Assembly: GCA_016699205.1 (NCBI GenBank)
Contig: CP064964.1
Coordinates: 300,001 to 332,000 of the forward strand
DNA from: Candidatus Saccharimonadota bacterium
GTDB lineage: Bacteria; Patescibacteriota; Patescibacteriia; 2-12-FULL-60-25
Reading direction: 5' to 3'
DNA: 32,000 bases
Shown: positions 1 to 32,000 of the stretch, one piece after another
Position numbering within the stretch: the first letter of the stretch is position 1
Layout: every line of letters begins with the position of its first letter
The notes under the pieces: generated by a model
Told to the model about the DNA's origin: nothing
The model's database searches: none
Seen by the model: only the letters and a program-made list of their open reading frames with translations
Translations under genes and position numbers: made by a program

Positions 1-65
1 TTCAGGACGGATTTGCCTCCGGCGGCCGTCGTTTTTAGACCCCTATACGGGTCTTATCATCGTCT

Positions 66-665
66 ATGGAACAGTTAGAAATTGTACATGCCCGTAACGG
101 GCAACCGACCGGCCAGATCCTCCCGCGCAATGAAGCGATTGCCGCGGAAGCTTGGTGCCGTTCAACCAACATCTTTATTTTGAACTCGCGCGGCGAGATC
201 CTTTGTCATAAGCGCTCCATGCAAAAAGAACGCATGCCTGGCGCTTGGTACACCCATCTCGGCGGCCACGTTGGTGTTGGCGAGACTTGTGACGAGAATG
301 CCTTAAAGGAAGTGATGGAAGAGGCTGGCATCGAGATCACGGCAGACCAGCTCGTAAAGTGGCGCACGACCCGCGCCGATGGTCCCCGCTTGTGGATGCA
401 TGACTATGTCGCGCTTATTGATAAGCCGATTGAAGCGTTTACGCCTCAGCCGGGTGAAGTCGATGAATTCCGCTGGGTGAGCTTTGATGAAATCATGGCG
501 AACCAAGAACTCTATCCAGATATCTGGTATCCGGGTTATCACGGTTTTAAGGCCGAGTATGAATGTATCCGTTCCGCCCTTGTCGCCGCCCATCACCTTG
601 GAGCGATCGAAGTGCCGGAGGAACTTCATGGCTGGGCTCCGGGGCTACTCCTGCTCCCCGCCTAA
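66..665 (+). CDS. NUDIX family hydrolase
   Basis: 199-aa ORF with ATG start. The Nudix box is readable in the translation: G-HVGVG-E-TCDENAL-KEVMEEAGI, matching Gx5Ex7[RK]EUxEExGU with K in place of R. Confidence 0.8.
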   Translation: MEQLEIVHARNGQPTGQILPRNEAIAAEAWCRSTNIFILNSRGEILCHKRSMQKERMPGAWYTHLGGHVGVGETCDENALKEVMEEAGIEITADQLVKWRTTRADGPRLWMHDYVALIDKPIEAFTPQPGEVDEFRWVSFDEIMANQELYPDIWYPGYHGFKAEYECIRSALVAAHHLGAIEVPEELHGWAPGLLLLPA

Positions 666-671
666 GATCGA

Positions 672-2051
672 CTAGATTGCGCACCGCAAATCCTTCGGAT
701 CAAAAACTGAAGGTTTTTGTTTTTTACCAGCGAGTATAGATGCAATTTTCTTACCGCCGTAAAGCGATGGAAGGATTCCGATTCCGTTACAACCAAGGTT
801 GTACATCAAGACCGGGTTACAAGGCTCGGCGCCGATAATACGCAGACCTGTTTTGGTGTAGCCCATGAGCCCATGCCAGTAAAAATCAAATTCTTTTCCG
901 ACTTCCGGAGCGTTTTGATAGGTTCTACGAATAAACGTTTGGAGACTTTTTGCGATCTTAGGCGGAAAAGCCGCGTTTCTGTTATACGTTTTATTTTCCG
1001 GCAGCATTTCCTCGGGTCCGCCGAGACATACCAGGTTATGCTGTACGCGCTTCTCGGCCTCATGCGGACGCCGAGTCAAATAAAAATAGATATCTCCCTG
1101 CTCTGATTTTTTGGTGTCTTTTGGAAAATAGCTGATTGCCGTCGGCGGACGATCGACCGGTTCAAGACAGGCGCTCATGTAGCCGATCGTTCCTTGAATC
1201 TCGGCATGGAAACGGCTATCAATCTCTTGCCCATAGCGGTTGATGAGCGTGATCTGCTCAAAACCATTGGTACAAAGGACGATATGCTTAGCATCAATAT
1301 GATGTCCATTTGAATGGAGGGAGGCGCCTTTTTCTTCCAGCTCTACAACACCGACCGGGCTGCGTTCAAAAAGCTGGAAACGATCCGGATAATTCTTCAG
1401 CAAGAATCCGGCGAGCTCCTCTGTGAATGTCGCCGAGTTGAGACAGCCTTTTTGCGCAGCAGCCGCCGCCTTGTATTGCGCATCGTCTGTCTCGAGCAGT
1501 GAGAGAATTTCCTTGTGCGAAACCACGCTAAAAAATTTGGAATAAGGCTTCAACTCTTCTGCCCAGGCTTCTGCGGCTTCATGCGAGACAAGATGGATAT
1601 CTGTTTTCATTCCTGCCTTGGAAAGCCAGAGGGTATCCTCAAGAAAAGAGGCGAACTGCGCTCCTGTAGAACAGCCGAGATAGCCGGTGCATGCGTAAAG
1701 CGTTGACGACATACTTGTTTCACGGATCACCTCTTCCAAGTCTGTCCAAGCCGTATTGATAGCGTCTTGCGCATGCGCAGCGAGATCAAGGCCGTATTCT
1801 GCAACGATTTCTTTTACCGGCTTCTCAAAATATGTCACGACTTGGCCGGCATTGTGACCAGTTGCGCCATGAGCAACAAGATTCGCCTCGAGCAAGATCA
1901 CGGATTTTTTTGTGTTCTTGAGCGTATAGTAGGCGGTCGATAATCCGGCGATTCCACCGCCGATGATCGCGATGTCGGCTTCTTTGTTGCCGTCTAGGCG
2001 ATCTTCCGGGCGCGTGCGCTTGAGCTGCGCAATCCATGGCGAGTTATTCAT
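672..2051 (-). CDS. FAD-dependent oxidoreductase (DAO / glycine-oxidase-like family)
   Basis: N-terminal Rossmann dinucleotide motif DIAIIGGGIAGLSTAYY. The start is placed at the internal ATG at 2051 (MNNSPWIAQL...), because the longer tracked ORF (to 2255) runs through a strong terminator hairpin at 2110-2140 and into the upstream gene. Confidence 0.75.
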   Translation of the reverse strand: MNNSPWIAQLKRTRPEDRLDGNKEADIAIIGGGIAGLSTAYYTLKNTKKSVILLEANLVAHGATGHNAGQVVTYFEKPVKEIVAEYGLDLAAHAQDAINTAWTDLEEVIRETSMSSTLYACTGYLGCSTGAQFASFLEDTLWLSKAGMKTDIHLVSHEAAEAWAEELKPYSKFFSVVSHKEILSLLETDDAQYKAAAAAQKGCLNSATFTEELAGFLLKNYPDRFQLFERSPVGVVELEEKGASLHSNGHHIDAKHIVLCTNGFEQITLINRYGQEIDSRFHAEIQGTIGYMSACLEPVDRPPTAISYFPKDTKKSEQGDIYFYLTRRPHEAEKRVQHNLVCLGGPEEMLPENKTYNRNAAFPPKIAKSLQTFIRRTYQNAPEVGKEFDFYWHGLMGYTKTGLRIIGAEPCNPVLMYNLGCNGIGILPSLYGGKKIASILAGKKQKPSVFDPKDLRCAI

Positions 2052-2095
2052 GAGAGATAGTTTGACGCGTGCGCTTTCCCCTGCCAAGACGCTCC

Positions 2096-2140
2096 AAAAA
2101 AAACGACATCGCCCCCTCCCAAAGCTTTGGGAGGGGGGCG
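2096..2140 (-). terminator. Rho-independent terminator of the 2146-2448 gene
   Basis: On the minus strand: CGCCCCCCTCCCAAAG / CTTTGGGAGGGGGCG stem (one bulged C), then ATGTCG and a T8 run (plus-strand A run 2096-2103). It begins 5 nt after the TAA at 2146-2148. Confidence 0.8.
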
Positions 2141-2145
2141 CAGTG

Positions 2146-2448
2146 TTATCCGGTTCTTTTCTTGCTCGGCCTAATGGGAGGATTTTGCAGGACGGCTTTG
2201 AGGCCGCGGAACGATTTGGTGACTTGCGAAAGCGACCAATCCAGCTGGTGTGCAACAGCCCGCGGATCGGTCATGACCAATGCGTAGAGCATCTCTGACT
2301 CGTTGATAACGCGATCGACGAGGAGTGGCAGCAATTTCTGGGGAACGAGGAGCACGATCTCCTCCCCTTCATATGCGAGCTTGGCTCCAAAGTCGCGATC
2401 ATCCGGAAAACGCTCCGGAGTCGCGACCACGCGGTATCCGCGAGGCAT
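2146..2448 (-). CDS. hypothetical protein (100 aa)
   Basis: ATG preceded by GGAG with an 8-nt spacer (GGAGATAAACGCATG), and the stop is followed directly by a strong terminator. No family recognised. Confidence 0.55.
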   Translation of the reverse strand: MPRGYRVVATPERFPDDRDFGAKLAYEGEEIVLLVPQKLLPLLVDRVINESEMLYALVMTDPRAVAHQLDWSLSQVTKSFRGLKAVLQNPPIRPSKKRTG

Positions 2449-2490
2449 GCGTTTATCTCCGGGTAAAATGGACCTGTTTTGGAGCTTGCC

Positions 2491-2985
2491 TTATTTTGAG
2501 GATTTTGGCAACGGTCCGACAGGCCGCATCGTTTTAGCCTCAGCATCGATCAAATAGCCGCAACCGATTTCTGTAATCGGCGGCTCTTCCTGCCCAAAAA
2601 CACGGCTCCAGGAGCGTAGCCATCGACTTAGGACGGGCAGGTGGCTAATGAAGATAATGCCATTGGGCTCGGTGGGCGGAAGAAGGTCGGATAGATCGCC
2701 GTCCATGCCGATCCGTTCATCGGTAGTCATCGGGATATTCAGCAAGCCTGACAGGATTACAGCCGTTTCCTGGGTACGGGTGCTGGGCGAGCAGCGGAGC
2801 TCTGACCAAGGCCCAAGACCTTGTAAAACCGCTCCTAATTCATTAACCGCCTCGGCCCCGTCAGGGGTCAGGGATCCATTGCCGAGATGGTATCCGGCGT
2901 GGCGAATAAGGGCGAACATAAGGCTTAGAGGGCTTGCCAGACGGCGAGGGCTTTGGTAAAGTTTTCCGCGCCTAGATATCGTCAT
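2491..2985 (-). CDS. histidine phosphatase superfamily protein (SixA-like)
   Basis: Motifs LIRHAG (RHG-type catalytic His), SPSTRTQETA and IIFISHLPVL (second His) in the order and spacing expected for SixA. The start is ambiguous: ATG at 2985 (AGGTGA 4 nt upstream) or ATG at 2919 (MFALIRHAG, no SD). Confidence 0.7.
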   Translation of the reverse strand: MTISRRGKLYQSPRRLASPLSLMFALIRHAGYHLGNGSLTPDGAEAVNELGAVLQGLGPWSELRCSPSTRTQETAVILSGLLNIPMTTDERIGMDGDLSDLLPPTEPNGIIFISHLPVLSRWLRSWSRVFGQEEPPITEIGCGYLIDAEAKTMRPVGPLPKSSK

Positions 2986-2987
2986 CG

Positions 2988-3016
2988 TTCACCTAACGCT
3001 TGGCGACGTCAAGAAT
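2988..3016 (+). promoter_or_regulatory. candidate sigma70-type promoter for tRNA-Asp
   Basis: TTCACC (2988-2993), 17-nt spacer, AAGAAT (3011-3016), ending 10 nt before the tRNA 5' end. Both hexamers are weak matches. Confidence 0.25.
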
Positions 3017-3026
3017 CAGACCACGT

Positions 3027-3104
3027 GGGTGCGTGGTGTAGCCCGGTTAACACGTCTCCCTGTCACGGAGAAGATCGAGGGTTCGAATCCCTTCGCACCC
3101 GCCA
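3027..3104 (+). tRNA. tRNA-Asp (anticodon GTC), CCA encoded
   Basis: Hand-folded cloverleaf. Acceptor GGGTGCG/CGCACCC; D stem GTGT/ACAC; anticodon stem TCTCC/GGAGA with loop CT-GTC-AC; 5-nt variable loop; T arm GAGGG-TTCGAAT-CCCTT; discriminator G plus CCA. Confidence 0.95.
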
Positions 3105-3110
3105 TATACA

Positions 3111-3139
3111 AAGCCTCCCGAAAGGGAGGCTTTTGTTTT
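3111..3139 (+). terminator. Rho-independent terminator after tRNA-Asp
   Basis: AAGCCTCCC-GAAA-GGGAGGCTT hairpin (3111-3132) followed by TTGTTTT. Confidence 0.85.
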
Positions 3140-3140
3140 C

Positions 3141-3177
3141 CATAAATGACAAACCCCGCCAGAAGTTTCTGGCGGGG
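3141..3177 (-). terminator. Rho-independent terminator of the 3189-3989 two-gene cassette
   Basis: Minus strand CCCCGCCAGA-AACT-TCTGGCGGGG hairpin (3154-3177) followed by TTTGTCATTT. It lies 11 nt after the stop at 3189 and sits back-to-back with the tRNA terminator. Confidence 0.75.
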
Positions 3178-3188
3178 TGGTCAGCAGG

Positions 3189-3455
3189 TCAGTCGAGTCG
3201 GCGACTGTTCAGGATGTGGGAGAAGCGGATCGTGCGACGATCGGGGTTGTCGCGGGGATGTCCGCGGAAGGTCAGCGCCGGGACGAGGACGAGCAAGTTC
3301 TCGTGCGGTGGGTCGCCTGGCGTCAGATGGGCCTCGACGACGTAGCCGCGGACGCATTCGGAATCGAGCTTGAACTCGAATGGCTTTTGCCGATGGTTCA
3401 GCCATTGATCGAGGAACTCGATCTCAAGGGTTTTGGGCAGCGATGAAGCGAGCAC
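3189..3455 (-). CDS. hypothetical protein (88 aa)
   Basis: GTG start preceded by a near-perfect SD (CAAGGAGGTTCCTGA-GTG), with a terminator directly downstream. No family recognised with confidence. Confidence 0.55.
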   Translation of the reverse strand: MLASSLPKTLEIEFLDQWLNHRQKPFEFKLDSECVRGYVVEAHLTPGDPPHENLLVLVPALTFRGHPRDNPDRRTIRFSHILNSRRLD

Positions 3456-3512
3456 TCAGGAACCTCCTTGTGGGCTGCGATTAAATCACAGCCTGACGAG
3501 CGCGTCAATGGA

Positions 3513-3989
3513 TCAAAGAGGCTTCATCCGAGCGAAGTCGGGCTCGAGGATCGTGATGTACCCGAACCGGACACGAAGCTCCTCGAACTTTTCCGCAAGG
3601 AAGTTGGCGTCGTGCCTGTTGGCAGGACGACGCGTGAGGTCGTACATCCCCTCGTAGAACGAGAGGATCTCGCTCAGAAAGACGCGCTCGGTTTTTTCAC
3701 GACCGAGCATTCTCCAGACATGCAGCGAAGCACGGGAGAACAAGTCCAACTGAAAGCCGGTGGTCTCGGACCCCTCTTCCGAGAGATACAAGTTCACAAA
3801 GCTGTTGAGCGGACGCATCGCGGTTCCCTGATGTTTCGGGACCACGATCAGACGGTCCTGCCGCTTCCGCCAGAACACGGCCATCGTCTTGTCGCCTTCC
3901 GCAAAGAGGATGACTTCATCCGTCTCCTGTTTCACGAGCGGCTCGCCTTCAATGGTCAGAAAATGTTCCCACACTCGTTCTCCATCCAT
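3513..3989 (-). CDS. hypothetical protein (158 aa from the internal ATG)
   Basis: The tracked ORF runs to 4022, but the ATG at 3989 has AAAGGAG 8 nt upstream (AAAGGAGTGTGGGTA-ATG). The translation is globular-looking and no family is recognised. The 221-aa plus-strand ORF over the same DNA is judged to be its antisense shadow. Confidence 0.5.
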   Translation of the reverse strand: MDGERVWEHFLTIEGEPLVKQETDEVILFAEGDKTMAVFWRKRQDRLIVVPKHQGTAMRPLNSFVNLYLSEEGSETTGFQLDLFSRASLHVWRMLGREKTERVFLSEILSFYEGMYDLTRRPANRHDANFLAEKFEELRVRFGYITILEPDFARMKPL

Positions 3990-4060
3990 TACCCACACTC
4001 CTTTCAAAGGTACGGAAGACATAGATTAACCGACGCTCTGCGATCCGACAAGGTGACAAT

Positions 4061-4933
4061 GTGCTACGCTTATCCCTATCTATGCATTGGGCAAAAATAC
4101 GATTCTTCCTGCGCTATATTCTTGTCATTATAGGCATAACGGTAGCGATTTTTCTTATTTGGCAGGCAACCAAACAAGTTCCGACGGAAGGCAACTGGCA
4201 AACTCCCCTATCCCGCTTGTCGACGGCGGAGTTTCATGGCGATCTGGTTACGGTAAAAAATGTGCGGAACTTTCAATACAAAGGCAGCGAGGAAGAGGCG
4301 GATCTTGTTCCGGGGTATTACGATAAAACCTATGATCTCTCCAAGGTTTCCAAGGTCTGGTATGTGAGCGAGCCGTTTAAAGAGATCAGTGTTGCTGCGC
4401 ATACCTTTCTTTCTTTTGAGTTCTCCAATGGCGATTATTTGAGCATCTCGATCGAGGCGCGAAAGGTTAAGGGTCAAAAATATCGCCTCTCGCTTGGGCT
4501 GCTGCGAACATATCCATTGATGTATATCGCGGCTGATGAACGAGATGCATTACTTGTGCGCGCCAATATCCGCAAAGATGATTTGTATGTTTATCCGGTA
4601 CGGACAACGCCGGAAAAAGGACGATTGCTCTTGGCTGATATTTTGCAGGAAATGAATCGTTTGGCGGAAAAGCCGCAGTGGTACAACACGGTTACGGATA
4701 ATTGCACCTCGCGCATTGCTTGGCATGTGAATCGCGTGACGCCGAACCGGATTCCAAATACGGCTTGGGAAGCTTATGTCACGGGTTATGCGGATGCCTT
4801 TGCGCTGAAGCACGGACTACTTGATACGGATCTACCACTTGATGAGGCACGCAAAAAATACCGTGTTACAGAACGATCGCAAGAAATTGGCGATCTACCA
4901 GATTATTCAAAACGGATTCGGGAATGGGATTAG
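4061..4933 (+). CDS. DUF4105 / Lnb-N-terminal-like membrane-anchored protein
   Basis: N-terminal TM helix (FFLRYILVIIGITVAIFLIW), then a periplasmic-type domain with the YNTVTDNCTS motif reminiscent of DUF4105. The start is either GTG 4061 (AAGGTGA upstream) or ATG 4082. Confidence 0.6.
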   Translation: MLRLSLSMHWAKIRFFLRYILVIIGITVAIFLIWQATKQVPTEGNWQTPLSRLSTAEFHGDLVTVKNVRNFQYKGSEEEADLVPGYYDKTYDLSKVSKVWYVSEPFKEISVAAHTFLSFEFSNGDYLSISIEARKVKGQKYRLSLGLLRTYPLMYIAADERDALLVRANIRKDDLYVYPVRTTPEKGRLLLADILQEMNRLAEKPQWYNTVTDNCTSRIAWHVNRVTPNRIPNTAWEAYVTGYADAFALKHGLLDTDLPLDEARKKYRVTERSQEIGDLPDYSKRIREWD

Positions 4934-6330
4934 ATTTTACGCAGCTCGACCAAATTCACTGATCCGGATTCTCCGAGCGGCTCCCCTGCTACGATCACAA
5001 CTTCATCGCCGGAGGCAGCGAGCTTATTTGTTTTGAGAATTTCCAGGCTCTCTTCAATCAGTTTTGGAACAGAATCTGCTTTTGCGACAACATAACCACG
5101 AACACCCCAGGAAACATTCAGCTGACGAACAACACGATCCGAGGTAGTCATGACGTAAATCGGTTGATCCGGACGCTCGCGAGAAACAAGGCGCGCAGAA
5201 TCTCCTGTGAGCGAGGCGACGACAATCGCTTTTGCATTGCTTGCACGGCCAAGAATCGAGGCGATATTGGTCATCGCGACTTCTGATTCCTCGGTACGGC
5301 GCATTTCCGGCGTGATGTCGTCATACTTACTTTTCTCGGTTTCCATGATCGTTGCTGTCATGGTTTTTACCGCCTCAAGCGGATGGGCGCCGCTAGCGGT
5401 TTCTCCAGAAAGCATGGTTGCGTCGGCGTGGTCGATGACCGCGTTGGCGATATCGGAAATTTCTGCGCGCGTGGCTCGCGGATTCTTGATCATCGAATCG
5501 AGCATTTGTGTTGCGACGATGACGGGCTTGCCGGCTAATCGACATTTGGCAATCAGCTCTTTTTGAATGACAGGAACTTTTTCAGCCGGCATCTCAATAC
5601 CAAGATCGCCGCGCGCAACCATGATACCGTCGACCTCTGCGATAATCGCATCCATGTTGGCGACGGCTTCTGGCTTCTCAATTTTGGCAATGACTTTAAT
5701 TCCCGGATCTCCGATGAGCTTGCGCAACTCCTGAACATCTTCTGGTTTACGAACAAATGAAAGCGCGATCCAGTCGACGCCCTGCAAGACGCCAAAGGCG
5801 ATGTCCTCTTCATCCTTGGTTGTGATGGCCGAGATTTGCGTATCGGTTTCCGGAAGGTTCAGGCCCTTGTGGGATTTGAGCGTGCCACCTGTAATTACTT
5901 CGCAGTTTACATCCTCCCCTTTTACGGATTTTACAACGACCTCAAGCAGACCGTCGTCGAGCAGTAGACGCTGACCTTTTTTTACGTCTTCGTGGAGGTT
6001 TGGGTATGTGACAGGAATCTTCTTTGGAATTTCGCCGTCTCCGGAAGTAAAGATAATCGGTTTTCCGGCGACGAGCTCGACACCAGCCTCTGGCAGTTCA
6101 CCTACGCGAATTTTTGGCCCTTGGAGATCCTGAAGGATACAGAGTGGTTCACCTGTTTTCTCCGAGGCTTCACGGATGCGCTTGATGAGCTCCGCGTGCT
6201 GCTCATGCGTACCATGTGAAAAATTGAGACGGCAAACATTCATTCCCGCTTCAACCAGCTTCACGAGTGAGTCGACGGTGTCGGAAGCGGGACCGATCGT
6301 GCAAACAATTTTTGTATGTTTATTAACCAT
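4930..6330 (-). CDS. pyk: pyruvate kinase
   Basis: TKIVCTIGPAS, NVCRLNFSHG, LQDLQGPKIR and MVARGDLGIEMP motifs. The ATG at 6330 (MVNKHTK) is preferred over the TTG at 6339; it lies 1 nt after the htrA-like stop. Confidence 0.95.
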   Translation of the reverse strand: MVNKHTKIVCTIGPASDTVDSLVKLVEAGMNVCRLNFSHGTHEQHAELIKRIREASEKTGEPLCILQDLQGPKIRVGELPEAGVELVAGKPIIFTSGDGEIPKKIPVTYPNLHEDVKKGQRLLLDDGLLEVVVKSVKGEDVNCEVITGGTLKSHKGLNLPETDTQISAITTKDEEDIAFGVLQGVDWIALSFVRKPEDVQELRKLIGDPGIKVIAKIEKPEAVANMDAIIAEVDGIMVARGDLGIEMPAEKVPVIQKELIAKCRLAGKPVIVATQMLDSMIKNPRATRAEISDIANAVIDHADATMLSGETASGAHPLEAVKTMTATIMETEKSKYDDITPEMRRTEESEVAMTNIASILGRASNAKAIVVASLTGDSARLVSRERPDQPIYVMTTSDRVVRQLNVSWGVRGYVVAKADSVPKLIEESLEILKTNKLAASGDEVVIVAGEPLGESGSVNLVELRKI

Positions 6331-6331
6331 A

Positions 6332-7435
6332 TTATTCAATACTTGCCCGATCGCCGAGCGTGAGCTGGATATTCAGGGTTTCTTCACCGCGCTCGACGAC
6401 AAGCGTTACGACATCTCCTGGATTAAACTTGGCCATACGTCCTGCAAGCGGATGATCGACATCGAGTTTTTCTCCTGCAAAAGAAGTGATTAGATCACCT
6501 GGCTTTAAGCCGGCCTTTTCTGCAGGAGAGTCGACGAGCACAGCTGGCTCGCTGCGTGTTCCCTCGGCAATACGCGCACCCTCGACTTCCATATCATAAC
6601 GAATGCCAATCCATGGACGGACAATACGGCCAAATTGGCGAACGGAATCAACGGCACGGCGGACAGCATTTGCCGGCAGGGCAAAACCAAGAGACTGCGC
6701 TTCGCCAACCGCTGTATTGATACCGATGACGCGGCCTTGGAGGTCGATCAATGGACCTCCGGAATTTCCGAGGTTAATCGGGGCATCGGTTTGAATAGCT
6801 TCTTCCAAAATTTCTGCCGTTGCTTCATCGTCACCCGCCCAGAGACGACGGTTCACTCCGGAAACAATTCCCATCGTTACAGAGTTCTGGAATTCTGCGA
6901 GCGTGTTGCCGATGGCGATGACGGATTGGCCAGGCCGGACCGTATCGCTATCGCCGAGCTCAAGCGCTGGAAAATTTGTACCTTCAACCTTCAGAACAGC
7001 AAGATCAAGTACAGAGTCGATTGCCAGAACTTCTGCGGGATATGTTCTTCCGTCGTTTGTGACGATTTCATACTCAACATCTTTTCCATCGAGTACATGA
7101 CGATTGGTAACGATGAGGCCGTCCGTTGAAATAAAGAATCCCGATCCTCCGGCGATCTGCTCGCGGCCTCGCGCATTGATCCAGCGATCACCAAACGGAT
7201 CTTCGCCTTCTTCCTTGGACAAGATATCGATGGAAACGACGGAGGGCATGACGCGATCCACGAGATCAGCAACCGGCTCCGAAGAAACAGATGGGATGCT
7301 AGATAGCGGGATCGGAATTCCCTCGCCACGCTCTCCGAGCTGCGTGATAACAAAATAGCCACCAGCCGCACCAGAGACAAAGCTAGTACAGATGGTAGCA
7401 ACCAATAAAAGACCGGATAGCAAGCGAGGCTGCAT
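6332..7435 (-). CDS. htrA: HtrA/DegP-family trypsin-like serine protease with one PDZ domain
   Basis: N-terminal TM or signal helix. Catalytic triad contexts VTNRHV, DLAVLKV and GNSGGPL. C-terminal PDZ (AEKAGLKPGDLITSFAGEKL). Confidence 0.9.
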   Translation of the reverse strand: MQPRLLSGLLLVATICTSFVSGAAGGYFVITQLGERGEGIPIPLSSIPSVSSEPVADLVDRVMPSVVSIDILSKEEGEDPFGDRWINARGREQIAGGSGFFISTDGLIVTNRHVLDGKDVEYEIVTNDGRTYPAEVLAIDSVLDLAVLKVEGTNFPALELGDSDTVRPGQSVIAIGNTLAEFQNSVTMGIVSGVNRRLWAGDDEATAEILEEAIQTDAPINLGNSGGPLIDLQGRVIGINTAVGEAQSLGFALPANAVRRAVDSVRQFGRIVRPWIGIRYDMEVEGARIAEGTRSEPAVLVDSPAEKAGLKPGDLITSFAGEKLDVDHPLAGRMAKFNPGDVVTLVVERGEETLNIQLTLGDRASIE

Positions 7436-7442
7436 ATCCGGT

Positions 7443-7448
7443 ATTATA
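7443..7448 (-). promoter_or_regulatory. candidate -10 box (TATAAT) giving a leaderless htrA-like mRNA
   Basis: Minus strand GGTATAATACCGGAT-ATG: a perfect TATAAT 7 nt upstream of the start codon, with no SD. No convincing -35 element. Confidence 0.3.
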
Positions 7449-7462
7449 CCTGAATATTCTGT

Positions 7463-7948
7463 TTATTTCTTGCTACCGGATTTGCGCGACTTTCCTTTGC
7501 TTGCACGAAGTCGATCCAGCTCAGCCTGAAAGGTGTCTACGTCCTCAAAACTGCGATAAACCGAGGCAAAACGGATATAAGCGACTTTGTCGAAGGTTTT
7601 GAGATTATCCATCACCACCTCTCCGATGGACTGGCTGCGGATTTCCGTCGAGTCGATACGCTGGAGATCGCGCTCGATCGCGTGGACGAGTCCACGGAAG
7701 TCGGAGGCGGTGTGCGGACGCTTTTCCAAGGCGCGTCTTAGGCCGCGTTCCATCTTGTCGCGATCGTAGACTTCGCGCGAGCCGTCGCGTTTGACGATCG
7801 TGATATTCAATAATTCGATTTCTTCCAGCGTGGAGAATCGATATTCACAATGATCGCATTGGCGGCGACGGCGAATGGAAGTTCCGTCTTGCGAAAGACG
7901 CGTGTCTAAGACACGCGTTTCCGGATCGTTGCAGACAGGGCAATGCAT
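7463..7948 (-). CDS. nrdR: transcriptional repressor NrdR
   Basis: MHCPVCN...CDHCEYRF zinc ribbon followed by an ATP-cone (VVKRDGSREVYDRDKMERGL-type) region. Near-canonical NrdR sequence. Confidence 0.95.
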   Translation of the reverse strand: MHCPVCNDPETRVLDTRLSQDGTSIRRRRQCDHCEYRFSTLEEIELLNITIVKRDGSREVYDRDKMERGLRRALEKRPHTASDFRGLVHAIERDLQRIDSTEIRSQSIGEVVMDNLKTFDKVAYIRFASVYRSFEDVDTFQAELDRLRASKGKSRKSGSKK

Positions 7949-7957
7949 AGCCCCATC

Positions 7958-9409
7958 CTACATCATCTTCTTGCGGATGAAAGCCGGGATTTCCAATTCA
8001 TCATCCTCGCTGGCTGCTTTTTTAGGCGCCGGAGCTGACTGAGGCGCTTGTACCGGACGCGGATTCATCGGCGCGTAAACCGGTTGGCTTACATGCGGCT
8101 GCTGGGCAGCAGGAGCTGGGGCCGGAGCCATCTGGCGTGGCGCTGGTGCTGGTGCCGGGGCCGGAGCTTCTTCTGCGATTTCCGGCTGTCGCTGCGCCTC
8201 TGCTTCATTTGGCTGATTACCAAATGAGTTCAGCATGTTGGAGAAGAATCCTCCGCCCTGCTGATTTGCGGCTGGGCGCGGATTCTGGATCGGCATGCGG
8301 TTCAATGGCTCCGCTGGAGGCGCTTCATTAACGTAAGAGCGCGGCTGTTGCTGCGACATCGGCGCTGGGTTCGGTTTGGCCGGAGCGGGCGCTTGAGCTG
8401 GGGCCGGCGTTGGAGCAGGAGCGAAATTTACTTTGGCTGGTTTGGCAGAAACGGAATTCTTTTCAAAGCCAGTGGCGATGACCGTAATCTTGATTTCATC
8501 CTTCATGCTCTCATCAAGAATCGTGCCCCAGATCATGGCGACATTTGGATCTGCGGCCTGGCTGATAATCTTGGCCGCCTCCGTAACATCCTGCATTGCG
8601 AGGTTGGAACCGCCGGTGACAATGAAGAGCACGGCTTTGGCGCCGTCCATCGAGACTTCAAGAAGCGGCGATGCGACAGCAGCTTTGGCGGCGTCGATCG
8701 CGCGGTTATCGCCATGTCCGCGACCAATACCCATGAGAGCGGAGCCGCGACCAGCCATGACAGTGCGCACGTCGGCAAAGTCGACGTTAATCAAACCTGG
8801 AACGGTGATCGCCTCGGAAATACCCTGAACACCTTGACGAAGAACGTCGTCGACGGTTTCAAAGGCTTCAACCAAAGAAGTCTTCCGGTCGATGATCTGC
8901 AAAATGCGATCGTTCGGAATCGTAATGATGGCATCGACTTGTCCGACGAGTTTTTCAAAACCTTGCTCCGCAATTGCGCGGCGCTGAGCACCTTCAAAAG
9001 CAAATGGCTTGGTAACAACAGCAACCGTGAGCGCGCCTACTTCTTTTGCGATCGCGGCAACAACAGGGCCTGCGCCTGTTCCGGTTCCGCCTCCAAGTCC
9101 GCAAGTTACAAAAACCATGTCCGTGCCTTTGAGAAGCTCGCGAATTTCATCCGCGCTCTCCTCTGCGGCACGCTGCCCGACTTCGGGGTTCATGCCTGCC
9201 CCCAAACCGCGCGTGACCGTTTTACCAAGATGTACTTTTAACGTTGCTTGTGATTTGTGGAGTGCTTGAACATCCGTATTCATGGCGACAAACTCGACGC
9301 CGCGAATTTTGGAAGCGATCATGCGATCGACAGAAGAACCACCAGAGCCACCGACTCCGATGACTTTGATCTTCGCAAATGTTTCGATATCAGGTTTGAC
9401 TTCAGCCAT
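7958..9409 (-). CDS. ftsZ: cell division GTPase FtsZ with a long Pro/Ala-rich C-terminal linker
   Basis: GVGGSGGSSV, NTDVQAL and GGGTGTGAGPVVA tubulin signature. C-terminal conserved peptide DDELEIPAFIRKK. About 150 aa of PAPAPA/Q-rich linker lies between core and tail. Confidence 0.97.
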   Translation of the reverse strand: MAEVKPDIETFAKIKVIGVGGSGGSSVDRMIASKIRGVEFVAMNTDVQALHKSQATLKVHLGKTVTRGLGAGMNPEVGQRAAEESADEIRELLKGTDMVFVTCGLGGGTGTGAGPVVAAIAKEVGALTVAVVTKPFAFEGAQRRAIAEQGFEKLVGQVDAIITIPNDRILQIIDRKTSLVEAFETVDDVLRQGVQGISEAITVPGLINVDFADVRTVMAGRGSALMGIGRGHGDNRAIDAAKAAVASPLLEVSMDGAKAVLFIVTGGSNLAMQDVTEAAKIISQAADPNVAMIWGTILDESMKDEIKITVIATGFEKNSVSAKPAKVNFAPAPTPAPAQAPAPAKPNPAPMSQQQPRSYVNEAPPAEPLNRMPIQNPRPAANQQGGGFFSNMLNSFGNQPNEAEAQRQPEIAEEAPAPAPAPAPRQMAPAPAPAAQQPHVSQPVYAPMNPRPVQAPQSAPAPKKAASEDDELEIPAFIRKKMM

Positions 9410-9526
9410 ATATTTGAGTACATCGATGGTTCAATTTCCTCTACGTTGACACAAAAAATGTTCTTTACCCGATGACAATACGCTCTATGCATCATGAGGG
9501 CAAACCATTGTGTCAAGACTCCATAA

Positions 9527-9576
9527 TCACGCAACATAATCATCAGCCGCAAAAGACTGGGCATTATGATGCGTGA
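9527..9576 (-). promoter_or_regulatory. imperfect inverted repeat in the ftsA-ftsZ spacer
   Basis: Plus-strand arms TCACGCAACATAAT (9527-9540) and ATTATGATGCGTGA (9563-9576): 13 of 14 positions complementary, 22-nt loop. No U-tract follows on the transcribed strand, so it is not a classical terminator. Confidence 0.35.
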
Positions 9577-9600
9577 CTATGCTGCGTGACCATAGCCTCC

Positions 9601-10866
9601 CTACGGGATGAACGATTTGAAAATCTTCTTGAGAGGATTGGTTGCTTTCTTCAGCCATTGATCTCCCGCTTGCAAGCCACCCATGCGTCCGGAGCCTGCC
9701 GGGTCTCGCTCGTCTTCAAATCCGTATAAAAGCAAACCGATCGCTGTTGAAAAAGCCGGGTCATGCAACACCTCGCCGAGCGGCGATGAGATCTGTGGAG
9801 CCGGCGACAATGAAGCCGGTAGGCGCAGTGTCGTACGGGCCATCTCAACCATACCGCGGAGCTTGGAGCCGCCGCCGGTCAGAATCGCGCCAGCTGGAAG
9901 CAAACCTGAGCGCTCAATTTTACGAAGTTCTGCTTCTACTTTTTCAAATAATTCTTCTACACGAGCCTGTGCAATTTCCGACATGAAGCGCGGGCTTACC
10001 AATTCTGCTTCTGCAGCGCCGATCTCGCGGAGATCGACCATGTCATATTGATTTACCCCTTCTGGAATAGCGCTTACAAAAGAACGCTTAGCTGCTTCCG
10101 CGACATCAAGCGATGTACGCAAACCAATAGCAATATCGTTTGTAATATGATCTGCGCCGATTGGGATAACGGAAGCGTGGAGTAGTTCACCGTCCTCAAA
10201 AACAGCTACCGATGTCGTGGATGCACCGATGTTTACGAGAACAACACCTAGCTCGCGCTGACGCGAGGTCACGACAGCATCAGCGGCGGCGAGCGGCGAA
10301 AAAACAAGGCCGCTTACATCGACATTGGTGCGCATGACGGCTTGCGTCAGGTTTTTGACATGGCTTGATAGCCCCTGGATCAAACAGACTTCTGCTTCCA
10401 GACGCACGCCTTGCATGCCGACCGGGTTGCGGACCCCTGGCTGATCATCGACCGTAAAGCGTTGAGGGATACGATGAAGTATTTCAAAATTAGCCGGGTT
10501 CGCATTGGCTGATGCCATGTCGAGCACGCGTGCCTGGTCCTCTTCACGAATCTCAGAATCTGGTCGTGAAACACCAACAACGCCTTTAACTGTCTTCGCA
10601 TGAACATGAACTCCCCCGATTCCGATATAGGCATCGTTGATCGGAACGCCGATTTGGCGCTCGACGCGATCGAGACAGGCGGAAACGGCGGCGGTTGCAT
10701 CGTCCAAAGATTTGATAGCGCCTTTGGAGATACCGGCGGATGGAACTTCTACCGCACCAATCAAATTGATCGTCTCGCGCTTATCCTGACCAACAACAAC
10801 TTGGCCAACCGCCAAACGAATGGCGGAGCTTCCTAGGTCGATGCCGGCGAGAATGCGGTCCTTCAT
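9601..10866 (-). CDS. ftsA: cell division protein FtsA
   Basis: Actin-fold phosphate-1 motif GIDLGSSAIRLAV, DITNDIA-type and GGGSKLRG motifs, and a C-terminal amphipathic helix (LKKIFKSFIP). ATGA overlap with dgkA. Confidence 0.93.
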   Translation of the reverse strand: MKDRILAGIDLGSSAIRLAVGQVVVGQDKRETINLIGAVEVPSAGISKGAIKSLDDATAAVSACLDRVERQIGVPINDAYIGIGGVHVHAKTVKGVVGVSRPDSEIREEDQARVLDMASANANPANFEILHRIPQRFTVDDQPGVRNPVGMQGVRLEAEVCLIQGLSSHVKNLTQAVMRTNVDVSGLVFSPLAAADAVVTSRQRELGVVLVNIGASTTSVAVFEDGELLHASVIPIGADHITNDIAIGLRTSLDVAEAAKRSFVSAIPEGVNQYDMVDLREIGAAEAELVSPRFMSEIAQARVEELFEKVEAELRKIERSGLLPAGAILTGGGSKLRGMVEMARTTLRLPASLSPAPQISSPLGEVLHDPAFSTAIGLLLYGFEDERDPAGSGRMGGLQAGDQWLKKATNPLKKIFKSFIP

Positions 10867-11237
10867 AAGCGCATGGCGATATCAGCGAGTTTTGGACCAA
10901 GAATCAACAAACCAAGGACCAGGGCAAACATGGCGGCCAAGAGCACGCTTCCGGCCATCAAATCTTTGATGTCACCGGCATATTCATGCAACCGAGGTTT
11001 TGCGAGATCAACAAGACGCTCCAAGCTACTGTTGAGCAATTCTAGCACCAGGACGAACATCGTCACAAGCAAAAGAATTGCTCGTTCCCAAAGGTCAAGC
11101 GGAAGAACGAATAAGACCACCATAACCACAAAAGCAGCTACGACCTGGAGTCGAAAACTGCGCTCGCTACGGAAAGCGAGGGCGAGGCCACGGAAGGCAT
11201 GGCCAAAACTACGGGCCAAAGACTTTAAGGCGCTCAT
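10863..11237 (-). CDS. dgkA: diacylglycerol kinase / undecaprenol kinase (DgkA family)
   Basis: 124 aa with three TM helices. Motifs FRSERSFR, LELLNSSLERLVD and IKDLMAGSVLLAA are typical of prokaryotic DAGK. Confidence 0.9.
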   Translation of the reverse strand: MSALKSLARSFGHAFRGLALAFRSERSFRLQVVAAFVVMVVLFVLPLDLWERAILLLVTMFVLVLELLNSSLERLVDLAKPRLHEYAGDIKDLMAGSVLLAAMFALVLGLLILGPKLADIAMRL

Positions 11238-11683
11238 ACGGATATGATTGCGTCCACGACGCGCTCTTGCAAGCCAAACATTTTTTCCTCTTCTTTGGCT
11301 GTTGCATGGTCAAATCCTGACAAATGCAAAACTCCGTGAGCGATTAAACGCAGCAGCTCTTCACGAAGCGTCATTCCGCGGCGAGCGGCTTCGCGTTTTG
11401 CATACGGAACACACACGACGATGTCGCCGAGGTAGTGCTCCGTTTTCAGGTGTCGGTTTTCAGTAGGGGCAGGGGCTGGGGAAAACGAAAGAACATCCGT
11501 CGGCTTATTCATGTGACGGAATGTTTTGTTTAATTTTTGCATCGCCAATTCCGTGACGAACGACAAGCTTGCCACTTTTTTGGAACGCGTACGCAAAACA
11601 CGCGCGAGTTCTTTTTCTAATTTGCGCATGTCTGCCGGTTTCAACATAGCCGGTAAACGATTGGCGAGTTCGATAACGATCAT
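11234..11683 (-). CDS. ybeY: rRNA maturation endoribonuclease YbeY
   Basis: Zinc motif HGVLHLSGFDH (Hx3Hx5H). Size is 149 aa. ATGA overlaps on both sides. Confidence 0.93.
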   Translation of the reverse strand: MIVIELANRLPAMLKPADMRKLEKELARVLRTRSKKVASLSFVTELAMQKLNKTFRHMNKPTDVLSFSPAPAPTENRHLKTEHYLGDIVVCVPYAKREAARRGMTLREELLRLIAHGVLHLSGFDHATAKEEEKMFGLQERVVDAIISV

Positions 11684-13002
11684 GGCGTCTGGGTCGTCGA
11701 AGTTGCCGACGAGGTTGTTGAAATAAAGTCACCTGGTCCTTGAAGTGCCGCGTTTACGATTTCCGGACTTAAAACCGGAGCACCGCTTAAGCGCAAGGAG
11801 TTCAGCATCATTTCAAAACTCGTTCGGAAGTTGATGAAAGGTTTGGTGCCGTTATCGTAGACGATCTTGAAGACTTTTCCGTCCCAGGCAAAGAACGCAT
11901 CGAGACGATCTGCGCCAAGCAAACCTTCCAAACCTCCCTTTGTCGTAATCGCGCGCGGACCCGTGGATGGAACACCCGGATTGGCCGCCAAATACCATTC
12001 AAGCAGCGATTGACCCTGAGCATTGTCGACAAGCTCGATGCGATACGTTTCACCTTGACCGGAGCGAACCGTTGCCCTGGATCCGTCCGTTGCATCGAGA
12101 CTTGAGGTCCAACCCTTTGGTACAAAGATCGACCAGCCAGCTGGAGAAACGAATGGCGTCACGAGGCCGGAGTCGACCAAACGGACAGGGGCGGTGGCAC
12201 CTGGGTTATAGAGATGAAACACTTCGTTACCATCGAGGAAGCCGTCGCGGTCGGTGTCTGGAACGCGTGAGTCGGTGCCGAAGACCGTTTCTTCAATATC
12301 AGACAAACCATCCGAGTCGGAATCGAGGCCGCCAGGCGGCAAGCTTGGCACAACCGGGGCAGGGATCGTGGAGGCAACATCGACATTTGCTTCGTTTGAT
12401 GGCGATGACTCTCCGCCTGCGCCGATCGCGATCACACGATAGGAATAGGATCGACCAGCTTGAACGCTTACGTCGAGGAAGCTCGTGCTATTAGAAGGAA
12501 GGTTGGTGACCGGAACATAGGTAGCAGCTGTTTCTCGGCGCTCTAATCGATAGCCCGTCTCATCGCCAGCTGTATCAATCCATGCCAAGGCCACGGCGGT
12601 TGTGCCGCTAGCGATCGACGCTGTGAGGTTAGAGGCGGCGTTAGGAGGCGTACGAACGACCACCGGAGGTGTAACAACTGGCTGTGTGGGCGGCTTGAAC
12701 AACAGGTCGCGGTTGAACCAGACAAAGCCGCCTACAACCAAGAGCAAAAGGATGATGATGAGTACAACAAAAGGCCAGATCGGGCGCTTTGGCAGCGGAC
12801 CAGGCATCGGGGCTTTGGCAGGCGGTGGAACAACCGGTTTTGGTAGGGCCGACTTTTCCATCTCGGCTTGCGTCTTTCCCTCCATCTTCAAAGCCATGCC
12901 ATAGTATTTTTCTGGCATCACGACAATCTCCGGTCCTGCATTAGCAGGACCGGATGTTGGCGGCTGTTGAGCGGGAGCGCCTGGAGGCGGAGGGGGCAAC
13001 AT
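11680..13002 (-). CDS. single-pass membrane protein: Pro-rich N-tail, FN3 domain, thrombospondin-type-3 repeats, unassigned C-domain
   Basis: MLPPPPPGAP... tail. TM helix WPFVVLIIILLLLVVGGFVWF. FN3 pattern (ALAWIDTAGDETGYRLERR...SYSYRVIAIGAGGESSPSN). TSP3 DxDxDG repeats (DSDSDGLSD...DTDRDGFLDGNE). Confidence 0.75.
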   Translation of the reverse strand: MLPPPPPGAPAQQPPTSGPANAGPEIVVMPEKYYGMALKMEGKTQAEMEKSALPKPVVPPPAKAPMPGPLPKRPIWPFVVLIIILLLLVVGGFVWFNRDLLFKPPTQPVVTPPVVVRTPPNAASNLTASIASGTTAVALAWIDTAGDETGYRLERRETAATYVPVTNLPSNSTSFLDVSVQAGRSYSYRVIAIGAGGESSPSNEANVDVASTIPAPVVPSLPPGGLDSDSDGLSDIEETVFGTDSRVPDTDRDGFLDGNEVFHLYNPGATAPVRLVDSGLVTPFVSPAGWSIFVPKGWTSSLDATDGSRATVRSGQGETYRIELVDNAQGQSLLEWYLAANPGVPSTGPRAITTKGGLEGLLGADRLDAFFAWDGKVFKIVYDNGTKPFINFRTSFEMMLNSLRLSGAPVLSPEIVNAALQGPGDFISTTSSATSTTQTP

Positions 13003-13005
13003 AGT

Positions 13006-13854
13006 TTAGAGTGTGCAGTCAGGCTTGGAGCATTTACCTTCTCCACGAGGATTGTAGCCGTTCTTGATTTCTGCTCCGTCATCGTAGGTATCGCGGTCGG
13101 TGTCGCGGTTTAGAGGATTCGTGCCATACTTCATGACCTCATCGCCATCACTCGCTCCGTCTACATCTGAATCTGGTTTTGCCGGATCGAGACCAAGCTC
13201 GGTTTCACGACGATCGGATAATCCGTCTCCATCCGCATCAGCTTCTGCCTGCATCGTGGTTGTGGGAACTTCATCGACTGGCGGCGGATCATTGGTAACA
13301 CTGGTCGGAAGAGGGATACTGACGCCGTCTGGAGGAGTTGTGACTGGAGGAAGGATCGGCGTTGGTTCAGGTGTTGGTGTTACGGCTGGCGCAGATGCAG
13401 GTGCGGAAGGAACCGGCGTAGGTGTTGTTGGCTGTGGCGTCGGCGTTGTCGTTGTTGATGGTCGTGTTGGCGGCGTGATCACGGGCGGAGTTACCGGCGT
13501 ACGAATCACGAACCACCAAAAGGCGAATCCCGCACCAGCGACAACAAGCAGAACAACGACGATGATTGCAAAAATTCTTCCGTAAGAAACATGGTGGACG
13601 ATCTCTGGCGCAAGCGGTGCTGACGGACGTGCGCCCATACCAGAACTACCCGGCTTCTCCATGTTGGAGAAAATATCCTCTGGCTCTGCTACGCCCGGCT
13701 TGGGCGCAGGTACTGGAGCAGGAGCGGAAGGCACAATTGGCGGTGCTAAAGGCGGAGCCGTGGGCGGTGTTGGCGGGGGCGGCGGAACAGAAGAGCTAGC
13801 CCGAGCCGGAGGAGGCGTCAGCGGTTCAAATGGAAGATTTGCAGGAGGGTTCAT
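13006..13854 (-). CDS. single-pass membrane protein with Pro-rich tail, Pro/Thr linker and TSP3 calcium-binding repeats
   Basis: About 95 aa of Pro-rich N-terminus. TM helix IFAIIVVVLLVVAGAGFAFWWFVI. PT-rich stalk. DADGDGLSD, DSDVDGASDGDE and DTDRDTYDDGAE repeats. C-terminal NGYNPRGEGKCSKPDC. Confidence 0.75.
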   Translation of the reverse strand: MNPPANLPFEPLTPPPARASSSVPPPPPTPPTAPPLAPPIVPSAPAPVPAPKPGVAEPEDIFSNMEKPGSSGMGARPSAPLAPEIVHHVSYGRIFAIIVVVLLVVAGAGFAFWWFVIRTPVTPPVITPPTRPSTTTTPTPQPTTPTPVPSAPASAPAVTPTPEPTPILPPVTTPPDGVSIPLPTSVTNDPPPVDEVPTTTMQAEADADGDGLSDRRETELGLDPAKPDSDVDGASDGDEVMKYGTNPLNRDTDRDTYDDGAEIKNGYNPRGEGKCSKPDCTL

Positions 13855-13885
13855 AGGGCAGGTGTCAGTGATCGGTGGTCAGGGA

Positions 13886-14626
13886 TCAGGGAATACATGT
13901 CTCGCGAGCGCAGCGGCCTGGACCAAGCGGATTATACCCTGATTGTACCTCGCTACCGTCTTTAAAGGTGTCATTGTCACTGTCGGCACGGAGCGGGTCG
14001 GTTTTATAGGTTTCAACTTCTTGGCGATCCGTGAGTCCGTCTCCATCCGTATCAGCATTGTTTGGATCCGTACCGACATTTCTTTCCTGTTCTATCGTGA
14101 GGCCATCGCCGTCGGCGTCGGGACTTGGAGTTGCTGCCGCTGGCGCCTCGGGCTGAGACGGTGTTGTTGGCGAGGAGGTCACGGATCTCGTTGATGAGAC
14201 CGTAGAGAGACGGCGATTCGTTTCTTCAATTCTCTTTTCCACCGCCCCTGCATCCGCCTGCGTTGGATTTGATTTAAGAACGTTTACTTCTTCCGCGTCA
14301 TTATACCCGTCGCCATCCGTATCCCCTTCTGCCGGGTTAGATCCAAGCTGCGCTTCTTGATCATCGCTCAAGCCGTCACCGTCGGTATCTTTTGGCATTG
14401 CTGCTATGCGCTCAAGCTCCTGTTCTGCCAACCGCGAACGCTCTGCATTCATTTGACCATTTCCAACCGGTACGAGGACCGCAGGACCAGAAGGCGTGTT
14501 GATCGTCGTGATCGGCTGCAGATCCGCGGTAGCTCGGATGCGAAGAAGCACGACAAGAATAATAAGACCGACAACGGCTATGCCGCTGAGGATCGAACCG
14601 ATAATAATGAGTTGTTTTCGTTCCAT
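13886..14626 (-). CDS. single-pass membrane protein with two blocks of TSP3 calcium-binding repeats
   Basis: N-terminal TM helix LIIIGSILSGIAVVGLIILVVLL. DTDGDGLSDDQE, DTDGDGYNDAEE, DADGDGLTIEQE, DTDGDGLTDRQE and DSDNDTFKDGSE repeats. C-terminal SGYNPLGPGRCARETC. Confidence 0.75.
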   Translation of the reverse strand: MERKQLIIIGSILSGIAVVGLIILVVLLRIRATADLQPITTINTPSGPAVLVPVGNGQMNAERSRLAEQELERIAAMPKDTDGDGLSDDQEAQLGSNPAEGDTDGDGYNDAEEVNVLKSNPTQADAGAVEKRIEETNRRLSTVSSTRSVTSSPTTPSQPEAPAAATPSPDADGDGLTIEQERNVGTDPNNADTDGDGLTDRQEVETYKTDPLRADSDNDTFKDGSEVQSGYNPLGPGRCARETCIP

Positions 14627-14629
14627 ACA

Positions 14630-17600
14630 TTAGGATCCTGGGCTTTGAACCGGGCCAGGCAATGGTACGCCTTCCCCTGGGAAGGTGTCTCCGTATTGAT
14701 GAGAACCATTACACAGCAGCAAGCCTCTGCCAGCGCCAGGGATCGTGATAGCTCCGCTACCGGCCTCCTGTGAGAACACGTGCCAATATTTACCCTTGCG
14801 GTCCAGCGGCTCATCCGAACATCCGGCATCGGTCGGAACACTTGTCGGAGGCTTCACAACGAAAAGGCGATCTTCCGTTACGATGCGCACCGTCGTCGAG
14901 ACACTCTCAAAATATTGGTAGGAAGGAATGCTGGGCGTGATGGTCGGGGACCAATCGACCAAATAATATCCGTAGCGGCCGGTTAGCGCCCAAGTTCCAC
15001 GTTTGTACTTAATGGTTTGAGGAGAGACATCAAAGCTGCCGCAGCCTACTGATCCATCACTGTGGAAACAGGCGAGGAAGCCATGTGGGTTTGCGCCATC
15101 AATATCCGGATTTCCTGGGCCGCCATAGTAGATGTCGCGCGTTGGTGCCATCGCCGTAGGCAATGTCACATGCGCATCGGTGAATCCGCCTGGCGGCAAT
15201 TCACCGTTCCATGTCTGGATGACGAGCGTCTCATCGCGGCCAACGCGGGGGGCGAGATAGATTTTGCCCTCCGTGTCATTGATACCGCGCGACAAGAAGT
15301 TATTATATCCGAATGTCTGCGACTCAAATGGCCAGTAACCGCCGTTACGAGCCTCATCTGGAGCTGTCAAACCTGAGGGCCAAATCTGACCTCTACACTC
15401 TGGGCGACCTGATGCATTACCCGTACACGGATTATCCTGATAGTAGTCGACGACGATGCGGTACTGAGAACAGGCTGCGACACGGTTGATGTTGTTGAAT
15501 CTGAATGTTCCGTCTGAGCCTGTATAGGTCTCACCGATGCGAACGCCTCGGCTGTAGAGCGTTACGCGAGCGTTTGGAACTGGCTGGTTGGAGTAGATGG
15601 CGTCGAAAACTTGGGCCGTAATTTCGCCGTCACCCTCTTCCTCGCTGCATCGAGCACAACCGTTGAATCCACAACCCGTATTACAACTTACTTGATCACC
15701 TCGCGGATCATGAGGTGTTGCGCACAAGGTGCCTGGAGCACAAGTGCTCGCGTTAGGCATACAAGCCGCTTCTGCGCCGATCGCAGGGAGCGCAGCGCGC
15801 GTCAAGCTTCCCGGAACCGATTCCGTATCCGTTGTGATGCTGAATCGACACAAACCGATATCAGAGATAGAGGTGGCATTACGGTTTACGCAGACAATTT
15901 CACCCGTTCGCGTGTCTCGAATATACGGATAGTGCGCGCAAGAGACCTCTCTCGCATAGTCGTAGCCGAGCTCGCGACAAGAAGGCGTCGGATCATTTGT
16001 CGTTGCCGGGTCTCCATCAAAGTCTGTGCGATCACACTGTTCAGGACCTTCTTTTACGGCGTTACCGCAGAATCCACCGGAACTAGCAACTTGGCGGCAC
16101 GTTGCGGAACAAGAGAGACAGGTCGATCCGTAGTCGGCATCACATGAGAGCGTGCCGTTTCTTGGGCCATTATCACATTCTTCTGTTCCAACGTTTACAA
16201 AGTTGTCGCCGCAGATATTGCGCTTACACAAGCTCGTGCAAGAATCGGTGTTGTTGCGGTTACCATCATCACACTCCTCTGCCGGATCGACGCGGCCATC
16301 GCCACAGGAACCGATTGGCTGACATGCTGACCAGTCATTGAATGAACAGGCATCGGCTAGAGTGGTATCACTCTTACAGGAACGGACGCGCTGTGTTGGG
16401 TATTGAATACAGGACCCTTCATCGCGTGTCGGAACGGTGAGGAGACAGTCAGCGTTGGTCGTACAGCTGTCGTCGAGCAAGCTATTTCCATTCATGTCGT
16501 TGGAACAAAGTCCAAGTGTTCCGGTACAGGCAAGCAACGCTCCAGCACCAGAGCCGCCACAAGTGAAGCCGGCGCCACAGTCGGCGTTGGTGTCACATGG
16601 CGAGAAGCGATTTGGTCCGTCGATACAGAGGGCTTTATTGGAAGCCTGTGTGTTTCCATCACACTGTTCATTTGGAGCGGTGATCGAGCCATCGCCACAG
16701 TAGGGAGCTGGTCCGCGGCAGTCGATGCTGCACGTTGAAGCCGGCGAACAGGTTCCAGGGGCACAGTACTGGCCGTTGGAAGCACCTTGATCGCAGGATT
16801 CGCCTGGCGAGAGACGACCATCACCGCAGTAGGCATCAAAGCCGGTACAGGTGCGGTTGCAGCGGCCGTAGGTTCCGTTCAAAGCTCCATCGTCACAGGT
16901 TTCTGGGACAGCGAGCGCCGTACAAACGATACTGGAAGATGCGGCATCGCGAGGATCGCGACACTCCTCTGCTGAACCCGGCGTGTTACAAGCTTGGCCA
17001 TAGCGGAAGCCGGCGCCACCCAAACACTGGTTGCGGTCGAGACGGCCGTTTCCACAGAGCGCGTTGGCGACACAGATACTTGAAGGCGAGTCGACGAAAG
17101 ACGTACAGCGATCACAGACTTGGAGCTTGGTTCCGCTTGGAACAGCGGCTGTGGAACAAGCGGCCGGGCGCGTATCGCCTACTTCACAAATTTCACCAGG
17201 ACCGATGACGCCGTTACCACAGATGGAATCGTTGCCGAATGAGCTGCCGTCACACAATCCGCCATATCTCCAGCTACCGCCTGTTGCGACACAGCTACCC
17301 GTTGAAAGCGGAGGGCCGCCAGGACCTGGGACCGTACAGTCGGAATCGACATTACAAACGGAATCGATGTTGGTACAGCGGCGGATTTCCGAAAGAAGGC
17401 GCGGTCGATAGCGGTCAGCAGACGGACCCTCCAATTCCGTGGAAAGCTCATAGCGCTGACCAGCGTTCAATGCGCGGTATTGATAGATGCGGGATACCGA
17501 GTGCTGGTTCAGATCTCCATACAAGGAGCACCGCCCGTTGCACAAATACCACAAGTTAAGAAACGGTTGACCGGATCTGCCGGAGGCGTTGTACCAAGCT

Positions 17601-17632
17601 CGGCGGTGAAGGCGCCCTGCCAGCTCGGCCAA
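14630..17632 (-). CDS. cysteine-rich repeat surface protein, probably the C-terminal part of a split giant gene
   Basis: At least 7 CG[ND]G/CGDN...GE.CD.GN units (for example SCGDGRVDPAEECDDGNRNNTDSC). A CarboxypepD_reg-like module (ARVTLYSRGVRIGETYTGSDGTFRF), then a beta-rich unassigned C-domain. The ORF has no ATG for about 380 codons and no signal peptide, and the tracked 'M' is a TTG inside the preceding ORF. The start is therefore unresolved. Confidence 0.7.
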   Translation of the reverse strand: MAELAGRLHRRAWYNASGRSGQPFLNLWYLCNGRCSLYGDLNQHSVSRIYQYRALNAGQRYELSTELEGPSADRYRPRLLSEIRRCTNIDSVCNVDSDCTVPGPGGPPLSTGSCVATGGSWRYGGLCDGSSFGNDSICGNGVIGPGEICEVGDTRPAACSTAAVPSGTKLQVCDRCTSFVDSPSSICVANALCGNGRLDRNQCLGGAGFRYGQACNTPGSAEECRDPRDAASSSIVCTALAVPETCDDGALNGTYGRCNRTCTGFDAYCGDGRLSPGESCDQGASNGQYCAPGTCSPASTCSIDCRGPAPYCGDGSITAPNEQCDGNTQASNKALCIDGPNRFSPCDTNADCGAGFTCGGSGAGALLACTGTLGLCSNDMNGNSLLDDSCTTNADCLLTVPTRDEGSCIQYPTQRVRSCKSDTTLADACSFNDWSACQPIGSCGDGRVDPAEECDDGNRNNTDSCTSLCKRNICGDNFVNVGTEECDNGPRNGTLSCDADYGSTCLSCSATCRQVASSGGFCGNAVKEGPEQCDRTDFDGDPATTNDPTPSCRELGYDYAREVSCAHYPYIRDTRTGEIVCVNRNATSISDIGLCRFSITTDTESVPGSLTRAALPAIGAEAACMPNASTCAPGTLCATPHDPRGDQVSCNTGCGFNGCARCSEEEGDGEITAQVFDAIYSNQPVPNARVTLYSRGVRIGETYTGSDGTFRFNNINRVAACSQYRIVVDYYQDNPCTGNASGRPECRGQIWPSGLTAPDEARNGGYWPFESQTFGYNNFLSRGINDTEGKIYLAPRVGRDETLVIQTWNGELPPGGFTDAHVTLPTAMAPTRDIYYGGPGNPDIDGANPHGFLACFHSDGSVGCGSFDVSPQTIKYKRGTWALTGRYGYYLVDWSPTITPSIPSYQYFESVSTTVRIVTEDRLFVVKPPTSVPTDAGCSDEPLDRKGKYWHVFSQEAGSGAITIPGAGRGLLLCNGSHQYGDTFPGEGVPLPGPVQSPGS
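16020..17380 (-). repeat. array of Myxococcus-type cysteine-rich repeats (protein level)
   Basis: Read in translation: CGNGVIGPGEICE, CGNGRLDRNQC, CGDGRLSPGESCDQG, CGDGSITAPNEQCDGN, CGDGRVDPAEECDDGN, CGDNFVNVGTEECDNG, CGNAVKEGPEQCD. Confidence 0.7.
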
Positions 17633-20600
17633 CGGCTGTTGCTCATGGTCTGCAAGAAGGAACCGGTCTGAAGATCAGGATATTTGCTTGTGCGTTCTTT
17701 GACGGACTCAAGCGAGTCGCTCATGCGCTGGAAGTCGGCGATGCGCTTGATGTCGCGCTGCATCTTGGTCTTGAAGCTGGCACAGCGGAGATTACGGTTC
17801 TGATTGAGACATTCCCAATCTGCCGTACAGGCAACAGAACGACCATCGGCACCGCGGAATGACTCACCGGCTACACGAGCGCCATCGGCCAAAGCGTAAA
17901 CACAGGCGTTCTGCGAATCTTCTTGCAGGTTTACGTTCAGGACAAAATTCTTGACCATCTGATCAAAAATATCGATCGTTTCTGGCTGTGCGTCCGGATT
18001 GCGGGAGATAACGTAAATATTTGGATAAATATCGCCGGAAGCGAGACCTGTCGTGTTTACAGCGCCGATGTAGACCGTGTTGCCATCTTGAACCGCTTCG
18101 TAACCATCGACCGTGATCGCTTTTGGCGAACCGGAGAAACCCTTGGAGGCGTACCAAGCAGATGGCGACTGGTGAAGTGGGTTGGCAACGATACGGATAC
18201 CGATACCATCGCCGCGGAGAGATGGTTCATTGAAGGTAAAGAGATATTGGCGAAGAATTCCGAGACCAGCGTCAACCGGAGACGGAGCCACACCCGCGAC
18301 ATCCATCGCTGGAAGATCATCCGCTGTACCGGCAGCGTTTTTGTCGCGGCAGTAGAGCGTCGAGAAGTTGTAGTAGACACCGCTTGCGGCAAATGTTGGT
18401 TCGTAGAGAGCAAGCGAATCGGAATCAAGACTGTCCGAGAATGGTGCGACGGTGCGTGCTGGCCACGGATTTTCACACAAAAGCACGGTCGCGAGTTCAC
18501 TGCCGCGAATAATACGATTCGTTGACGACGGAACCGTGATTTCATCGTGCGTGATACGGATGCCTGTTGAGACATACGCCGTACCGTTTTTGTTACGGGC
18601 GGCACCGGTTGCGCGGACAGGATCAGCACCCGGGGTTACACCGAGAATCGTGTCATCGGATGTGTTCCAGAGATCCCAAGTCCAGTCATATTCTGCGACC
18701 GTTGAGAGCGGGACGTTGCGTCCATCCTGCAAAGAAACCGGAACAGCCGTGTATGGATGCTCTTCCGCTGGAGCGACGTACAAGTTTGGATGCTCCGTGC
18801 TTAGATCGCGGACATCGATAGAGGAAACGGTACAGATGTTTGCGCCTGTGCGGAAATTCCACTGGATCGGGCCGTTGGATACGACGCCACGGAAGGTGCG
18901 GACACCATCCCTAACGGCCGGATTATCGAGCAAGTCATTGTCGCCGCGGAAGGTGATGCGGTATTCCGTATTTGGCTTGAGTGCACGCTCAAGCGAGAAC
19001 GTTACGATAGAACCCGTGCTCGTATTACTGGAATCGATGTTGAGGCGGCCGCGCACTTCTCCGACACAGAAGACATCGGCGTTGGCTGGCTGAGCGTTGA
19101 ACATCGAGATGAAATTCACCCAAGCCTTCTGCCACCATGGCAGGCCGGTTGTATCGATCTGCATGACGGTCGTGGTTGTGCCTGCGGGACAGACCGCTGC
19201 TGCGCCAACGATACGTTCAGCCACGACAAAGTTGGCGCGTACCGAACCTTCGTCGAGACGTGTGTTGAAATTAGCGGTGATGAGCGCGTTGCGGCAGATA
19301 CCCGTGCCGGTCGGAAGGGCTGGCGGATATTGCGAAACAACGGTGGGACGAGGGGCGCAGCAGCCGTGATCGTCGAGGCCGGTTCCGGCAGGACAAGATG
19401 ATTCTTGTGTGAATCCACACTGCAAGCCGTACGTTGCATTGCCCGTCTTGTCATCGTAGACAGCGCGGACGGTGGAGAGCATGCGGCCATCGGTATCCGG
19501 TTCACGATCACCAACAATTTCTGCGAGCTGGAGCGCGTCCGGCAAACCATCGCCAGAAGCGACTTCACAAGAGTTGATTTCACCCGGACCCGTGACGCCG
19601 TCGCCGCAGAATGAAGGGGTTCCGTAGTCTGGAGACGAGCCTTCCGCGAGACAGGTTGCGCTACAGCCGTCACCCTGGTTGCGATTGCCGTCGTCACAAT
19701 CCTCCCCTGCTCCGATAGAGCCGTTGCCACAGCAGTTACCAGCACCAGAACCCGAGCATGCTGACGTACCAGTTCTCAAACACGTTGTCGTGTCGCAGCC
19801 AGCCGGGAATACGCCGCCGACGCGGTCACAAGTTTCGCCTGGCTCAACCGTACCGTTACCACAAAGTGCGAGCACAGCTGAAGAACCCTCGTGGAGACAG
19901 ATCGAGCTGCAGCCGTCGCCGTTTGCGGTGTTGCCGTCGTCACAAGCTTCACCATCGCCAATGGAATTGTTTCCACAGGTTGAGCCGCCTTCGCTTGAAC
20001 CAAGAAGCTGACAGTCGCTGAAACAACCAGGCGTGGTTGAGGATGCCGCGCCAGGATCACATTGTTCACCGCGATCAAGAAGACCGTTGCCACAGCTTCC
20101 ACCGACAAGAGGACGCCACAAACAGCTTGAGTTACAGCTTGCGGATGGCGAACCATCATCACACTCTTCTCCGCCTCGTGAACCCGGAGGCAGTAAACGA
20201 CAGGCGTCGCCGTGAATCGTGCGGCAGCCTACAGCGCCAGCGCCCGAAGTCGCACATGCGCCGCTACCGGCTGCGTTGCGGCAGTAGTTGGCATCCGTTG
20301 TTTCAACAACGCGGTTTCCACAAGAAGCGACGCGGCCATCGAGACCAGCGGCTCCGCGCGGTGTGCAGCGATTTGAACAACCCGGACCAATCGCAGGATT
20401 TGTATCAACAAGACCATCGGCGACGGTAGAGCCATCGCCACCGTTTACGAATTTGGACACGGTTGGCGTCTGTTCAATCGACCAAGCAAAGGTGCGATCA
20501 ACGATCAGGGGCTCGCCTTCTGCGTTACACGAGTTGGCGCCGGAACGAGGCGTGGCCGTGAATGACTGACGTTCACCAACGGTTGTCTCGATCTTTTCTC

Positions 20601-23067
20601 CTGGAACCATCACGACAGCCTCGACGGTACAGCGGGCATTGTCGCCATCCTTCACACGGAAAATCCATGAGAAGCCTTCCGGGTCATTCAAGCCGGTGAG
20701 CGGGAGACCGGAGCGAGAGCGGAAGGAACCCATGCCGCCCAAAACCGTCATCTTGTAGAATCGTCCGCGCTGCAAAAGCGTTTCCGGAACGCCACCCGCA
20801 CCCGGACGTGTCGGCTCAATCACGAGATAACGAAGAGATGTATCGCCTGCCGGAGCGCCTGGGAGAGCAGTTAGACGGATCGGTGAAGCGCTCAAATCGA
20901 CGGTATCTTCAAAGGTGCGACAATTTTCATTGGTACACAATCGCAAAATAACATTATCGGTGTCGACGCTAGCCGCATCCATCGGAACGTTGAAGCGAGC
21001 CCAAATTGCTGCGTTCAAACAAGCTTCATCACAATTTGGTCCGTATGACTCGATCTTTGGAGGAACGAGACGGATAAAGAGATCGCCGCGACCATTGACC
21101 GAGCGGCCGCCGGAGACCGTGGATGCGTTTACGCGGACCGGATCAGCGCCGGTTTCTGCGTTGGAAGTGACAACCTGATTTTCTGAGACACGGCCGGCGA
21201 CGGAGTTATTCGTAACAGATGCGCGGCCATCGCTCGTGGTCCAAGACCAGTTGTAGACATCGCCACGCAAGACGATACAGGCATCATCTGCGGCTCGAGG
21301 GACGGCGTTGTAGTCTTGATCGATACCGACATCGTCCATGGTATGAGGTGATGGAACGACGTTGATCGAACCGACTTCACACAATGTTCCGGCCGTACGC
21401 GTTGTAAATGTGAAACAGTAAGCATTGCCGGAGCCACAATCATCCGCGTTCTCTCGCATCGGAACGTTGGTTGATGACTGGATGCCGGTCGTCAAAATAA
21501 CTTGGTACGTCGCGACGCCATCCCAAAGAGCGGCGGAGCGGAAACGAATGAAGCCTTGGCCGTCGCTTTCACCGATTTGCGGATAACCGGCGGCTGGTGA
21601 AACAGGTACGGTCGTCGTACATGGCGTTGCACCACCAGCGGTACATTGACGAATGACGAGGCTGGCTGTCGCACCGGAAATCGTGACGGTTGAAGCATTG
21701 AGCGGCGTGTTGAAACGAATGTAGATATCCGAGTTCACACATGCATTGTCACCACCGGTGCGGCCGGACCATGGGGACGGAGATGGCGGTCTTAAATCAC
21801 TACACTCTTCAATGACTCGCGGGTTAACCGGGAGAATACCGCTTGAAAGACGCCATGCGAACATCGCTGATGGCGAGGAGGCTGGACAAACACCGCTGCT
21901 ATCCGAACAGGCACCGCTGCGGCAGCAAACCGATCCGGCGACGGAACAGATGGAAGCATCTTCATTACAGTTACGAACGGCAAAATTTACCGAGTTTGAT
22001 GATTGGCCGGAGACACTCAAATTCACTTGTCCTGTGATCGCGGCTGTTGGTACGCGCGTGTCGACACGCGATGAGGTCCAATCCCCTGCGGTTACAACGG
22101 ATGGGACGCGCGTAGCGCCAGAGCCCGCGAATGTGACGGTTCCATCACCTCCAAAACGCTCACCGATCAAAGCGACTTCCGTATCAACCGGGCCAGCGAC
22201 CGGAACAATGGCACAAATACCTGGGCGAGGTGTTGCGGTGTTTACGACAAAAGGCAATGTATTGCTGCGAACCGTGTCCTGACGCTCAACCTCGACCTGA
22301 TAGGTTCCAGGCGACATGGCTTCATCGCCAAGACCGGCACGGATGGTGCGTGGAACTTTGACCGTGATCGTCGTATCAGACCAGAACGCGACGGAACAGG
22401 CGGCAGGAAAATCCGTGTCAGCGATCGCGACATCGGATGCGCCACGACGCAAGTACACGCGACCAACGCGTGAACCGAAGTTGCGGCCTTGAATCGTTAC
22501 GTACTCGCTAACAGGACCGTTATCTGGCGAGAGACTGACGATTTCCGGACCAGCCGTGACCGTGCGCTCATTAATACGATACGCAACGCTGTTGGAAAGG
22601 ATTCCGCCAGAACGAGCTGTTACGGCGTAGCTTGCCGGAGAAATAACCGGAGCATTGAGGGCGATACGATCATCAGCCCATGACAAGAAGGAAGAAATTT
22701 CTCGGTCGTTGAAGAAAACGCGATCCGATGAAGCACCGAGACCTGTACCAACGAGATCGGTGCGCTCCCCCGCCAAACCATTATTAGGATCAGCGGCACA
22801 CAAACCTGGGCGAGCAACATCGTTTACATCAAATGGATCGAGGCGCGGACCGCGATCATCGTTGGAAATATCATTTAAACCAGCTGCGTTGATGAGTTGG
22901 ATTGGGCCGTCAACAGCACCATCTGGAACGGCGACAACAACCTGCGTACGGGACCAGGTCGGGATACCGGCGGCGACACAGGCGGCAGGAGCGGTTGCGA
23001 CTTGGCCGTCGGCAAAGATGATCTGGCCGGTTGAGCTACCAAAGTTAGAACCGGAAATCGTTACCAA
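17509..23067 (-). CDS. giant cysteine-rich surface protein (IPT/TIG, SbsA/Big_5-like Ig modules, Cys-rich repeats); coding signal continues upstream to 23154
   Basis: 1852 codons. Four IPT/TIG-like modules (VTISGSNFG, TDLVGTGLG, VTIQGRNFG, VALIGERFG). Ig-like modules with the I.IRFN.P[LM][DN]..[ST]V pattern. Six CG[ND]G..GE.CD units. The tracked start is a TTG in the middle of an IPT module, and no signal peptide is present. Confidence 0.8.
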   Translation of the reverse strand: MVTISGSNFGSSTGQIIFADGQVATAPAACVAAGIPTWSRTQVVVAVPDGAVDGPIQLINAAGLNDISNDDRGPRLDPFDVNDVARPGLCAADPNNGLAGERTDLVGTGLGASSDRVFFNDREISSFLSWADDRIALNAPVISPASYAVTARSGGILSNSVAYRINERTVTAGPEIVSLSPDNGPVSEYVTIQGRNFGSRVGRVYLRRGASDVAIADTDFPAACSVAFWSDTTITVKVPRTIRAGLGDEAMSPGTYQVEVERQDTVRSNTLPFVVNTATPRPGICAIVPVAGPVDTEVALIGERFGGDGTVTFAGSGATRVPSVVTAGDWTSSRVDTRVPTAAITGQVNLSVSGQSSNSVNFAVRNCNEDASICSVAGSVCCRSGACSDSSGVCPASSPSAMFAWRLSSGILPVNPRVIEECSDLRPPSPSPWSGRTGGDNACVNSDIYIRFNTPLNASTVTISGATASLVIRQCTAGGATPCTTTVPVSPAAGYPQIGESDGQGFIRFRSAALWDGVATYQVILTTGIQSSTNVPMRENADDCGSGNAYCFTFTTRTAGTLCEVGSINVVPSPHTMDDVGIDQDYNAVPRAADDACIVLRGDVYNWSWTTSDGRASVTNNSVAGRVSENQVVTSNAETGADPVRVNASTVSGGRSVNGRGDLFIRLVPPKIESYGPNCDEACLNAAIWARFNVPMDAASVDTDNVILRLCTNENCRTFEDTVDLSASPIRLTALPGAPAGDTSLRYLVIEPTRPGAGGVPETLLQRGRFYKMTVLGGMGSFRSRSGLPLTGLNDPEGFSWIFRVKDGDNARCTVEAVVMVPGEKIETTVGERQSFTATPRSGANSCNAEGEPLIVDRTFAWSIEQTPTVSKFVNGGDGSTVADGLVDTNPAIGPGCSNRCTPRGAAGLDGRVASCGNRVVETTDANYCRNAAGSGACATSGAGAVGCRTIHGDACRLLPPGSRGGEECDDGSPSASCNSSCLWRPLVGGSCGNGLLDRGEQCDPGAASSTTPGCFSDCQLLGSSEGGSTCGNNSIGDGEACDDGNTANGDGCSSICLHEGSSAVLALCGNGTVEPGETCDRVGGVFPAGCDTTTCLRTGTSACSGSGAGNCCGNGSIGAGEDCDDGNRNQGDGCSATCLAEGSSPDYGTPSFCGDGVTGPGEINSCEVASGDGLPDALQLAEIVGDREPDTDGRMLSTVRAVYDDKTGNATYGLQCGFTQESSCPAGTGLDDHGCCAPRPTVVSQYPPALPTGTGICRNALITANFNTRLDEGSVRANFVVAERIVGAAAVCPAGTTTTVMQIDTTGLPWWQKAWVNFISMFNAQPANADVFCVGEVRGRLNIDSSNTSTGSIVTFSLERALKPNTEYRITFRGDNDLLDNPAVRDGVRTFRGVVSNGPIQWNFRTGANICTVSSIDVRDLSTEHPNLYVAPAEEHPYTAVPVSLQDGRNVPLSTVAEYDWTWDLWNTSDDTILGVTPGADPVRATGAARNKNGTAYVSTGIRITHDEITVPSSTNRIIRGSELATVLLCENPWPARTVAPFSDSLDSDSLALYEPTFAASGVYYNFSTLYCRDKNAAGTADDLPAMDVAGVAPSPVDAGLGILRQYLFTFNEPSLRGDGIGIRIVANPLHQSPSAWYASKGFSGSPKAITVDGYEAVQDGNTVYIGAVNTTGLASGDIYPNIYVISRNPDAQPETIDIFDQMVKNFVLNVNLQEDSQNACVYALADGARVAGESFRGADGRSVACTADWECLNQNRNLRCASFKTKMQRDIKRIADFQRMSDSLESVKERTSKYPDLQTGSFLQTMSNSRWPSWQGAFTAELGTTPPADPVNRFLTCGICATGGAPCMEI
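19560..20400 (-). repeat. array of Myxococcus-type cysteine-rich repeats (protein level)
   Basis: Read in translation: CGNRVVETTDANYC, CGNGLLDRGEQCDPG, CGNNSIGDGEACDDGNTANGDGC, CGNGTVEPGETCD, CGNGSIGAGEDCDDGNRNQGDGC, FCGDGVTGPGEINSCE. Confidence 0.7.
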
Positions 23068-23154
23068 GGTGCCTGGACGTCCATCTGGAGGCGTGATGCG
23101 GGAAATGATCGGCTGCTCTACACAAACACCACCGGAGCAGACGCCGCTCGCACA

Positions 23155-24375
23155 TTAGGAACCACTAGTACACGCGCCACCGGAACAGGCACCACAGCTT
23201 GCACCTCCGCAGTCGATATCGGTTTCATCTTCATCGCGTGCGCCGTTAAAACAATGGAGAGGGCGAACCATGACGGAAACCGTTGCACTGTCTCCCGTGT
23301 TGGAGTCGATATCATGCGCGGTGGCGCGGAGCGACATTGGACCTGGAGCAATTCCAGCCGTATCCCAGGCGACGTCGGCCGTCATATCGCGCACCGTTGA
23401 AGAGCCCGGAGCCGCACCGATGCCGATGGAATCGCTACCAACAAATGCTTCAATAAATGAAACGCCTGCGTCATCAGAAGCTTGGAGCGAAACGATTACG
23501 AGGTCGTCTGCCGGAACACTCTGTCCATTAAATGGCGAGGTGATTGCTGCTGTTGGGTCTGCCGTATCGACGAGGTTGCCGGTTGTAAAGCGTCCTTCAC
23601 AAACAGGAGAAAAACCTCCACAAGAGATCGTTTGACCAGTTGATGAGCGGAGACCGGAAGCGATCTGTGTAATGAATTCCGTATCGCCATCAAAACAATT
23701 GCGCGTTTCATTTGGAGCGGGACATGCGGCACTAGGAACAAATGTCGCGATTTGACCTGTTACGGTAAGCGTTCCGGCAACAGGTGCCGAGTCGGAAGCG
23801 CGCAAAACACGAATGTTAGCGTTTGCTGTTGTGCTGTCGATGTTACGGGAAAGGATGAAGCGAACTTCAATATTGCGGATCGGTACCGAGCCTCCCGGAG
23901 AAATCGAAACAACCTGGAATGCCGAGGAACCGCCGCCGCCTGGCAAGACACCGCCGCCACCAGGTCCACCGCCGCCTCCTCCCCCACCACCACCGCCCGT
24001 TGCACTCAAAAGTGAATTGATAACGAAGCTTGCAATTGCCCAAGATGACAAAATCAGAACAACGCCGATGATGGCGTTACGAATCATGAGTTTGGCGCGC
24101 TCGACTTGCTCTGCATTACCGCCGCTCGTCATCCACAAAAAGCCTGCATACAAGATGAGGCAGAGCATGATGATCGCCAGCAAGCCAAGTGTCACGTTGA
24201 TGATGCGTGCTGCGATGACACGCGGATCTGTTGCACTCAAACCAATGGTACCGCCGACCTCAGCCAAACCGGCGTCGACTTGGGCATGGACGACGGTTGG
24301 AACAAACGCCATCGACCCAGTCATGAGTGACAGGGTCGTCAGGAAGGCGAGGGCCAAGGAGCGGAGCTTGATCAT
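23155..24375 (-). CDS. VirB2/TrbC-like (CPR 'T4SS pilin'-type) N-domain fused to Ig-like modules and a Cys-rich tail
   Basis: Signal peptide ending VHA/Q. Two hydrophobic helices flank YAGFLWMTSGGNAEQVERAKLMIRNAIIG. A G11-PGGGG hinge, then two Big_5-like modules. Ends HCFNGARDEDETDIDCGGASCGACSGGACTSGS-TAA. ATGA overlap with the upstream paralog. Confidence 0.7.
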   Translation of the reverse strand: MIKLRSLALAFLTTLSLMTGSMAFVPTVVHAQVDAGLAEVGGTIGLSATDPRVIAARIINVTLGLLAIIMLCLILYAGFLWMTSGGNAEQVERAKLMIRNAIIGVVLILSSWAIASFVINSLLSATGGGGGGGGGGGPGGGGVLPGGGGSSAFQVVSISPGGSVPIRNIEVRFILSRNIDSTTANANIRVLRASDSAPVAGTLTVTGQIATFVPSAACPAPNETRNCFDGDTEFITQIASGLRSSTGQTISCGGFSPVCEGRFTTGNLVDTADPTAAITSPFNGQSVPADDLVIVSLQASDDAGVSFIEAFVGSDSIGIGAAPGSSTVRDMTADVAWDTAGIAPGPMSLRATAHDIDSNTGDSATVSVMVRPLHCFNGARDEDETDIDCGGASCGACSGGACTSGS

Positions 24376-26270
24376 GGTGTTGGGGTGAGGTCGGAACAGA
24401 CGCCGCTTTGCGAGACGCCGTCACAGCAATTTGGTTCGCTTGAGTCGGCGGTGCAGCGGTCGGAAGCGGCTGGATTGAAGCAGTTCTGGTAAACGTTCTG
24501 GACGCCGGAGTGAACGATTGGCTGATAGGTCGGCTGAACGGCACCGGGAGCAGTGGAGGAAGCTGGCGAGTAGAGACGGTGGTCAATCGTGAGACGGCCT
24601 TTGGTGGCGATGTCGCCGACCCCTGCTAGCGCACCCGTTTCAGTCAGAGGATCTTGCGAAAGCGACCACCACCAGGTGTCGGCCATGCTTGAAGGTTCGT
24701 TGGTTTGAATCTCGACCGTGTCCGAGTTGACCGTGGATGATTGAAGGACGGAATCAAAGTCAGCTGTTGGATTGCGATCGAGCGGAAGATTGCTTGAATC
24801 GATGAGATCACCGGCAATTGGGTCTGTGGATTCAATACGGGGGGCGGAAAGATTTGGCGCGCCACGTGTACCAAAGGACCAGCCGTAGTTGTCGTTACCC
24901 GGGGTTGAGTCGGCGTCGGAGCCTTGGGCGTCGCCGTCGCCATTACCATCGAGCGCGTTTCCAACCATGTCGGTGATACCGTCGTAACCGGAGCCTGAGA
25001 GGAAGGCTTGCGGGGGCGTGTCGGACAATGTTGGCGCTCTCGCGATCACGGCGATCGAGGCGTCCGTTGGCAAACAATAAACCGTACTGCCGCAGGAGTT
25101 GGTTCCACAAGCGAGATCGGTTGTAAATTCTACGGTGCGGTAGCCATTGCTAATCCGGAATTCACCGGAAGGGCGCACCTCTGGACCGGATGCAGGAGTC
25201 GCGTTGACCTCGATATTGGTAAAGCCTGCGGTACCGTTCCATACACCGGCAGCGGCGGTTGGATCGACAGGTTCATTGAAATTGATTTGAACGACGATGT
25301 TTGGCGCAAATGTACCGCCATCGGAAGGAATAACAGCCGTGATACGCGGCGGAGTGTTATCGACAACGGTTGAGACCTGGAATTGCCAACGATAGCCGCC
25401 GGAGAAGGCACCGCCAAAAGCCTGCGTACCGTCAGCAAGAACGATGCCGGAGCTTCCGCCGAGCAACTCGACGGTGTAGTCGGTGTTGCTGGTTGGGTTG
25501 CCCAGCAACTCAACAGGACGAATGACAAACGTTTTGCGGTCTGGGGTAAAACGGACGCTTGCCTGAGCCGAGGTCAGAGCCGTGCTGCGATCACTCGTGG
25601 GATAGATCTTGATCGCGTCGTCGTTTAGGCCGTTGATTGTGCCGGAAGTCGCCTCGGTCCAGTCCTTGATGAAGGAGTCGACGCGAATCGGTTCCTTAAA
25701 AGTGACAACGATCGGCGTGTTACGCGGAACGCCGGTTGCATCGCGCTGTGGAAGATGTGTCTCGATGATGCCGCTACCAAGAGAACCAGCAGAACCCGGA
25801 AAGCCAAAGCCACCGCCGCCAAACGGACCGGTACCTGTACCGCCGAAACCGGTAACACCAGCGAGCTGAGCAAGAATAAAGTTTACGATTGCGAAGGAGG
25901 ACGCAATAATGATCAACCCGATGATCGCATTACGGATGTAAGATTTTGCTTGTTCAATTTTTGCCGAATCGCCGCCAGACGTCATCCAAAGGTAACCTGC
26001 GTAGAGCAAGAGACCGAGGAGAATGATGCCGACAAAGCCGAGCGCGACATTAATGATGCGGCCGATGATGGTAAAAAGATCTGCTCCCCCACCGATACCG
26101 GCCTGGGTTCCGATGACTTCAAGATTCTCTTGCGAGGTTTGTGCAAAAACCGGAAGAACGAATGACAAGCCAAGCAGGGCGACAAACGTAAAAACCGCCA
26201 TCGACAAAAGCGGTCGCACGGCAGTTAACCGTTGTTTCAAAGTCCTTACACGGGATCCGTTCTCAAGCAT
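24372..26270 (-). CDS. VirB2/TrbC-like (CPR 'T4SS pilin'-type) N-domain fused to about three Ig-like modules
   Basis: Signal peptide ending VFA/Q. Helices flank YAGYLWMTSGGDSAKIEQAKSYIRNAIIG. Gly-rich hinge GFGGTGTGPFGGGGFGFPG. Big_5-like modules (PRNTPIVVTFKEPIRVDS..., IVVQINFNEPVDPT...). Cys-rich C-terminus. The start is ATG 26270 or ATG 26201. Confidence 0.7.
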   Translation of the reverse strand: MLENGSRVRTLKQRLTAVRPLLSMAVFTFVALLGLSFVLPVFAQTSQENLEVIGTQAGIGGGADLFTIIGRIINVALGFVGIILLGLLLYAGYLWMTSGGDSAKIEQAKSYIRNAIIGLIIIASSFAIVNFILAQLAGVTGFGGTGTGPFGGGGFGFPGSAGSLGSGIIETHLPQRDATGVPRNTPIVVTFKEPIRVDSFIKDWTEATSGTINGLNDDAIKIYPTSDRSTALTSAQASVRFTPDRKTFVIRPVELLGNPTSNTDYTVELLGGSSGIVLADGTQAFGGAFSGGYRWQFQVSTVVDNTPPRITAVIPSDGGTFAPNIVVQINFNEPVDPTAAAGVWNGTAGFTNIEVNATPASGPEVRPSGEFRISNGYRTVEFTTDLACGTNSCGSTVYCLPTDASIAVIARAPTLSDTPPQAFLSGSGYDGITDMVGNALDGNGDGDAQGSDADSTPGNDNYGWSFGTRGAPNLSAPRIESTDPIAGDLIDSSNLPLDRNPTADFDSVLQSSTVNSDTVEIQTNEPSSMADTWWWSLSQDPLTETGALAGVGDIATKGRLTIDHRLYSPASSTAPGAVQPTYQPIVHSGVQNVYQNCFNPAASDRCTADSSEPNCCDGVSQSGVCSDLTPTP

Positions 26271-26299
26271 GGGAAAAGAATCGATCCAACATCATCATC

Positions 26300-26737
26300 T
26301 TACCCTGATAATTGACGCTGGACAATGGCACGCACTTCATTGCCGTCGGCACGACCTGCAACAGCCTTCATGGCAGCGCCCATTGCCTTGCCCATATCGG
26401 TTGCACCAGATGATTTCACTGCCTCGCTGACGATTTTCTCCAACTCTTCCGCCGGCAATGACGGAGGTAGGTACTGGGCGATGAGATCAATCTCTTTCTG
26501 CTGACGTTCAAGCAAGTCTTGGCGGCCGGCAGCCTGAAAATCCGTGAGCGCGTCTTGATATTGCTTGATCATCGTTTTTAAAACAGCGTGCGTATCCTCA
26601 TCCTTGAGATCGCGACCTAATTCAATCTGCTTGTTTTTTAGCGCCGATCGCACAAGCCGCATAACCGAGAGGGCGAGCTCATCCTTGGATTTCATCGCGG
26701 TCTTGAAGTCCGTTTCCACGCGTTCGAGAACAGTCAT
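26300..26737 (-). CDS. yqeY: GatB/YqeY domain protein
   Basis: 145 aa. DFKTAMKSKDELALSVMRLVRSALKNKQIE, YLP...EELEKIV and G.KDMGKAMG patterns typical of YqeY. Located downstream of rpsU, as in Firmicutes. Confidence 0.9.
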   Translation of the reverse strand: MTVLERVETDFKTAMKSKDELALSVMRLVRSALKNKQIELGRDLKDEDTHAVLKTMIKQYQDALTDFQAAGRQDLLERQQKEIDLIAQYLPPSLPAEELEKIVSEAVKSSGATDMGKAMGAAMKAVAGRADGNEVRAIVQRQLSG

Positions 26738-26756
26738 AGATGTGGCCTATCATAGC

Positions 26757-26792
26757 AGAAAAACAAAACACTCCGCCATAGGCGGAGTGTTT
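26757..26792 (-). terminator. Rho-independent terminator after rpsU
   Basis: AAACACTCCGCC / GGCGGAGTGTTT 12-bp stem (26766-26792), followed on the minus strand by TTTTGTTTTT. The plus side is also T-rich, so it may act in both directions. Confidence 0.75.
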
Positions 26793-26798
26793 TGAATT

Positions 26799-27044
26799 TT
26801 AGCGGCGGCCGTACTTGCGCTTAGGCTCTTCCTTCAACTGTCCGGTCTTGGAGAGATATTCGTATTTCTCGCCCATTGTGACGCGGCGGAGAGCGCTATC
26901 GCGACGCTGGTTCTTGTTCTTGCCACCGTCGTGAAAACGGCGCTTTTTGCTTTCGATTTGCTTGCCACTAGACTGGAACCGGCGCTGGAAGCGTCGGAGC
27001 AAGGCGTCGAACGTTTCATTCTTTTTTCGTTTAACTTCTACCAT
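26799..27044 (-). CDS. rpsU: 30S ribosomal protein bS21
   Basis: MVEVKRKKNETFDALLRRFQRRFQSSG... matches the S21 consensus pattern. Strong SD (GAAAGGAGCGACCCT-ATG). Confidence 0.88.
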   Translation of the reverse strand: MVEVKRKKNETFDALLRRFQRRFQSSGKQIESKKRRFHDGGKNKNQRRDSALRRVTMGEKYEYLSKTGQLKEEPKRKYGRR

Positions 27045-27080
27045 GAGGGTCGCTCCTTTCTATTGTAGGATTTGCGAAAT

Positions 27081-28484
27081 CTACATGGTTGCAGCCGGAG
27101 TGTCAACCCCGCTGGTCCCGTTGGCCAACTTCTTCTTGATTTCATGCACCACCTTCTTCACGTCGACGATTTCCTGGCTTCCGGCGTCCATATCGCGGAT
27201 TTGAACGGTACCGTCGAGCACTTCCTTTTGACCGATCACGATCGCCCATTTGGCCCCGCGCTTGTTGGCGATTTCCATCTGAGCCTTGATGTTAGCTTTG
27301 GAAAAGGCTTCGCCGACCGGGATTCCGGCTTCACGGAACTCCTCGTACAACGCGAGCGACTTCTTGCGGCCCATTTCACCGAGCTGAGCCAAGAAGACGT
27401 CGACATGCGGCAAGCGATGCTCGGCTGGCGGCGGGTTCTTTTCCTTTAAGCGCGAGACGATACGGTCGAGACCGAGACTCATGCCAGCTGCCGGTGTTGC
27501 CGCGCGGCCGCCAAGCGATTCCACGAGACCATCATAACGACCGCCTCCGCCAAGAGCCGTCTGGGCGAGTTCTTGATCATCGGAGTTGGCGTACCATTCA
27601 AAAACGGTTTTGGTGTAGTAGTCGAGACCGCGCACGAGATACGGATCGAGCTGATATGGAACACCGACTTCATCGAGGAATTCCAGTACGCGCATAAAGT
27701 GCGCTTTGGATTCTTCATCGAGCCAATCAACAATCTGCGGAGCTTCTGCCTTCAATTCCAAAATAGCCGGGTCTTTGGAGTCGAGAAGGCGCAGCGGGTT
27801 CTTGAGCAAGCGCTTTTTGTCATCTTCTGAAAGCTTGGCTTTTTTGGAACGGAAGTACGCAACGAGCGCGTTCTTGTAGTTCGTACGCGATTCCGGAGTG
27901 CCGAGCGAGTTGATGCGAACCGTGGTCTCAATTCCAAGACCCTTCAAAAAATTCCAACCAAGGATAATGAGTTGAGCATCGATTACCGGATCGGCATCGC
28001 CAATCACTTCATAGCCAGCCTGGTAGAACTGACGGAAACGACCGGACTGCGGTCGATCGTGACGGAACATCGGGCCCTTGTACCAAAGACGAACTGGCTG
28101 AGGCAGATTCAACATTCCATGCTGAATATAGGAGCGCACGACAGAGGCCGTGCCTTCTGGGCGCAACGACAAGCTCTCTCCCCCAGCGGTTTCCCACGAG
28201 TAGAGTTCTTTCTCAACAATATCCGTCGCACGGCCGACGCCTCGTACAAAAAGCGAAGTGTCTTCTACGATCGGCGTATCAATGCGTTCGTAGCCATAGC
28301 CTTGAGCCAATTTCTCGGCCATTTCCGATACCTGCTTCCAGTAGCCTTGGTCGATAGGCAGCAAGTCGCGCATGCCGCGCACCACCTGAAGTGGCTGGGC
28401 GGATTTTTTGGACGGTGCTGGCGCGGATTCCGAAGCTGCTGGTTTGGCAGCGGGTTTTTTGGCAGGCATTTTTTTGGTTGGCAT
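27081..28484 (-). CDS. hisS: histidine--tRNA ligase with a Lys/Ala/Pro-rich N-terminal extension
   Basis: RGMRD, LSLRPEGTA, FRHDRPQSGRFRQFYQ and GGGRYD class-II motifs. The start is set at ATG 28484, 11 nt after the lepB stop; the tracked ORF to 28634 overlaps lepB. Confidence 0.93.
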   Translation of the reverse strand: MPTKKMPAKKPAAKPAASESAPAPSKKSAQPLQVVRGMRDLLPIDQGYWKQVSEMAEKLAQGYGYERIDTPIVEDTSLFVRGVGRATDIVEKELYSWETAGGESLSLRPEGTASVVRSYIQHGMLNLPQPVRLWYKGPMFRHDRPQSGRFRQFYQAGYEVIGDADPVIDAQLIILGWNFLKGLGIETTVRINSLGTPESRTNYKNALVAYFRSKKAKLSEDDKKRLLKNPLRLLDSKDPAILELKAEAPQIVDWLDEESKAHFMRVLEFLDEVGVPYQLDPYLVRGLDYYTKTVFEWYANSDDQELAQTALGGGGRYDGLVESLGGRAATPAAGMSLGLDRIVSRLKEKNPPPAEHRLPHVDVFLAQLGEMGRKKSLALYEEFREAGIPVGEAFSKANIKAQMEIANKRGAKWAIVIGQKEVLDGTVQIRDMDAGSQEIVDVKKVVHEIKKKLANGTSGVDTPAATM

Positions 28485-28494
28485 AATTGGTGGT

Positions 28495-29106
28495 TTAAAT
28501 TCCGTAGTCGTGAGAGTCAAAGTGTTTCCAGCGATCGATCGGATAGCCGCGGACCCAAACACGACCAACAATGTATTTTTCGTCCACCGGACCAAAGAAA
28601 CGTGAATCGAGACTGCTCGAGCGATTATCGCCAAGCAAATAAAATTCTTTTGGTTTTAAGGTGACGGTCTGTGAGGCGGCGGTAAAGTCTTGGTCGAGGT
28701 AAGCCGTCTCGTCGAGAACGATGCCGTTTGGATGCGCATCGTTGTAAATCTTTACTTTGCCGTCAGCGACTTCTACCGTCTCGCCCGGCAAGCCGATAAC
28801 GCGCTTGATAAAGAACTGCTTTGGATCATTCGGATAATGGAAGACGACGATGTCGCCGCGGGTTGGCGTGCGGAAGCGATAGGACAATTCATCGATGATG
28901 AGATACTCATGATCAAAGAAATTAGGCTCCATGCTTGCGCCTTGGACGTAAAAAGGCTGGATCAAGAACCAGCGGACCGGAATGATGATGGCGAGGGAGA
29001 TCGCGAGAACCTGGACCATTTCCAAGACCAACGCAATAGCGCCAGAACCGCCTACTTTGGCGGTGTTTAAGGCGTCCTCTTTTGCTTTGCCAGTAAAGAA
29101 TCGCAT
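28495..29106 (-). CDS. lepB: signal peptidase I
   Basis: TM anchor. GASMEPN (catalytic Ser), KRVIGLPGE (catalytic Lys) and GDNRSSSLDSR boxes. Confidence 0.93.
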   Translation of the reverse strand: MRFFTGKAKEDALNTAKVGGSGAIALVLEMVQVLAISLAIIIPVRWFLIQPFYVQGASMEPNFFDHEYLIIDELSYRFRTPTRGDIVVFHYPNDPKQFFIKRVIGLPGETVEVADGKVKIYNDAHPNGIVLDETAYLDQDFTAASQTVTLKPKEFYLLGDNRSSSLDSRFFGPVDEKYIVGRVWVRGYPIDRWKHFDSHDYGI

Positions 29107-29151
29107 AACAAAGAGAATATCTTGAATTTTGCCGTTTGTCGAGGGTTTACT

Positions 29152-30354
29152 TTAAGCCATTTTTTGGCTGATAGACCGACGAAACATGAATCGATTCAGG
29201 CTTACGGCGGCAATAACGGTTAAGCCCGCGATGATCGACTCAACCGAGCCAAGCAAGGCTAAAACCCAGCCATTATGAACAATCTCAGGGAAGCCAACAA
29301 AAACCGTGGCGGCGGCTATAGGAGCCATGAAGGCGCCAAGAAACAGTCCGAGGCGGGCGGGGTTGCTAAAATCCTGAACCAAAGCCAGCTTCCAAAGACC
29401 ACGCTTTTCCAGCGGAAGCTTATTTTCCATCTGCTGTTTGCGATAAGCCTGATGATACATACCGATCGATTGGATTGCGGTTGTCAGTGAAAGCGCGACG
29501 GCGGAGAAACCAAACACGGCACCCGCAAGAGCGATTCTTCCTTGTTCGATCAGTGTATCGACGGACAAAACACCCCAAGTCGCAAGGCAAAATACCGGAA
29601 CAAGTACCCAGCCACGCTTGGCGAGCTCTTTCCATGAGAAACCGGAACCGTGCAATGCAAAGAGCTCTGCCGTTTCTGCAAGAATATCATCTGCGGATGC
29701 GGCGAATAACTTTCCGATACCGGAAGCGTAATGCTCGAGTCCGTGCGCAATCGGGCCGACGATTAATAATGCTTTAATAATGCTTTGCGCTACTTCTGTG
29801 CGTGTGTGCGCGTTGTCGAATACGACACGGTTCACGATATAGTCGATCGCGAACGGATAGAGATCCTCATTCAGTTCGCGCATAAATGCACGTTCGTCGG
29901 CACCGACTCCCCCATTGTGCAAATCGACCAGAACGATTTTCTTGAATTCGAAACGGCGCTCCATGATCAGCAACGCATCAGCATTTAAATTCACACCCTG
30001 CTTTTCCGCGTTTACGAGATCAGGCTCGCTAAAAACAGGAAGCTTTCCTTCTCTCAAAAGATTGGGTAGCCATGGAATAATCGTATTATGCTGGGAGTTG
30101 CGCGAAATGTTGTCGACGGCCTTGAGAACGGCTTCTGGCGTACGATCAACGGTACGGATTGCAATACCGAAGCCGCGCAAGAGCAGCTCAGCAAACATTG
30201 CGCGACGCTCGGGCTTGCGCGATAAAACAAAACGTAGCTCAAGGGGCAATTCATCTGCAAGCTCAAGCTCCTCAGGATGCGTAACAGTGAGAATGTGATA
30301 GCGATCGATATGGCGTTTTTCTTTTATACCAAAAAGCCGAGCAACAAGATTCAT
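29152..30354 (-). CDS. hypothetical two-domain membrane protein (soluble N-domain of about 190 aa plus a multi-TM C-domain)
   Basis: 400-aa ORF with ATG start. The C-terminal half has at least five hydrophobic stretches (for example WVLVPVFCLATWGVLSV, IALAGAVFGFSAVALSLTTAI, LGLFLGAFMAPIAAATVFVGF, WVLALLGSVESIIAGLTVIAAV). No family recognised. Confidence 0.6.
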   Translation of the reverse strand: MNLVARLFGIKEKRHIDRYHILTVTHPEELELADELPLELRFVLSRKPERRAMFAELLLRGFGIAIRTVDRTPEAVLKAVDNISRNSQHNTIIPWLPNLLREGKLPVFSEPDLVNAEKQGVNLNADALLIMERRFEFKKIVLVDLHNGGVGADERAFMRELNEDLYPFAIDYIVNRVVFDNAHTRTEVAQSIIKALLIVGPIAHGLEHYASGIGKLFAASADDILAETAELFALHGSGFSWKELAKRGWVLVPVFCLATWGVLSVDTLIEQGRIALAGAVFGFSAVALSLTTAIQSIGMYHQAYRKQQMENKLPLEKRGLWKLALVQDFSNPARLGLFLGAFMAPIAAATVFVGFPEIVHNGWVLALLGSVESIIAGLTVIAAVSLNRFMFRRSISQKMA

Positions 30355-30367
30355 AGATGCCGAATCT

Positions 30368-30778
30368 TTACACGGTTTTGGTATATTTCAAAATCGCTTC
30401 CCATTGTGCCGGGGTTACGGACATGACGGACAAGCGCGGCTGCTCGACGAGAGGCATGATGGAGAGGCCAGCGGTATTTCGAATTTCATCGAGCGTGAGG
30501 GTGCGGCCGACAGGCTTGATCGCCTTCAAGCGCACGGATACCCACTTCCCTTCTTCATCGGTCGGGTCTTGCTTGGCTGTGGCGGCGACCTCTGCAATAC
30601 CGACAATTTCCTTGTCGTCTTCCGTGTGATACACCAAGACCGGATCGCCGACGGCCATCTCGTTCAAAAATTTCCGAGCCTGAAAATTGCGGACACCGGT
30701 CCAATCAGCCTCGCCGTCTTGCACGAGCTGATCCCAGGAATATTCCGATGGATCGGATTTTACGAGCCAATATGCCAT
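30368..30778 (-). CDS. EVE (PUA-like, DUF55) domain protein
   Basis: MAYWLVKSDPSEYSWDQL...WTGVRNFQARKFLNEMAVGDPVLVYHT...IVGIAEV matches the EVE domain pattern end to end. Confidence 0.88.
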   Translation of the reverse strand: MAYWLVKSDPSEYSWDQLVQDGEADWTGVRNFQARKFLNEMAVGDPVLVYHTEDDKEIVGIAEVAATAKQDPTDEEGKWVSVRLKAIKPVGRTLTLDEIRNTAGLSIMPLVEQPRLSVMSVTPAQWEAILKYTKTV

Positions 30779-30783
30779 ACAAA

Positions 30784-30810
30784 TTCACTGTAAACCGGAA
30801 TATCTATACT
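30784..30810 (+). promoter_or_regulatory. candidate promoter for the 30824 gene
   Basis: TATACT (30805-30810) 13 nt before the ATG. Only a poor -35 (TTCACT at a 15-nt spacing). ACTGTAAA occurs twice, 21 bp apart. Confidence 0.25.
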
Positions 30811-30823
30811 GTAAAATAAGATT

Positions 30824-31270
30824 ATGAACCGATTTGAATGGACCTCGCTTGGATTGCAGCTTCTCACGCTCTGCCTAGCCTCATATTTTGCCTTAGTACA
30901 GAACCAAATCAATAATCGCCAAGCAGCGATCGCCGACTATGTATCCGTCTCCATCACGCCCGATCAGGGCGGGGTGCGCTTTCTGAATACGGGAGCGACA
31001 AACGTCTACCTCGACCGTATCACCGTAGATGGAGAAGCCACTGTTTACAGCCAGCCGAGACAGATTGCCGCCAAAGCCGGAGAGGCTTCCACCTATTTCT
31101 CGCCAATCAACTTTGAAACAGCAAACAAAAAAGAATTCACGATCGTCCTTGAGCTGACCGATGAATTTGGAACGCGTTGGGTTTCTCGCCACGCCGGCTC
31201 TGCGGCGGATGAAGATCCCAAAACCGGACTATTTAACGTTTGGACGTATCGGACTTCGCGCGCACCTTAA
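30824..31270 (+). CDS. hypothetical membrane-anchored protein (148 aa)
   Basis: ATG start. N-terminal TM helix (WTSLGLQLLTLCLASYFALV) followed by a beta-rich-looking domain. The 3' end overlaps the convergent miaA by 38 nt. No family recognised. Confidence 0.5.
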   Translation: MNRFEWTSLGLQLLTLCLASYFALVQNQINNRQAAIADYVSVSITPDQGGVRFLNTGATNVYLDRITVDGEATVYSQPRQIAAKAGEASTYFSPINFETANKKEFTIVLELTDEFGTRWVSRHAGSAADEDPKTGLFNVWTYRTSRAP

Positions 31271-32000
31271 GCCATTTGGCGACGAGCTTCTCCGCTTCGT
31301 CTTCATCCTTTACCCAGTGGATGCGCTGATCGCGTTTGAACCACGTTAATTGGCGTTTGGCGTATTGCCAGGTCGCACGCTTAGTTTTTTCTATCGCCTG
31401 CTCCAATGTCGATTCCCCTCTTATATAGGCCCCTAGTTCGCGATAGCCGATCGAGGTCATTGCCGGAGCATCCCAACCGATGCCGGATCCATTCAGACGG
31501 CGGATTTCATCAATCCAACCCGCCTCGACATAGGCTTCAACAGCAAGGTTGATGCGTTCTTTTAATTCCTCCCGCTCCCGTTTCAGACCAATCATCAGCG
31601 GGTCGATCACGGGCTTGGCGGCGCCCTTTTGCTCCGTAAACGGTTTGCCGGTGAAGGTTGTGACTTCTAGCGCACGAAGCACGCGGCGGGGATTCTTCAT
31701 GTCAACGAGTTTTTCTGCCGCAGGATCAAGACGCAATAATAATTTTACAAGCTCCGCAAGCGTCTTTTTTTCCATCGCTTTTCGGAACGAGTCCTGCGGA
31801 GGCACGGCGGGGATTTGATAGTTGTCGACCAATGCTTGAATATACAAACCCGTGCCGCCGACGACAAACGGGAGCTTTCCGCGTTCTCGGATACCCCGGA
31901 TCGCCGTCATGGCTTTTTCTTGCCACTCAGCAACTGTGAGCAGCTCCGAAGGAGGAAGGTAATCCATCAAGTAGTGCGGGATATCACCAAATAAATACAT
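31233..32000 (-). CDS. miaA: tRNA dimethylallyltransferase MiaA (5' end beyond the window)
   Basis: FVVGGTGLYIQAL, RRVLRALEV and YAKRQLTWFK motifs. The ORF is open to the window edge, so the tracked 'M' is not the true start. Confidence 0.9.
   Translation of the reverse strand: MYLFGDIPHYLMDYLPPSELLTVAEWQEKAMTAIRGIRERGKLPFVVGGTGLYIQALVDNYQIPAVPPQDSFRKAMEKKTLAELVKLLLRLDPAAEKLVDMKNPRRVLRALEVTTFTGKPFTEQKGAAKPVIDPLMIGLKREREELKERINLAVEAYVEAGWIDEIRRLNGSGIGWDAPAMTSIGYRELGAYIRGESTLEQAIEKTKRATWQYAKRQLTWFKRDQRIHWVKDEDEAEKLVAKWLKVRAKSDTSKR

Follow-up and report, generated by a model that had tools for sequence, protein, structure and literature searches.

Bitopic proteins with putative calcium-binding loops, encoded between a giant surface-protein gene and ftsA-ftsZ, as candidate transmembrane connectors in Patescibacteria

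A gene block running from yqeY to ftsZ is conserved in a class-level group of Patescibacteria and probably encodes a core envelope apparatus of a class of ultra-small uncultured bacteria. Two of its products, here referred to as P2 and P3, may form, together with the clade-specific P1, the calcium-binding, N-in/C-out membrane base of a class-wide surface apparatus, a reading that is put forward tentatively and with somewhat less than even confidence. The main extracellular part of this apparatus would be the giant Ig/TIG-repeat, VirB2-like pilin-anchored protein encoded directly upstream, and P2 and P3 would link it through the membrane to a partner in the cytoplasm. Much of bacterial diversity belongs to the Patescibacteria (CPR), of which hardly any have been cultured and whose genomes are tiny. 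No earlier description of the block was found within the literature that was searchable.

The window, i.e., the whole stretch of 32,000 nt that was analyzed, carries the block on the minus strand, with the following features in the direction of transcription:

26764-26794, minus: terminator-like hairpin directly upstream of yqeY, the sole strong one on this strand
26300-26737, minus: yqeY, conserved upstream limit of the block
24372-26270, minus: 632-aa paralogue of the giant protein, with a T4SS_pilin anchor and Big_5 domains
14630-24375, minus: giant surface-protein gene, with a pilin-like anchor and repeat modules
13886-14626, minus: P1, ORF of 246 aa
13006-13854, minus: P2, ORF of 282 aa
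11680-13002, minus: P3, ORF of 440 aa
11234-11683, minus: ybeY, with an ATGA overlap with the P3 stop at 11680-11683
10863-11237, minus: dgkA (prokaryotic diacylglycerol kinase), with a 4-nt overlap with ybeY
9601-10866, minus: ftsA, with an SHS2/1C domain and a C-terminal amphipathic helix
7958-9409, minus: ftsZ, with a long Pro/Ala/Gln linker and the canonical C-terminal peptide EDDELEIPAFIRKKMM

The first-pass annotation of this DNA had described three packed ORFs upstream of ybeY, dgkA, ftsA, and ftsZ, and most of that layout is borne out. The ORF coordinates agree, with gaps of 3 nt between the upstream ORF and P1, 31 nt between P1 and P2, and 3 nt between P2 and P3; the overlap of P3 with ybeY lies as claimed, domain searches agree on the four downstream genes, and the FtsZ linker, noted as unusually long, spans ~150 aa. 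A hairpin scan of the window found no strong terminator between yqeY and ftsZ. The yqeY-to-ftsZ genes would form one tightly packed block that is probably co-transcribed, so that the cell would produce the connectors and the division proteins at the same time.

The upstream "giant adhesin ORFs" of the annotation do adjoin the trio, but they are fragments of one gene. In the window an in-frame TAA (23155-23157) and a frameshift with a ~32-aa gap near 17515-17539 break this gene into ORFs of 406, 1852, and 1000 aa, whereas relatives have one uninterrupted ORF of ~2800-3300 aa. The encoded protein starts with a VirB2-like T4SS_pilin anchor, behind which come Big_7, TIG, Big_5, DUF4215, and CarboxypepD_reg modules. 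The stop of the upstream 632-aa paralogue overlaps the giant-gene start by 4 nt, and matches to this paralogue also lie upstream of the giant ORF in two related loci (L047 and L055).

Each of the three smaller proteins has exactly one hydrophobic segment, as annotated: an N-terminal signal-anchor helix at about residues 6-28 in P1 (14543-14611), and segments at about residues 93-116 in P2 (13507-13578) and at residues 76-97 in P3 (12712-12777). The remaining features of these proteins are as follows:

14258-14389, minus: P1 residues 80-123, two TSP3 loops
13916-14125, minus: P1 residues 168-244, three TSP3 loops and a GYNPLGPGRCxxxxC end
13822-13854, minus: P2 N-terminal motif MNPPANLPFEP, in the predicted cytoplasmic tail
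13666-13686, minus: P2 residues 57-63, motif EPEDIFS, in the predicted cytoplasmic tail
13039-13239, minus: P2 residues 206-280, three TSP3 loops and a Cys pair
12889-12933, minus: P3 residues 24-38, tail motif PEIVVMPEKYYGMAL
12385-12639, minus: P3 residues 122-206, FN3 domain
12202-12324, minus: P3 residues 227-267, two TSP3/EF-hand-like loops
11743-12189, minus: P3 residues 272-420, predicted PsbP/Mog1-like fold

The presence of TSP3-type DxDxDGxxDxxE repeats in all three proteins holds up, for P1 and P2 by profile match and for P3 by invariant loops. Against a TSP3_bac (PF18884) cutoff of 25 bits, P1 scored 107.7 bits (E=2.4e-31, four stretches) and P2 29.9 bits (E=4.8e-7). P3 stayed under the cutoff at 18.8 bits, with weak EF-hand matches as well, and its TSP3 region is of low confidence in the structure model; its two loops, at residues 227 and 249, show no variation among 40 homologues. 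Motif counting gave five loops in P1 and three in P2, and the loop spacing is 22-23 residues throughout. The loops of P1-P3 are putative calcium-binding sites. A module of three TSP3 repeats that closes with GYNPxGxGxCxxxxC is common to P1 and P2 (49% identity, E=4e-18); P1 is a clade-specific paralogue of the P2 ectodomain. P2 is further characterized by a Pro-rich N-terminal tail (22% Pro overall) and a Pro/Thr linker after the TM helix.

P3 carries two additional modules. Its annotated FN3 module is confirmed by Pfam (PF00041; E=2.6e-7, 31.2 bits against a cutoff of 25) and by the predicted structure, which has pLDDT >90 over residues 122-208 and matches titin and fibronectin FN3 domains in Foldseek at target-normalized TM-scores of 0.7-0.83. 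The C-terminal domain, unannotated before, is predicted to adopt a PsbP/Mog1-like alpha-beta-alpha sandwich fold (model pLDDT 88, pTM 0.81), and is followed by a Ser/Thr-rich C-terminus. Its Foldseek matches were PsbP/CyanoP, BT_1490, Mycobacterium tuberculosis Apa, Tsi3, and DcrB, with probability 1.0, E-values of 5e-4 to 6e-3, and moderate TM-scores of ~0.45-0.5. At the sequence level, a Pfam search with E up to 10 returned no family for this domain, PsbP and DUF1795 included, and a search of PDB sequences returned only four chance-level matches (E 0.44-1.5). Homologues of P3 number 257 at full length, with identity down to 45%. The C-terminal domain was matched in 571 representatives, each standing for one 50%-identity cluster, and in every case it closes a protein of ~280-500 aa; among the full-length representatives, 109 of 112 have a TM segment and all 112 a TSP3-like loop.

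The TSP3 repeats of P2 and P3 are predicted to face outward. For ~62 orthologues each, the K+R count on the N-side versus the C-side of the TM flank was 3.08 vs. 1.52 for P3-type and 2.13 vs. 1.49 for P2-type proteins. By the positive-inside rule P2 and P3 would thus be single-pass N-in/C-out (type II) proteins, with tails that face the cytoplasm and TSP3 repeats exposed on the outer side. The same tally for P1-type proteins (1.88 vs. 2.26) leaves P1 topology ambiguous. Nearly all cysteines in these proteins lie C-terminal of the TM helix, and known proteins carry their FN3, TSP3, and PsbP-like modules outside the cytoplasm.

The annotation quoted the Pro-rich N-terminal tails of P2 and P3 correctly and suggested that they contact cytoplasmic partners. 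The Pro-rich sequence itself is not conserved, since the tails vary in length and sequence among relatives, but the short motifs embedded in it are. KEPEDIF occurs in 65 of 68 P2-type sequences, with Asp and Phe 100% conserved, and EIxV(I/M)PEKFYG in 64 of 68 P3-type sequences (Pro 100%, Ile 88%, F/Y 100%); the latter reads EIVVMPEKY in the P3 of the window (residues 24-38) and hardly occurs anywhere else in 1.56 Mb of sequence from related loci. The high conservation of the cytoplasmic motifs argues for a specific intracellular partner and lends the suggestion of the annotation real support in this altered form. The combination of conserved tail motifs and ectodomains suggests that P2 and P3 act as transmembrane connectors. 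Inside the cell, the disordered, variable tails would present KEPEDIF and EIxV(I/M)PEKFYG as docking motifs, for which FtsA is an attractive candidate partner; outside, P1-P3 would display tandem EF-hand-like TSP3 loops, and P3 would also expose FN3 as a spacer and a PsbP/Mog1-like domain for protein binding.

Gene order in relatives places these proteins in a stable context. The order yqeY, giant gene, (A), B, C, ybeY, dgkA, ftsA, ftsZ, where A, B, and C denote P1-like, P2-like, and P3-like genes, was found in ~70 species-level genomes labeled Uhrbacteria, Magasanikbacteria, Kerfeldbacteria, and Buchananbacteria, and from the giant gene to ftsZ it holds at 79 distinct species-representative loci; these source lineages, several candidate phyla by label, probably form one class-level clade. 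Median gaps are 19.5 nt (A-B), 9 nt (B-C), and 8 nt (C-ybeY). The trio described in the annotation is present in the window, but elsewhere the conserved core consists of P2 and P3, and the P1-like gene is variable or absent in other lineages. The same order recurs in nine further contexts (Kerfeldbacteria, Magasanikbacteria, and 'Nomurabacteria'), mostly from more distant lineages, two of them on megabase-scale records (CP060223.1 and CP129476.1). The flanks past ftsZ differ among these contexts, so the core is more strongly conserved than what lies around it. The coupling to ybeY proposed in the annotation holds as a conserved position, but a functional tie to YbeY is not its likeliest cause. 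The position most likely stems from insertion into an old yqeY...ybeY-dgkA neighborhood, as judged from the gene order of B. subtilis, in which the yqeY-ybeY slot is occupied by other membrane-protein genes.

The pilin-fused giant protein is present at 64 of the 65 loci with enough upstream sequence, and together with the nine further contexts this shows that it co-occurs with the trio well beyond this genome. The proposal that the trio are accessory surface components of an adhesin locus gains from this near-universal co-occurrence, but the ybeY-dgkA-ftsA-ftsZ genes co-occur equally (62 of 64 loci), so that a near-invariant synteny does not discriminate between a link of the trio to the giant protein, to the division genes, or to neither. 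While architecture, conservation across the family, motifs, gene order, and predicted folds are shown, the topology, calcium binding, a physical association of the trio with the giant protein, and the identity of any cytoplasmic partner are inferred. Two observations speak against that association: the trio is intact in the window although the giant gene is interrupted, and profile searches of the giant protein found essentially no TSP3 repeats and no recognized partner domain for TSP3.

Known systems resemble these proteins only in part. The best NCBIfam matches of P1-P3 are CglD and MtsD of Myxococcus, surface proteins that likewise carry tandem bacterial TSP3 calcium-binding loops, act in gliding focal adhesions and cell-cell cohesion, and work beside a large adhesin system. 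The repeats alone align, however: the matches to CglD, MtsD, and GltJ cover only repeats or Pro-rich sequence and fall far short of the NCBIfam cutoffs (51.9 vs. 400, 34 vs. 800, and 29.7 vs. 450 bits, respectively), and CglD, unlike P2 and P3, is a lipoprotein of >1100 aa from a diderm, without a cytoplasmic tail or TM anchor. OmpA-family proteins with TSP3 linkers, weaker matches of P2, also have TSP3_bac repeats in an envelope protein, but differ from P1-P3 in their beta-barrel and OmpA peptidoglycan-binding domain in the outer membrane, and in having no single-pass anchor, cytoplasmic motif, FN3, or PsbP-like domain. The PsbP/Mog1p/DcrB/Apa-LpqN proteins, mostly extracytoplasmic protein-binding modules, are moderate structural matches of the alpha-beta-alpha sandwich predicted for the P3 C-terminal domain; in P3 this domain forms part of a chain with TSP3 repeats and a membrane anchor, and it has no sequence-level membership. 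Cellulosome dockerins resemble P3 in their two tandem ~22-residue segments, each an EF-hand-like DxDxDG loop and then a helix, and in their use at the cell surface. A helix is predicted after each loop in the P3 model, in a low-confidence region, and neither a dockerin Pfam match in P3 nor a cohesin-like partner was found.

A possible, though unlikely, alternative is that P2 and P3 serve the divisome or envelope growth as proteins specific to their lineage, whose cytoplasmic motifs would bind FtsA (or FtsZ) and whose ectodomains would act on the wall or septum, with the giant protein a separate matter or merely positioned by them. In its favor, ftsA-ftsZ lie two genes downstream on the same strand at those 62 of 64 loci and in all nine further contexts, and bitopic proteins with conserved short motifs on cytoplasmic tails have the layout of FtsN, FtsQ, PilN, and MapZ. 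PilN contacts the actin-like PilM through its N-terminal peptide, and FtsN contacts FtsA subdomain 1C through its tail. P2 and P3 share the layout of PilN/PilO-PilM and FtsN-FtsA, in which a single TM helix separates a short conserved motif on the cytoplasmic side from a domain beyond the membrane, and their genes stand in a row near an FtsA/PilM-family gene; the FtsA of the window has, besides its SHS2/1C domain, a PilM_2 match (30.9 bits), and the P3 motif I-x-h-h-P / I-x-V-(I/M)-P bears a loose resemblance to the PilN INLLP peptide. Against it, the PilN peptide sits at the extreme N-terminus and the P2/P3 motif 30-50 residues from the TM helix, a Pfam search of P1-P3 found no POTRA, SPOR, PilN (PF05137), PilO, or DivIVA-type domain, and the P3 C-terminal domain is predicted to be PsbP-like, not FtsQ-like, in fold. 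The P2 motif is also unlike this organism's FtsZ C-terminal peptide EDDELEIPAFIRKK, PDB sequences hold no match to the P2 and P3 tail peptides, and ybeY and dgkA separate the trio from ftsA.

Also unlikely is that these proteins are general calcium-binding envelope spacers or wall-associated structural proteins, much like the TSP3 linkers of OmpA-family proteins, and not specifically linked with either the giant protein or division, their gene order being a historical accident kept in small, rarely rearranged genomes. The invariant adjacency is equally compatible with such an inherited, frozen order, as the synteny also takes in the functionally unrelated lepB, hisS, yqeY, nrdR, htrA, and pyk; the TSP3 repeats of P2 match OmpA-family and other unrelated TSP3 proteins, and the other membrane-protein genes in the B. 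subtilis slot point the same way. Yet the yqeY-ftsZ core persists even in genomes with altered flanks downstream of ftsZ, conservation extends to its very tight spacing and its overlaps, and a passive spacer would not need the specific intracellular partner for which the conserved motifs argue. A combined scheme, in which P2 and P3 couple division to the envelope by docking on FtsA and holding the giant protein through calcium-dependent ectodomains, is considered quite improbable and draws on the same analogies. Lastly, it is very doubtful that the trio are assembly or anchoring factors that belong to a surface structure co-opted from a type IV secretion-like system and help to insert, polymerize, or retain the giant protein and the 632-aa paralogue: both proteins begin with a T4SS_pilin domain, and VirB2-like pilins are widespread in CPR bacteria, with a pilin array reported essential in a cultured Saccharibacterium (bioRxiv 10.1101/2025.01.22.634366), but no VirB4, VirB6, or other T4SS component was found in the window or related loci, and none of the three proteins resembles a known T4SS part.

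In the tiny genomes of CPR bacteria, most conserved genes should matter. The block defines a new protein family that combines a tail motif, a TM helix, TSP3 repeats, and a predicted PsbP-like domain, and it indicates that the giant protein belongs to the core of the envelope and is no dispensable adhesin. Its two short peptide motifs are now directly testable for binding to FtsA, FtsZ, or others. Should the partner be the divisome, this would be a new way to link cell division with surface architecture. If P2 and P3 dock on FtsA and hold the giant protein, they would physically coordinate the Z-ring with a huge surface structure, as a divisome module specific to these lineages that has no counterpart in model bacteria and that may replace missing canonical late-division proteins.

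Three minus-strand bitopic proteins, P1, P2, and P3, are encoded head to tail upstream of ybeY, and their genes are listed below with the other features of the region, in which no RNA families or tRNAs were found.

Features of the region discussed in the text
3468-4133, plus strand: ORF of 221 aa, no Pfam match
4061-4933: gene for an Lnb_N-domain protein
7958-9409, minus strand: ftsZ, its product having a Pro/Ala/Gln-rich linker of ~150 residues and then the canonical C-terminal peptide EDDELEIPAFIRKKMM
11680-13002, minus strand: P3, ORF of 440 aa
13006-13854, minus strand: P2, ORF of 282 aa
13886-14626, minus strand: P1, ORF of 246 aa
14630-24375, minus strand: giant pilin-anchored gene, split by a TAA and a frameshift
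24372-26270, minus strand: gene for a 632-aa VirB2-like T4SS_pilin protein with Big_5 domains, separate from the giant gene
26764-26794, minus strand: terminator-like hairpin (14-bp, G+C-rich, with a T run) between hisS and yqeY
29152-30354, minus strand: ORF of 400 aa, no Pfam match
30368-30778: gene for an EVE-domain protein

In the window DNA, 3 nt separate the stop of the upstream ORF from P1, gaps of 31 and 3 nt follow between P1 and P2 and between P2 and P3, and the ybeY start overlaps the P3 stop as ATGA. A hydropathy scan gave one hydrophobic segment per protein (P1 ~6-28, P2 ~93-116, P3 ~76-97), and the sizes, spacing, single transmembrane (TM) helices, and ATGA overlap described in the first-pass annotation were all reproduced. 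The TSP3 repeats and FN3 module named there were recovered by Pfam searches as well, with TSP3_bac above threshold in P1 (E=2.4e-31) and P2 (29.9 bits, cutoff 25) and FN3 above threshold in P3; the P3 repeat region, scanned alone, reached 18.8 bits, under the same TSP3_bac cutoff of 25, and its two DxDxDGxxDxxE loops are invariant across 40 homologues. Motif counts gave five loops for P1, three for P2, and two for P3, repeating every 22-23 residues, and in the predicted structure each P3 loop is followed by a helix. NCBIfam returned repeat matches only, all below threshold.

The C-terminal part of P3 (~272-420) has no Pfam match, and a sequence search of the PDB gave only four chance-level hits (E 0.44-1.5). 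Foldseek searches with the full-length P3 model returned FN3 matches only, the FN3 domain being modelled with pLDDT above 90 and matching titin and fibronectin FN3 domains. A separate model of the C-terminal domain, built with 40 homologues, reached pLDDT 88 and pTM 0.81 and matched BT_1490, cyanobacterial and plant PsbP, M. tuberculosis Apa, Tsi3, and DcrB in the PDB (E 5e-4 to about 0.1; TM-scores of the best matches ~0.45-0.5, those of Tsi3 and DcrB lower). This moderate resemblance points to a predicted Mog1/PsbP-like alpha-beta-alpha sandwich, a fold that mostly serves as an extracytoplasmic protein-binding module; by sequence, the domain was not assigned to the PsbP/Mog1-like family. An FtsQ-like identity for P3, as a bitopic gene product encoded upstream of ftsA, was rejected given this fold and the lack of a POTRA domain. 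The C-terminal domain family has 112 full-length representatives (one per 50%-identity cluster); a TM helix is present in 109 of them and a TSP3-like loop in all 112.

Full-length homologues of P3 number 257 and are named only 'fibronectin type III domain-containing protein [Candidatus Uhrbacteria]' or 'hypothetical'. In the window, the trio is followed on the same strand by ybeY, dgkA, ftsA, ftsZ, nrdR, and the genes for an HtrA-like protease and pyruvate kinase, and preceded by two genes for proteins with T4SS_pilin N-termini and then yqeY, hisS, and lepB. Scanning a single genome for each species yielded 79 distinct loci, and in essentially all of them tblastn with the window proteins recovered the order giant, P1-like, P2-like, P3-like, ybeY, dgkA, ftsA, ftsZ, nrdR, (htrA), pyk, with identities down to 31% for P3, 26% for the giant protein, and 44% for pyruvate kinase. 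Downstream, ybeY-dgkA-ftsA-ftsZ occur in order in 62 of 64 loci, the two exceptions each being short of one weak match. A second walk, from the P3-type protein of a Buchananbacteria-labelled genome, led to Kerfeldbacteria-, Magasanikbacteria-, and 'Nomurabacteria'-labelled and other Patescibacteria, including two loci on megabase-scale records (CP060223.1 and CP129476.1). All of these loci read (lepB-hisS-HIT-S21)-yqeY, giant, TSP3 protein, P3-type, ybeY, dgkA, ftsA, ftsZ, with a pilin-anchored giant protein of 1407-4201 aa. Gene order 3' of ftsZ differs from lineage to lineage, so the yqeY-to-ftsZ core is held more tightly than its flanks. Many species-representative records with the block (loci L004-L078) are titled 'uncultured Gammaproteobacteria bacterium', and single ones Vicinamibacterales, Binatia, or Verrucomicrobiae; such non-Patescibacteria titles look like mislabelling.

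The co-occurrence of trio and adhesin gene across CPR genomes that the first-pass annotation proposed to examine does hold, the giant gene lying upstream in 64 of the 65 loci having enough sequence, but it does not discriminate an adhesin role from others. Under the Buchananbacteria, Kerfeldbacteria, Magasanikbacteria, and 'Nomurabacteria' labels, no lineage was found whose trio lies apart from ftsA-ftsZ or the giant gene; with neither neighbour ever separated from the trio, comparative genomics cannot choose between the hypotheses. The plural "giant adhesin ORFs" of that annotation must be corrected: the domains of the 406-, 1852-, and 1000-aa ORFs all lie on a single ORF of ~2800-3300 aa in relatives, making these ORFs pieces of one gene. 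An in-frame TAA (23155-23157) aligns opposite Met in the nearest relative's protein and opposite Gln in that of a distant relative, and the frame changes near 17515-17539, where relatives' proteins aligned to the window leave a gap of ~32 residues. The gene may be truly disrupted, the population may be heterogeneous at these sites, or the assembly may be in error; shortened giant ORFs also occur in a few other MAG loci (L013, L032, L033, L060). The gene for the 632-aa pilin protein lies just upstream, overlaps the giant start by 4 nt, and is found in some relatives only (L047, L055).

Conserved overlaps and tiny gaps, together with a yqeY-to-ftsZ stretch free of strong terminators in the window, suggest that yqeY to ftsZ are co-expressed. 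On the coding strand from 7.4 to 27 kb, only the hairpin between hisS and yqeY resembles a strong terminator, and yqeY may therefore start a very long transcription unit; a promoter scan performed at chance (10 sites vs 10.5 expected).

ORF analysis of 62 loci plus distant ones resolved the P1-, P2-, and P3-like positions into slots A, B, and C. Slot A proteins are N-terminally anchored, 80-330 aa long, with TSP3 in some clades and none in one subclade, and are missing from several distant lineages. Across L013, L016-L042, and L081-L086, one subclade has anchored proteins of 80-126 aa without TSP3 and another Cys-rich proteins of 265-330 aa, and the gene is absent in several Kerfeldbacteria- or Nomurabacteria-labelled lineages. 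In the window's clade, P1 is paralogous to the P2 ectodomain (49% identity, E=4e-18), the common module comprising three TSP3 repeats and ending in GYNPxGxGxCxxxxC. In slot B proteins, a cytoplasmic tail of ~40-150 residues leads into a single TM helix, after which come a low-complexity linker and TSP3 loops, two or three in number. Those of slot C likewise begin with a tail and a single TM helix; a spacer that varies, two TSP3 loops, and the conserved ~150-aa C-terminal domain come next, and the protein ends in a Ser/Thr-rich stretch. FN3 forms the spacer in the window's clade only, an Asn/Thr-rich low-complexity run elsewhere. Long NTNTN... runs replace FN3 in the P3-type proteins of L073 and L081-L086, and that of L084 (539 aa) has an extra domain, inserted after the TM helix and ahead of the TSP3 repeats. 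The functional core of the trio is a pair, slot A being variable or absent.

The Pro-rich stretches of the B and C tails vary freely in length and sequence, and one short motif is kept in each. The C motif, (E)(P)(E)-I-x-(V/T)-(I/M)-P-(E/D)-(K/Q)-(F/Y)-(Y/R)-G-x-A, is present in 64 of 68 sequences (Pro 100%, Ile 88%, F/Y 100%), and the B motif, K-E-P-(E/D)-D-(I/M)-F-(A/S), in 65 of 68 (Asp and Phe 100%). Many B proteins begin MFDxxPxNLPxEP, and in 40 of 68 sequences PxNLP falls within residues 1-60. A six-frame translation of 1.56 Mb (87 sequences: 86 related loci and the window) held 70 occurrences of the C motif; in long loci, 38 of 42 plus-strand matches fell at the C gene start, and only 2 matches lay on the opposite strand. 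The strict form occurs in 77 of the 112 C-terminal-domain family representatives. Searches of Pfam and, by sequence, of the PDB with both tails gave nothing meaningful. A P2 mimic of the FtsZ C-terminal peptide was unsupported (FtsZ ends EDDELEIPAFIRKKMM, P2 reads EPEDIFSNMEK); FtsZ ranges from 387 to 489 aa among relatives, so its linker length is variable. Conserved motifs on otherwise unconstrained tails suggest docking sites for a partner. The idea that the Pro-rich tails contact cytoplasmic partners is thereby strengthened and revised: the embedded motifs are conserved, the Pro-rich sequence itself is not.

Counts of K+R in the 15 residues flanking the TM helix across orthologues support an N-in/C-out orientation for slots B and C. 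Slot C averages 3.08 N-terminally and 1.52 C-terminally (the N side was higher in 41 cases and lower in 10), and slot B 2.13 vs 1.49 (34 and 14); slot A is ambiguous (1.88 vs 2.26). Since the P1 C-terminal module is homologous to that of P2, it probably shares the same compartment. Cysteines lie almost entirely C-terminal of the TM helix, and to our knowledge FN3, TSP3, and PsbP-like modules are extracytoplasmic wherever characterised.

It is proposed that P2 and P3, aided by P1 in the window's clade, serve as membrane-spanning connectors of a conserved surface apparatus. On the outside, they would present predicted calcium-binding TSP3 loops, each followed by a helix as in EF-hand/dockerin-type loops, and a putative protein-binding domain; inside, the motifs on the P2 and P3 tails would dock a cytoplasmic partner. 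The giant protein, encoded directly upstream, would be their extracellular partner. In an attractive alternative reading, P2 and P3 would be divisome proteins: their bitopic layout, the short conserved peptides on the cytoplasmic side, and a nearby gene of the FtsA/PilM family recall the PilN-PilM and FtsN-FtsA pairs. However, the proteins have no POTRA, SPOR, or PilN domain, and the P2 motif is unlike this organism's FtsZ C-terminal peptide. Alternatively, the giant-B-C unit may simply sit in an old slot of frozen synteny, which would make a functional tie to YbeY unnecessary; unrelated housekeeping genes also lie inside the block, and in B. subtilis rpsU-yqeY and ybeY-dgkA are a few genes apart on one strand. 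Lastly, the trio could possibly help assemble the VirB2-like pilin anchor, but no other T4SS genes lie nearby in the window or related loci.

A paper on the Patescibacteria type IV secretion system does not describe the pilin-fused giant proteins or the trio, and no description of the yqeY-to-ftsZ block was found in the literature searched. The domains of the trio are of known kinds. Relative to that literature, a family architecture that joins a tail motif, a TM helix, TSP3 repeats, and a PsbP-like domain is new, as are both tail motifs and the yqeY-giant-B-C-ybeY-dgkA-ftsA-ftsZ block, which was invariant in all the lineages examined, from several candidate phyla. The observations of the first-pass annotation stand, and its interpretation does so in part; a role as connectors is the most likely reading for P2 and P3, together with P1 in the window's clade.

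Follow-up and report, generated by a model that had tools for sequence, protein, structure and literature searches.

Two paralogous genes at the locus

Four minus-strand open reading frames lie head-to-tail in the 32,000-nucleotide stretch of DNA analysed here (the window), which comes from the chromosome of an ultra-small CPR bacterium of Candidatus Uhrbacteria, at 24372-26270, 23155-24375, 17509-23067 and 14630-17632 (ORF1-4). The first-pass annotation had described four ORFs, and these are indeed present. Comparison with relatives, however, indicates that the locus consists of two paralogous genes, A and B, of which B is disrupted in the present assembly. ORF1 corresponds to gene A and ORFs 2-4 to pieces of the single gene B, since the span 14630..24375 is one ORF in relatives (3,294, 3,302 or at least 3,643 aa). 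The two downstream ORFs, initially read as separate units, are the body of a second pilin-headed protein, B. As called, ORF3 begins partway through a TIG domain and has no signal peptide, and ORF4 likewise lacks one. The genes of the locus and those directly downstream are:

24372..26270, minus strand: gene A, 632 aa, intact (from the ORF and its translation)
14630..24375, minus strand: gene B, which in relatives is one gene of ~3,290 aa (from colinear alignment to the fragments)
23155-24375, 17509-23154 and 14630-17515, minus strand: fragments of gene B in the present strain
13886..14626, minus strand: TSP3-repeat membrane protein, 246 aa, starting 3 nt past the B stop and conserved 3' of B in relatives
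13006..13854, minus strand: second TSP3-repeat membrane protein, Pro-rich, 282 aa
11680..13002, minus strand: fn3-domain protein, 440 aa, closely packed with the TSP3 genes on one side and ybeY on the other

Gene order is fixed in relatives as lepB-hisS-yqeY-A-B-TSP3, with lepB-hisS-yqeY upstream and the TSP3 genes downstream. The fn3-domain gene may be part of the same operon.

Pilin-family hairpins and modular bodies

ORF1 and ORF2 share a conserved core, YAG[FY]LWMTSGG...AK...IRNAIIG, preceded by a signal peptide (aa 1-44 in A, ending ...VFA before Q; aa 1-31 in B, ending ...VHA before Q) and followed by a Gly-rich hinge (poly-Gly at aa 126-150 in B, after the hairpin), which is the order of parts noted at the outset. 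The features along the two genes are:

25851..26138, minus strand: hairpin of gene A, ~aa 45-140; TM helix 1, TSGG loop with AK...IRN, TM helix 2
24001..24282, minus strand: hairpin of gene B, ~aa 32-125 (Pfam match, AF2 model, family alignment)
21976..23112, minus strand: run of IPT/TIG modules of B, ~aa 422-800
19456..20238, minus strand: first Cys-rich acidic repeat zone of B (myxo_disulf_rpt / DUF4215), ~aa 1380-1640
17306..17853, minus strand: conserved Cys-rich internal domain of B, ~aa 2175-2400, cut by a 130-bp deletion
15953..17335, minus strand: second Cys-rich repeat zone of B
15686..15936, minus strand: strain-hypervariable cassette of B, ~85 aa, unalignable to the close relative L001
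14630..15622, minus strand: distal end of B; a CarboxypepD_reg-like module at 15482-15622, then an unassigned C-terminal region of ~280 aa

The T4SS_pilin model PF18895 scored 34.9 bits for A and 31.1 bits for B (Pfam cutoff 26.6), and all 40 aligned members of the hairpin family matched it. Both hairpins are 45-63% identical to standalone Uhrbacteria pilins of ~130 aa, as close to these as the pilins are to one another, and the same core recurs in 77 A orthologs, 62 B orthologs and 14 small pilins. Scores above the cutoff and this identity to standalone pilins of the same clade identify the N-termini of A and B as true members of the CPR T4SS_pilin family, in line with the first-pass annotation. 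The AF2 model of the B hairpin contains helices at 21-53 and 58-95 (33 and 38 residues) with a loop of four residues between them, at a pLDDT of 78.

The further equation with VirB2/TrbC found no support by sequence or fold, and rests on the Pfam name and the published context. TrbC (PF04956) was matched by seven of the 40 family members (best E 0.0018), more rarely and more weakly than the unrelated membrane family DctQ (20 of the same 40, best E 1.5e-4). Comparison of the family profile with solved structures found no VirB2 or TraA, and a Foldseek search with the AF2 hairpin returned generic helical hairpins only, so that the proposed structural likeness to VirB2/TraA gained no specific fold match.

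Beyond the signal peptide, PF18895 hairpin and hinge, gene A encodes Big_5 Ig-like modules (50.4 bits) and a Cys-bearing C-terminus. Pfam detected Big_5, Big_7, TIG and DUF4215 in the ORFs of the locus, which bears out the Ig-like and IPT/TIG modules first proposed. The first TIG of B spans the supposed start of ORF3. The two arrays of CG[ND]G..GE.CD.GN repeats were likewise recovered as two Cys-rich zones in B, matching TIGR02232 (myxo_disulf_rpt) at 63.3 and 31.7 bits (cutoff 20.8), and the intact protein has 159 Cys. Within the Cys-rich internal domain lies a motif reminiscent of type IV pilins and pseudopilins. The CarboxypepD_reg-like module stayed below threshold in the present strain (24.5 against 32.3 bits), but orthologous fragments carry a precomputed match. 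The hypervariable cassette is flanked by sequence in which L001 is 97-99% identical to the present strain, and is a hotspot of indels and low identity across 22 species.

Conservation in Uhrbacteria and breaks in gene B

A relative of gene A is encoded in 259 species-level genomes, and its more than 120 ortholog clusters (45-99% identity) all comprise proteins of about 600-660 aa with PF18895 and PF13205. Wherever a surveyed locus extended far enough downstream of A, a pilin-headed B came next. Among the 54 loci that could be judged, 49 had B unbroken, as one pilin-headed reading frame of 2,900 aa or more. By this comparison, the fusion of pilin and body is the conserved state across Uhrbacteria and not an accident of one genome; pilin and body always unlinked in relatives, the outcome that would speak against the proposed fusion, is not what was found. 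Across species, B is colinear and 35-61% identical over its whole length, the distal part being the most variable. Strong conservation and colinearity (dN/dS about 0.04) are atypical of fast-evolving adhesins.

Gene B is one 3,294-aa ORF in L001, a strain sharing 97% DNA identity with the present one, and one 3,302-aa ORF in the more distant L002/L003. The fragments in the window are colinear with B of these intact relatives, at 98.6% and 92.3% aa identity. Two differences from L001 account for the fragmentation:

23155..23157, minus strand: in-frame TAA ending ORF2, GAA (Glu) in L001
17515..17516, minus strand: junction of the 130-bp deletion, relative to L001 18756-18885

ORF2 and ORF3 share a frame, with this single TAA between them, and the deletion shifts the frame, generating the apparent overlap of ORF3 and ORF4. 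Recoding of the TAA is unlikely, because 12 of the 23 ordinary stops in the window are TAA, which makes it the most frequent one. For gene A, dN/dS was 0.035 against L001; for B it was 0.039 before the stop codon and 0.037 after it. Both genes are under purifying selection, including past the B stop codon, and because the two B values are equal, any decay of B is very recent. The nonsense codon and the deletion represent either a recent loss of the putative fibre in the population or a variant or erroneous assembly sequence. Gene B is also broken in five of the 54 other species evaluated (L009, L008, L024, L029 and L068), which together with the present strain suggests that it can be dispensable.

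A putative surface fibre and its relation to known systems

The explanation that we favour, with moderate confidence, is that A-B forms a conserved Uhrbacteria surface-protein module, a hairpin-anchored fibre, probably for attachment, which may co-assemble with small pilins. The localisation, topology and function of both proteins rest on prediction. The Sec signal peptide would be cleaved after export and the hairpin would stay in the cytoplasmic membrane, its short basic loop toward the cytoplasm and both ends outward, so that the Gly-rich hinge and all downstream parts, including the large C-terminal bodies of A and B, are predicted to lie outside the cell. This topology agrees with the giant membrane-anchored extracellular protein envisaged in the first-pass annotation, while its terms "adhesin" and "polymerising" are still conjectural; no adhesive or ligand-binding domain was identified in A or B. 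The ectodomain of B would be a long chain of Ig-like modules (Big_5, Big_7, TIG) with two disulfide-rich zones and a variable distal end, and this composition suggests a fibre projecting from the cell and attaching to a partner cell or surface. The gene A product may be its shorter, more conserved partner, and the downstream Ca-binding TSP3 membrane proteins may be accessory. We found no published description of such pilin-headed giant fusions.

The hairpins are probably more than passive anchors and likely have the same partners as the small pilins, because they retain exactly the family-wide conserved residues of the standalone pilins. Further pilin hairpins, a T4SS-type platform with its genes at another site, or both could be such partners. 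These invariant residues, and a similarity to standalone pilins as high as among those pilins, would also suit an alternative that we consider unlikely, namely that the hairpins leave the membrane and join a VirB2-type pilus of small PF18895 pilins. A and B would then be minor or tip pilins, built-in adhesins assembled by a T4SS platform encoded elsewhere, analogous to the large minor pilins at the type IV pilus tip. Small pilin genes do occur in arrays of six in Uhrbacteria, 12 of 80 species have an additional one between A and B, and a hairpin with both ends outside would place the ectodomain on the surface of the filament. Published work describes PF18895 proteins as "VirB2-like pilins" of CPR T4SS loci, essential in the case of Southlakia, and knows of no adhesin belonging to these systems (PMC12102498, PMC10633639, PMC12857230); this would suit the favoured module as well as incorporation into a pilus. 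The locus was originally described as lacking assembly machinery. This holds for the 32 kb, in which no T4SS or T4P ATPase gene was found, but VirB4 has been reported elsewhere in two genomes that carry A-B, L048 and L072 (PMC12102498). On the other hand, VirB4 was flagged in half of the sampled Uhrbacteria MAGs (18 of 36; Table S1, PMC12102498), yet A occurs in 259 species. No T4SS genes were found near the small-pilin arrays of Uhrbacteria, nor within ~10 kb of A-B in the window or in L001, L002, L008, L009 and L010, the five relatives whose loci carry Pfam annotation. Furthermore, a pilus has not been demonstrated for any CPR T4SS, the VirB2 homology of PF18895 is unproven by sequence or fold, and an appendage of 3,200 aa would permit rare incorporation only.

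It is quite improbable, in our judgement, that A and B are instead scaffold or S-layer-like proteins, tethered to the membrane, with a role in building or spacing the Uhrbacteria envelope. Big_5 modules are characteristic of SbsA and other S-layer proteins, the genes are broadly present in the clade at a fixed site beside housekeeping and division genes (ybeY, dgkA, ftsA, ftsZ), and Ca-binding TSP3 proteins are co-encoded. The very low dN/dS and the colinearity over the whole length are as compatible with a structural envelope protein as with an adhesin. However, the broken B of the present strain and several others is hard to square with an essential envelope scaffold, the hypervariable cassette and a recombinant mosaic point to a changing outside partner, and a single huge, fibre-like chain with over 20 modules is atypical of lattice formers. 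That the locus holds four separate genes, as in the first description, or is a pseudogene locus in decay with no function at present, is most improbable: the twice interrupted reading frame and the similar breaks in five other species would agree with it, but ORF3 starts mid-domain, neither ORF3 nor ORF4 has a signal peptide, dN/dS leaves room for very recent decay only, one unbroken B ORF is retained in 49 of 54 species, and gene A is intact.

The anchored fibre that we favour can be compared with several known systems. The VirB2-like pilins of Patescibacteria, including the essential six-pilin array of Ca. Southlakia epibionticum, belong to the same domain family (PF18895), with 45-63% identical hairpins (PMC10633639, PMC12102498), and share with A and B the signal peptide, two hydrophobic helices, a short loop and the ...W-M-T-S-G-G...A-K...N-A-I-I-G core. 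They are, however, standalone proteins of ~130 aa (some 250 aa) in tandem arrays, often near virB4, whereas in A and B the hairpin heads proteins of 632 and ~3,290 aa, encoded in a housekeeping neighbourhood that has no T4SS genes within ~10 kb. Both hairpins also match nearly the full length of the Mbov_0395 model (NF045849; E about 1e-8), whose members are 80-aa pilin-like conjugal transfer proteins of Mycoplasma ICEs, though at 33.7 and 35.1 bits they fall under its curated cutoff of 40. Myxobacterial Cys-rich acidic repeat / DUF4215 proteins (TIGR02232, PF13948) have the same CG[ND]G..GE.CD.GN repeat, above threshold in two zones of B, but no pilin head, and this repeat is just one component of B. 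The large minor pilins found in type IV pili and T2SS, such as the PilV-type adhesins of conjugative T4P (PMC9045228), follow a similar concept, with a large functional domain fused to a small polymerisation or membrane module. They are of an unrelated pilin class with a single N-terminal helix and a prepilin peptidase, in contrast to the two-helix hairpin and signal peptidase of A and B, and are displayed at the filament tip, while incorporation into a filament is conjectural for A and B. Finally, fibrillar adhesins of monoderm and diderm bacteria (PMC9210967), among them the giant Mobiluncus adhesin (PMC10619420), resemble B in their very long chain of Ig-like domains, cross-link-capable Cys-rich repeats and variable distal end. 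B differs from them in having no recognised adhesive domain, and its anchor would be an N-terminal pilin-family hairpin instead of LPXTG/sortase, a T1SS retention module or an autotransporter. Nor is B fast-evolving, being highly conserved and colinear across species.

Gene structure of the A-B locus

The chromosomal window has a G+C content of 47-59% per kb and is coded mostly on the minus strand; its sole RNA gene is a tRNA-Asp (3027-3104). In the first-pass annotation, the locus of interest was described as four open reading frames:

ORF1 (gene A), 24372-26270, minus strand, 632 aa
ORF2, 23155-24375, minus strand, 406 aa
ORF3, 17509-23067, minus strand, 1,852 aa
ORF4, 14630-17632, minus strand, 1,000 aa

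Closer comparison reduced these four frames to two neighbouring genes with translational coupling, each encoding a pilin-headed protein: gene A, and a gene B comprising ORF2 to ORF4. ORF2 and ORF3 lie in one frame and are split by a single TAA (...ACTSGS*CASGVCSGGVCVEQPIISRITPPDGRPGTLVTISGSNFG...), so that the apparent start of ORF3 falls inside a TIG domain and lacks a signal peptide. ORF3 and ORF4 overlap out of frame. In L001, a strain with ~97% DNA identity and a 99% identical A product (GCA_963851785.1, 1.07 Mb contig), one gene of 3,294 aa extends across the span and carries GAA (Glu) at the position of the TAA; a relative at 81% likewise has a single gene of 3,302 aa. ORF3 and ORF4 are broken apart by the clean loss of 130 bp, corresponding to L001 18756-18885; the junction lies at window 17516/17515. 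Recoding of the in-frame TAA was considered and rejected, as the ortholog has GAA and TAA is the commonest ordinary stop codon in the window (12/23), which makes read-through not credible.

Comparison of the window with L001 gave dN/dS values of 0.035 for gene A and, for B, 0.039 upstream of the stop, 0.037 over codons 408-2287 and 0.105 over codons 2331-2856. These low values along B indicate strong purifying selection over its length, and the lesions are either very recent or artefacts. The appearance of one giant gene as three ORFs in this assembly calls for caution in gene calling.

The pair is flanked upstream by the housekeeping genes miaA, an EVE-domain gene, lepB (signal peptidase), hisS and yqeY. 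The downstream flank holds two TSP3-repeat membrane proteins, an fn3 protein, ybeY, dgkA, ftsA, ftsZ, nrdR, an HtrA-like protease and pyruvate kinase. The TSP3 proteins are located as follows:

13886-14626, minus strand, TSP3-repeat membrane-anchored protein 1, starting 3 nt past the B stop codon
13006-13854, minus strand, TSP3-repeat membrane-anchored protein 2, downstream of protein 1

Both end with a common motif, GYNP.G.G.C....C, and their genes are packed tightly with the fn3 gene (11680-13002) as far as ybeY. Most relatives also have a TSP3 gene after B. Elsewhere in the window, a 400-aa ORF (29152-30354, minus strand) gave no Pfam match and keeps its position in three relatives (L001, L002 and L010). 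A second giant gene of 3,289 aa was seen upstream in L001 (1-2186, beyond miaB and outside the window). It was rejected as a B paralog for lack of any similarity to B; its C-terminus may resemble phage tail-spike intramolecular chaperone domains.

The pilin hairpin and the bodies of A and B

The N-termini of A and B are 46% identical, with YAG[FY]LWMTSGG...AK..IRNAIIG in common, and the two proteins are paralogous past this module, over their first ~300 aa. Matches to Pfam PF18895 (T4SS_pilin) exceeded the gathering threshold of 26.6 bits in gene A (34.9 bits, together with Big_5) and in ORF2 (31.1 bits, with Big_7 and Big_5), and reached 28.4 bits on the intact L001 B and 36.9 bits on the isolated B domain. 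By these profile scores, membership of A and B in PF18895 is solid. In both proteins, the sequence has a signal peptide ahead of a pair of long hydrophobic helices with a short loop in between; the AlphaFold2 (AF2) model of the module, as found in B, has a short helix, two long helices (residues 21-53 and 58-95) and a four-residue TSGG loop (pLDDT 78). Given a cleavable signal peptide and basic residues after the loop, both hairpin ends would lie on the outer side of the membrane, and the Gly hinge and ectodomain would be extracellular.

A profile of the two hairpins retrieved mainly standalone Uhrbacteria PF18895 proteins of ~130 aa, 45-63% identical to the B hairpin. In an exhaustive profile search, 61,741 representative clusters matched with E no higher than 1e-3, and 19,825 of them stayed at or below 1e-10. 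Among the best 150 family representatives, the single-hairpin proteins are mostly of ~130 aa and many proteins have 2-16 tandem hairpins; a minority combine one hairpin with a long body, namely A orthologs (~630 aa), B orthologs (3,284-3,519 aa) and a B truncated to 864 aa. The tandem forms, which we call polypilins, are single proteins with up to ~32 predicted transmembrane helices and are common among the top representatives (e.g., P0403 of 1,775 aa, P0444, P0389 and P0361 of 552 aa).

Small Uhrbacteria PF18895 pilins (128-267 aa) were also found in six-gene tandem arrays beside an SBP_bac_1 (ABC substrate-binding protein) gene, at these positions in three loci of relatives:

L004, 6823-10408, six-gene small-pilin array
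L006, 7147-10809, six-gene small-pilin array, with a 907-aa protein in front of it whose C-terminus matches PF18895 weakly
L007, 7209-10809, six-gene small-pilin array

The A hairpins (77), the B hairpins (62) and the small pilins (14) have the same core in their consensus sequences, indicating that the fused hairpins are under family-typical constraint rather than under the relaxed one conceivable for a simple hydrophobic anchor.

The hairpin had earlier been read as a VirB2-type pilin. Its PF18895 assignment stands above threshold; the wider relationship found no backing in TrbC, PDB-profile or structural comparisons. PF04956 (TrbC) was matched by 7 of 40 family members with a best E of 0.0018, and the unrelated DctQ by 20 of the 40 with a best E of 1.5e-4, so classical VirB2/TrbC homology is not shown. 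The hairpin-family profile retrieved no pilin from the PDB sequences at E up to 10, giving chance matches only. Foldseek of the AF2 hairpin against the PDB, a fold test for which two-helix hairpins are too simple to discriminate, gave nothing below E 0.8, with generic helical hairpins at the top (E of 0.9 or more) and no pilin in the top 50. NCBIfam NF045849 (Mbov_0395 pilin-like conjugal transfer family of Mycoplasma ICEs) scored 33.7 and 35.1 bits on the two hairpins, below its cutoff of 40. The label 'T4SS pilin' rests on the literature, in which PF18895 proteins are the 'VirB2-like pilins' of 1,948 CPR assemblies, often in arrays of 2-11 (PMC12102498). They lie near virB4 in 1,135 of these, which makes the association frequent but not universal. 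In Ca. Southlakia, the pilin array is situated inside an essential T4SS cluster (PMC10633639; PMC12857230).

The earlier domain calls for the bodies were confirmed: Big_5, Big_7, TIG and DUF4215 were all recovered. ORF3 has TIG, Big_5 and DUF4215 matches, and ORF4 has DUF4215 and CarboxypepD_reg, both sub-threshold. Above threshold, the stalk comprises Big_5, Big_7, three TIG domains and Cys-rich repeats. The latter matched NCBIfam TIGR02232 (myxo_disulf_rpt, cysteine-rich acidic repeat) at 63.3 and 31.7 bits against a cutoff of 20.8 and, on the intact B protein, PF13948 (DUF4215) at 34.1 bits against 27; they form two Cys-rich zones in B, which when intact has 159 Cys. PF13620 (CarboxypepD_reg) scored 24.5 bits in the window against a gathering threshold of 32.3, and is a precomputed match in the orthologous fragments P0241, P0243 and P0245 and in the B of L009. 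In the distal 280 aa of B and its other domain-free stretches, Pfam and NCBIfam profiles gave no match that would point to an adhesive (ligand-binding) domain or to any other. Pfam and NCBIfam profiles revealed no anchor-domain family of the LPXTG, T1SS-retention or autotransporter kind in A or B, and the N-terminal PF18895 hairpin is the candidate anchor.

One of the better-conserved stretches of B is a Cys-rich internal domain (aa 2175-2400; window 17306-17853, minus strand; L001 18418-19095), which the 130-bp deletion cuts. Its motif K.QRD.KRIADFQ...YP...P.DPVN...YQYR...RYEL.TELE is reminiscent of type IV pilins and pseudopilins, in the part where their helix passes into the sheet. In a profile search of the PDB, PulG (5wda) was the second-best match, weak at E 1.3 and in the expected register; hhalign gave weak alignments in the same alpha1C register (probability 27% against PulG, 46% against an Uhrbacterial T4P-like pilin). 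The AF2 model from nine sequences was poor (pLDDT 58.6), and Foldseek found no match for it. We treat this possible pilin likeness as a lead and not as a finding.

Conservation and variation in Uhrbacteria

Orthologs of gene A fall into more than 120 clusters at 45-99% identity, nearly all of ~600-660 aa and almost all with PF18895 and PF13205. Where named, these belong to Candidatus Uhrbacteria or the Patescibacteria group, and some carry the NCBI label 'pilin' or 'Ig-like domain-containing protein'. A scan with one genome per species found a gene A relative in 259 genomes, and the loci of the best 80 of these were surveyed. Wherever downstream sequence sufficed in the 80 loci, A (600-690 aa) was always directly followed by a second pilin-headed gene. 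B was a complete single ORF of 2,927-3,519 aa in 21 of the best 80 loci, still open after 3,000 aa or more where the locus ends in 28, and prematurely stopped in five (L018, L022, L024, L029 and L068). The order lepB-hisS-yqeY-A-B-TSP3 persists down to 50% gene A identity. Relatives that always encoded pilin and body as unlinked genes would have spoken against the proposed fusion; the pilin-headed arrangement was instead kept in the surveyed loci with sufficient downstream sequence. No description of pilin-headed giant proteins in CPR turned up in the literature searched. The A-B pair is an architectural variant in which CPR T4SS-type pilins head large surface proteins, and it is widespread in one CPR lineage. 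Twelve of the 80 species have an additional standalone pilin gene between the two genes; it encodes 123-187 aa, with a consensus similar to the B hairpin:

L068, L070, L073, L074, L077, L078, L081, L083, L084, L086, L087, L089; extra pilin gene between A and B, at ~11.7-12.4 kb in most

Across 22 species, B is colinear and 35-61% identical to the L001 protein in each 100-aa block, and its last 500 aa are the most variable part. Searching for homologs of the C-terminal 968 aa mostly brought up DUF4215 repeat matches, with no protein above ~1,700 aa among the matches listed, and missed the full-length ~3,300-aa orthologs.

Near the distal end of B, a cassette of ~85 aa (window 15686-15936, minus strand) is unalignable with L001 between flanks that are 98-99% identical, and this zone is a hotspot of low identity and indels across the 22 species. 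A diversity-generating retroelement was rejected as its source: on inspection, the alleles are unalignable over ~85 aa and do not differ at scattered positions, and no reverse transcriptase is present among the window genes. Relative to L001, dS is 0.20-0.23 over B codons 1-2287 (window 17516-24375, minus strand), compared with 0.04-0.08 in gene A, hisS and the C-terminal part of B. This difference in dS points to import of part of B by recombination, which would make it a mosaic gene. Frame damage was also seen in other genomes: one base lost in a T run in L009/L022 (~12573-12582), multiple frame changes in L008/L018 (11.8-21.2 kb) and early stops in L024, L029 and L068. Either B has really been lost repeatedly or, as a variable giant gene, it has repeatedly been mis-assembled.

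Assembly machinery and possible roles of the pair

The reported lack of assembly machinery was borne out: the genes of the 32-kb window include neither a T4SS or type IV pilus ATPase nor VirB6 or PilC. No T4SS gene was found within 10 kb of A-B in the Pfam-annotated loci L001, L002, L008, L009 and L010, nor a recognisable one within 10 kb of the three small-pilin arrays. Unannotated array neighbours compared with Pfam and the PDB gave no T4SS match, only the weak PF18895 match in the 907-aa protein. A T4SS can exist elsewhere in genomes with A-B, since two carriers of the locus, RIFCSPHIGHO2_12_FULL_60_25 (L072) and CG22_combo_CG10-13_8_21_14_all_47_17 (L048, with an intact 3,285-aa B), are VirB4-positive; the Table S1 column 'Presence of VirB4' marks 18 of 36 sampled Uhrbacteria MAGs as positive (PMC12102498). 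The T4SS looks patchier than the A-B pair, a comparison limited by MAG incompleteness.

We consider it probable that A and B form a hairpin-anchored fibrillar surface protein serving attachment, a function that we infer. Both proteins would be exported by Sec, cleaved by signal peptidase and retained by the hairpin with the body outside; B would extend as a long fibre whose distal end varies, A would be a shorter partner, and the TSP3 proteins may be accessory. The hairpin may also dock into an assembly of small pilins. The initial picture of a pilin-anchored mega-adhesin is upheld in part, as to its domains, the absence of machinery from the window and the pilin-headed fusion; its four ORFs reduce to two genes, and its VirB2 link is unproven.

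Family-typical conservation of the hairpins, and the small pilin gene between A and B in 12 of 80 species, speak for the two proteins as minor or tip pilins of a T4SS pilus. However, VirB4 is patchy, A-B is without linkage to T4SS genes and no pilus has been demonstrated, and we regard this role as unlikely. A bolder version, in which the hairpin polymerises and A, B and small pilins build a VirB2-class filament with a 3,300-residue adhesin subunit on a single-membrane CPR bacterium, seems similarly doubtful. If true, no earlier pilus of the conjugative type would have carried a giant adhesin by covalent attachment; the 'missing adhesin' would then be accounted for in the essential T4SS of Patescibacteria, and lineages lacking VirB4 might assemble the filament without it. 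No adhesin such as PrgB has been detected in CPR (PMC12102498). That A and B are a structural component of the envelope is less probable still.

With attachment by an anchored fibre as the favoured role, the pair is a concrete, testable candidate for a surface organelle of Uhrbacteria. Outside cultured Saccharibacteria, little is known of how ultra-small CPR bacteria stay attached to partner cells; the T4SS and VirB2-like pilins are essential in the sole genetically tested species, and neither a pilus nor an adhesin has been tied to the system. Here, one CPR lineage (259 species-level genomes) puts the same pilin module on a protein of 632 residues and on a fibre-like one of 3,300 residues and keeps the two genes adjacent under strong purifying selection, a natural experiment on whether the module acts as anchor, docking tag or filament subunit.

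Compared with known systems, A and B differ in size from the small PF18895 pilins, which are standalone proteins of about 100-150 aa. They have in common with fibrillar adhesins a repeated Ig-like stalk (Big_5, Big_7, three TIG domains and Cys-rich repeats). Fibrillar adhesins are held at the surface by known anchors (LPXTG, T1SS retention or autotransporter), whereas in A and B the PF18895 hairpin is the candidate for this role.

Follow-up and report, generated by a model that had tools for sequence, protein, structure and literature searches.

A gene for a giant cell-surface protein of Candidatus Uhrbacteria, probably broken by a nonsense substitution and a 130-nt deletion

Three long open reading frames (ORFs) of 406, 1852 and 1000 aa lie on the minus strand of the window, the 32,000-nt stretch of DNA analysed here (Table 1). 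Judging from their colinearity with uninterrupted ortholog ORFs, same-species ones included, the three are fragments of one gene of ~3,290 codons, which takes up 30% of the window. The neighbouring genes (a 632-aa paralog, two TSP3 genes, fn3, FtsA, FtsZ, HtrA, pyruvate kinase and HisRS) are intact over their full length and syntenic, and the order HisRS-S21-YqeY-632-aa paralog-giant gene-TSP3-TSP3-fn3-YbeY-...-FtsA-FtsZ is shared with the loci of giant surface proteins in the candidate phyla radiation (CPR; Patescibacteria). A sequence-only reading had pointed out that the 1852-aa ORF ends at a TGA, that a 1000-aa ORF lies in the -1 frame and that this frame is open from 17674 downward, all of which is borne out by the ORF list. 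The codons of the 1000-aa ORF begin at 17632-3k (17515 and 17512 are examples), which places them one nucleotide 5' of those in the upstream frame. The same reading had described this ORF as having no ATG for about 380 codons and no Shine-Dalgarno motif; the long ATG-free run is real and ends exactly at codon 393 (position 16495), while the missing motif is not diagnostic, given that 0 of the 12 ATG-start genes in the window carry a Shine-Dalgarno-like motif.

Table 1. Features of the giant-gene locus in the window
Feature	Positions	Strand	Remarks
Reconstructed gene	14630..24375	minus	
ORF, 406 aa	23155..24375	minus	ATG start; one TAA separates it, in frame, from the 1852-aa ORF
ORF, 1852 aa	17509..23067	minus	TTG start; ends GGAPCMEI + TGA at 17509-17511
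ORF, 1000 aa	14630..17632	minus	TTG start; -1 frame relative to the 1852-aa ORF
Piece 1, codons 1-406	23158..24375	minus	ORF list, Pfam matches and colinearity with the N-terminus of single-ORF orthologs
Premature in-frame TAA	23155..23157	minus	GAA (Glu407) in a same-species genome
Piece 2	17516..23154	minus	TIG/IPT, Big_5, DUF4215/TIGR02232 Cys-rich repeats, first two-thirds of the conserved module
Deletion scar, TGTATGGA / GATCTGAAC	17515..17516	minus	130 nt absent relative to L100/L101/L102 and L103
Out-of-frame tail, ATC TGA	17509..17514	minus	Upstream frame read on past the scar
Piece 3, -1 frame	14630..17515	minus	GAT (Asp) at 17515-17513 to TAA at 14630-14632
Upstream extension of the -1 frame, including TTG 17632	17516..17674	minus	Chance-open, non-coding in that frame

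The piece boundaries differ from those of the listed ORFs. Piece 2 has 29 codons before the mechanical TTG "start" at 23067, and the sequence of its TIG domain, PIISRITPPDGRPGTLVTISGSNFG, starts upstream of that TTG; protein-like sequence passes directly through the TAA (...CTSGS, stop, CASGVCSGGVCVEQPIISRITPPDG). Piece 3 begins only at 17515 because homology in the -1 frame begins there, and the conserved sequence of the upstream extension sits in the other frame. Piece 1 contains an N-terminal hydrophobic, signal-like segment found in this piece only, a T4SS_pilin (PF18895) membrane domain, a poly-Gly linker and Big_5/Big_7 Ig-like domains (Pfam). Pieces 2 and 3 have no ATG near their 5' ends and, by inspection, no signal-like N-terminus. 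The conserved module is divided between them, with GILRQY...DGYEA...DWEC...SRWPSWQ...DPVNRFLTCG.C in piece 2 and the remainder (SRIYQYRAL...YELSTELE) in piece 3, where it is followed by more Cys-rich repeats, a CarboxypepD_reg domain and a C-terminal domain. Pfam matches to DUF4215 in both the 1852-aa and the 1000-aa ORF agree with the Cys-rich repeat family that had been recognised in each from the sequence.

Compared with known proteins, the reconstructed gene matches the giant CPR/Patescibacteria surface proteins that combine a PF18895 N-terminus, Ig-like domains and arrays of the DUF4215/TIGR02232 "myxococcal cysteine-rich repeat". PF18895, Big_5/Big_7/TIG and DUF4215/TIGR02232 occur in one polypeptide in the reconstruction, in the intact ortholog L020 and in the gene tables of L100-L112. 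An adhesin or anchor role is suggested by the domains. We found no description of the family in the literature, and a profile search of PDB sequences with the conserved module gave no match. The AlphaFold2 model of the module (P0001) had a pLDDT of 43 and was not usable. Weak Pfam matches to T2SSG (pseudopilin) were observed in 5 of 46 module sequences, a pilin-like lead only.

The gene is continuous in the relatives. The same-species genomes L100/L105, L101 and L102 are 94.6-98.4% identical to the window at the nucleotide level. In L100/L105 (GCA_963851785.1; 94.6-98.3%), the gene is one ORF of 3294 aa whose stop aligns with that of the window, and the window's ATG is recovered by back-calculating from the L100 3294-aa product, the L105 alignment not covering the start codon. 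Single ORFs of 3298, 3291 and 3289 aa were found in L101, L103 and L112, so that four close relatives hold the gene whole at 3,289-3,298 aa, in contrast to the broken window copy; the open frames of L020 and L004 measure 3280 and 3294 aa. The frame also runs unbroken across the junction in L114, as it does in 7/7 close relatives, and in some 45 Patescibacteria loci at greater distance, one ORF of ~2,900-4,080 aa spans both lesion sites. Neither lesion is present in any close relative examined. The continuity in orthologs that the sequence-only reading had proposed to check is thus found, and its joining of the three ORFs holds as far as one gene is concerned; the ~3250-aa product that it derived (the conceptual fusion is 3248 aa) is not the native form, being short by 43 native residues.

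At the junction, the window and L100 are identical over 58 nt of left flank and 63 nt of right flank, and between these flanks, which are likewise identical in L101 and L102, the three same-species genomes hold an insert of 130 nt (43 codons + 1). The difference is also 130 nt against L103 (~88% nucleotide identity), 127 nt against L020/L021, 121 nt against L004/L005/L022/L112/L114/L117 and 115 nt against L024. Every one of these sizes is 3n+1, and such a deletion fully accounts for the -1 offset of the two ORFs; the TGA is simply the first stop encountered once the frame is lost. From 17515 onward, piece 3 is 98% identical to L100 in nucleotides. The segment of 121-130 nt is present in 7/7 close relatives and encodes a conserved Cys-rich loop, ...DNADC...STCWNPTSRNFVCPRYN, the lost peptide being (D)NADCAAGDTCRTRSVAAGDVYDGIETSTCWNPTSRNFVCPRYN. 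The C(W/Y) and F/Y-x-C motifs of the loop occur in 16/16 orthologs of the genome collection, while the apparent invariance in a separate alignment, which was selected for CW..C, is by construction. We found no microhomology or direct repeat at the deletion edges (the L100 boundaries, ATGGA/CAATG and CTACAAC/GATCTG, share zero bases), no flanking repeat around the segment in the other relatives and no translocated copy elsewhere in the window. The break had been correctly placed within ~20 nt of 17509. Its supposed cause, a 1-nt deletion or a -1 ribosomal slip, was wrong; since 130 nt rather than 1 nt were lost, the normal protein would not be regained by simply slipping one nucleotide back.

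The second lesion lies between pieces 1 and 2. The boundary at TAA 23155 had been taken to fall within the same gene, which agrees with the frame. At this codon, L105 has TCC GAA TGT against TCC TAA TGT in the window, and a single G-to-T nonsense substitution follows from this comparison; this one-base origin had not been part of the sequence-only reading. In 14 orthologs, the frame continues through the Glu407 position with E, Q, D, M or S. TAA ends 8 of the 18 ORFs in the window, where it is the commonest stop, and no further in-frame TAA exists in the 3248-codon reconstruction. The context UAAU (TAA followed by T) is a strong stop signal in E. coli. TAA thus counts as an ordinary stop codon in the window, and the pattern expected of reassignment or read-through (a codon unused as a terminator elsewhere, or recurring in frame within conserved genes) is not seen at 23155.

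In spite of the two lesions, no sign of relaxed selection or further decay was seen in branch length or dN/dS. The dN/dS is ~0.06-0.12 across all three pieces (0.06-0.07 in piece 3), with dS near saturation; the terminal branch of the window is shorter (0.074) than those of the intact sisters (0.105 and 0.131), and 1852 and 962 codons remain open. The low dN/dS and the unlengthened branch indicate that the lesions are either very recent or assembly artefacts. An ordinary pseudogene of the "frameshifted; internal stop" type would look similar in that one ancestral ORF is cut by a nonsense substitution and an out-of-frame deletion, intact orthologs and same-species copies exist, and the downstream fragments lack both a start codon and an export signal. 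Unlike such a pseudogene, the window copy would be very young, with neither further decay nor rate acceleration, and it may instead be an assembly artefact.

Programmed recoding, in which a -1 frameshift near 17509-17674 and read-through of the TAA at 23155 would yield the full-length protein, is recommended by geometry alone, namely a -1 overlap of ~55 codons and an in-frame stop within coding sequence, and it is effectively refuted. Programmed -1 frameshifting, as in dnaX, IS3-family transposases and the phage tail chaperone G/GT, shares the -1 ORF overlap with the window but also uses a slippery heptamer and a correctly spaced structure. No X XXY YYZ heptamer was found in a scan of 17509-17676, as had been noted before. 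The fold of 17400-17530, computed as secondary structure without pseudoknots, has a z of -1.41, with 19/200 shuffles folding equally well, and its stable stem starts ~35 nt past the stop, where a stimulatory element would be expected 5-9 nt downstream of the slip site. The two-frame arrangement occurs in no ortholog, same-species genomes included, the 3n+1 deletion explains the offset completely, and TAA is the main terminator. Programmed frameshifting had earlier been considered less likely than an indel or a pseudogene, and this stands, with a deletion found and recoding signals absent. Read-through of the TGA at 17509 under code 25 (TGA = Gly) was discarded on inspection, as it leads into non-protein-like sequence with the next TGA 17 codons on. 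A functional split, with the fragments expressed as two or three cooperating polypeptides, has a counterpart in a distant clade of the family (L060, L075, L081, L083, L091-L097, L082, L085 and L089), where two genes serve the region and the C-terminal third is encoded apart from the pilin-anchored N-terminal part, as in the window; all three window pieces also remain open and look constrained. The split is nevertheless improbable. In that clade, the second gene starts at an ATG of its own and encodes a signal-like N-terminus; the downstream window piece possesses neither. The natural boundary coincides with the beginning of the conserved module (DAIG.R..NP.H.SP...VDGYEA), ~240 codons upstream of the window break, which falls inside the module and removes a loop that the examined one-gene orthologs conserve, and the same-species genomes are unsplit.

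The gene may instead be intact in the organism, with the gap, the TAA or both coming from metagenome assembly, curation, polishing or a minority variant taken as consensus. We regard this as possible, if on the unlikely side. It would fit the retention of the segment in 7/7 close relatives, the single intact ORF in four of them and the unrelaxed constraint of the window copy, whose lack of further decay would be expected equally of an artefact and of a very recent event. Broken copies of the ~10-kb gene are also common in assemblies (L037 vs L036, L069 vs L068, L102, L117, L001 and L002/3), and a split FtsZ or pyruvate kinase gene in the same contigs shows that at least some of these breaks are sequencing errors. 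L002/L003, with 1.3x coverage, have fragmented genes throughout, and L001 has several +1 shifts, also in the neighbouring fn3 gene, whereas its near relative L023 is continuous. The initial protein search returned only four fragmentary matches; two of these, P0002 and P0003, end or begin near the junction and suggested a conserved break, an idea rejected since the contigs are unreliable. Against an artefact, the ~22 kb of flanks are clean, yet one gene carries a transversion to TAA as well as a blunt 130-nt deletion, which are lesions of different kinds; no repeat or microhomology beside the deletion could collapse a de Bruijn graph, and a stop-creating substitution is atypical of assemblers. 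Both lesions falling within this one gene fits a dead gene accumulating hits.

We therefore favour, with a probability of roughly 0.6, a single giant (~3,290-aa) cell-surface protein gene of Candidatus Uhrbacteria (Patescibacteria/CPR) carrying two private loss-of-function lesions, both real mutations in the sequenced population, without recoding. A G-to-T change would have turned Glu407 GAA into TAA; a blunt deletion would have taken 43 codons of the disulfide-rich loop, putting the remainder into the -1 frame, and the upstream frame would then end two codons past the scar. The result would be a very young pseudogene or null allele. The 406-aa N-terminal fragment, with its signal, pilin-like anchor and two Ig domains, is probably the only part that can still be made and exported, and the 1852-aa and 962-aa remainders would not be produced, for want of a start codon context and a signal peptide. 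Exact look-ups of the 406-, 246-, 440- and 632-aa products found no second contig with the same two lesions, and the left flank of the scar, searched as exact DNA against metagenome contigs, gave no match. Overall, the window copy belongs to a kind of giant CPR surface protein that is already known, and was either recently inactivated or mis-assembled.

A single disrupted gene is the appropriate annotation for the three ORFs, in place of three hypothetical proteins or of a recoding site. A large 3n+1 deletion may hide behind a -1 offset, and here the question was settled by same-species comparison, not by motif hunting. Other broken alleles are found in L022, which has an in-frame TGA, in L037, which lacks 1 nt relative to L036, and in L069, which differs from L068 by an out-of-frame deletion of 124 nt, close in size to that in the window, though the two contigs are otherwise 99.9-100% identical. 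The last of these could also speak for an artefact. It is conceivable, though rather unlikely, that such lesions, as independent null alleles, reflect recurrent strain-level switching-off of the giant surface protein in natural CPR populations, which, if true, would point to selection against its display (e.g., by phage or in host-cell recognition) rather than to sequencing noise. If the lesions in the window are real, the strain would only recently have lost the largest of its surface proteins, which sister strains retain, making it a natural knockout that could help to work out the role of a widespread, uncharacterised CPR protein.

The three minus-strand ORFs proved to be pieces of one giant gene, as the sequence-only reading had proposed. 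Scans of species-representative genomes and of metagenomes gave 16 and 80 loci, respectively. On every sufficiently long contig the ortholog was a single uninterrupted ORF of ~2,900-4,080 aa that matched the three pieces colinearly; the same-species L100/L105 likewise have one ORF. The open frame of L020 (3280 aa) is 79% identical over residues 1-3248 and that of L004 (3294 aa) is 76% identical to the reconstructed protein of the window; further single-ORF orthologs include L005, L006, L007, L011, L016, and L024-L030, among others. Several Patescibacteria-type locus contigs (L006-L009, L012, L016, and L017) are titled "uncultured Gammaproteobacteria bacterium", and a matched protein, P0001, bears the label "Bacteroidota bacterium"; the bins concerned have probably been mislabelled.

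Coordinates of the ORFs, the close relatives, and the breaks seen in other contigs
Feature	Location or source	Strand	Product	Remark
Piece 1 of giant gene	23155..24375	minus	406 aa	
ORF	17509..23067	minus	1852 aa	mechanical TTG start; ends ...GGAPCMEI + TGA 17511-17509
ORF	14630..17632	minus	1000 aa	-1 frame relative to 1852-aa ORF
L100/L105, giant gene	GCA_963851785.1		3294 aa	one ORF; 94.6-98.3% nt identity to window; stop shared with window, and ATG as back-calculated from product length
L101, giant gene	JGI 3300056827		3298 aa	97-99% nt identity over most aligned blocks
L103, giant gene	JGI 3300056789		3291 aa	about 84-97% nt identity (most blocks 84-90%)
L112, giant gene	JGI 3300049437		3289 aa	fn3 protein 98.5%
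L114, giant gene	JGI 3300048074			partial contig; continuous over junction
Split FtsZ	L101:13509-14961		62+438 aa	
Split pyruvate kinase	L117:17042-17900		118+191 aa	
fn3 in two frames	L001:14525-15185			
Break in contig	L102:1273			

The 406-aa and 1852-aa ORFs lie in one frame and are separated solely by the TAA at 23155-23157. The domain sequence is continuous across this codon (...CTSGS, the stop, then CASGVCSGGVCVEQPIISRITPPDG), and the TIG domain begins upstream of the TTG assigned to the 1852-aa ORF. The codons of the 1000-aa ORF (at 17515, 17512, and so on) are displaced by one base in the 5' direction from those of the 1852-aa ORF; its frame is open upstream to 17674, the first ATG does not come until codon 393 (16495), and DUF4215 matches occur in both long ORFs, so that the ORF calls and domain matches agree with the earlier description of a -1 offset and common Cys-rich repeats. 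No other stop or frame shift was found across the 3,248 codons of the reconstructed gene. The lack of a Shine-Dalgarno motif at the 1000-aa ORF is correct as an observation but carries no weight, because none of the 12 ATG-start genes in the window (e.g., 7958..9409, 9601..10866, and 24372..26270) has such a motif within 25 nt upstream; its absence is not usable for judging starts in this genome.

The organism belongs to Candidatus Uhrbacteria (Patescibacteria/CPR). The fn3 protein of the window is 100% identical to NCBI QQR61140.1 (Candidatus Uhrbacteria), and the same-species and close contigs were drawn from the 90% cluster holding this protein and 14 other sequences. Around 17516/17515 the window is identical to the same-species L100, L101, and L102 over 58 nt on the left and 63 nt on the right, and between these flanks all three carry a further 130 nt (CAATGCC...CTACAAC) encoding (D)NADCAAGDTCRTRSVAAGDVYDGIETSTCWNPTSRNFVCPRYN. 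The frame offset is thus a side effect of a deletion of 43 codons + 1 nt. An indel had been favored over programmed frameshifting, and this part held, but the proposed 1-nt deletion was wrong. The segment measures 121 nt in the close relatives L112, L114, and L117 and 130 nt in L103. The scar reads TGTATGGA followed by GATCTGAAC; no microhomology exists at the deletion boundaries, and no copy of the missing segment was found elsewhere in the window. The junction (17510-17519) forms the palindrome AGATCT (GGAGATCTGA), probably by coincidence. At 23155-23157 the window has TCC TAA TGT versus TCC GAA TGT in L105, and the first break is thus a G-to-T nonsense change.

Comparison with the more distant orthologs shows the same loss in the window. 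A Cys-rich loop, C..D.DC..G..C...DP.TC(W/Y)N....(F/Y).C, lies between ...DPVNRFLTCG.C and SR.YQYR in 16/16 genome-collection orthologs and is missing from the window, where the DNA alignments give a clean gap of 121 nt against L004/L005/L022, 127 nt against L020/L021, and 115 nt against L024, all 3n+1. The ribosomal slip suggested from the sequence is rejected, as is recoding of the stop: a rescan of the ORF overlap again found no X XXY YYZ heptamer, RNA folding 3' of the junction gives nothing out of the ordinary (z = -1.41, with a stable stem starting ~35 nt past the stop), TAA is an ordinary stop terminating 8/18 ORFs in the window, and the two-frame layout occurs in no relative. The product of a -1 slip would be without the conserved loop.

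The family exists in fused and split forms, since a distant Patescibacteria clade carries two genes at the homologous locus (L060:7947-12941, L075:7884-11750, L081, L083, L091-L097, L082, L085, and L089). The second gene (580-1660 aa) opens with an ATG of its own and encodes a signal-like N-terminus, e.g., MKKAKLAIFFGFFIIATLFFVYRESFAQ/SAGTSDAIGVRIIPNPNHYS; its boundary coincides exactly with the beginning of the conserved module, DAIG.R..NP.H.SP..WY..GF.GSP..VDGYEA. This boundary maps to about residue 2045 in the window protein, whereas the window breaks at residue 2288, inside the module, with neither start nor signal after the break; therefore, the window is not an instance of the two-gene architecture.

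In each of the three pieces, dN/dS against L020 and L004 is 0.06-0.12, with dS near saturation, and by the three-point method the window has a terminal branch of 0.074 amino acid substitutions per site, against longer branches of 0.105 for L020 and 0.131 for L004, both of which are intact. Together with the otherwise open 3,248 codons, these values indicate that the lesions are either very recent or not real. We favor a genuine null allele or pseudogene of recent origin, with a probability of roughly 0.6, because two lesions of different types fall in one gene while 22 kb of flanking genes are clean, and because the deletion is flanked by no repeats able to cause assembly collapse. An assembly artefact is less likely, with the following evidence on its side: the missing segment is present in all close relatives, and wherever the whole gene was called it is intact, save in L102 and L117, where it is broken at other sites. 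Moreover, assemblies often contain this ~10-kb gene in broken form (L102, L117, and L001 among them); L037 has a 1-nt deletion (~6545) relative to L036 at 99.99% identity, and L069 (~7217) has lost 124 nt, out of frame, compared with L068 (7093-7213), to which it is 99.9-100% identical. FtsZ or pyruvate kinase is also split in L101 and L117, and the neighboring fn3 gene in L001, so these contigs contain sequencing errors. Contigs of JGI samples 3300056624, 3300056759, and 3300056827 split essential genes; hence, indel errors are present and frame breaks there are not to be read as biology. The L069 deletion is close in size to the 130 nt of the window, and both biology and an assembly effect are conceivable for it; an in-frame TGA in L022:709-711 is another private lesion in the family.

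Pfam and NCBIfam matches order the reconstructed protein as an N-terminal hydrophobic segment with T4SS_pilin (PF18895), a poly-Gly linker, Big_5/Big_7/TIG Ig-like domains, DUF4215/TIGR02232 Cys-rich repeats, and CarboxypepD_reg. Long Gly runs directly follow the membrane domain in both pilin-domain proteins, 23155..24375 (residues ~125-150; GGGGGGGGGGGPGGGG) and 24372..26270 (residues ~140-165; GFGGTGTGPFGGGGFGFPG), presumably as flexible linkers. The gene has as neighbors a 632-aa paralog that shares its N-terminal domain, two proteins with TSP3 repeats, the fn3 protein, and then FtsA, FtsZ, HtrA, and pyruvate kinase; YqeY, S21, and HisRS lie upstream, and this gene order is repeated in relatives. 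In the same-species L105, a further giant gene, with a product of 3289 aa and no recorded Pfam match, occupies positions 1-2653, ~9.7 kb upstream of the giant gene and outside the window region. Around the junction, the conserved module of ~350 aa (minus strand, 17700-18600 and 17300-17515), ...RD.KR.ADF...YP...SRWPSW...P.DP.N...C(W/Y)...Y.Y...Y.L..LE., gave weak T2SSG (pseudopilin) Pfam matches in 5/46 orthologs (best E = 0.0034), no relative among PDB sequences, and a poor AF2 model; the module could be a globular, pilin-like domain within the larger protein.

The giant protein belongs to an already known type of giant surface protein of CPR bacteria, and its domains suggest a surface adhesin or anchor role. 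In the window, its gene has been disrupted in an ordinary way, or else mis-assembled. As it stands, only a 406-aa N-terminal fragment, comprising the signal-like segment, the pilin-like anchor, and two Ig domains, would be made and exported, and the remaining ~2,840 codons would be silent.

Follow-up and report, generated by a model that had tools for sequence, protein, structure and literature searches.

The locus raises the question of whether a lone in-frame TAA separates two genes or interrupts one. We analysed it within a 32,000-nt stretch (hereafter the window) of contig CP064964.1 of a Candidatus Saccharimonadota bacterium, positions 300,001 to 332,000 of the forward strand. On the minus strand of the window, a 406-codon ORF (24375..23158) is closed by a TAA (23157..23155). 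The next 29 codons (codons 408-436, 23154..23068), which we read as CASGVCSGGVCVEQPIISRITPPDGRPGT, contain neither a stop codon nor an ATG, GTG or TTG, and are followed by an 1852-aa ORF whose first codon is TTG 23067..23065 and which extends to 17509 in exactly the frame of the 406-codon ORF. This is the layout described by the original prediction, and on the minus strand it was borne out. By our estimate, 29 codons would be open by chance with a probability of about 0.3 at the local G+C content, which is not significant on its own. Therefore, it is the homology evidence that decides whether the feature is real.

We found that the 29 open codons (23068..23154, minus strand) encode Cys 6-8 of an eight-Cys module together with the strand that opens the first IPT/TIG domain. 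Read from the TTG, the protein matches the Pfam TIG profile over positions 19-68 with 19.3 bits, below the 20.9-bit cut-off; once the 29 codons are added, the match spans positions 1-68 and reaches 36.5 bits. The proposal that these codons complete the first TIG module, to which they supply profile positions 1-18, is thereby supported. The eight-Cys module itself (residues 375-418, 23122..23253, minus strand) is cut in two by the stop, in the order C375, C389, C394, C397, C402, stop, C408, C413 and C418, and all eight Cys are invariant in an alignment of five homologues. The stop falls between the fifth and the sixth Cys, and three of the eight lie beyond it, within the 29 codons.

Relatives carry a sense codon where the window has its TAA (codon 407, 23155..23157, minus strand). 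The codon is GAG in L086, a contig 96-97% identical to the window at the nucleotide level, in which the frame is open for 1,931 codons up to the contig end, and GAA in L082 (~77% nucleotide identity). The residue is also Glu in P0001 (85% amino acid identity), the codon is ATG in L085, and the position is occupied by Asp in P0002/L001 and L083 and by Gln in P0004 and P0006. Six further loci, L003 to L008, are open through the stop site. Intact genes were found in L085 (protein P0012, 3284 aa, on a 29.9-kb contig syntenic with the whole window over ~27 kb), L002 (3285 codons) and L083 (3489 codons). The alignment of orthologous loci that the original prediction had suggested thus gave a uniform picture: every homologue examined is continuous across the site, and none among more than 150 ends at codon 406 with a separate downstream gene.

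The protein family tells the same story at a larger scale. The search yielded more than 21,000 hits with E <= 1e-3, of which 390 also pass E <= 1e-30. Among the best 150 family representatives, the 406-aa stub aligns to residues 1 to ~406 of homologues that are mostly 2,000-4,600 aa long; 82 of the 150 reach at least 2,900 aa (median 3,313), and full-length proteins of ~3,000-3,700 aa predominate. We considered the short members P0086, P0041, P0110, P0073, P0139 and P0025 as possible natural ends near codon 406 and rejected them, since each is a fragment at a contig end or has a junk or out-of-frame tail. P0003/L084 was likewise dismissed as a further broken orthologue: its 2.7-kb scaffold, with both ends unrelated or out of frame and Kelch-like repeats in another frame, is probably chimeric. 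Exact-sequence look-ups with the 406-aa product and with P0001 returned no record in the searchable collections.

These data bear directly on the view that the locus holds two separate genes, one for a short pilin-like protein and one for a large protein started at TTG 23067 or produced by re-initiation. A TTG is indeed present 29 codons past the stop, and re-initiation there may be possible. The missing Shine-Dalgarno motif at TTG 23067 does not speak against it, since such a motif precedes no gene of the window and the genome seems not to use them. However, this TTG encodes a Leu inside the first TIG domain, and the position is Leu or Phe in the closest homologues. A protein started there would lose TIG profile positions 1-18 and drop under the Pfam cut-off, and it would be without a signal peptide (we recognized none in the 1852-aa ORF by direct reading) in spite of its Cys-rich composition and its extracellular types of domain. 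With a gene boundary at this point in no homologue, we regard two separate genes as extremely improbable.

The stop is not the only lesion. A 121-nt out-of-frame deletion at ~17520 (junction 17516..17523, minus strand; CCT TGT ATG GA/G ATC TGA, the slash marking the junction) splits off the neighbouring 1000-aa ORF (17632..14630). At the junction, two window bases replace 41 codons of L085 (DAADCPAGDTCKTRPGDVYNGIETSTCWNPTSRNFVCPRLN), and the spacing over the lesion is 147 nt in L085 versus 26 nt in the window. After the deletion the old frame meets a TGA (17511..17509); the window switches frame where the orthologues keep a single one. The lost segment, at codon 2286, contains four Cys and is conserved in five homologues. 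We found no simple repeat at the junction, the sole short repeated motif being GAT, a codon that stands at both boundaries in L085. The first ~38 codons of the 1000-aa ORF from its TTG start at 17632 (17632..17519) are conserved coding sequence read out of frame. For this region, a word-indexed protein search gave only homologues of ~50% identity, and P0012/L085 was found by an exhaustive search of representatives.

Considering both lesions, the 406-, 1852- and 1000-aa ORFs are almost certainly parts of one ancestral gene (24375..14630, minus strand) of ~3,290 codons, of which 3,247 remain. The original prediction of one 2288-codon gene was thus right about a single gene and wrong about its size, as the 1000-aa ORF belongs to it as the C-terminal third. 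Syntenic intact orthologues (L085, L002 and L083) span the fragments in a single frame, and the disabling lesions can be identified as a TAA in place of GAG or GAA and the 121-nt out-of-frame deletion.

Judged from its sequence, the gene encodes a giant cell-surface protein of a Patescibacteria bacterium, with a signal peptide, a membrane-anchoring head and a long extracellular part built from Ig-like, IPT/TIG and Cys-rich modules. Codons 1-406 (23158..24375, minus strand) comprise a signal peptide, a T4SS_pilin head, a Gly-rich linker, a Big_5-like domain, a Big_7 domain and the first five module Cys. By direct reading, the Sec-type signal peptide spans approximately residues 1-31 (...VHA/Q), the VirB2-like T4SS_pilin domain (PF18895) covers residues 63-118 (24189..24022) with 31.1 bits against a cut-off of 26.6, and Big_7 (PF17957) covers residues 274-350 (23556..23326) with 33.4 bits. 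Codons 437-2285 (17521..23067, minus strand), in the frame of codons 1-406, hold IPT/TIG repeats, Big_5 and Cys-rich DUF4215-type repeats, with PF01833 (TIG) scoring 71.9 bits over two stretches. The C-terminal 962 codons (14630..17518, minus strand) lie in the other frame and run to the true stop, TAA 14632..14630. Immediately upstream lies a 632-aa paralogue (24372..26270, minus strand) with a T4SS_pilin head (34.9 bits for PF18895) and Big_5, whose stop overlaps the ATG of the giant gene; this tandem pair is kept in L085, L082, L002, L083 and L001. HisRS, FtsA, FtsZ, HtrA and pyruvate kinase are present in the window as full-length ORFs.

We did not observe the relaxed selection that one might expect in the disabled part. 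Between the window and L086, codons 408-2108 (1,701 codons) differ by 184 synonymous and 15 nonsynonymous substitutions, with a dN/dS of 0.025 and a dS of ~0.16; omega is 0.026-0.041 in upstream segments and 0.034 in the neighbouring paralogue. The comparison with L082 gave omega values of 0.077 upstream of the stop, 0.04 across the 29 codons and 0.058 downstream. The 29 codons alone show 14 synonymous and 3 nonsynonymous differences to L082, and 10 and 1, respectively, to L086. Omega is thus approximately equal before and after the stop, and replacements specific to the window are not in excess: in the shared stretch, with L085 as outgroup, eight are unique to the window (six downstream of the stop) and six to L086 (five downstream), and they are mostly conservative. 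Since the downstream dN/dS equals the upstream one, the frame was strongly constrained until very recently, and both lesions are very recent. Continuous homologues, Glu codons in the closest relatives and equal purifying selection on both sides together sustain the earlier view that the ORFs are, or were, one gene. The same lack of relaxation at an omega of 0.025 implies that the event is extremely young, polymorphic or not real.

This last alternative deserves attention. The gene of the organism could be intact, with the TAA and/or the 121-nt deletion coming from a minority variant, a strain chimera or an assembler error. In line with this, the identity of the window to L086 is a mosaic of 100% tracts beside tracts of 86-90%, which shows that strains coexist or recombine; given such strain mixing, a metagenome consensus could hold a minority variant or be chimeric. 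An intact gene would also give a downstream dN/dS as low as the upstream one, and short public homologues often end in artefacts, such as the junk peptide of P0086, the out-of-frame tails of P0041 and P0110 and the chimera-like L084. On the other hand, the error would have to account for two lesions that are independent and differ in kind, both in one gene whose housekeeping neighbours are intact. Substitution errors are uncommon in a consensus, and at neither lesion is there a homopolymer or repeat to account for an assembler slip. Moreover, analogous but different lesions occur in three contigs from other samples, which biology explains more easily than repeated unrelated errors. We therefore consider an artefact unlikely, though with an appreciable residual probability, and believe that both lesions are likely real in the sampled organism.

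If the TAA is real, the full-length protein could in principle still be made by programmed readthrough or by a local recoding of UAA. The perfectly preserved downstream frame, with no start among the 29 intervening codons, would fit such a mechanism, as would the orthologue L001, which likewise has a lone in-frame TAA. However, the stop is not conserved: all homologues examined have sense codons at this position, and the stop of L001 is elsewhere. TAA also ends at least seven other genes in the window, a count that takes in the true end of the giant gene itself; with all three stop codons in use, we rejected a global reassignment of TAA. The stop context is UAA-U, a strong terminator in E. coli. 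No stimulatory RNA structure was detected in the 121 nt that surround and follow the stop (-33.5 kcal/mol versus a shuffle mean of -34.2, z = 0.19), and the window contains no suppressor tRNA, its sole tRNA being tRNA-Asp. Finally, a ribosome reading through would still run into the frameshifting deletion at codon 2286. We consider readthrough highly improbable and close to refuted. The earlier ranking of options is consistent with this outcome, as nonsense mutation, polymorphism and consensus error still stand and readthrough is unlikely.

Considering all the above results, the best explanation is probably that the window carries a nascent pseudogene, or a polymorphic null allele, of one giant gene with two disabling lesions. 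The Glu codon 407 would have become TAA, a change that is one G-to-T step away from the GAA of L082 and two steps away from the GAG of L086, and the 121-nt out-of-frame deletion at codon 2286 would have removed the conserved four-Cys segment. Translation from the only credible start would then stop at codon 406, with an anchored stub of 406 aa as the predicted product, which would carry two Ig-like domains and a Cys module cut short at an odd Cys count. The other ~2,840 codons would not be made or not be exported, because there is no start codon beside the stop and no signal peptide; codons 1-406 would be the only part that can still be both made and exported. Such an allele may be a pseudogene in the making or a null variant that segregates in a population of mixed strains. 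Since very large surface-protein genes offer a large mutational target, transient loss-of-function alleles arise in them readily.

The window is not alone in carrying such lesions. In L086, we found a 139-nt frameshifting deletion at codon ~133, and L001, from a different species, has its lone in-frame TAA ~610 codons away from the stop of the window, at a position that is Gln in orthologues. One may thus propose a selected on/off polymorphism, in which nulls of a host-contact protein are repeatedly favoured, e.g., for escape from phages or host defence, with stub versus full adhesin as a switch maintained at the level of the population. Independent and very recent lesions in the same gene (two in the window, one each in L086 and L001), set against strong long-term purifying selection, would agree with this idea. 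Nevertheless, a 10-kb gene is a large mutational target, so that a few nulls among many contigs are expected without selection, and the homologues are mostly intact. There is also no reversible mechanism at the site, i.e., no repeat tract and no invertible element. Around either lesion we found no homopolymer or short tandem repeat, no inverted repeats and no phase-variation tract; near the stop there is a single repeat, a 24-nt direct one, 75% identical, which mirrors two GxCSGGxC motifs. Of the on/off switch raised by the original prediction, a version based on ordinary mutation and selection therefore survives, and a programmed switch does not, for want of a mutable repeat at the stop. We regard a selected polymorphism as improbable, and the same holds for its form in episymbiotic Patescibacteria, where a host-contact or phage-receptor protein, the largest on their surface, would be lost for a time through mutation under recurrent selection, leaving a short anchored stub.

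The preferred reading of a young null allele has consequences for annotation. The 406-, 1852- and 1000-aa calls are best combined as a single disrupted gene of ~3,290 codons, and the downstream ORFs should not be annotated as independent cytoplasmic proteins. The locus is part of a large and as yet uncharacterised family of Patescibacteria surface proteins with a VirB2-like head, a family that plausibly contributes to the contact of these tiny episymbionts with their hosts. The occurrence of several natural nulls against a background of strong constraint hints that its loss is sometimes tolerated or favoured.

Our literature search turned up no paper that describes in-frame stops in genes of this type. 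Giant genes in metagenomes are often hidden by assembly fragmentation, according to a preprint (bioRxiv 10.1101/2023.11.21.568195) that mentions neither stop codons nor frameshifts nor pseudogenes. The gene described here is probably the largest in its small genome.

The stop codon is an ordinary lesion and not a new mechanism. The window gene resembles ordinary nonsense and frameshift pseudogenes in combining a point mutation with an out-of-frame deletion against intact syntenic orthologues, and differs from them in that selection does not yet seem relaxed (omega 0.025). With programmed readthrough or stop reassignment it shares a lone in-frame stop and a conserved open frame beyond, but its stop is not conserved, UAA is a normal terminator, and neither a stimulatory structure nor a suppressor tRNA was found. 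As in phase-variable contingency genes, a surface-protein gene is "on" and "off" among close relatives; unlike in those, the lesions lack repeats and consist of a substitution and large deletions, of which the deletions at least are not readily reversible.

Regarding the protein itself, VirB2-like pilin genes have been described in 1,948 Patescibacteria assemblies, with arrays of 2-11 tandem pilin genes, and VirB2 pilins as small proteins typically, though not obligatorily, encoded near virB4 or other T4SS genes (PMC12102498). The giant gene and the 632-aa upstream gene, in tandem, likewise carry a PF18895 head above the cut-off. In contrast to small VirB2 pilins, however, the pilin-like domain makes up the first ~120 residues of a ~3,290-aa protein, where it may serve as a putative pilus or membrane anchor. 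The giant gene is not a small pilin-sized gene beside virB4 or other T4SS genes: in Pfam scans, the larger ORFs of the window matched housekeeping and repeat-protein families but no further T4SS family, and the recorded Pfam hits of L085 include none either. A multi-thousand-residue extracellular protein made mostly of Ig-like/TIG domains is reminiscent of giant Ig-repeat adhesins such as SiiE of Salmonella (PMC6272769) and the Mobiluncus adhesin (PMC10619420). Unlike T1SS-substrate or sortase-anchored adhesins, this putative adhesin has a Sec signal and a VirB2-like head, and disulfide-rich modules are prominent in it.

On the minus strand, the 406-codon ORF starts at an ATG, spans 24375..23158 and ends in a TAA at 23157..23155, after which 29 codons, CASGVCSGGVCVEQPIISRITPPDGRPGT (23154..23068), lead without a stop or an ATG, GTG or TTG into the 1852-aa ORF, which as listed mechanically runs from TTG 23067 to 17509 in the same frame. 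We re-read the sequence and found every coordinate and peptide of the original prediction correct. At about 55% G+C, 29 codons would be open by chance with an estimated probability of about 0.3, which is not unusual; therefore, the question is decided by homology and selection rather than by openness alone. When read from the TTG, the first TIG domain matches profile positions 19-68 with 19.3 bits, under the 20.9-bit cut-off, while addition of the 29 codons extends the match to positions 1-68 and raises it to 36.5 bits. The 29 codons thus complete the domain, as had been proposed. Furthermore, the stop cuts an eight-Cys module between its fifth and sixth Cys (C375...C402 / stop / C408, C413, C418), and these eight Cys are conserved without exception in five homologues.

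A word-indexed protein search with a query spanning the junction at the TAA returned proteins that are continuous across it, with Glu (P0001, 85% identical), Asp (P0002, 52%) or Gln (P0004 and P0006, about 32%) at the stop site. Genome and metagenome scans likewise found a single intact ORF of 3285 codons in Candidatus Uhrbacteria (locus L002), one of 3489 codons in locus L083, and a frame open past the TAA site in loci L003 to L008. Searching exhaustively with the 406-aa stub as query, we obtained 21,171 relatives (E ≤ 1e-3). The stub matches residues 1 to about 406 of the 150 best, 82 of which are at least 2,900 aa long (median 3,313). The top match, P0012 (3284 aa), is encoded on L085, a 29.9-kb JGI contig (sample 3300045392) whose synteny covers essentially the entire window, the common order being EVE-domain protein, signal peptidase, HisRS, YqeY, 632-aa pilin-like paralogue, giant gene, TSP3-repeat protein, fn3 protein, YbeY, DAGK, FtsA, FtsZ, NrdR, HtrA and pyruvate kinase.

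Considering the orthologous loci together, no homologue ends at the TAA, where sense codons stand instead (GAG in the closest relative, L086; GAA in L082, about 77% identical in nucleotides; Glu in P0001), and GAA is a single G-to-T step away from TAA. Two separate genes are very unlikely, since none of the homologues has a boundary at this site and TTG 23067 is an internal Leu/Phe codon of the TIG domain in the closest ones. Among the short family members examined, all contig-end fragments or proteins with junk tails, none has a natural end at this position. Public protein sets contain several short "family members" (P0086, P0041 and P0110) that end in junk or out-of-frame peptides, and one scaffold, L084, is apparently chimeric; these cases show that the giant gene is frequently mis-assembled or mis-called.

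L086 (JGI 3300048074) is 96-97% identical to the window at the nucleotide level and aligns without gaps apart from one deletion. Its GAG lies at L086:1750-1752 and the frame stays open for 1,931 codons to the contig end; the TAA is thus confined to the haplotype of the window. We estimated omega and dS by the Nei-Gojobori method. Against L082, omega was 0.077 upstream of the stop, 0.04 in the 29 codons and 0.058 downstream, with dS near saturation (about 1.35-1.4). The comparison with L086 is far more sensitive: over the 1,701 codons downstream of the TAA, 184 differences were synonymous and 15 nonsynonymous (dS 0.158, omega 0.025), and in the 29 codons 10 and one, respectively, with omega of 0.026-0.041 in the upstream segments and 0.034 in the flanking paralogue. 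With L085 as outgroup, the window carries eight unique replacements in the stretch shared with L086, six of them downstream of the TAA, and L086 carries six, five of them downstream; most are conservative, and a separate comparison of replacements agreed with this. Therefore, essentially all of the divergence arose under strong full-frame constraint, and the TAA lesion is very recent, unfixed or an artefact.

The gene is broken a second time. The 1852-aa ORF stops at a TGA (17511..17509) and overlaps by 124 nt, in a different frame, a "1000-aa ORF" (17632..14630, minus strand) on which we found no signal peptide. In loci L001, L002 and L083 and in proteins P0009, P0010 and P0012 the frame is continuous at about 17520, and these six share the segment C.D..[ED]C...G..C...[DE]P[AS]TCW......[FY].CP between "...PC" and SR[VIF]YQYR. 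By tblastx, the orthologues keep one frame over the entire gene while the window changes frame at about 17515/17497. At this site the window has 26 nt and L085 has 147 nt; the junction (17516-17523) reads ...TGT ATG GA/G ATC TGA..., with 41 codons replaced by two bases, i.e. a 121-nt deletion. Based on this continuity, the frame switch and the deletion, we conclude that the true giant gene is 24375..14630 (minus strand; stop TAA 14632..14630), that the "1000-aa ORF" is its C-terminal third, displaced by the out-of-frame loss of a conserved four-Cys segment, and that the TTG start at 17632 is spurious. The giant gene retains 3,247 codons of about 3,290 ancestrally, in agreement with L085 (3284), L002 (3285) and the family median. 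Of the predicted single gene of 2288 codons, the unity thus holds, given the continuous homologues and the omega values; the length does not, since the gene comprised about 3,290 codons and is broken twice. Directly past the deleted segment, at about 17440-17490 on the minus strand, the window and its homologues share the strongly conserved SR[VIF]YQYR..[NDG][AG]G..YEL.T[EQ][LF]E, which may resemble conserved core strands in type IV pilin/pseudopilin-like domains.

Between window positions 18047 and 25045, nucleotide identity to L086 is strongly mosaic, 100% tracts alternating with 150-nt tracts at 86-90%; for example, 20091..19342 holds one difference, and the TAA is located in a 90%-identity tract. 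This pattern suggests either that co-existing strains exchange DNA by homologous recombination or that the consensus mixes strains; the consensus might therefore carry a minority allele, in which case the lesions would not be the true state. We consider such an artefact less likely than real lesions, as two different lesions fall in a single gene whose adjoining housekeeping genes are intact, and neither is of a type that assemblers typically create.

Relatives carry lesions of their own. L086 lacks window 23979..23841 (139 nt, out of frame; L086:1066), a stretch within the Gly-rich linker and the first Ig-like region, so that its called product, P0102, is out of frame past residue ~133 and truncated to 246 aa. 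The orthologue in a different species, L001 (GCA_964443265.1, about 50% identity), has a lone in-frame TAA at L001:3817-3819, where L002, L083 and P0003 have Gln and the window Ile; its frame has no other stop over more than 3,008 codons, and the gene caller splits it into a 1016-aa and a 1969-aa gene. Among the contigs examined there are thus four lesions in three contigs, while most homologues are intact. This recurrence of fresh null alleles in the gene family is the sole less ordinary element of an otherwise ordinary phenomenon.

Recoding or readthrough, the latter judged unlikely for TAA in the original prediction, found no support here: TAA ends at least seven other genes in the window, where all three stop codons are in use; its presence at codon 407 is not shared by the homologues; the 121 nt that surround and follow it form no more stable a fold than shuffled versions do (z = 0.19); the window holds a single tRNA gene, a tRNA-Asp (GTC) at 3027-3104 on the plus strand, not a suppressor; and a ribosome reading through would anyway meet the frameshift at codon 2286. 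We also rejected programmed phase variation, as neither lesion has a simple or inverted repeat. Altogether, these results show one ancestral gene with two disabling lesions, both recent, and a termination context that is normal, and the stop at codon 407 is an ordinary nonsense allele. Translation would end at codon 406; the resulting stub would be exported and anchored in the membrane, and would keep two Ig-like domains and an incomplete Cys module whose number of Cys is odd. The remaining ~2,840 codons would be silent or, if re-initiated, would give a cytoplasmic, non-functional product. The gene is a very large mutational target, and the present allele would be a transient null variant of it, whether neutral or favoured.

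Directly after the giant gene lie two genes (13886-14626 and 13006-13854, both minus strand) for small proteins that contain repeats of the bacterial TSP3 type (thrombospondin type 3-like, Ca-binding); both proteins have a TM segment, N-terminal or internal, and a conserved C-terminus that contains Cys. In L085, too, the giant gene is followed by a TSP3-repeat gene, and similar sequence lies there in L002 and L083; judging from this conserved place, these proteins may be functional partners of the giant protein. Several minus-strand genes of the window overlap by 4 nt. No Shine-Dalgarno-like motif is visible before about 15 minus-strand gene starts, including FtsZ, FtsA and HtrA, which suggests initiation without reliance on SD pairing.

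Direct reading of the sequence gives a Sec-type signal peptide for the 406-aa ORF, which also has Pfam matches to a T4SS_pilin/VirB2-like domain (PF18895, 31.1 bits) and to Big_5-like and Big_7 Ig-like domains; the 1852-aa ORF carries IPT/TIG, Big_5 and Cys-rich DUF4215 repeats. The giant gene (14630-24375) and the gene at 24372-26270, both on the minus strand, form a tandem T4SS_pilin (PF18895)-headed pair with an ATGA stop/start overlap, kept in L085, L082, L002, L083 and L001. Other T4SS families were found neither among the Pfam matches of the window's larger ORFs nor on record for L085. By its head domain, the giant protein falls in with VirB2-like pilins known from Patescibacteria, where they occur in tandem arrays (PMC12102498). 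Unlike in those pilins, the domain here heads a giant multi-domain surface protein, whose body is similar to giant Ig-repeat adhesins only in its general plan.
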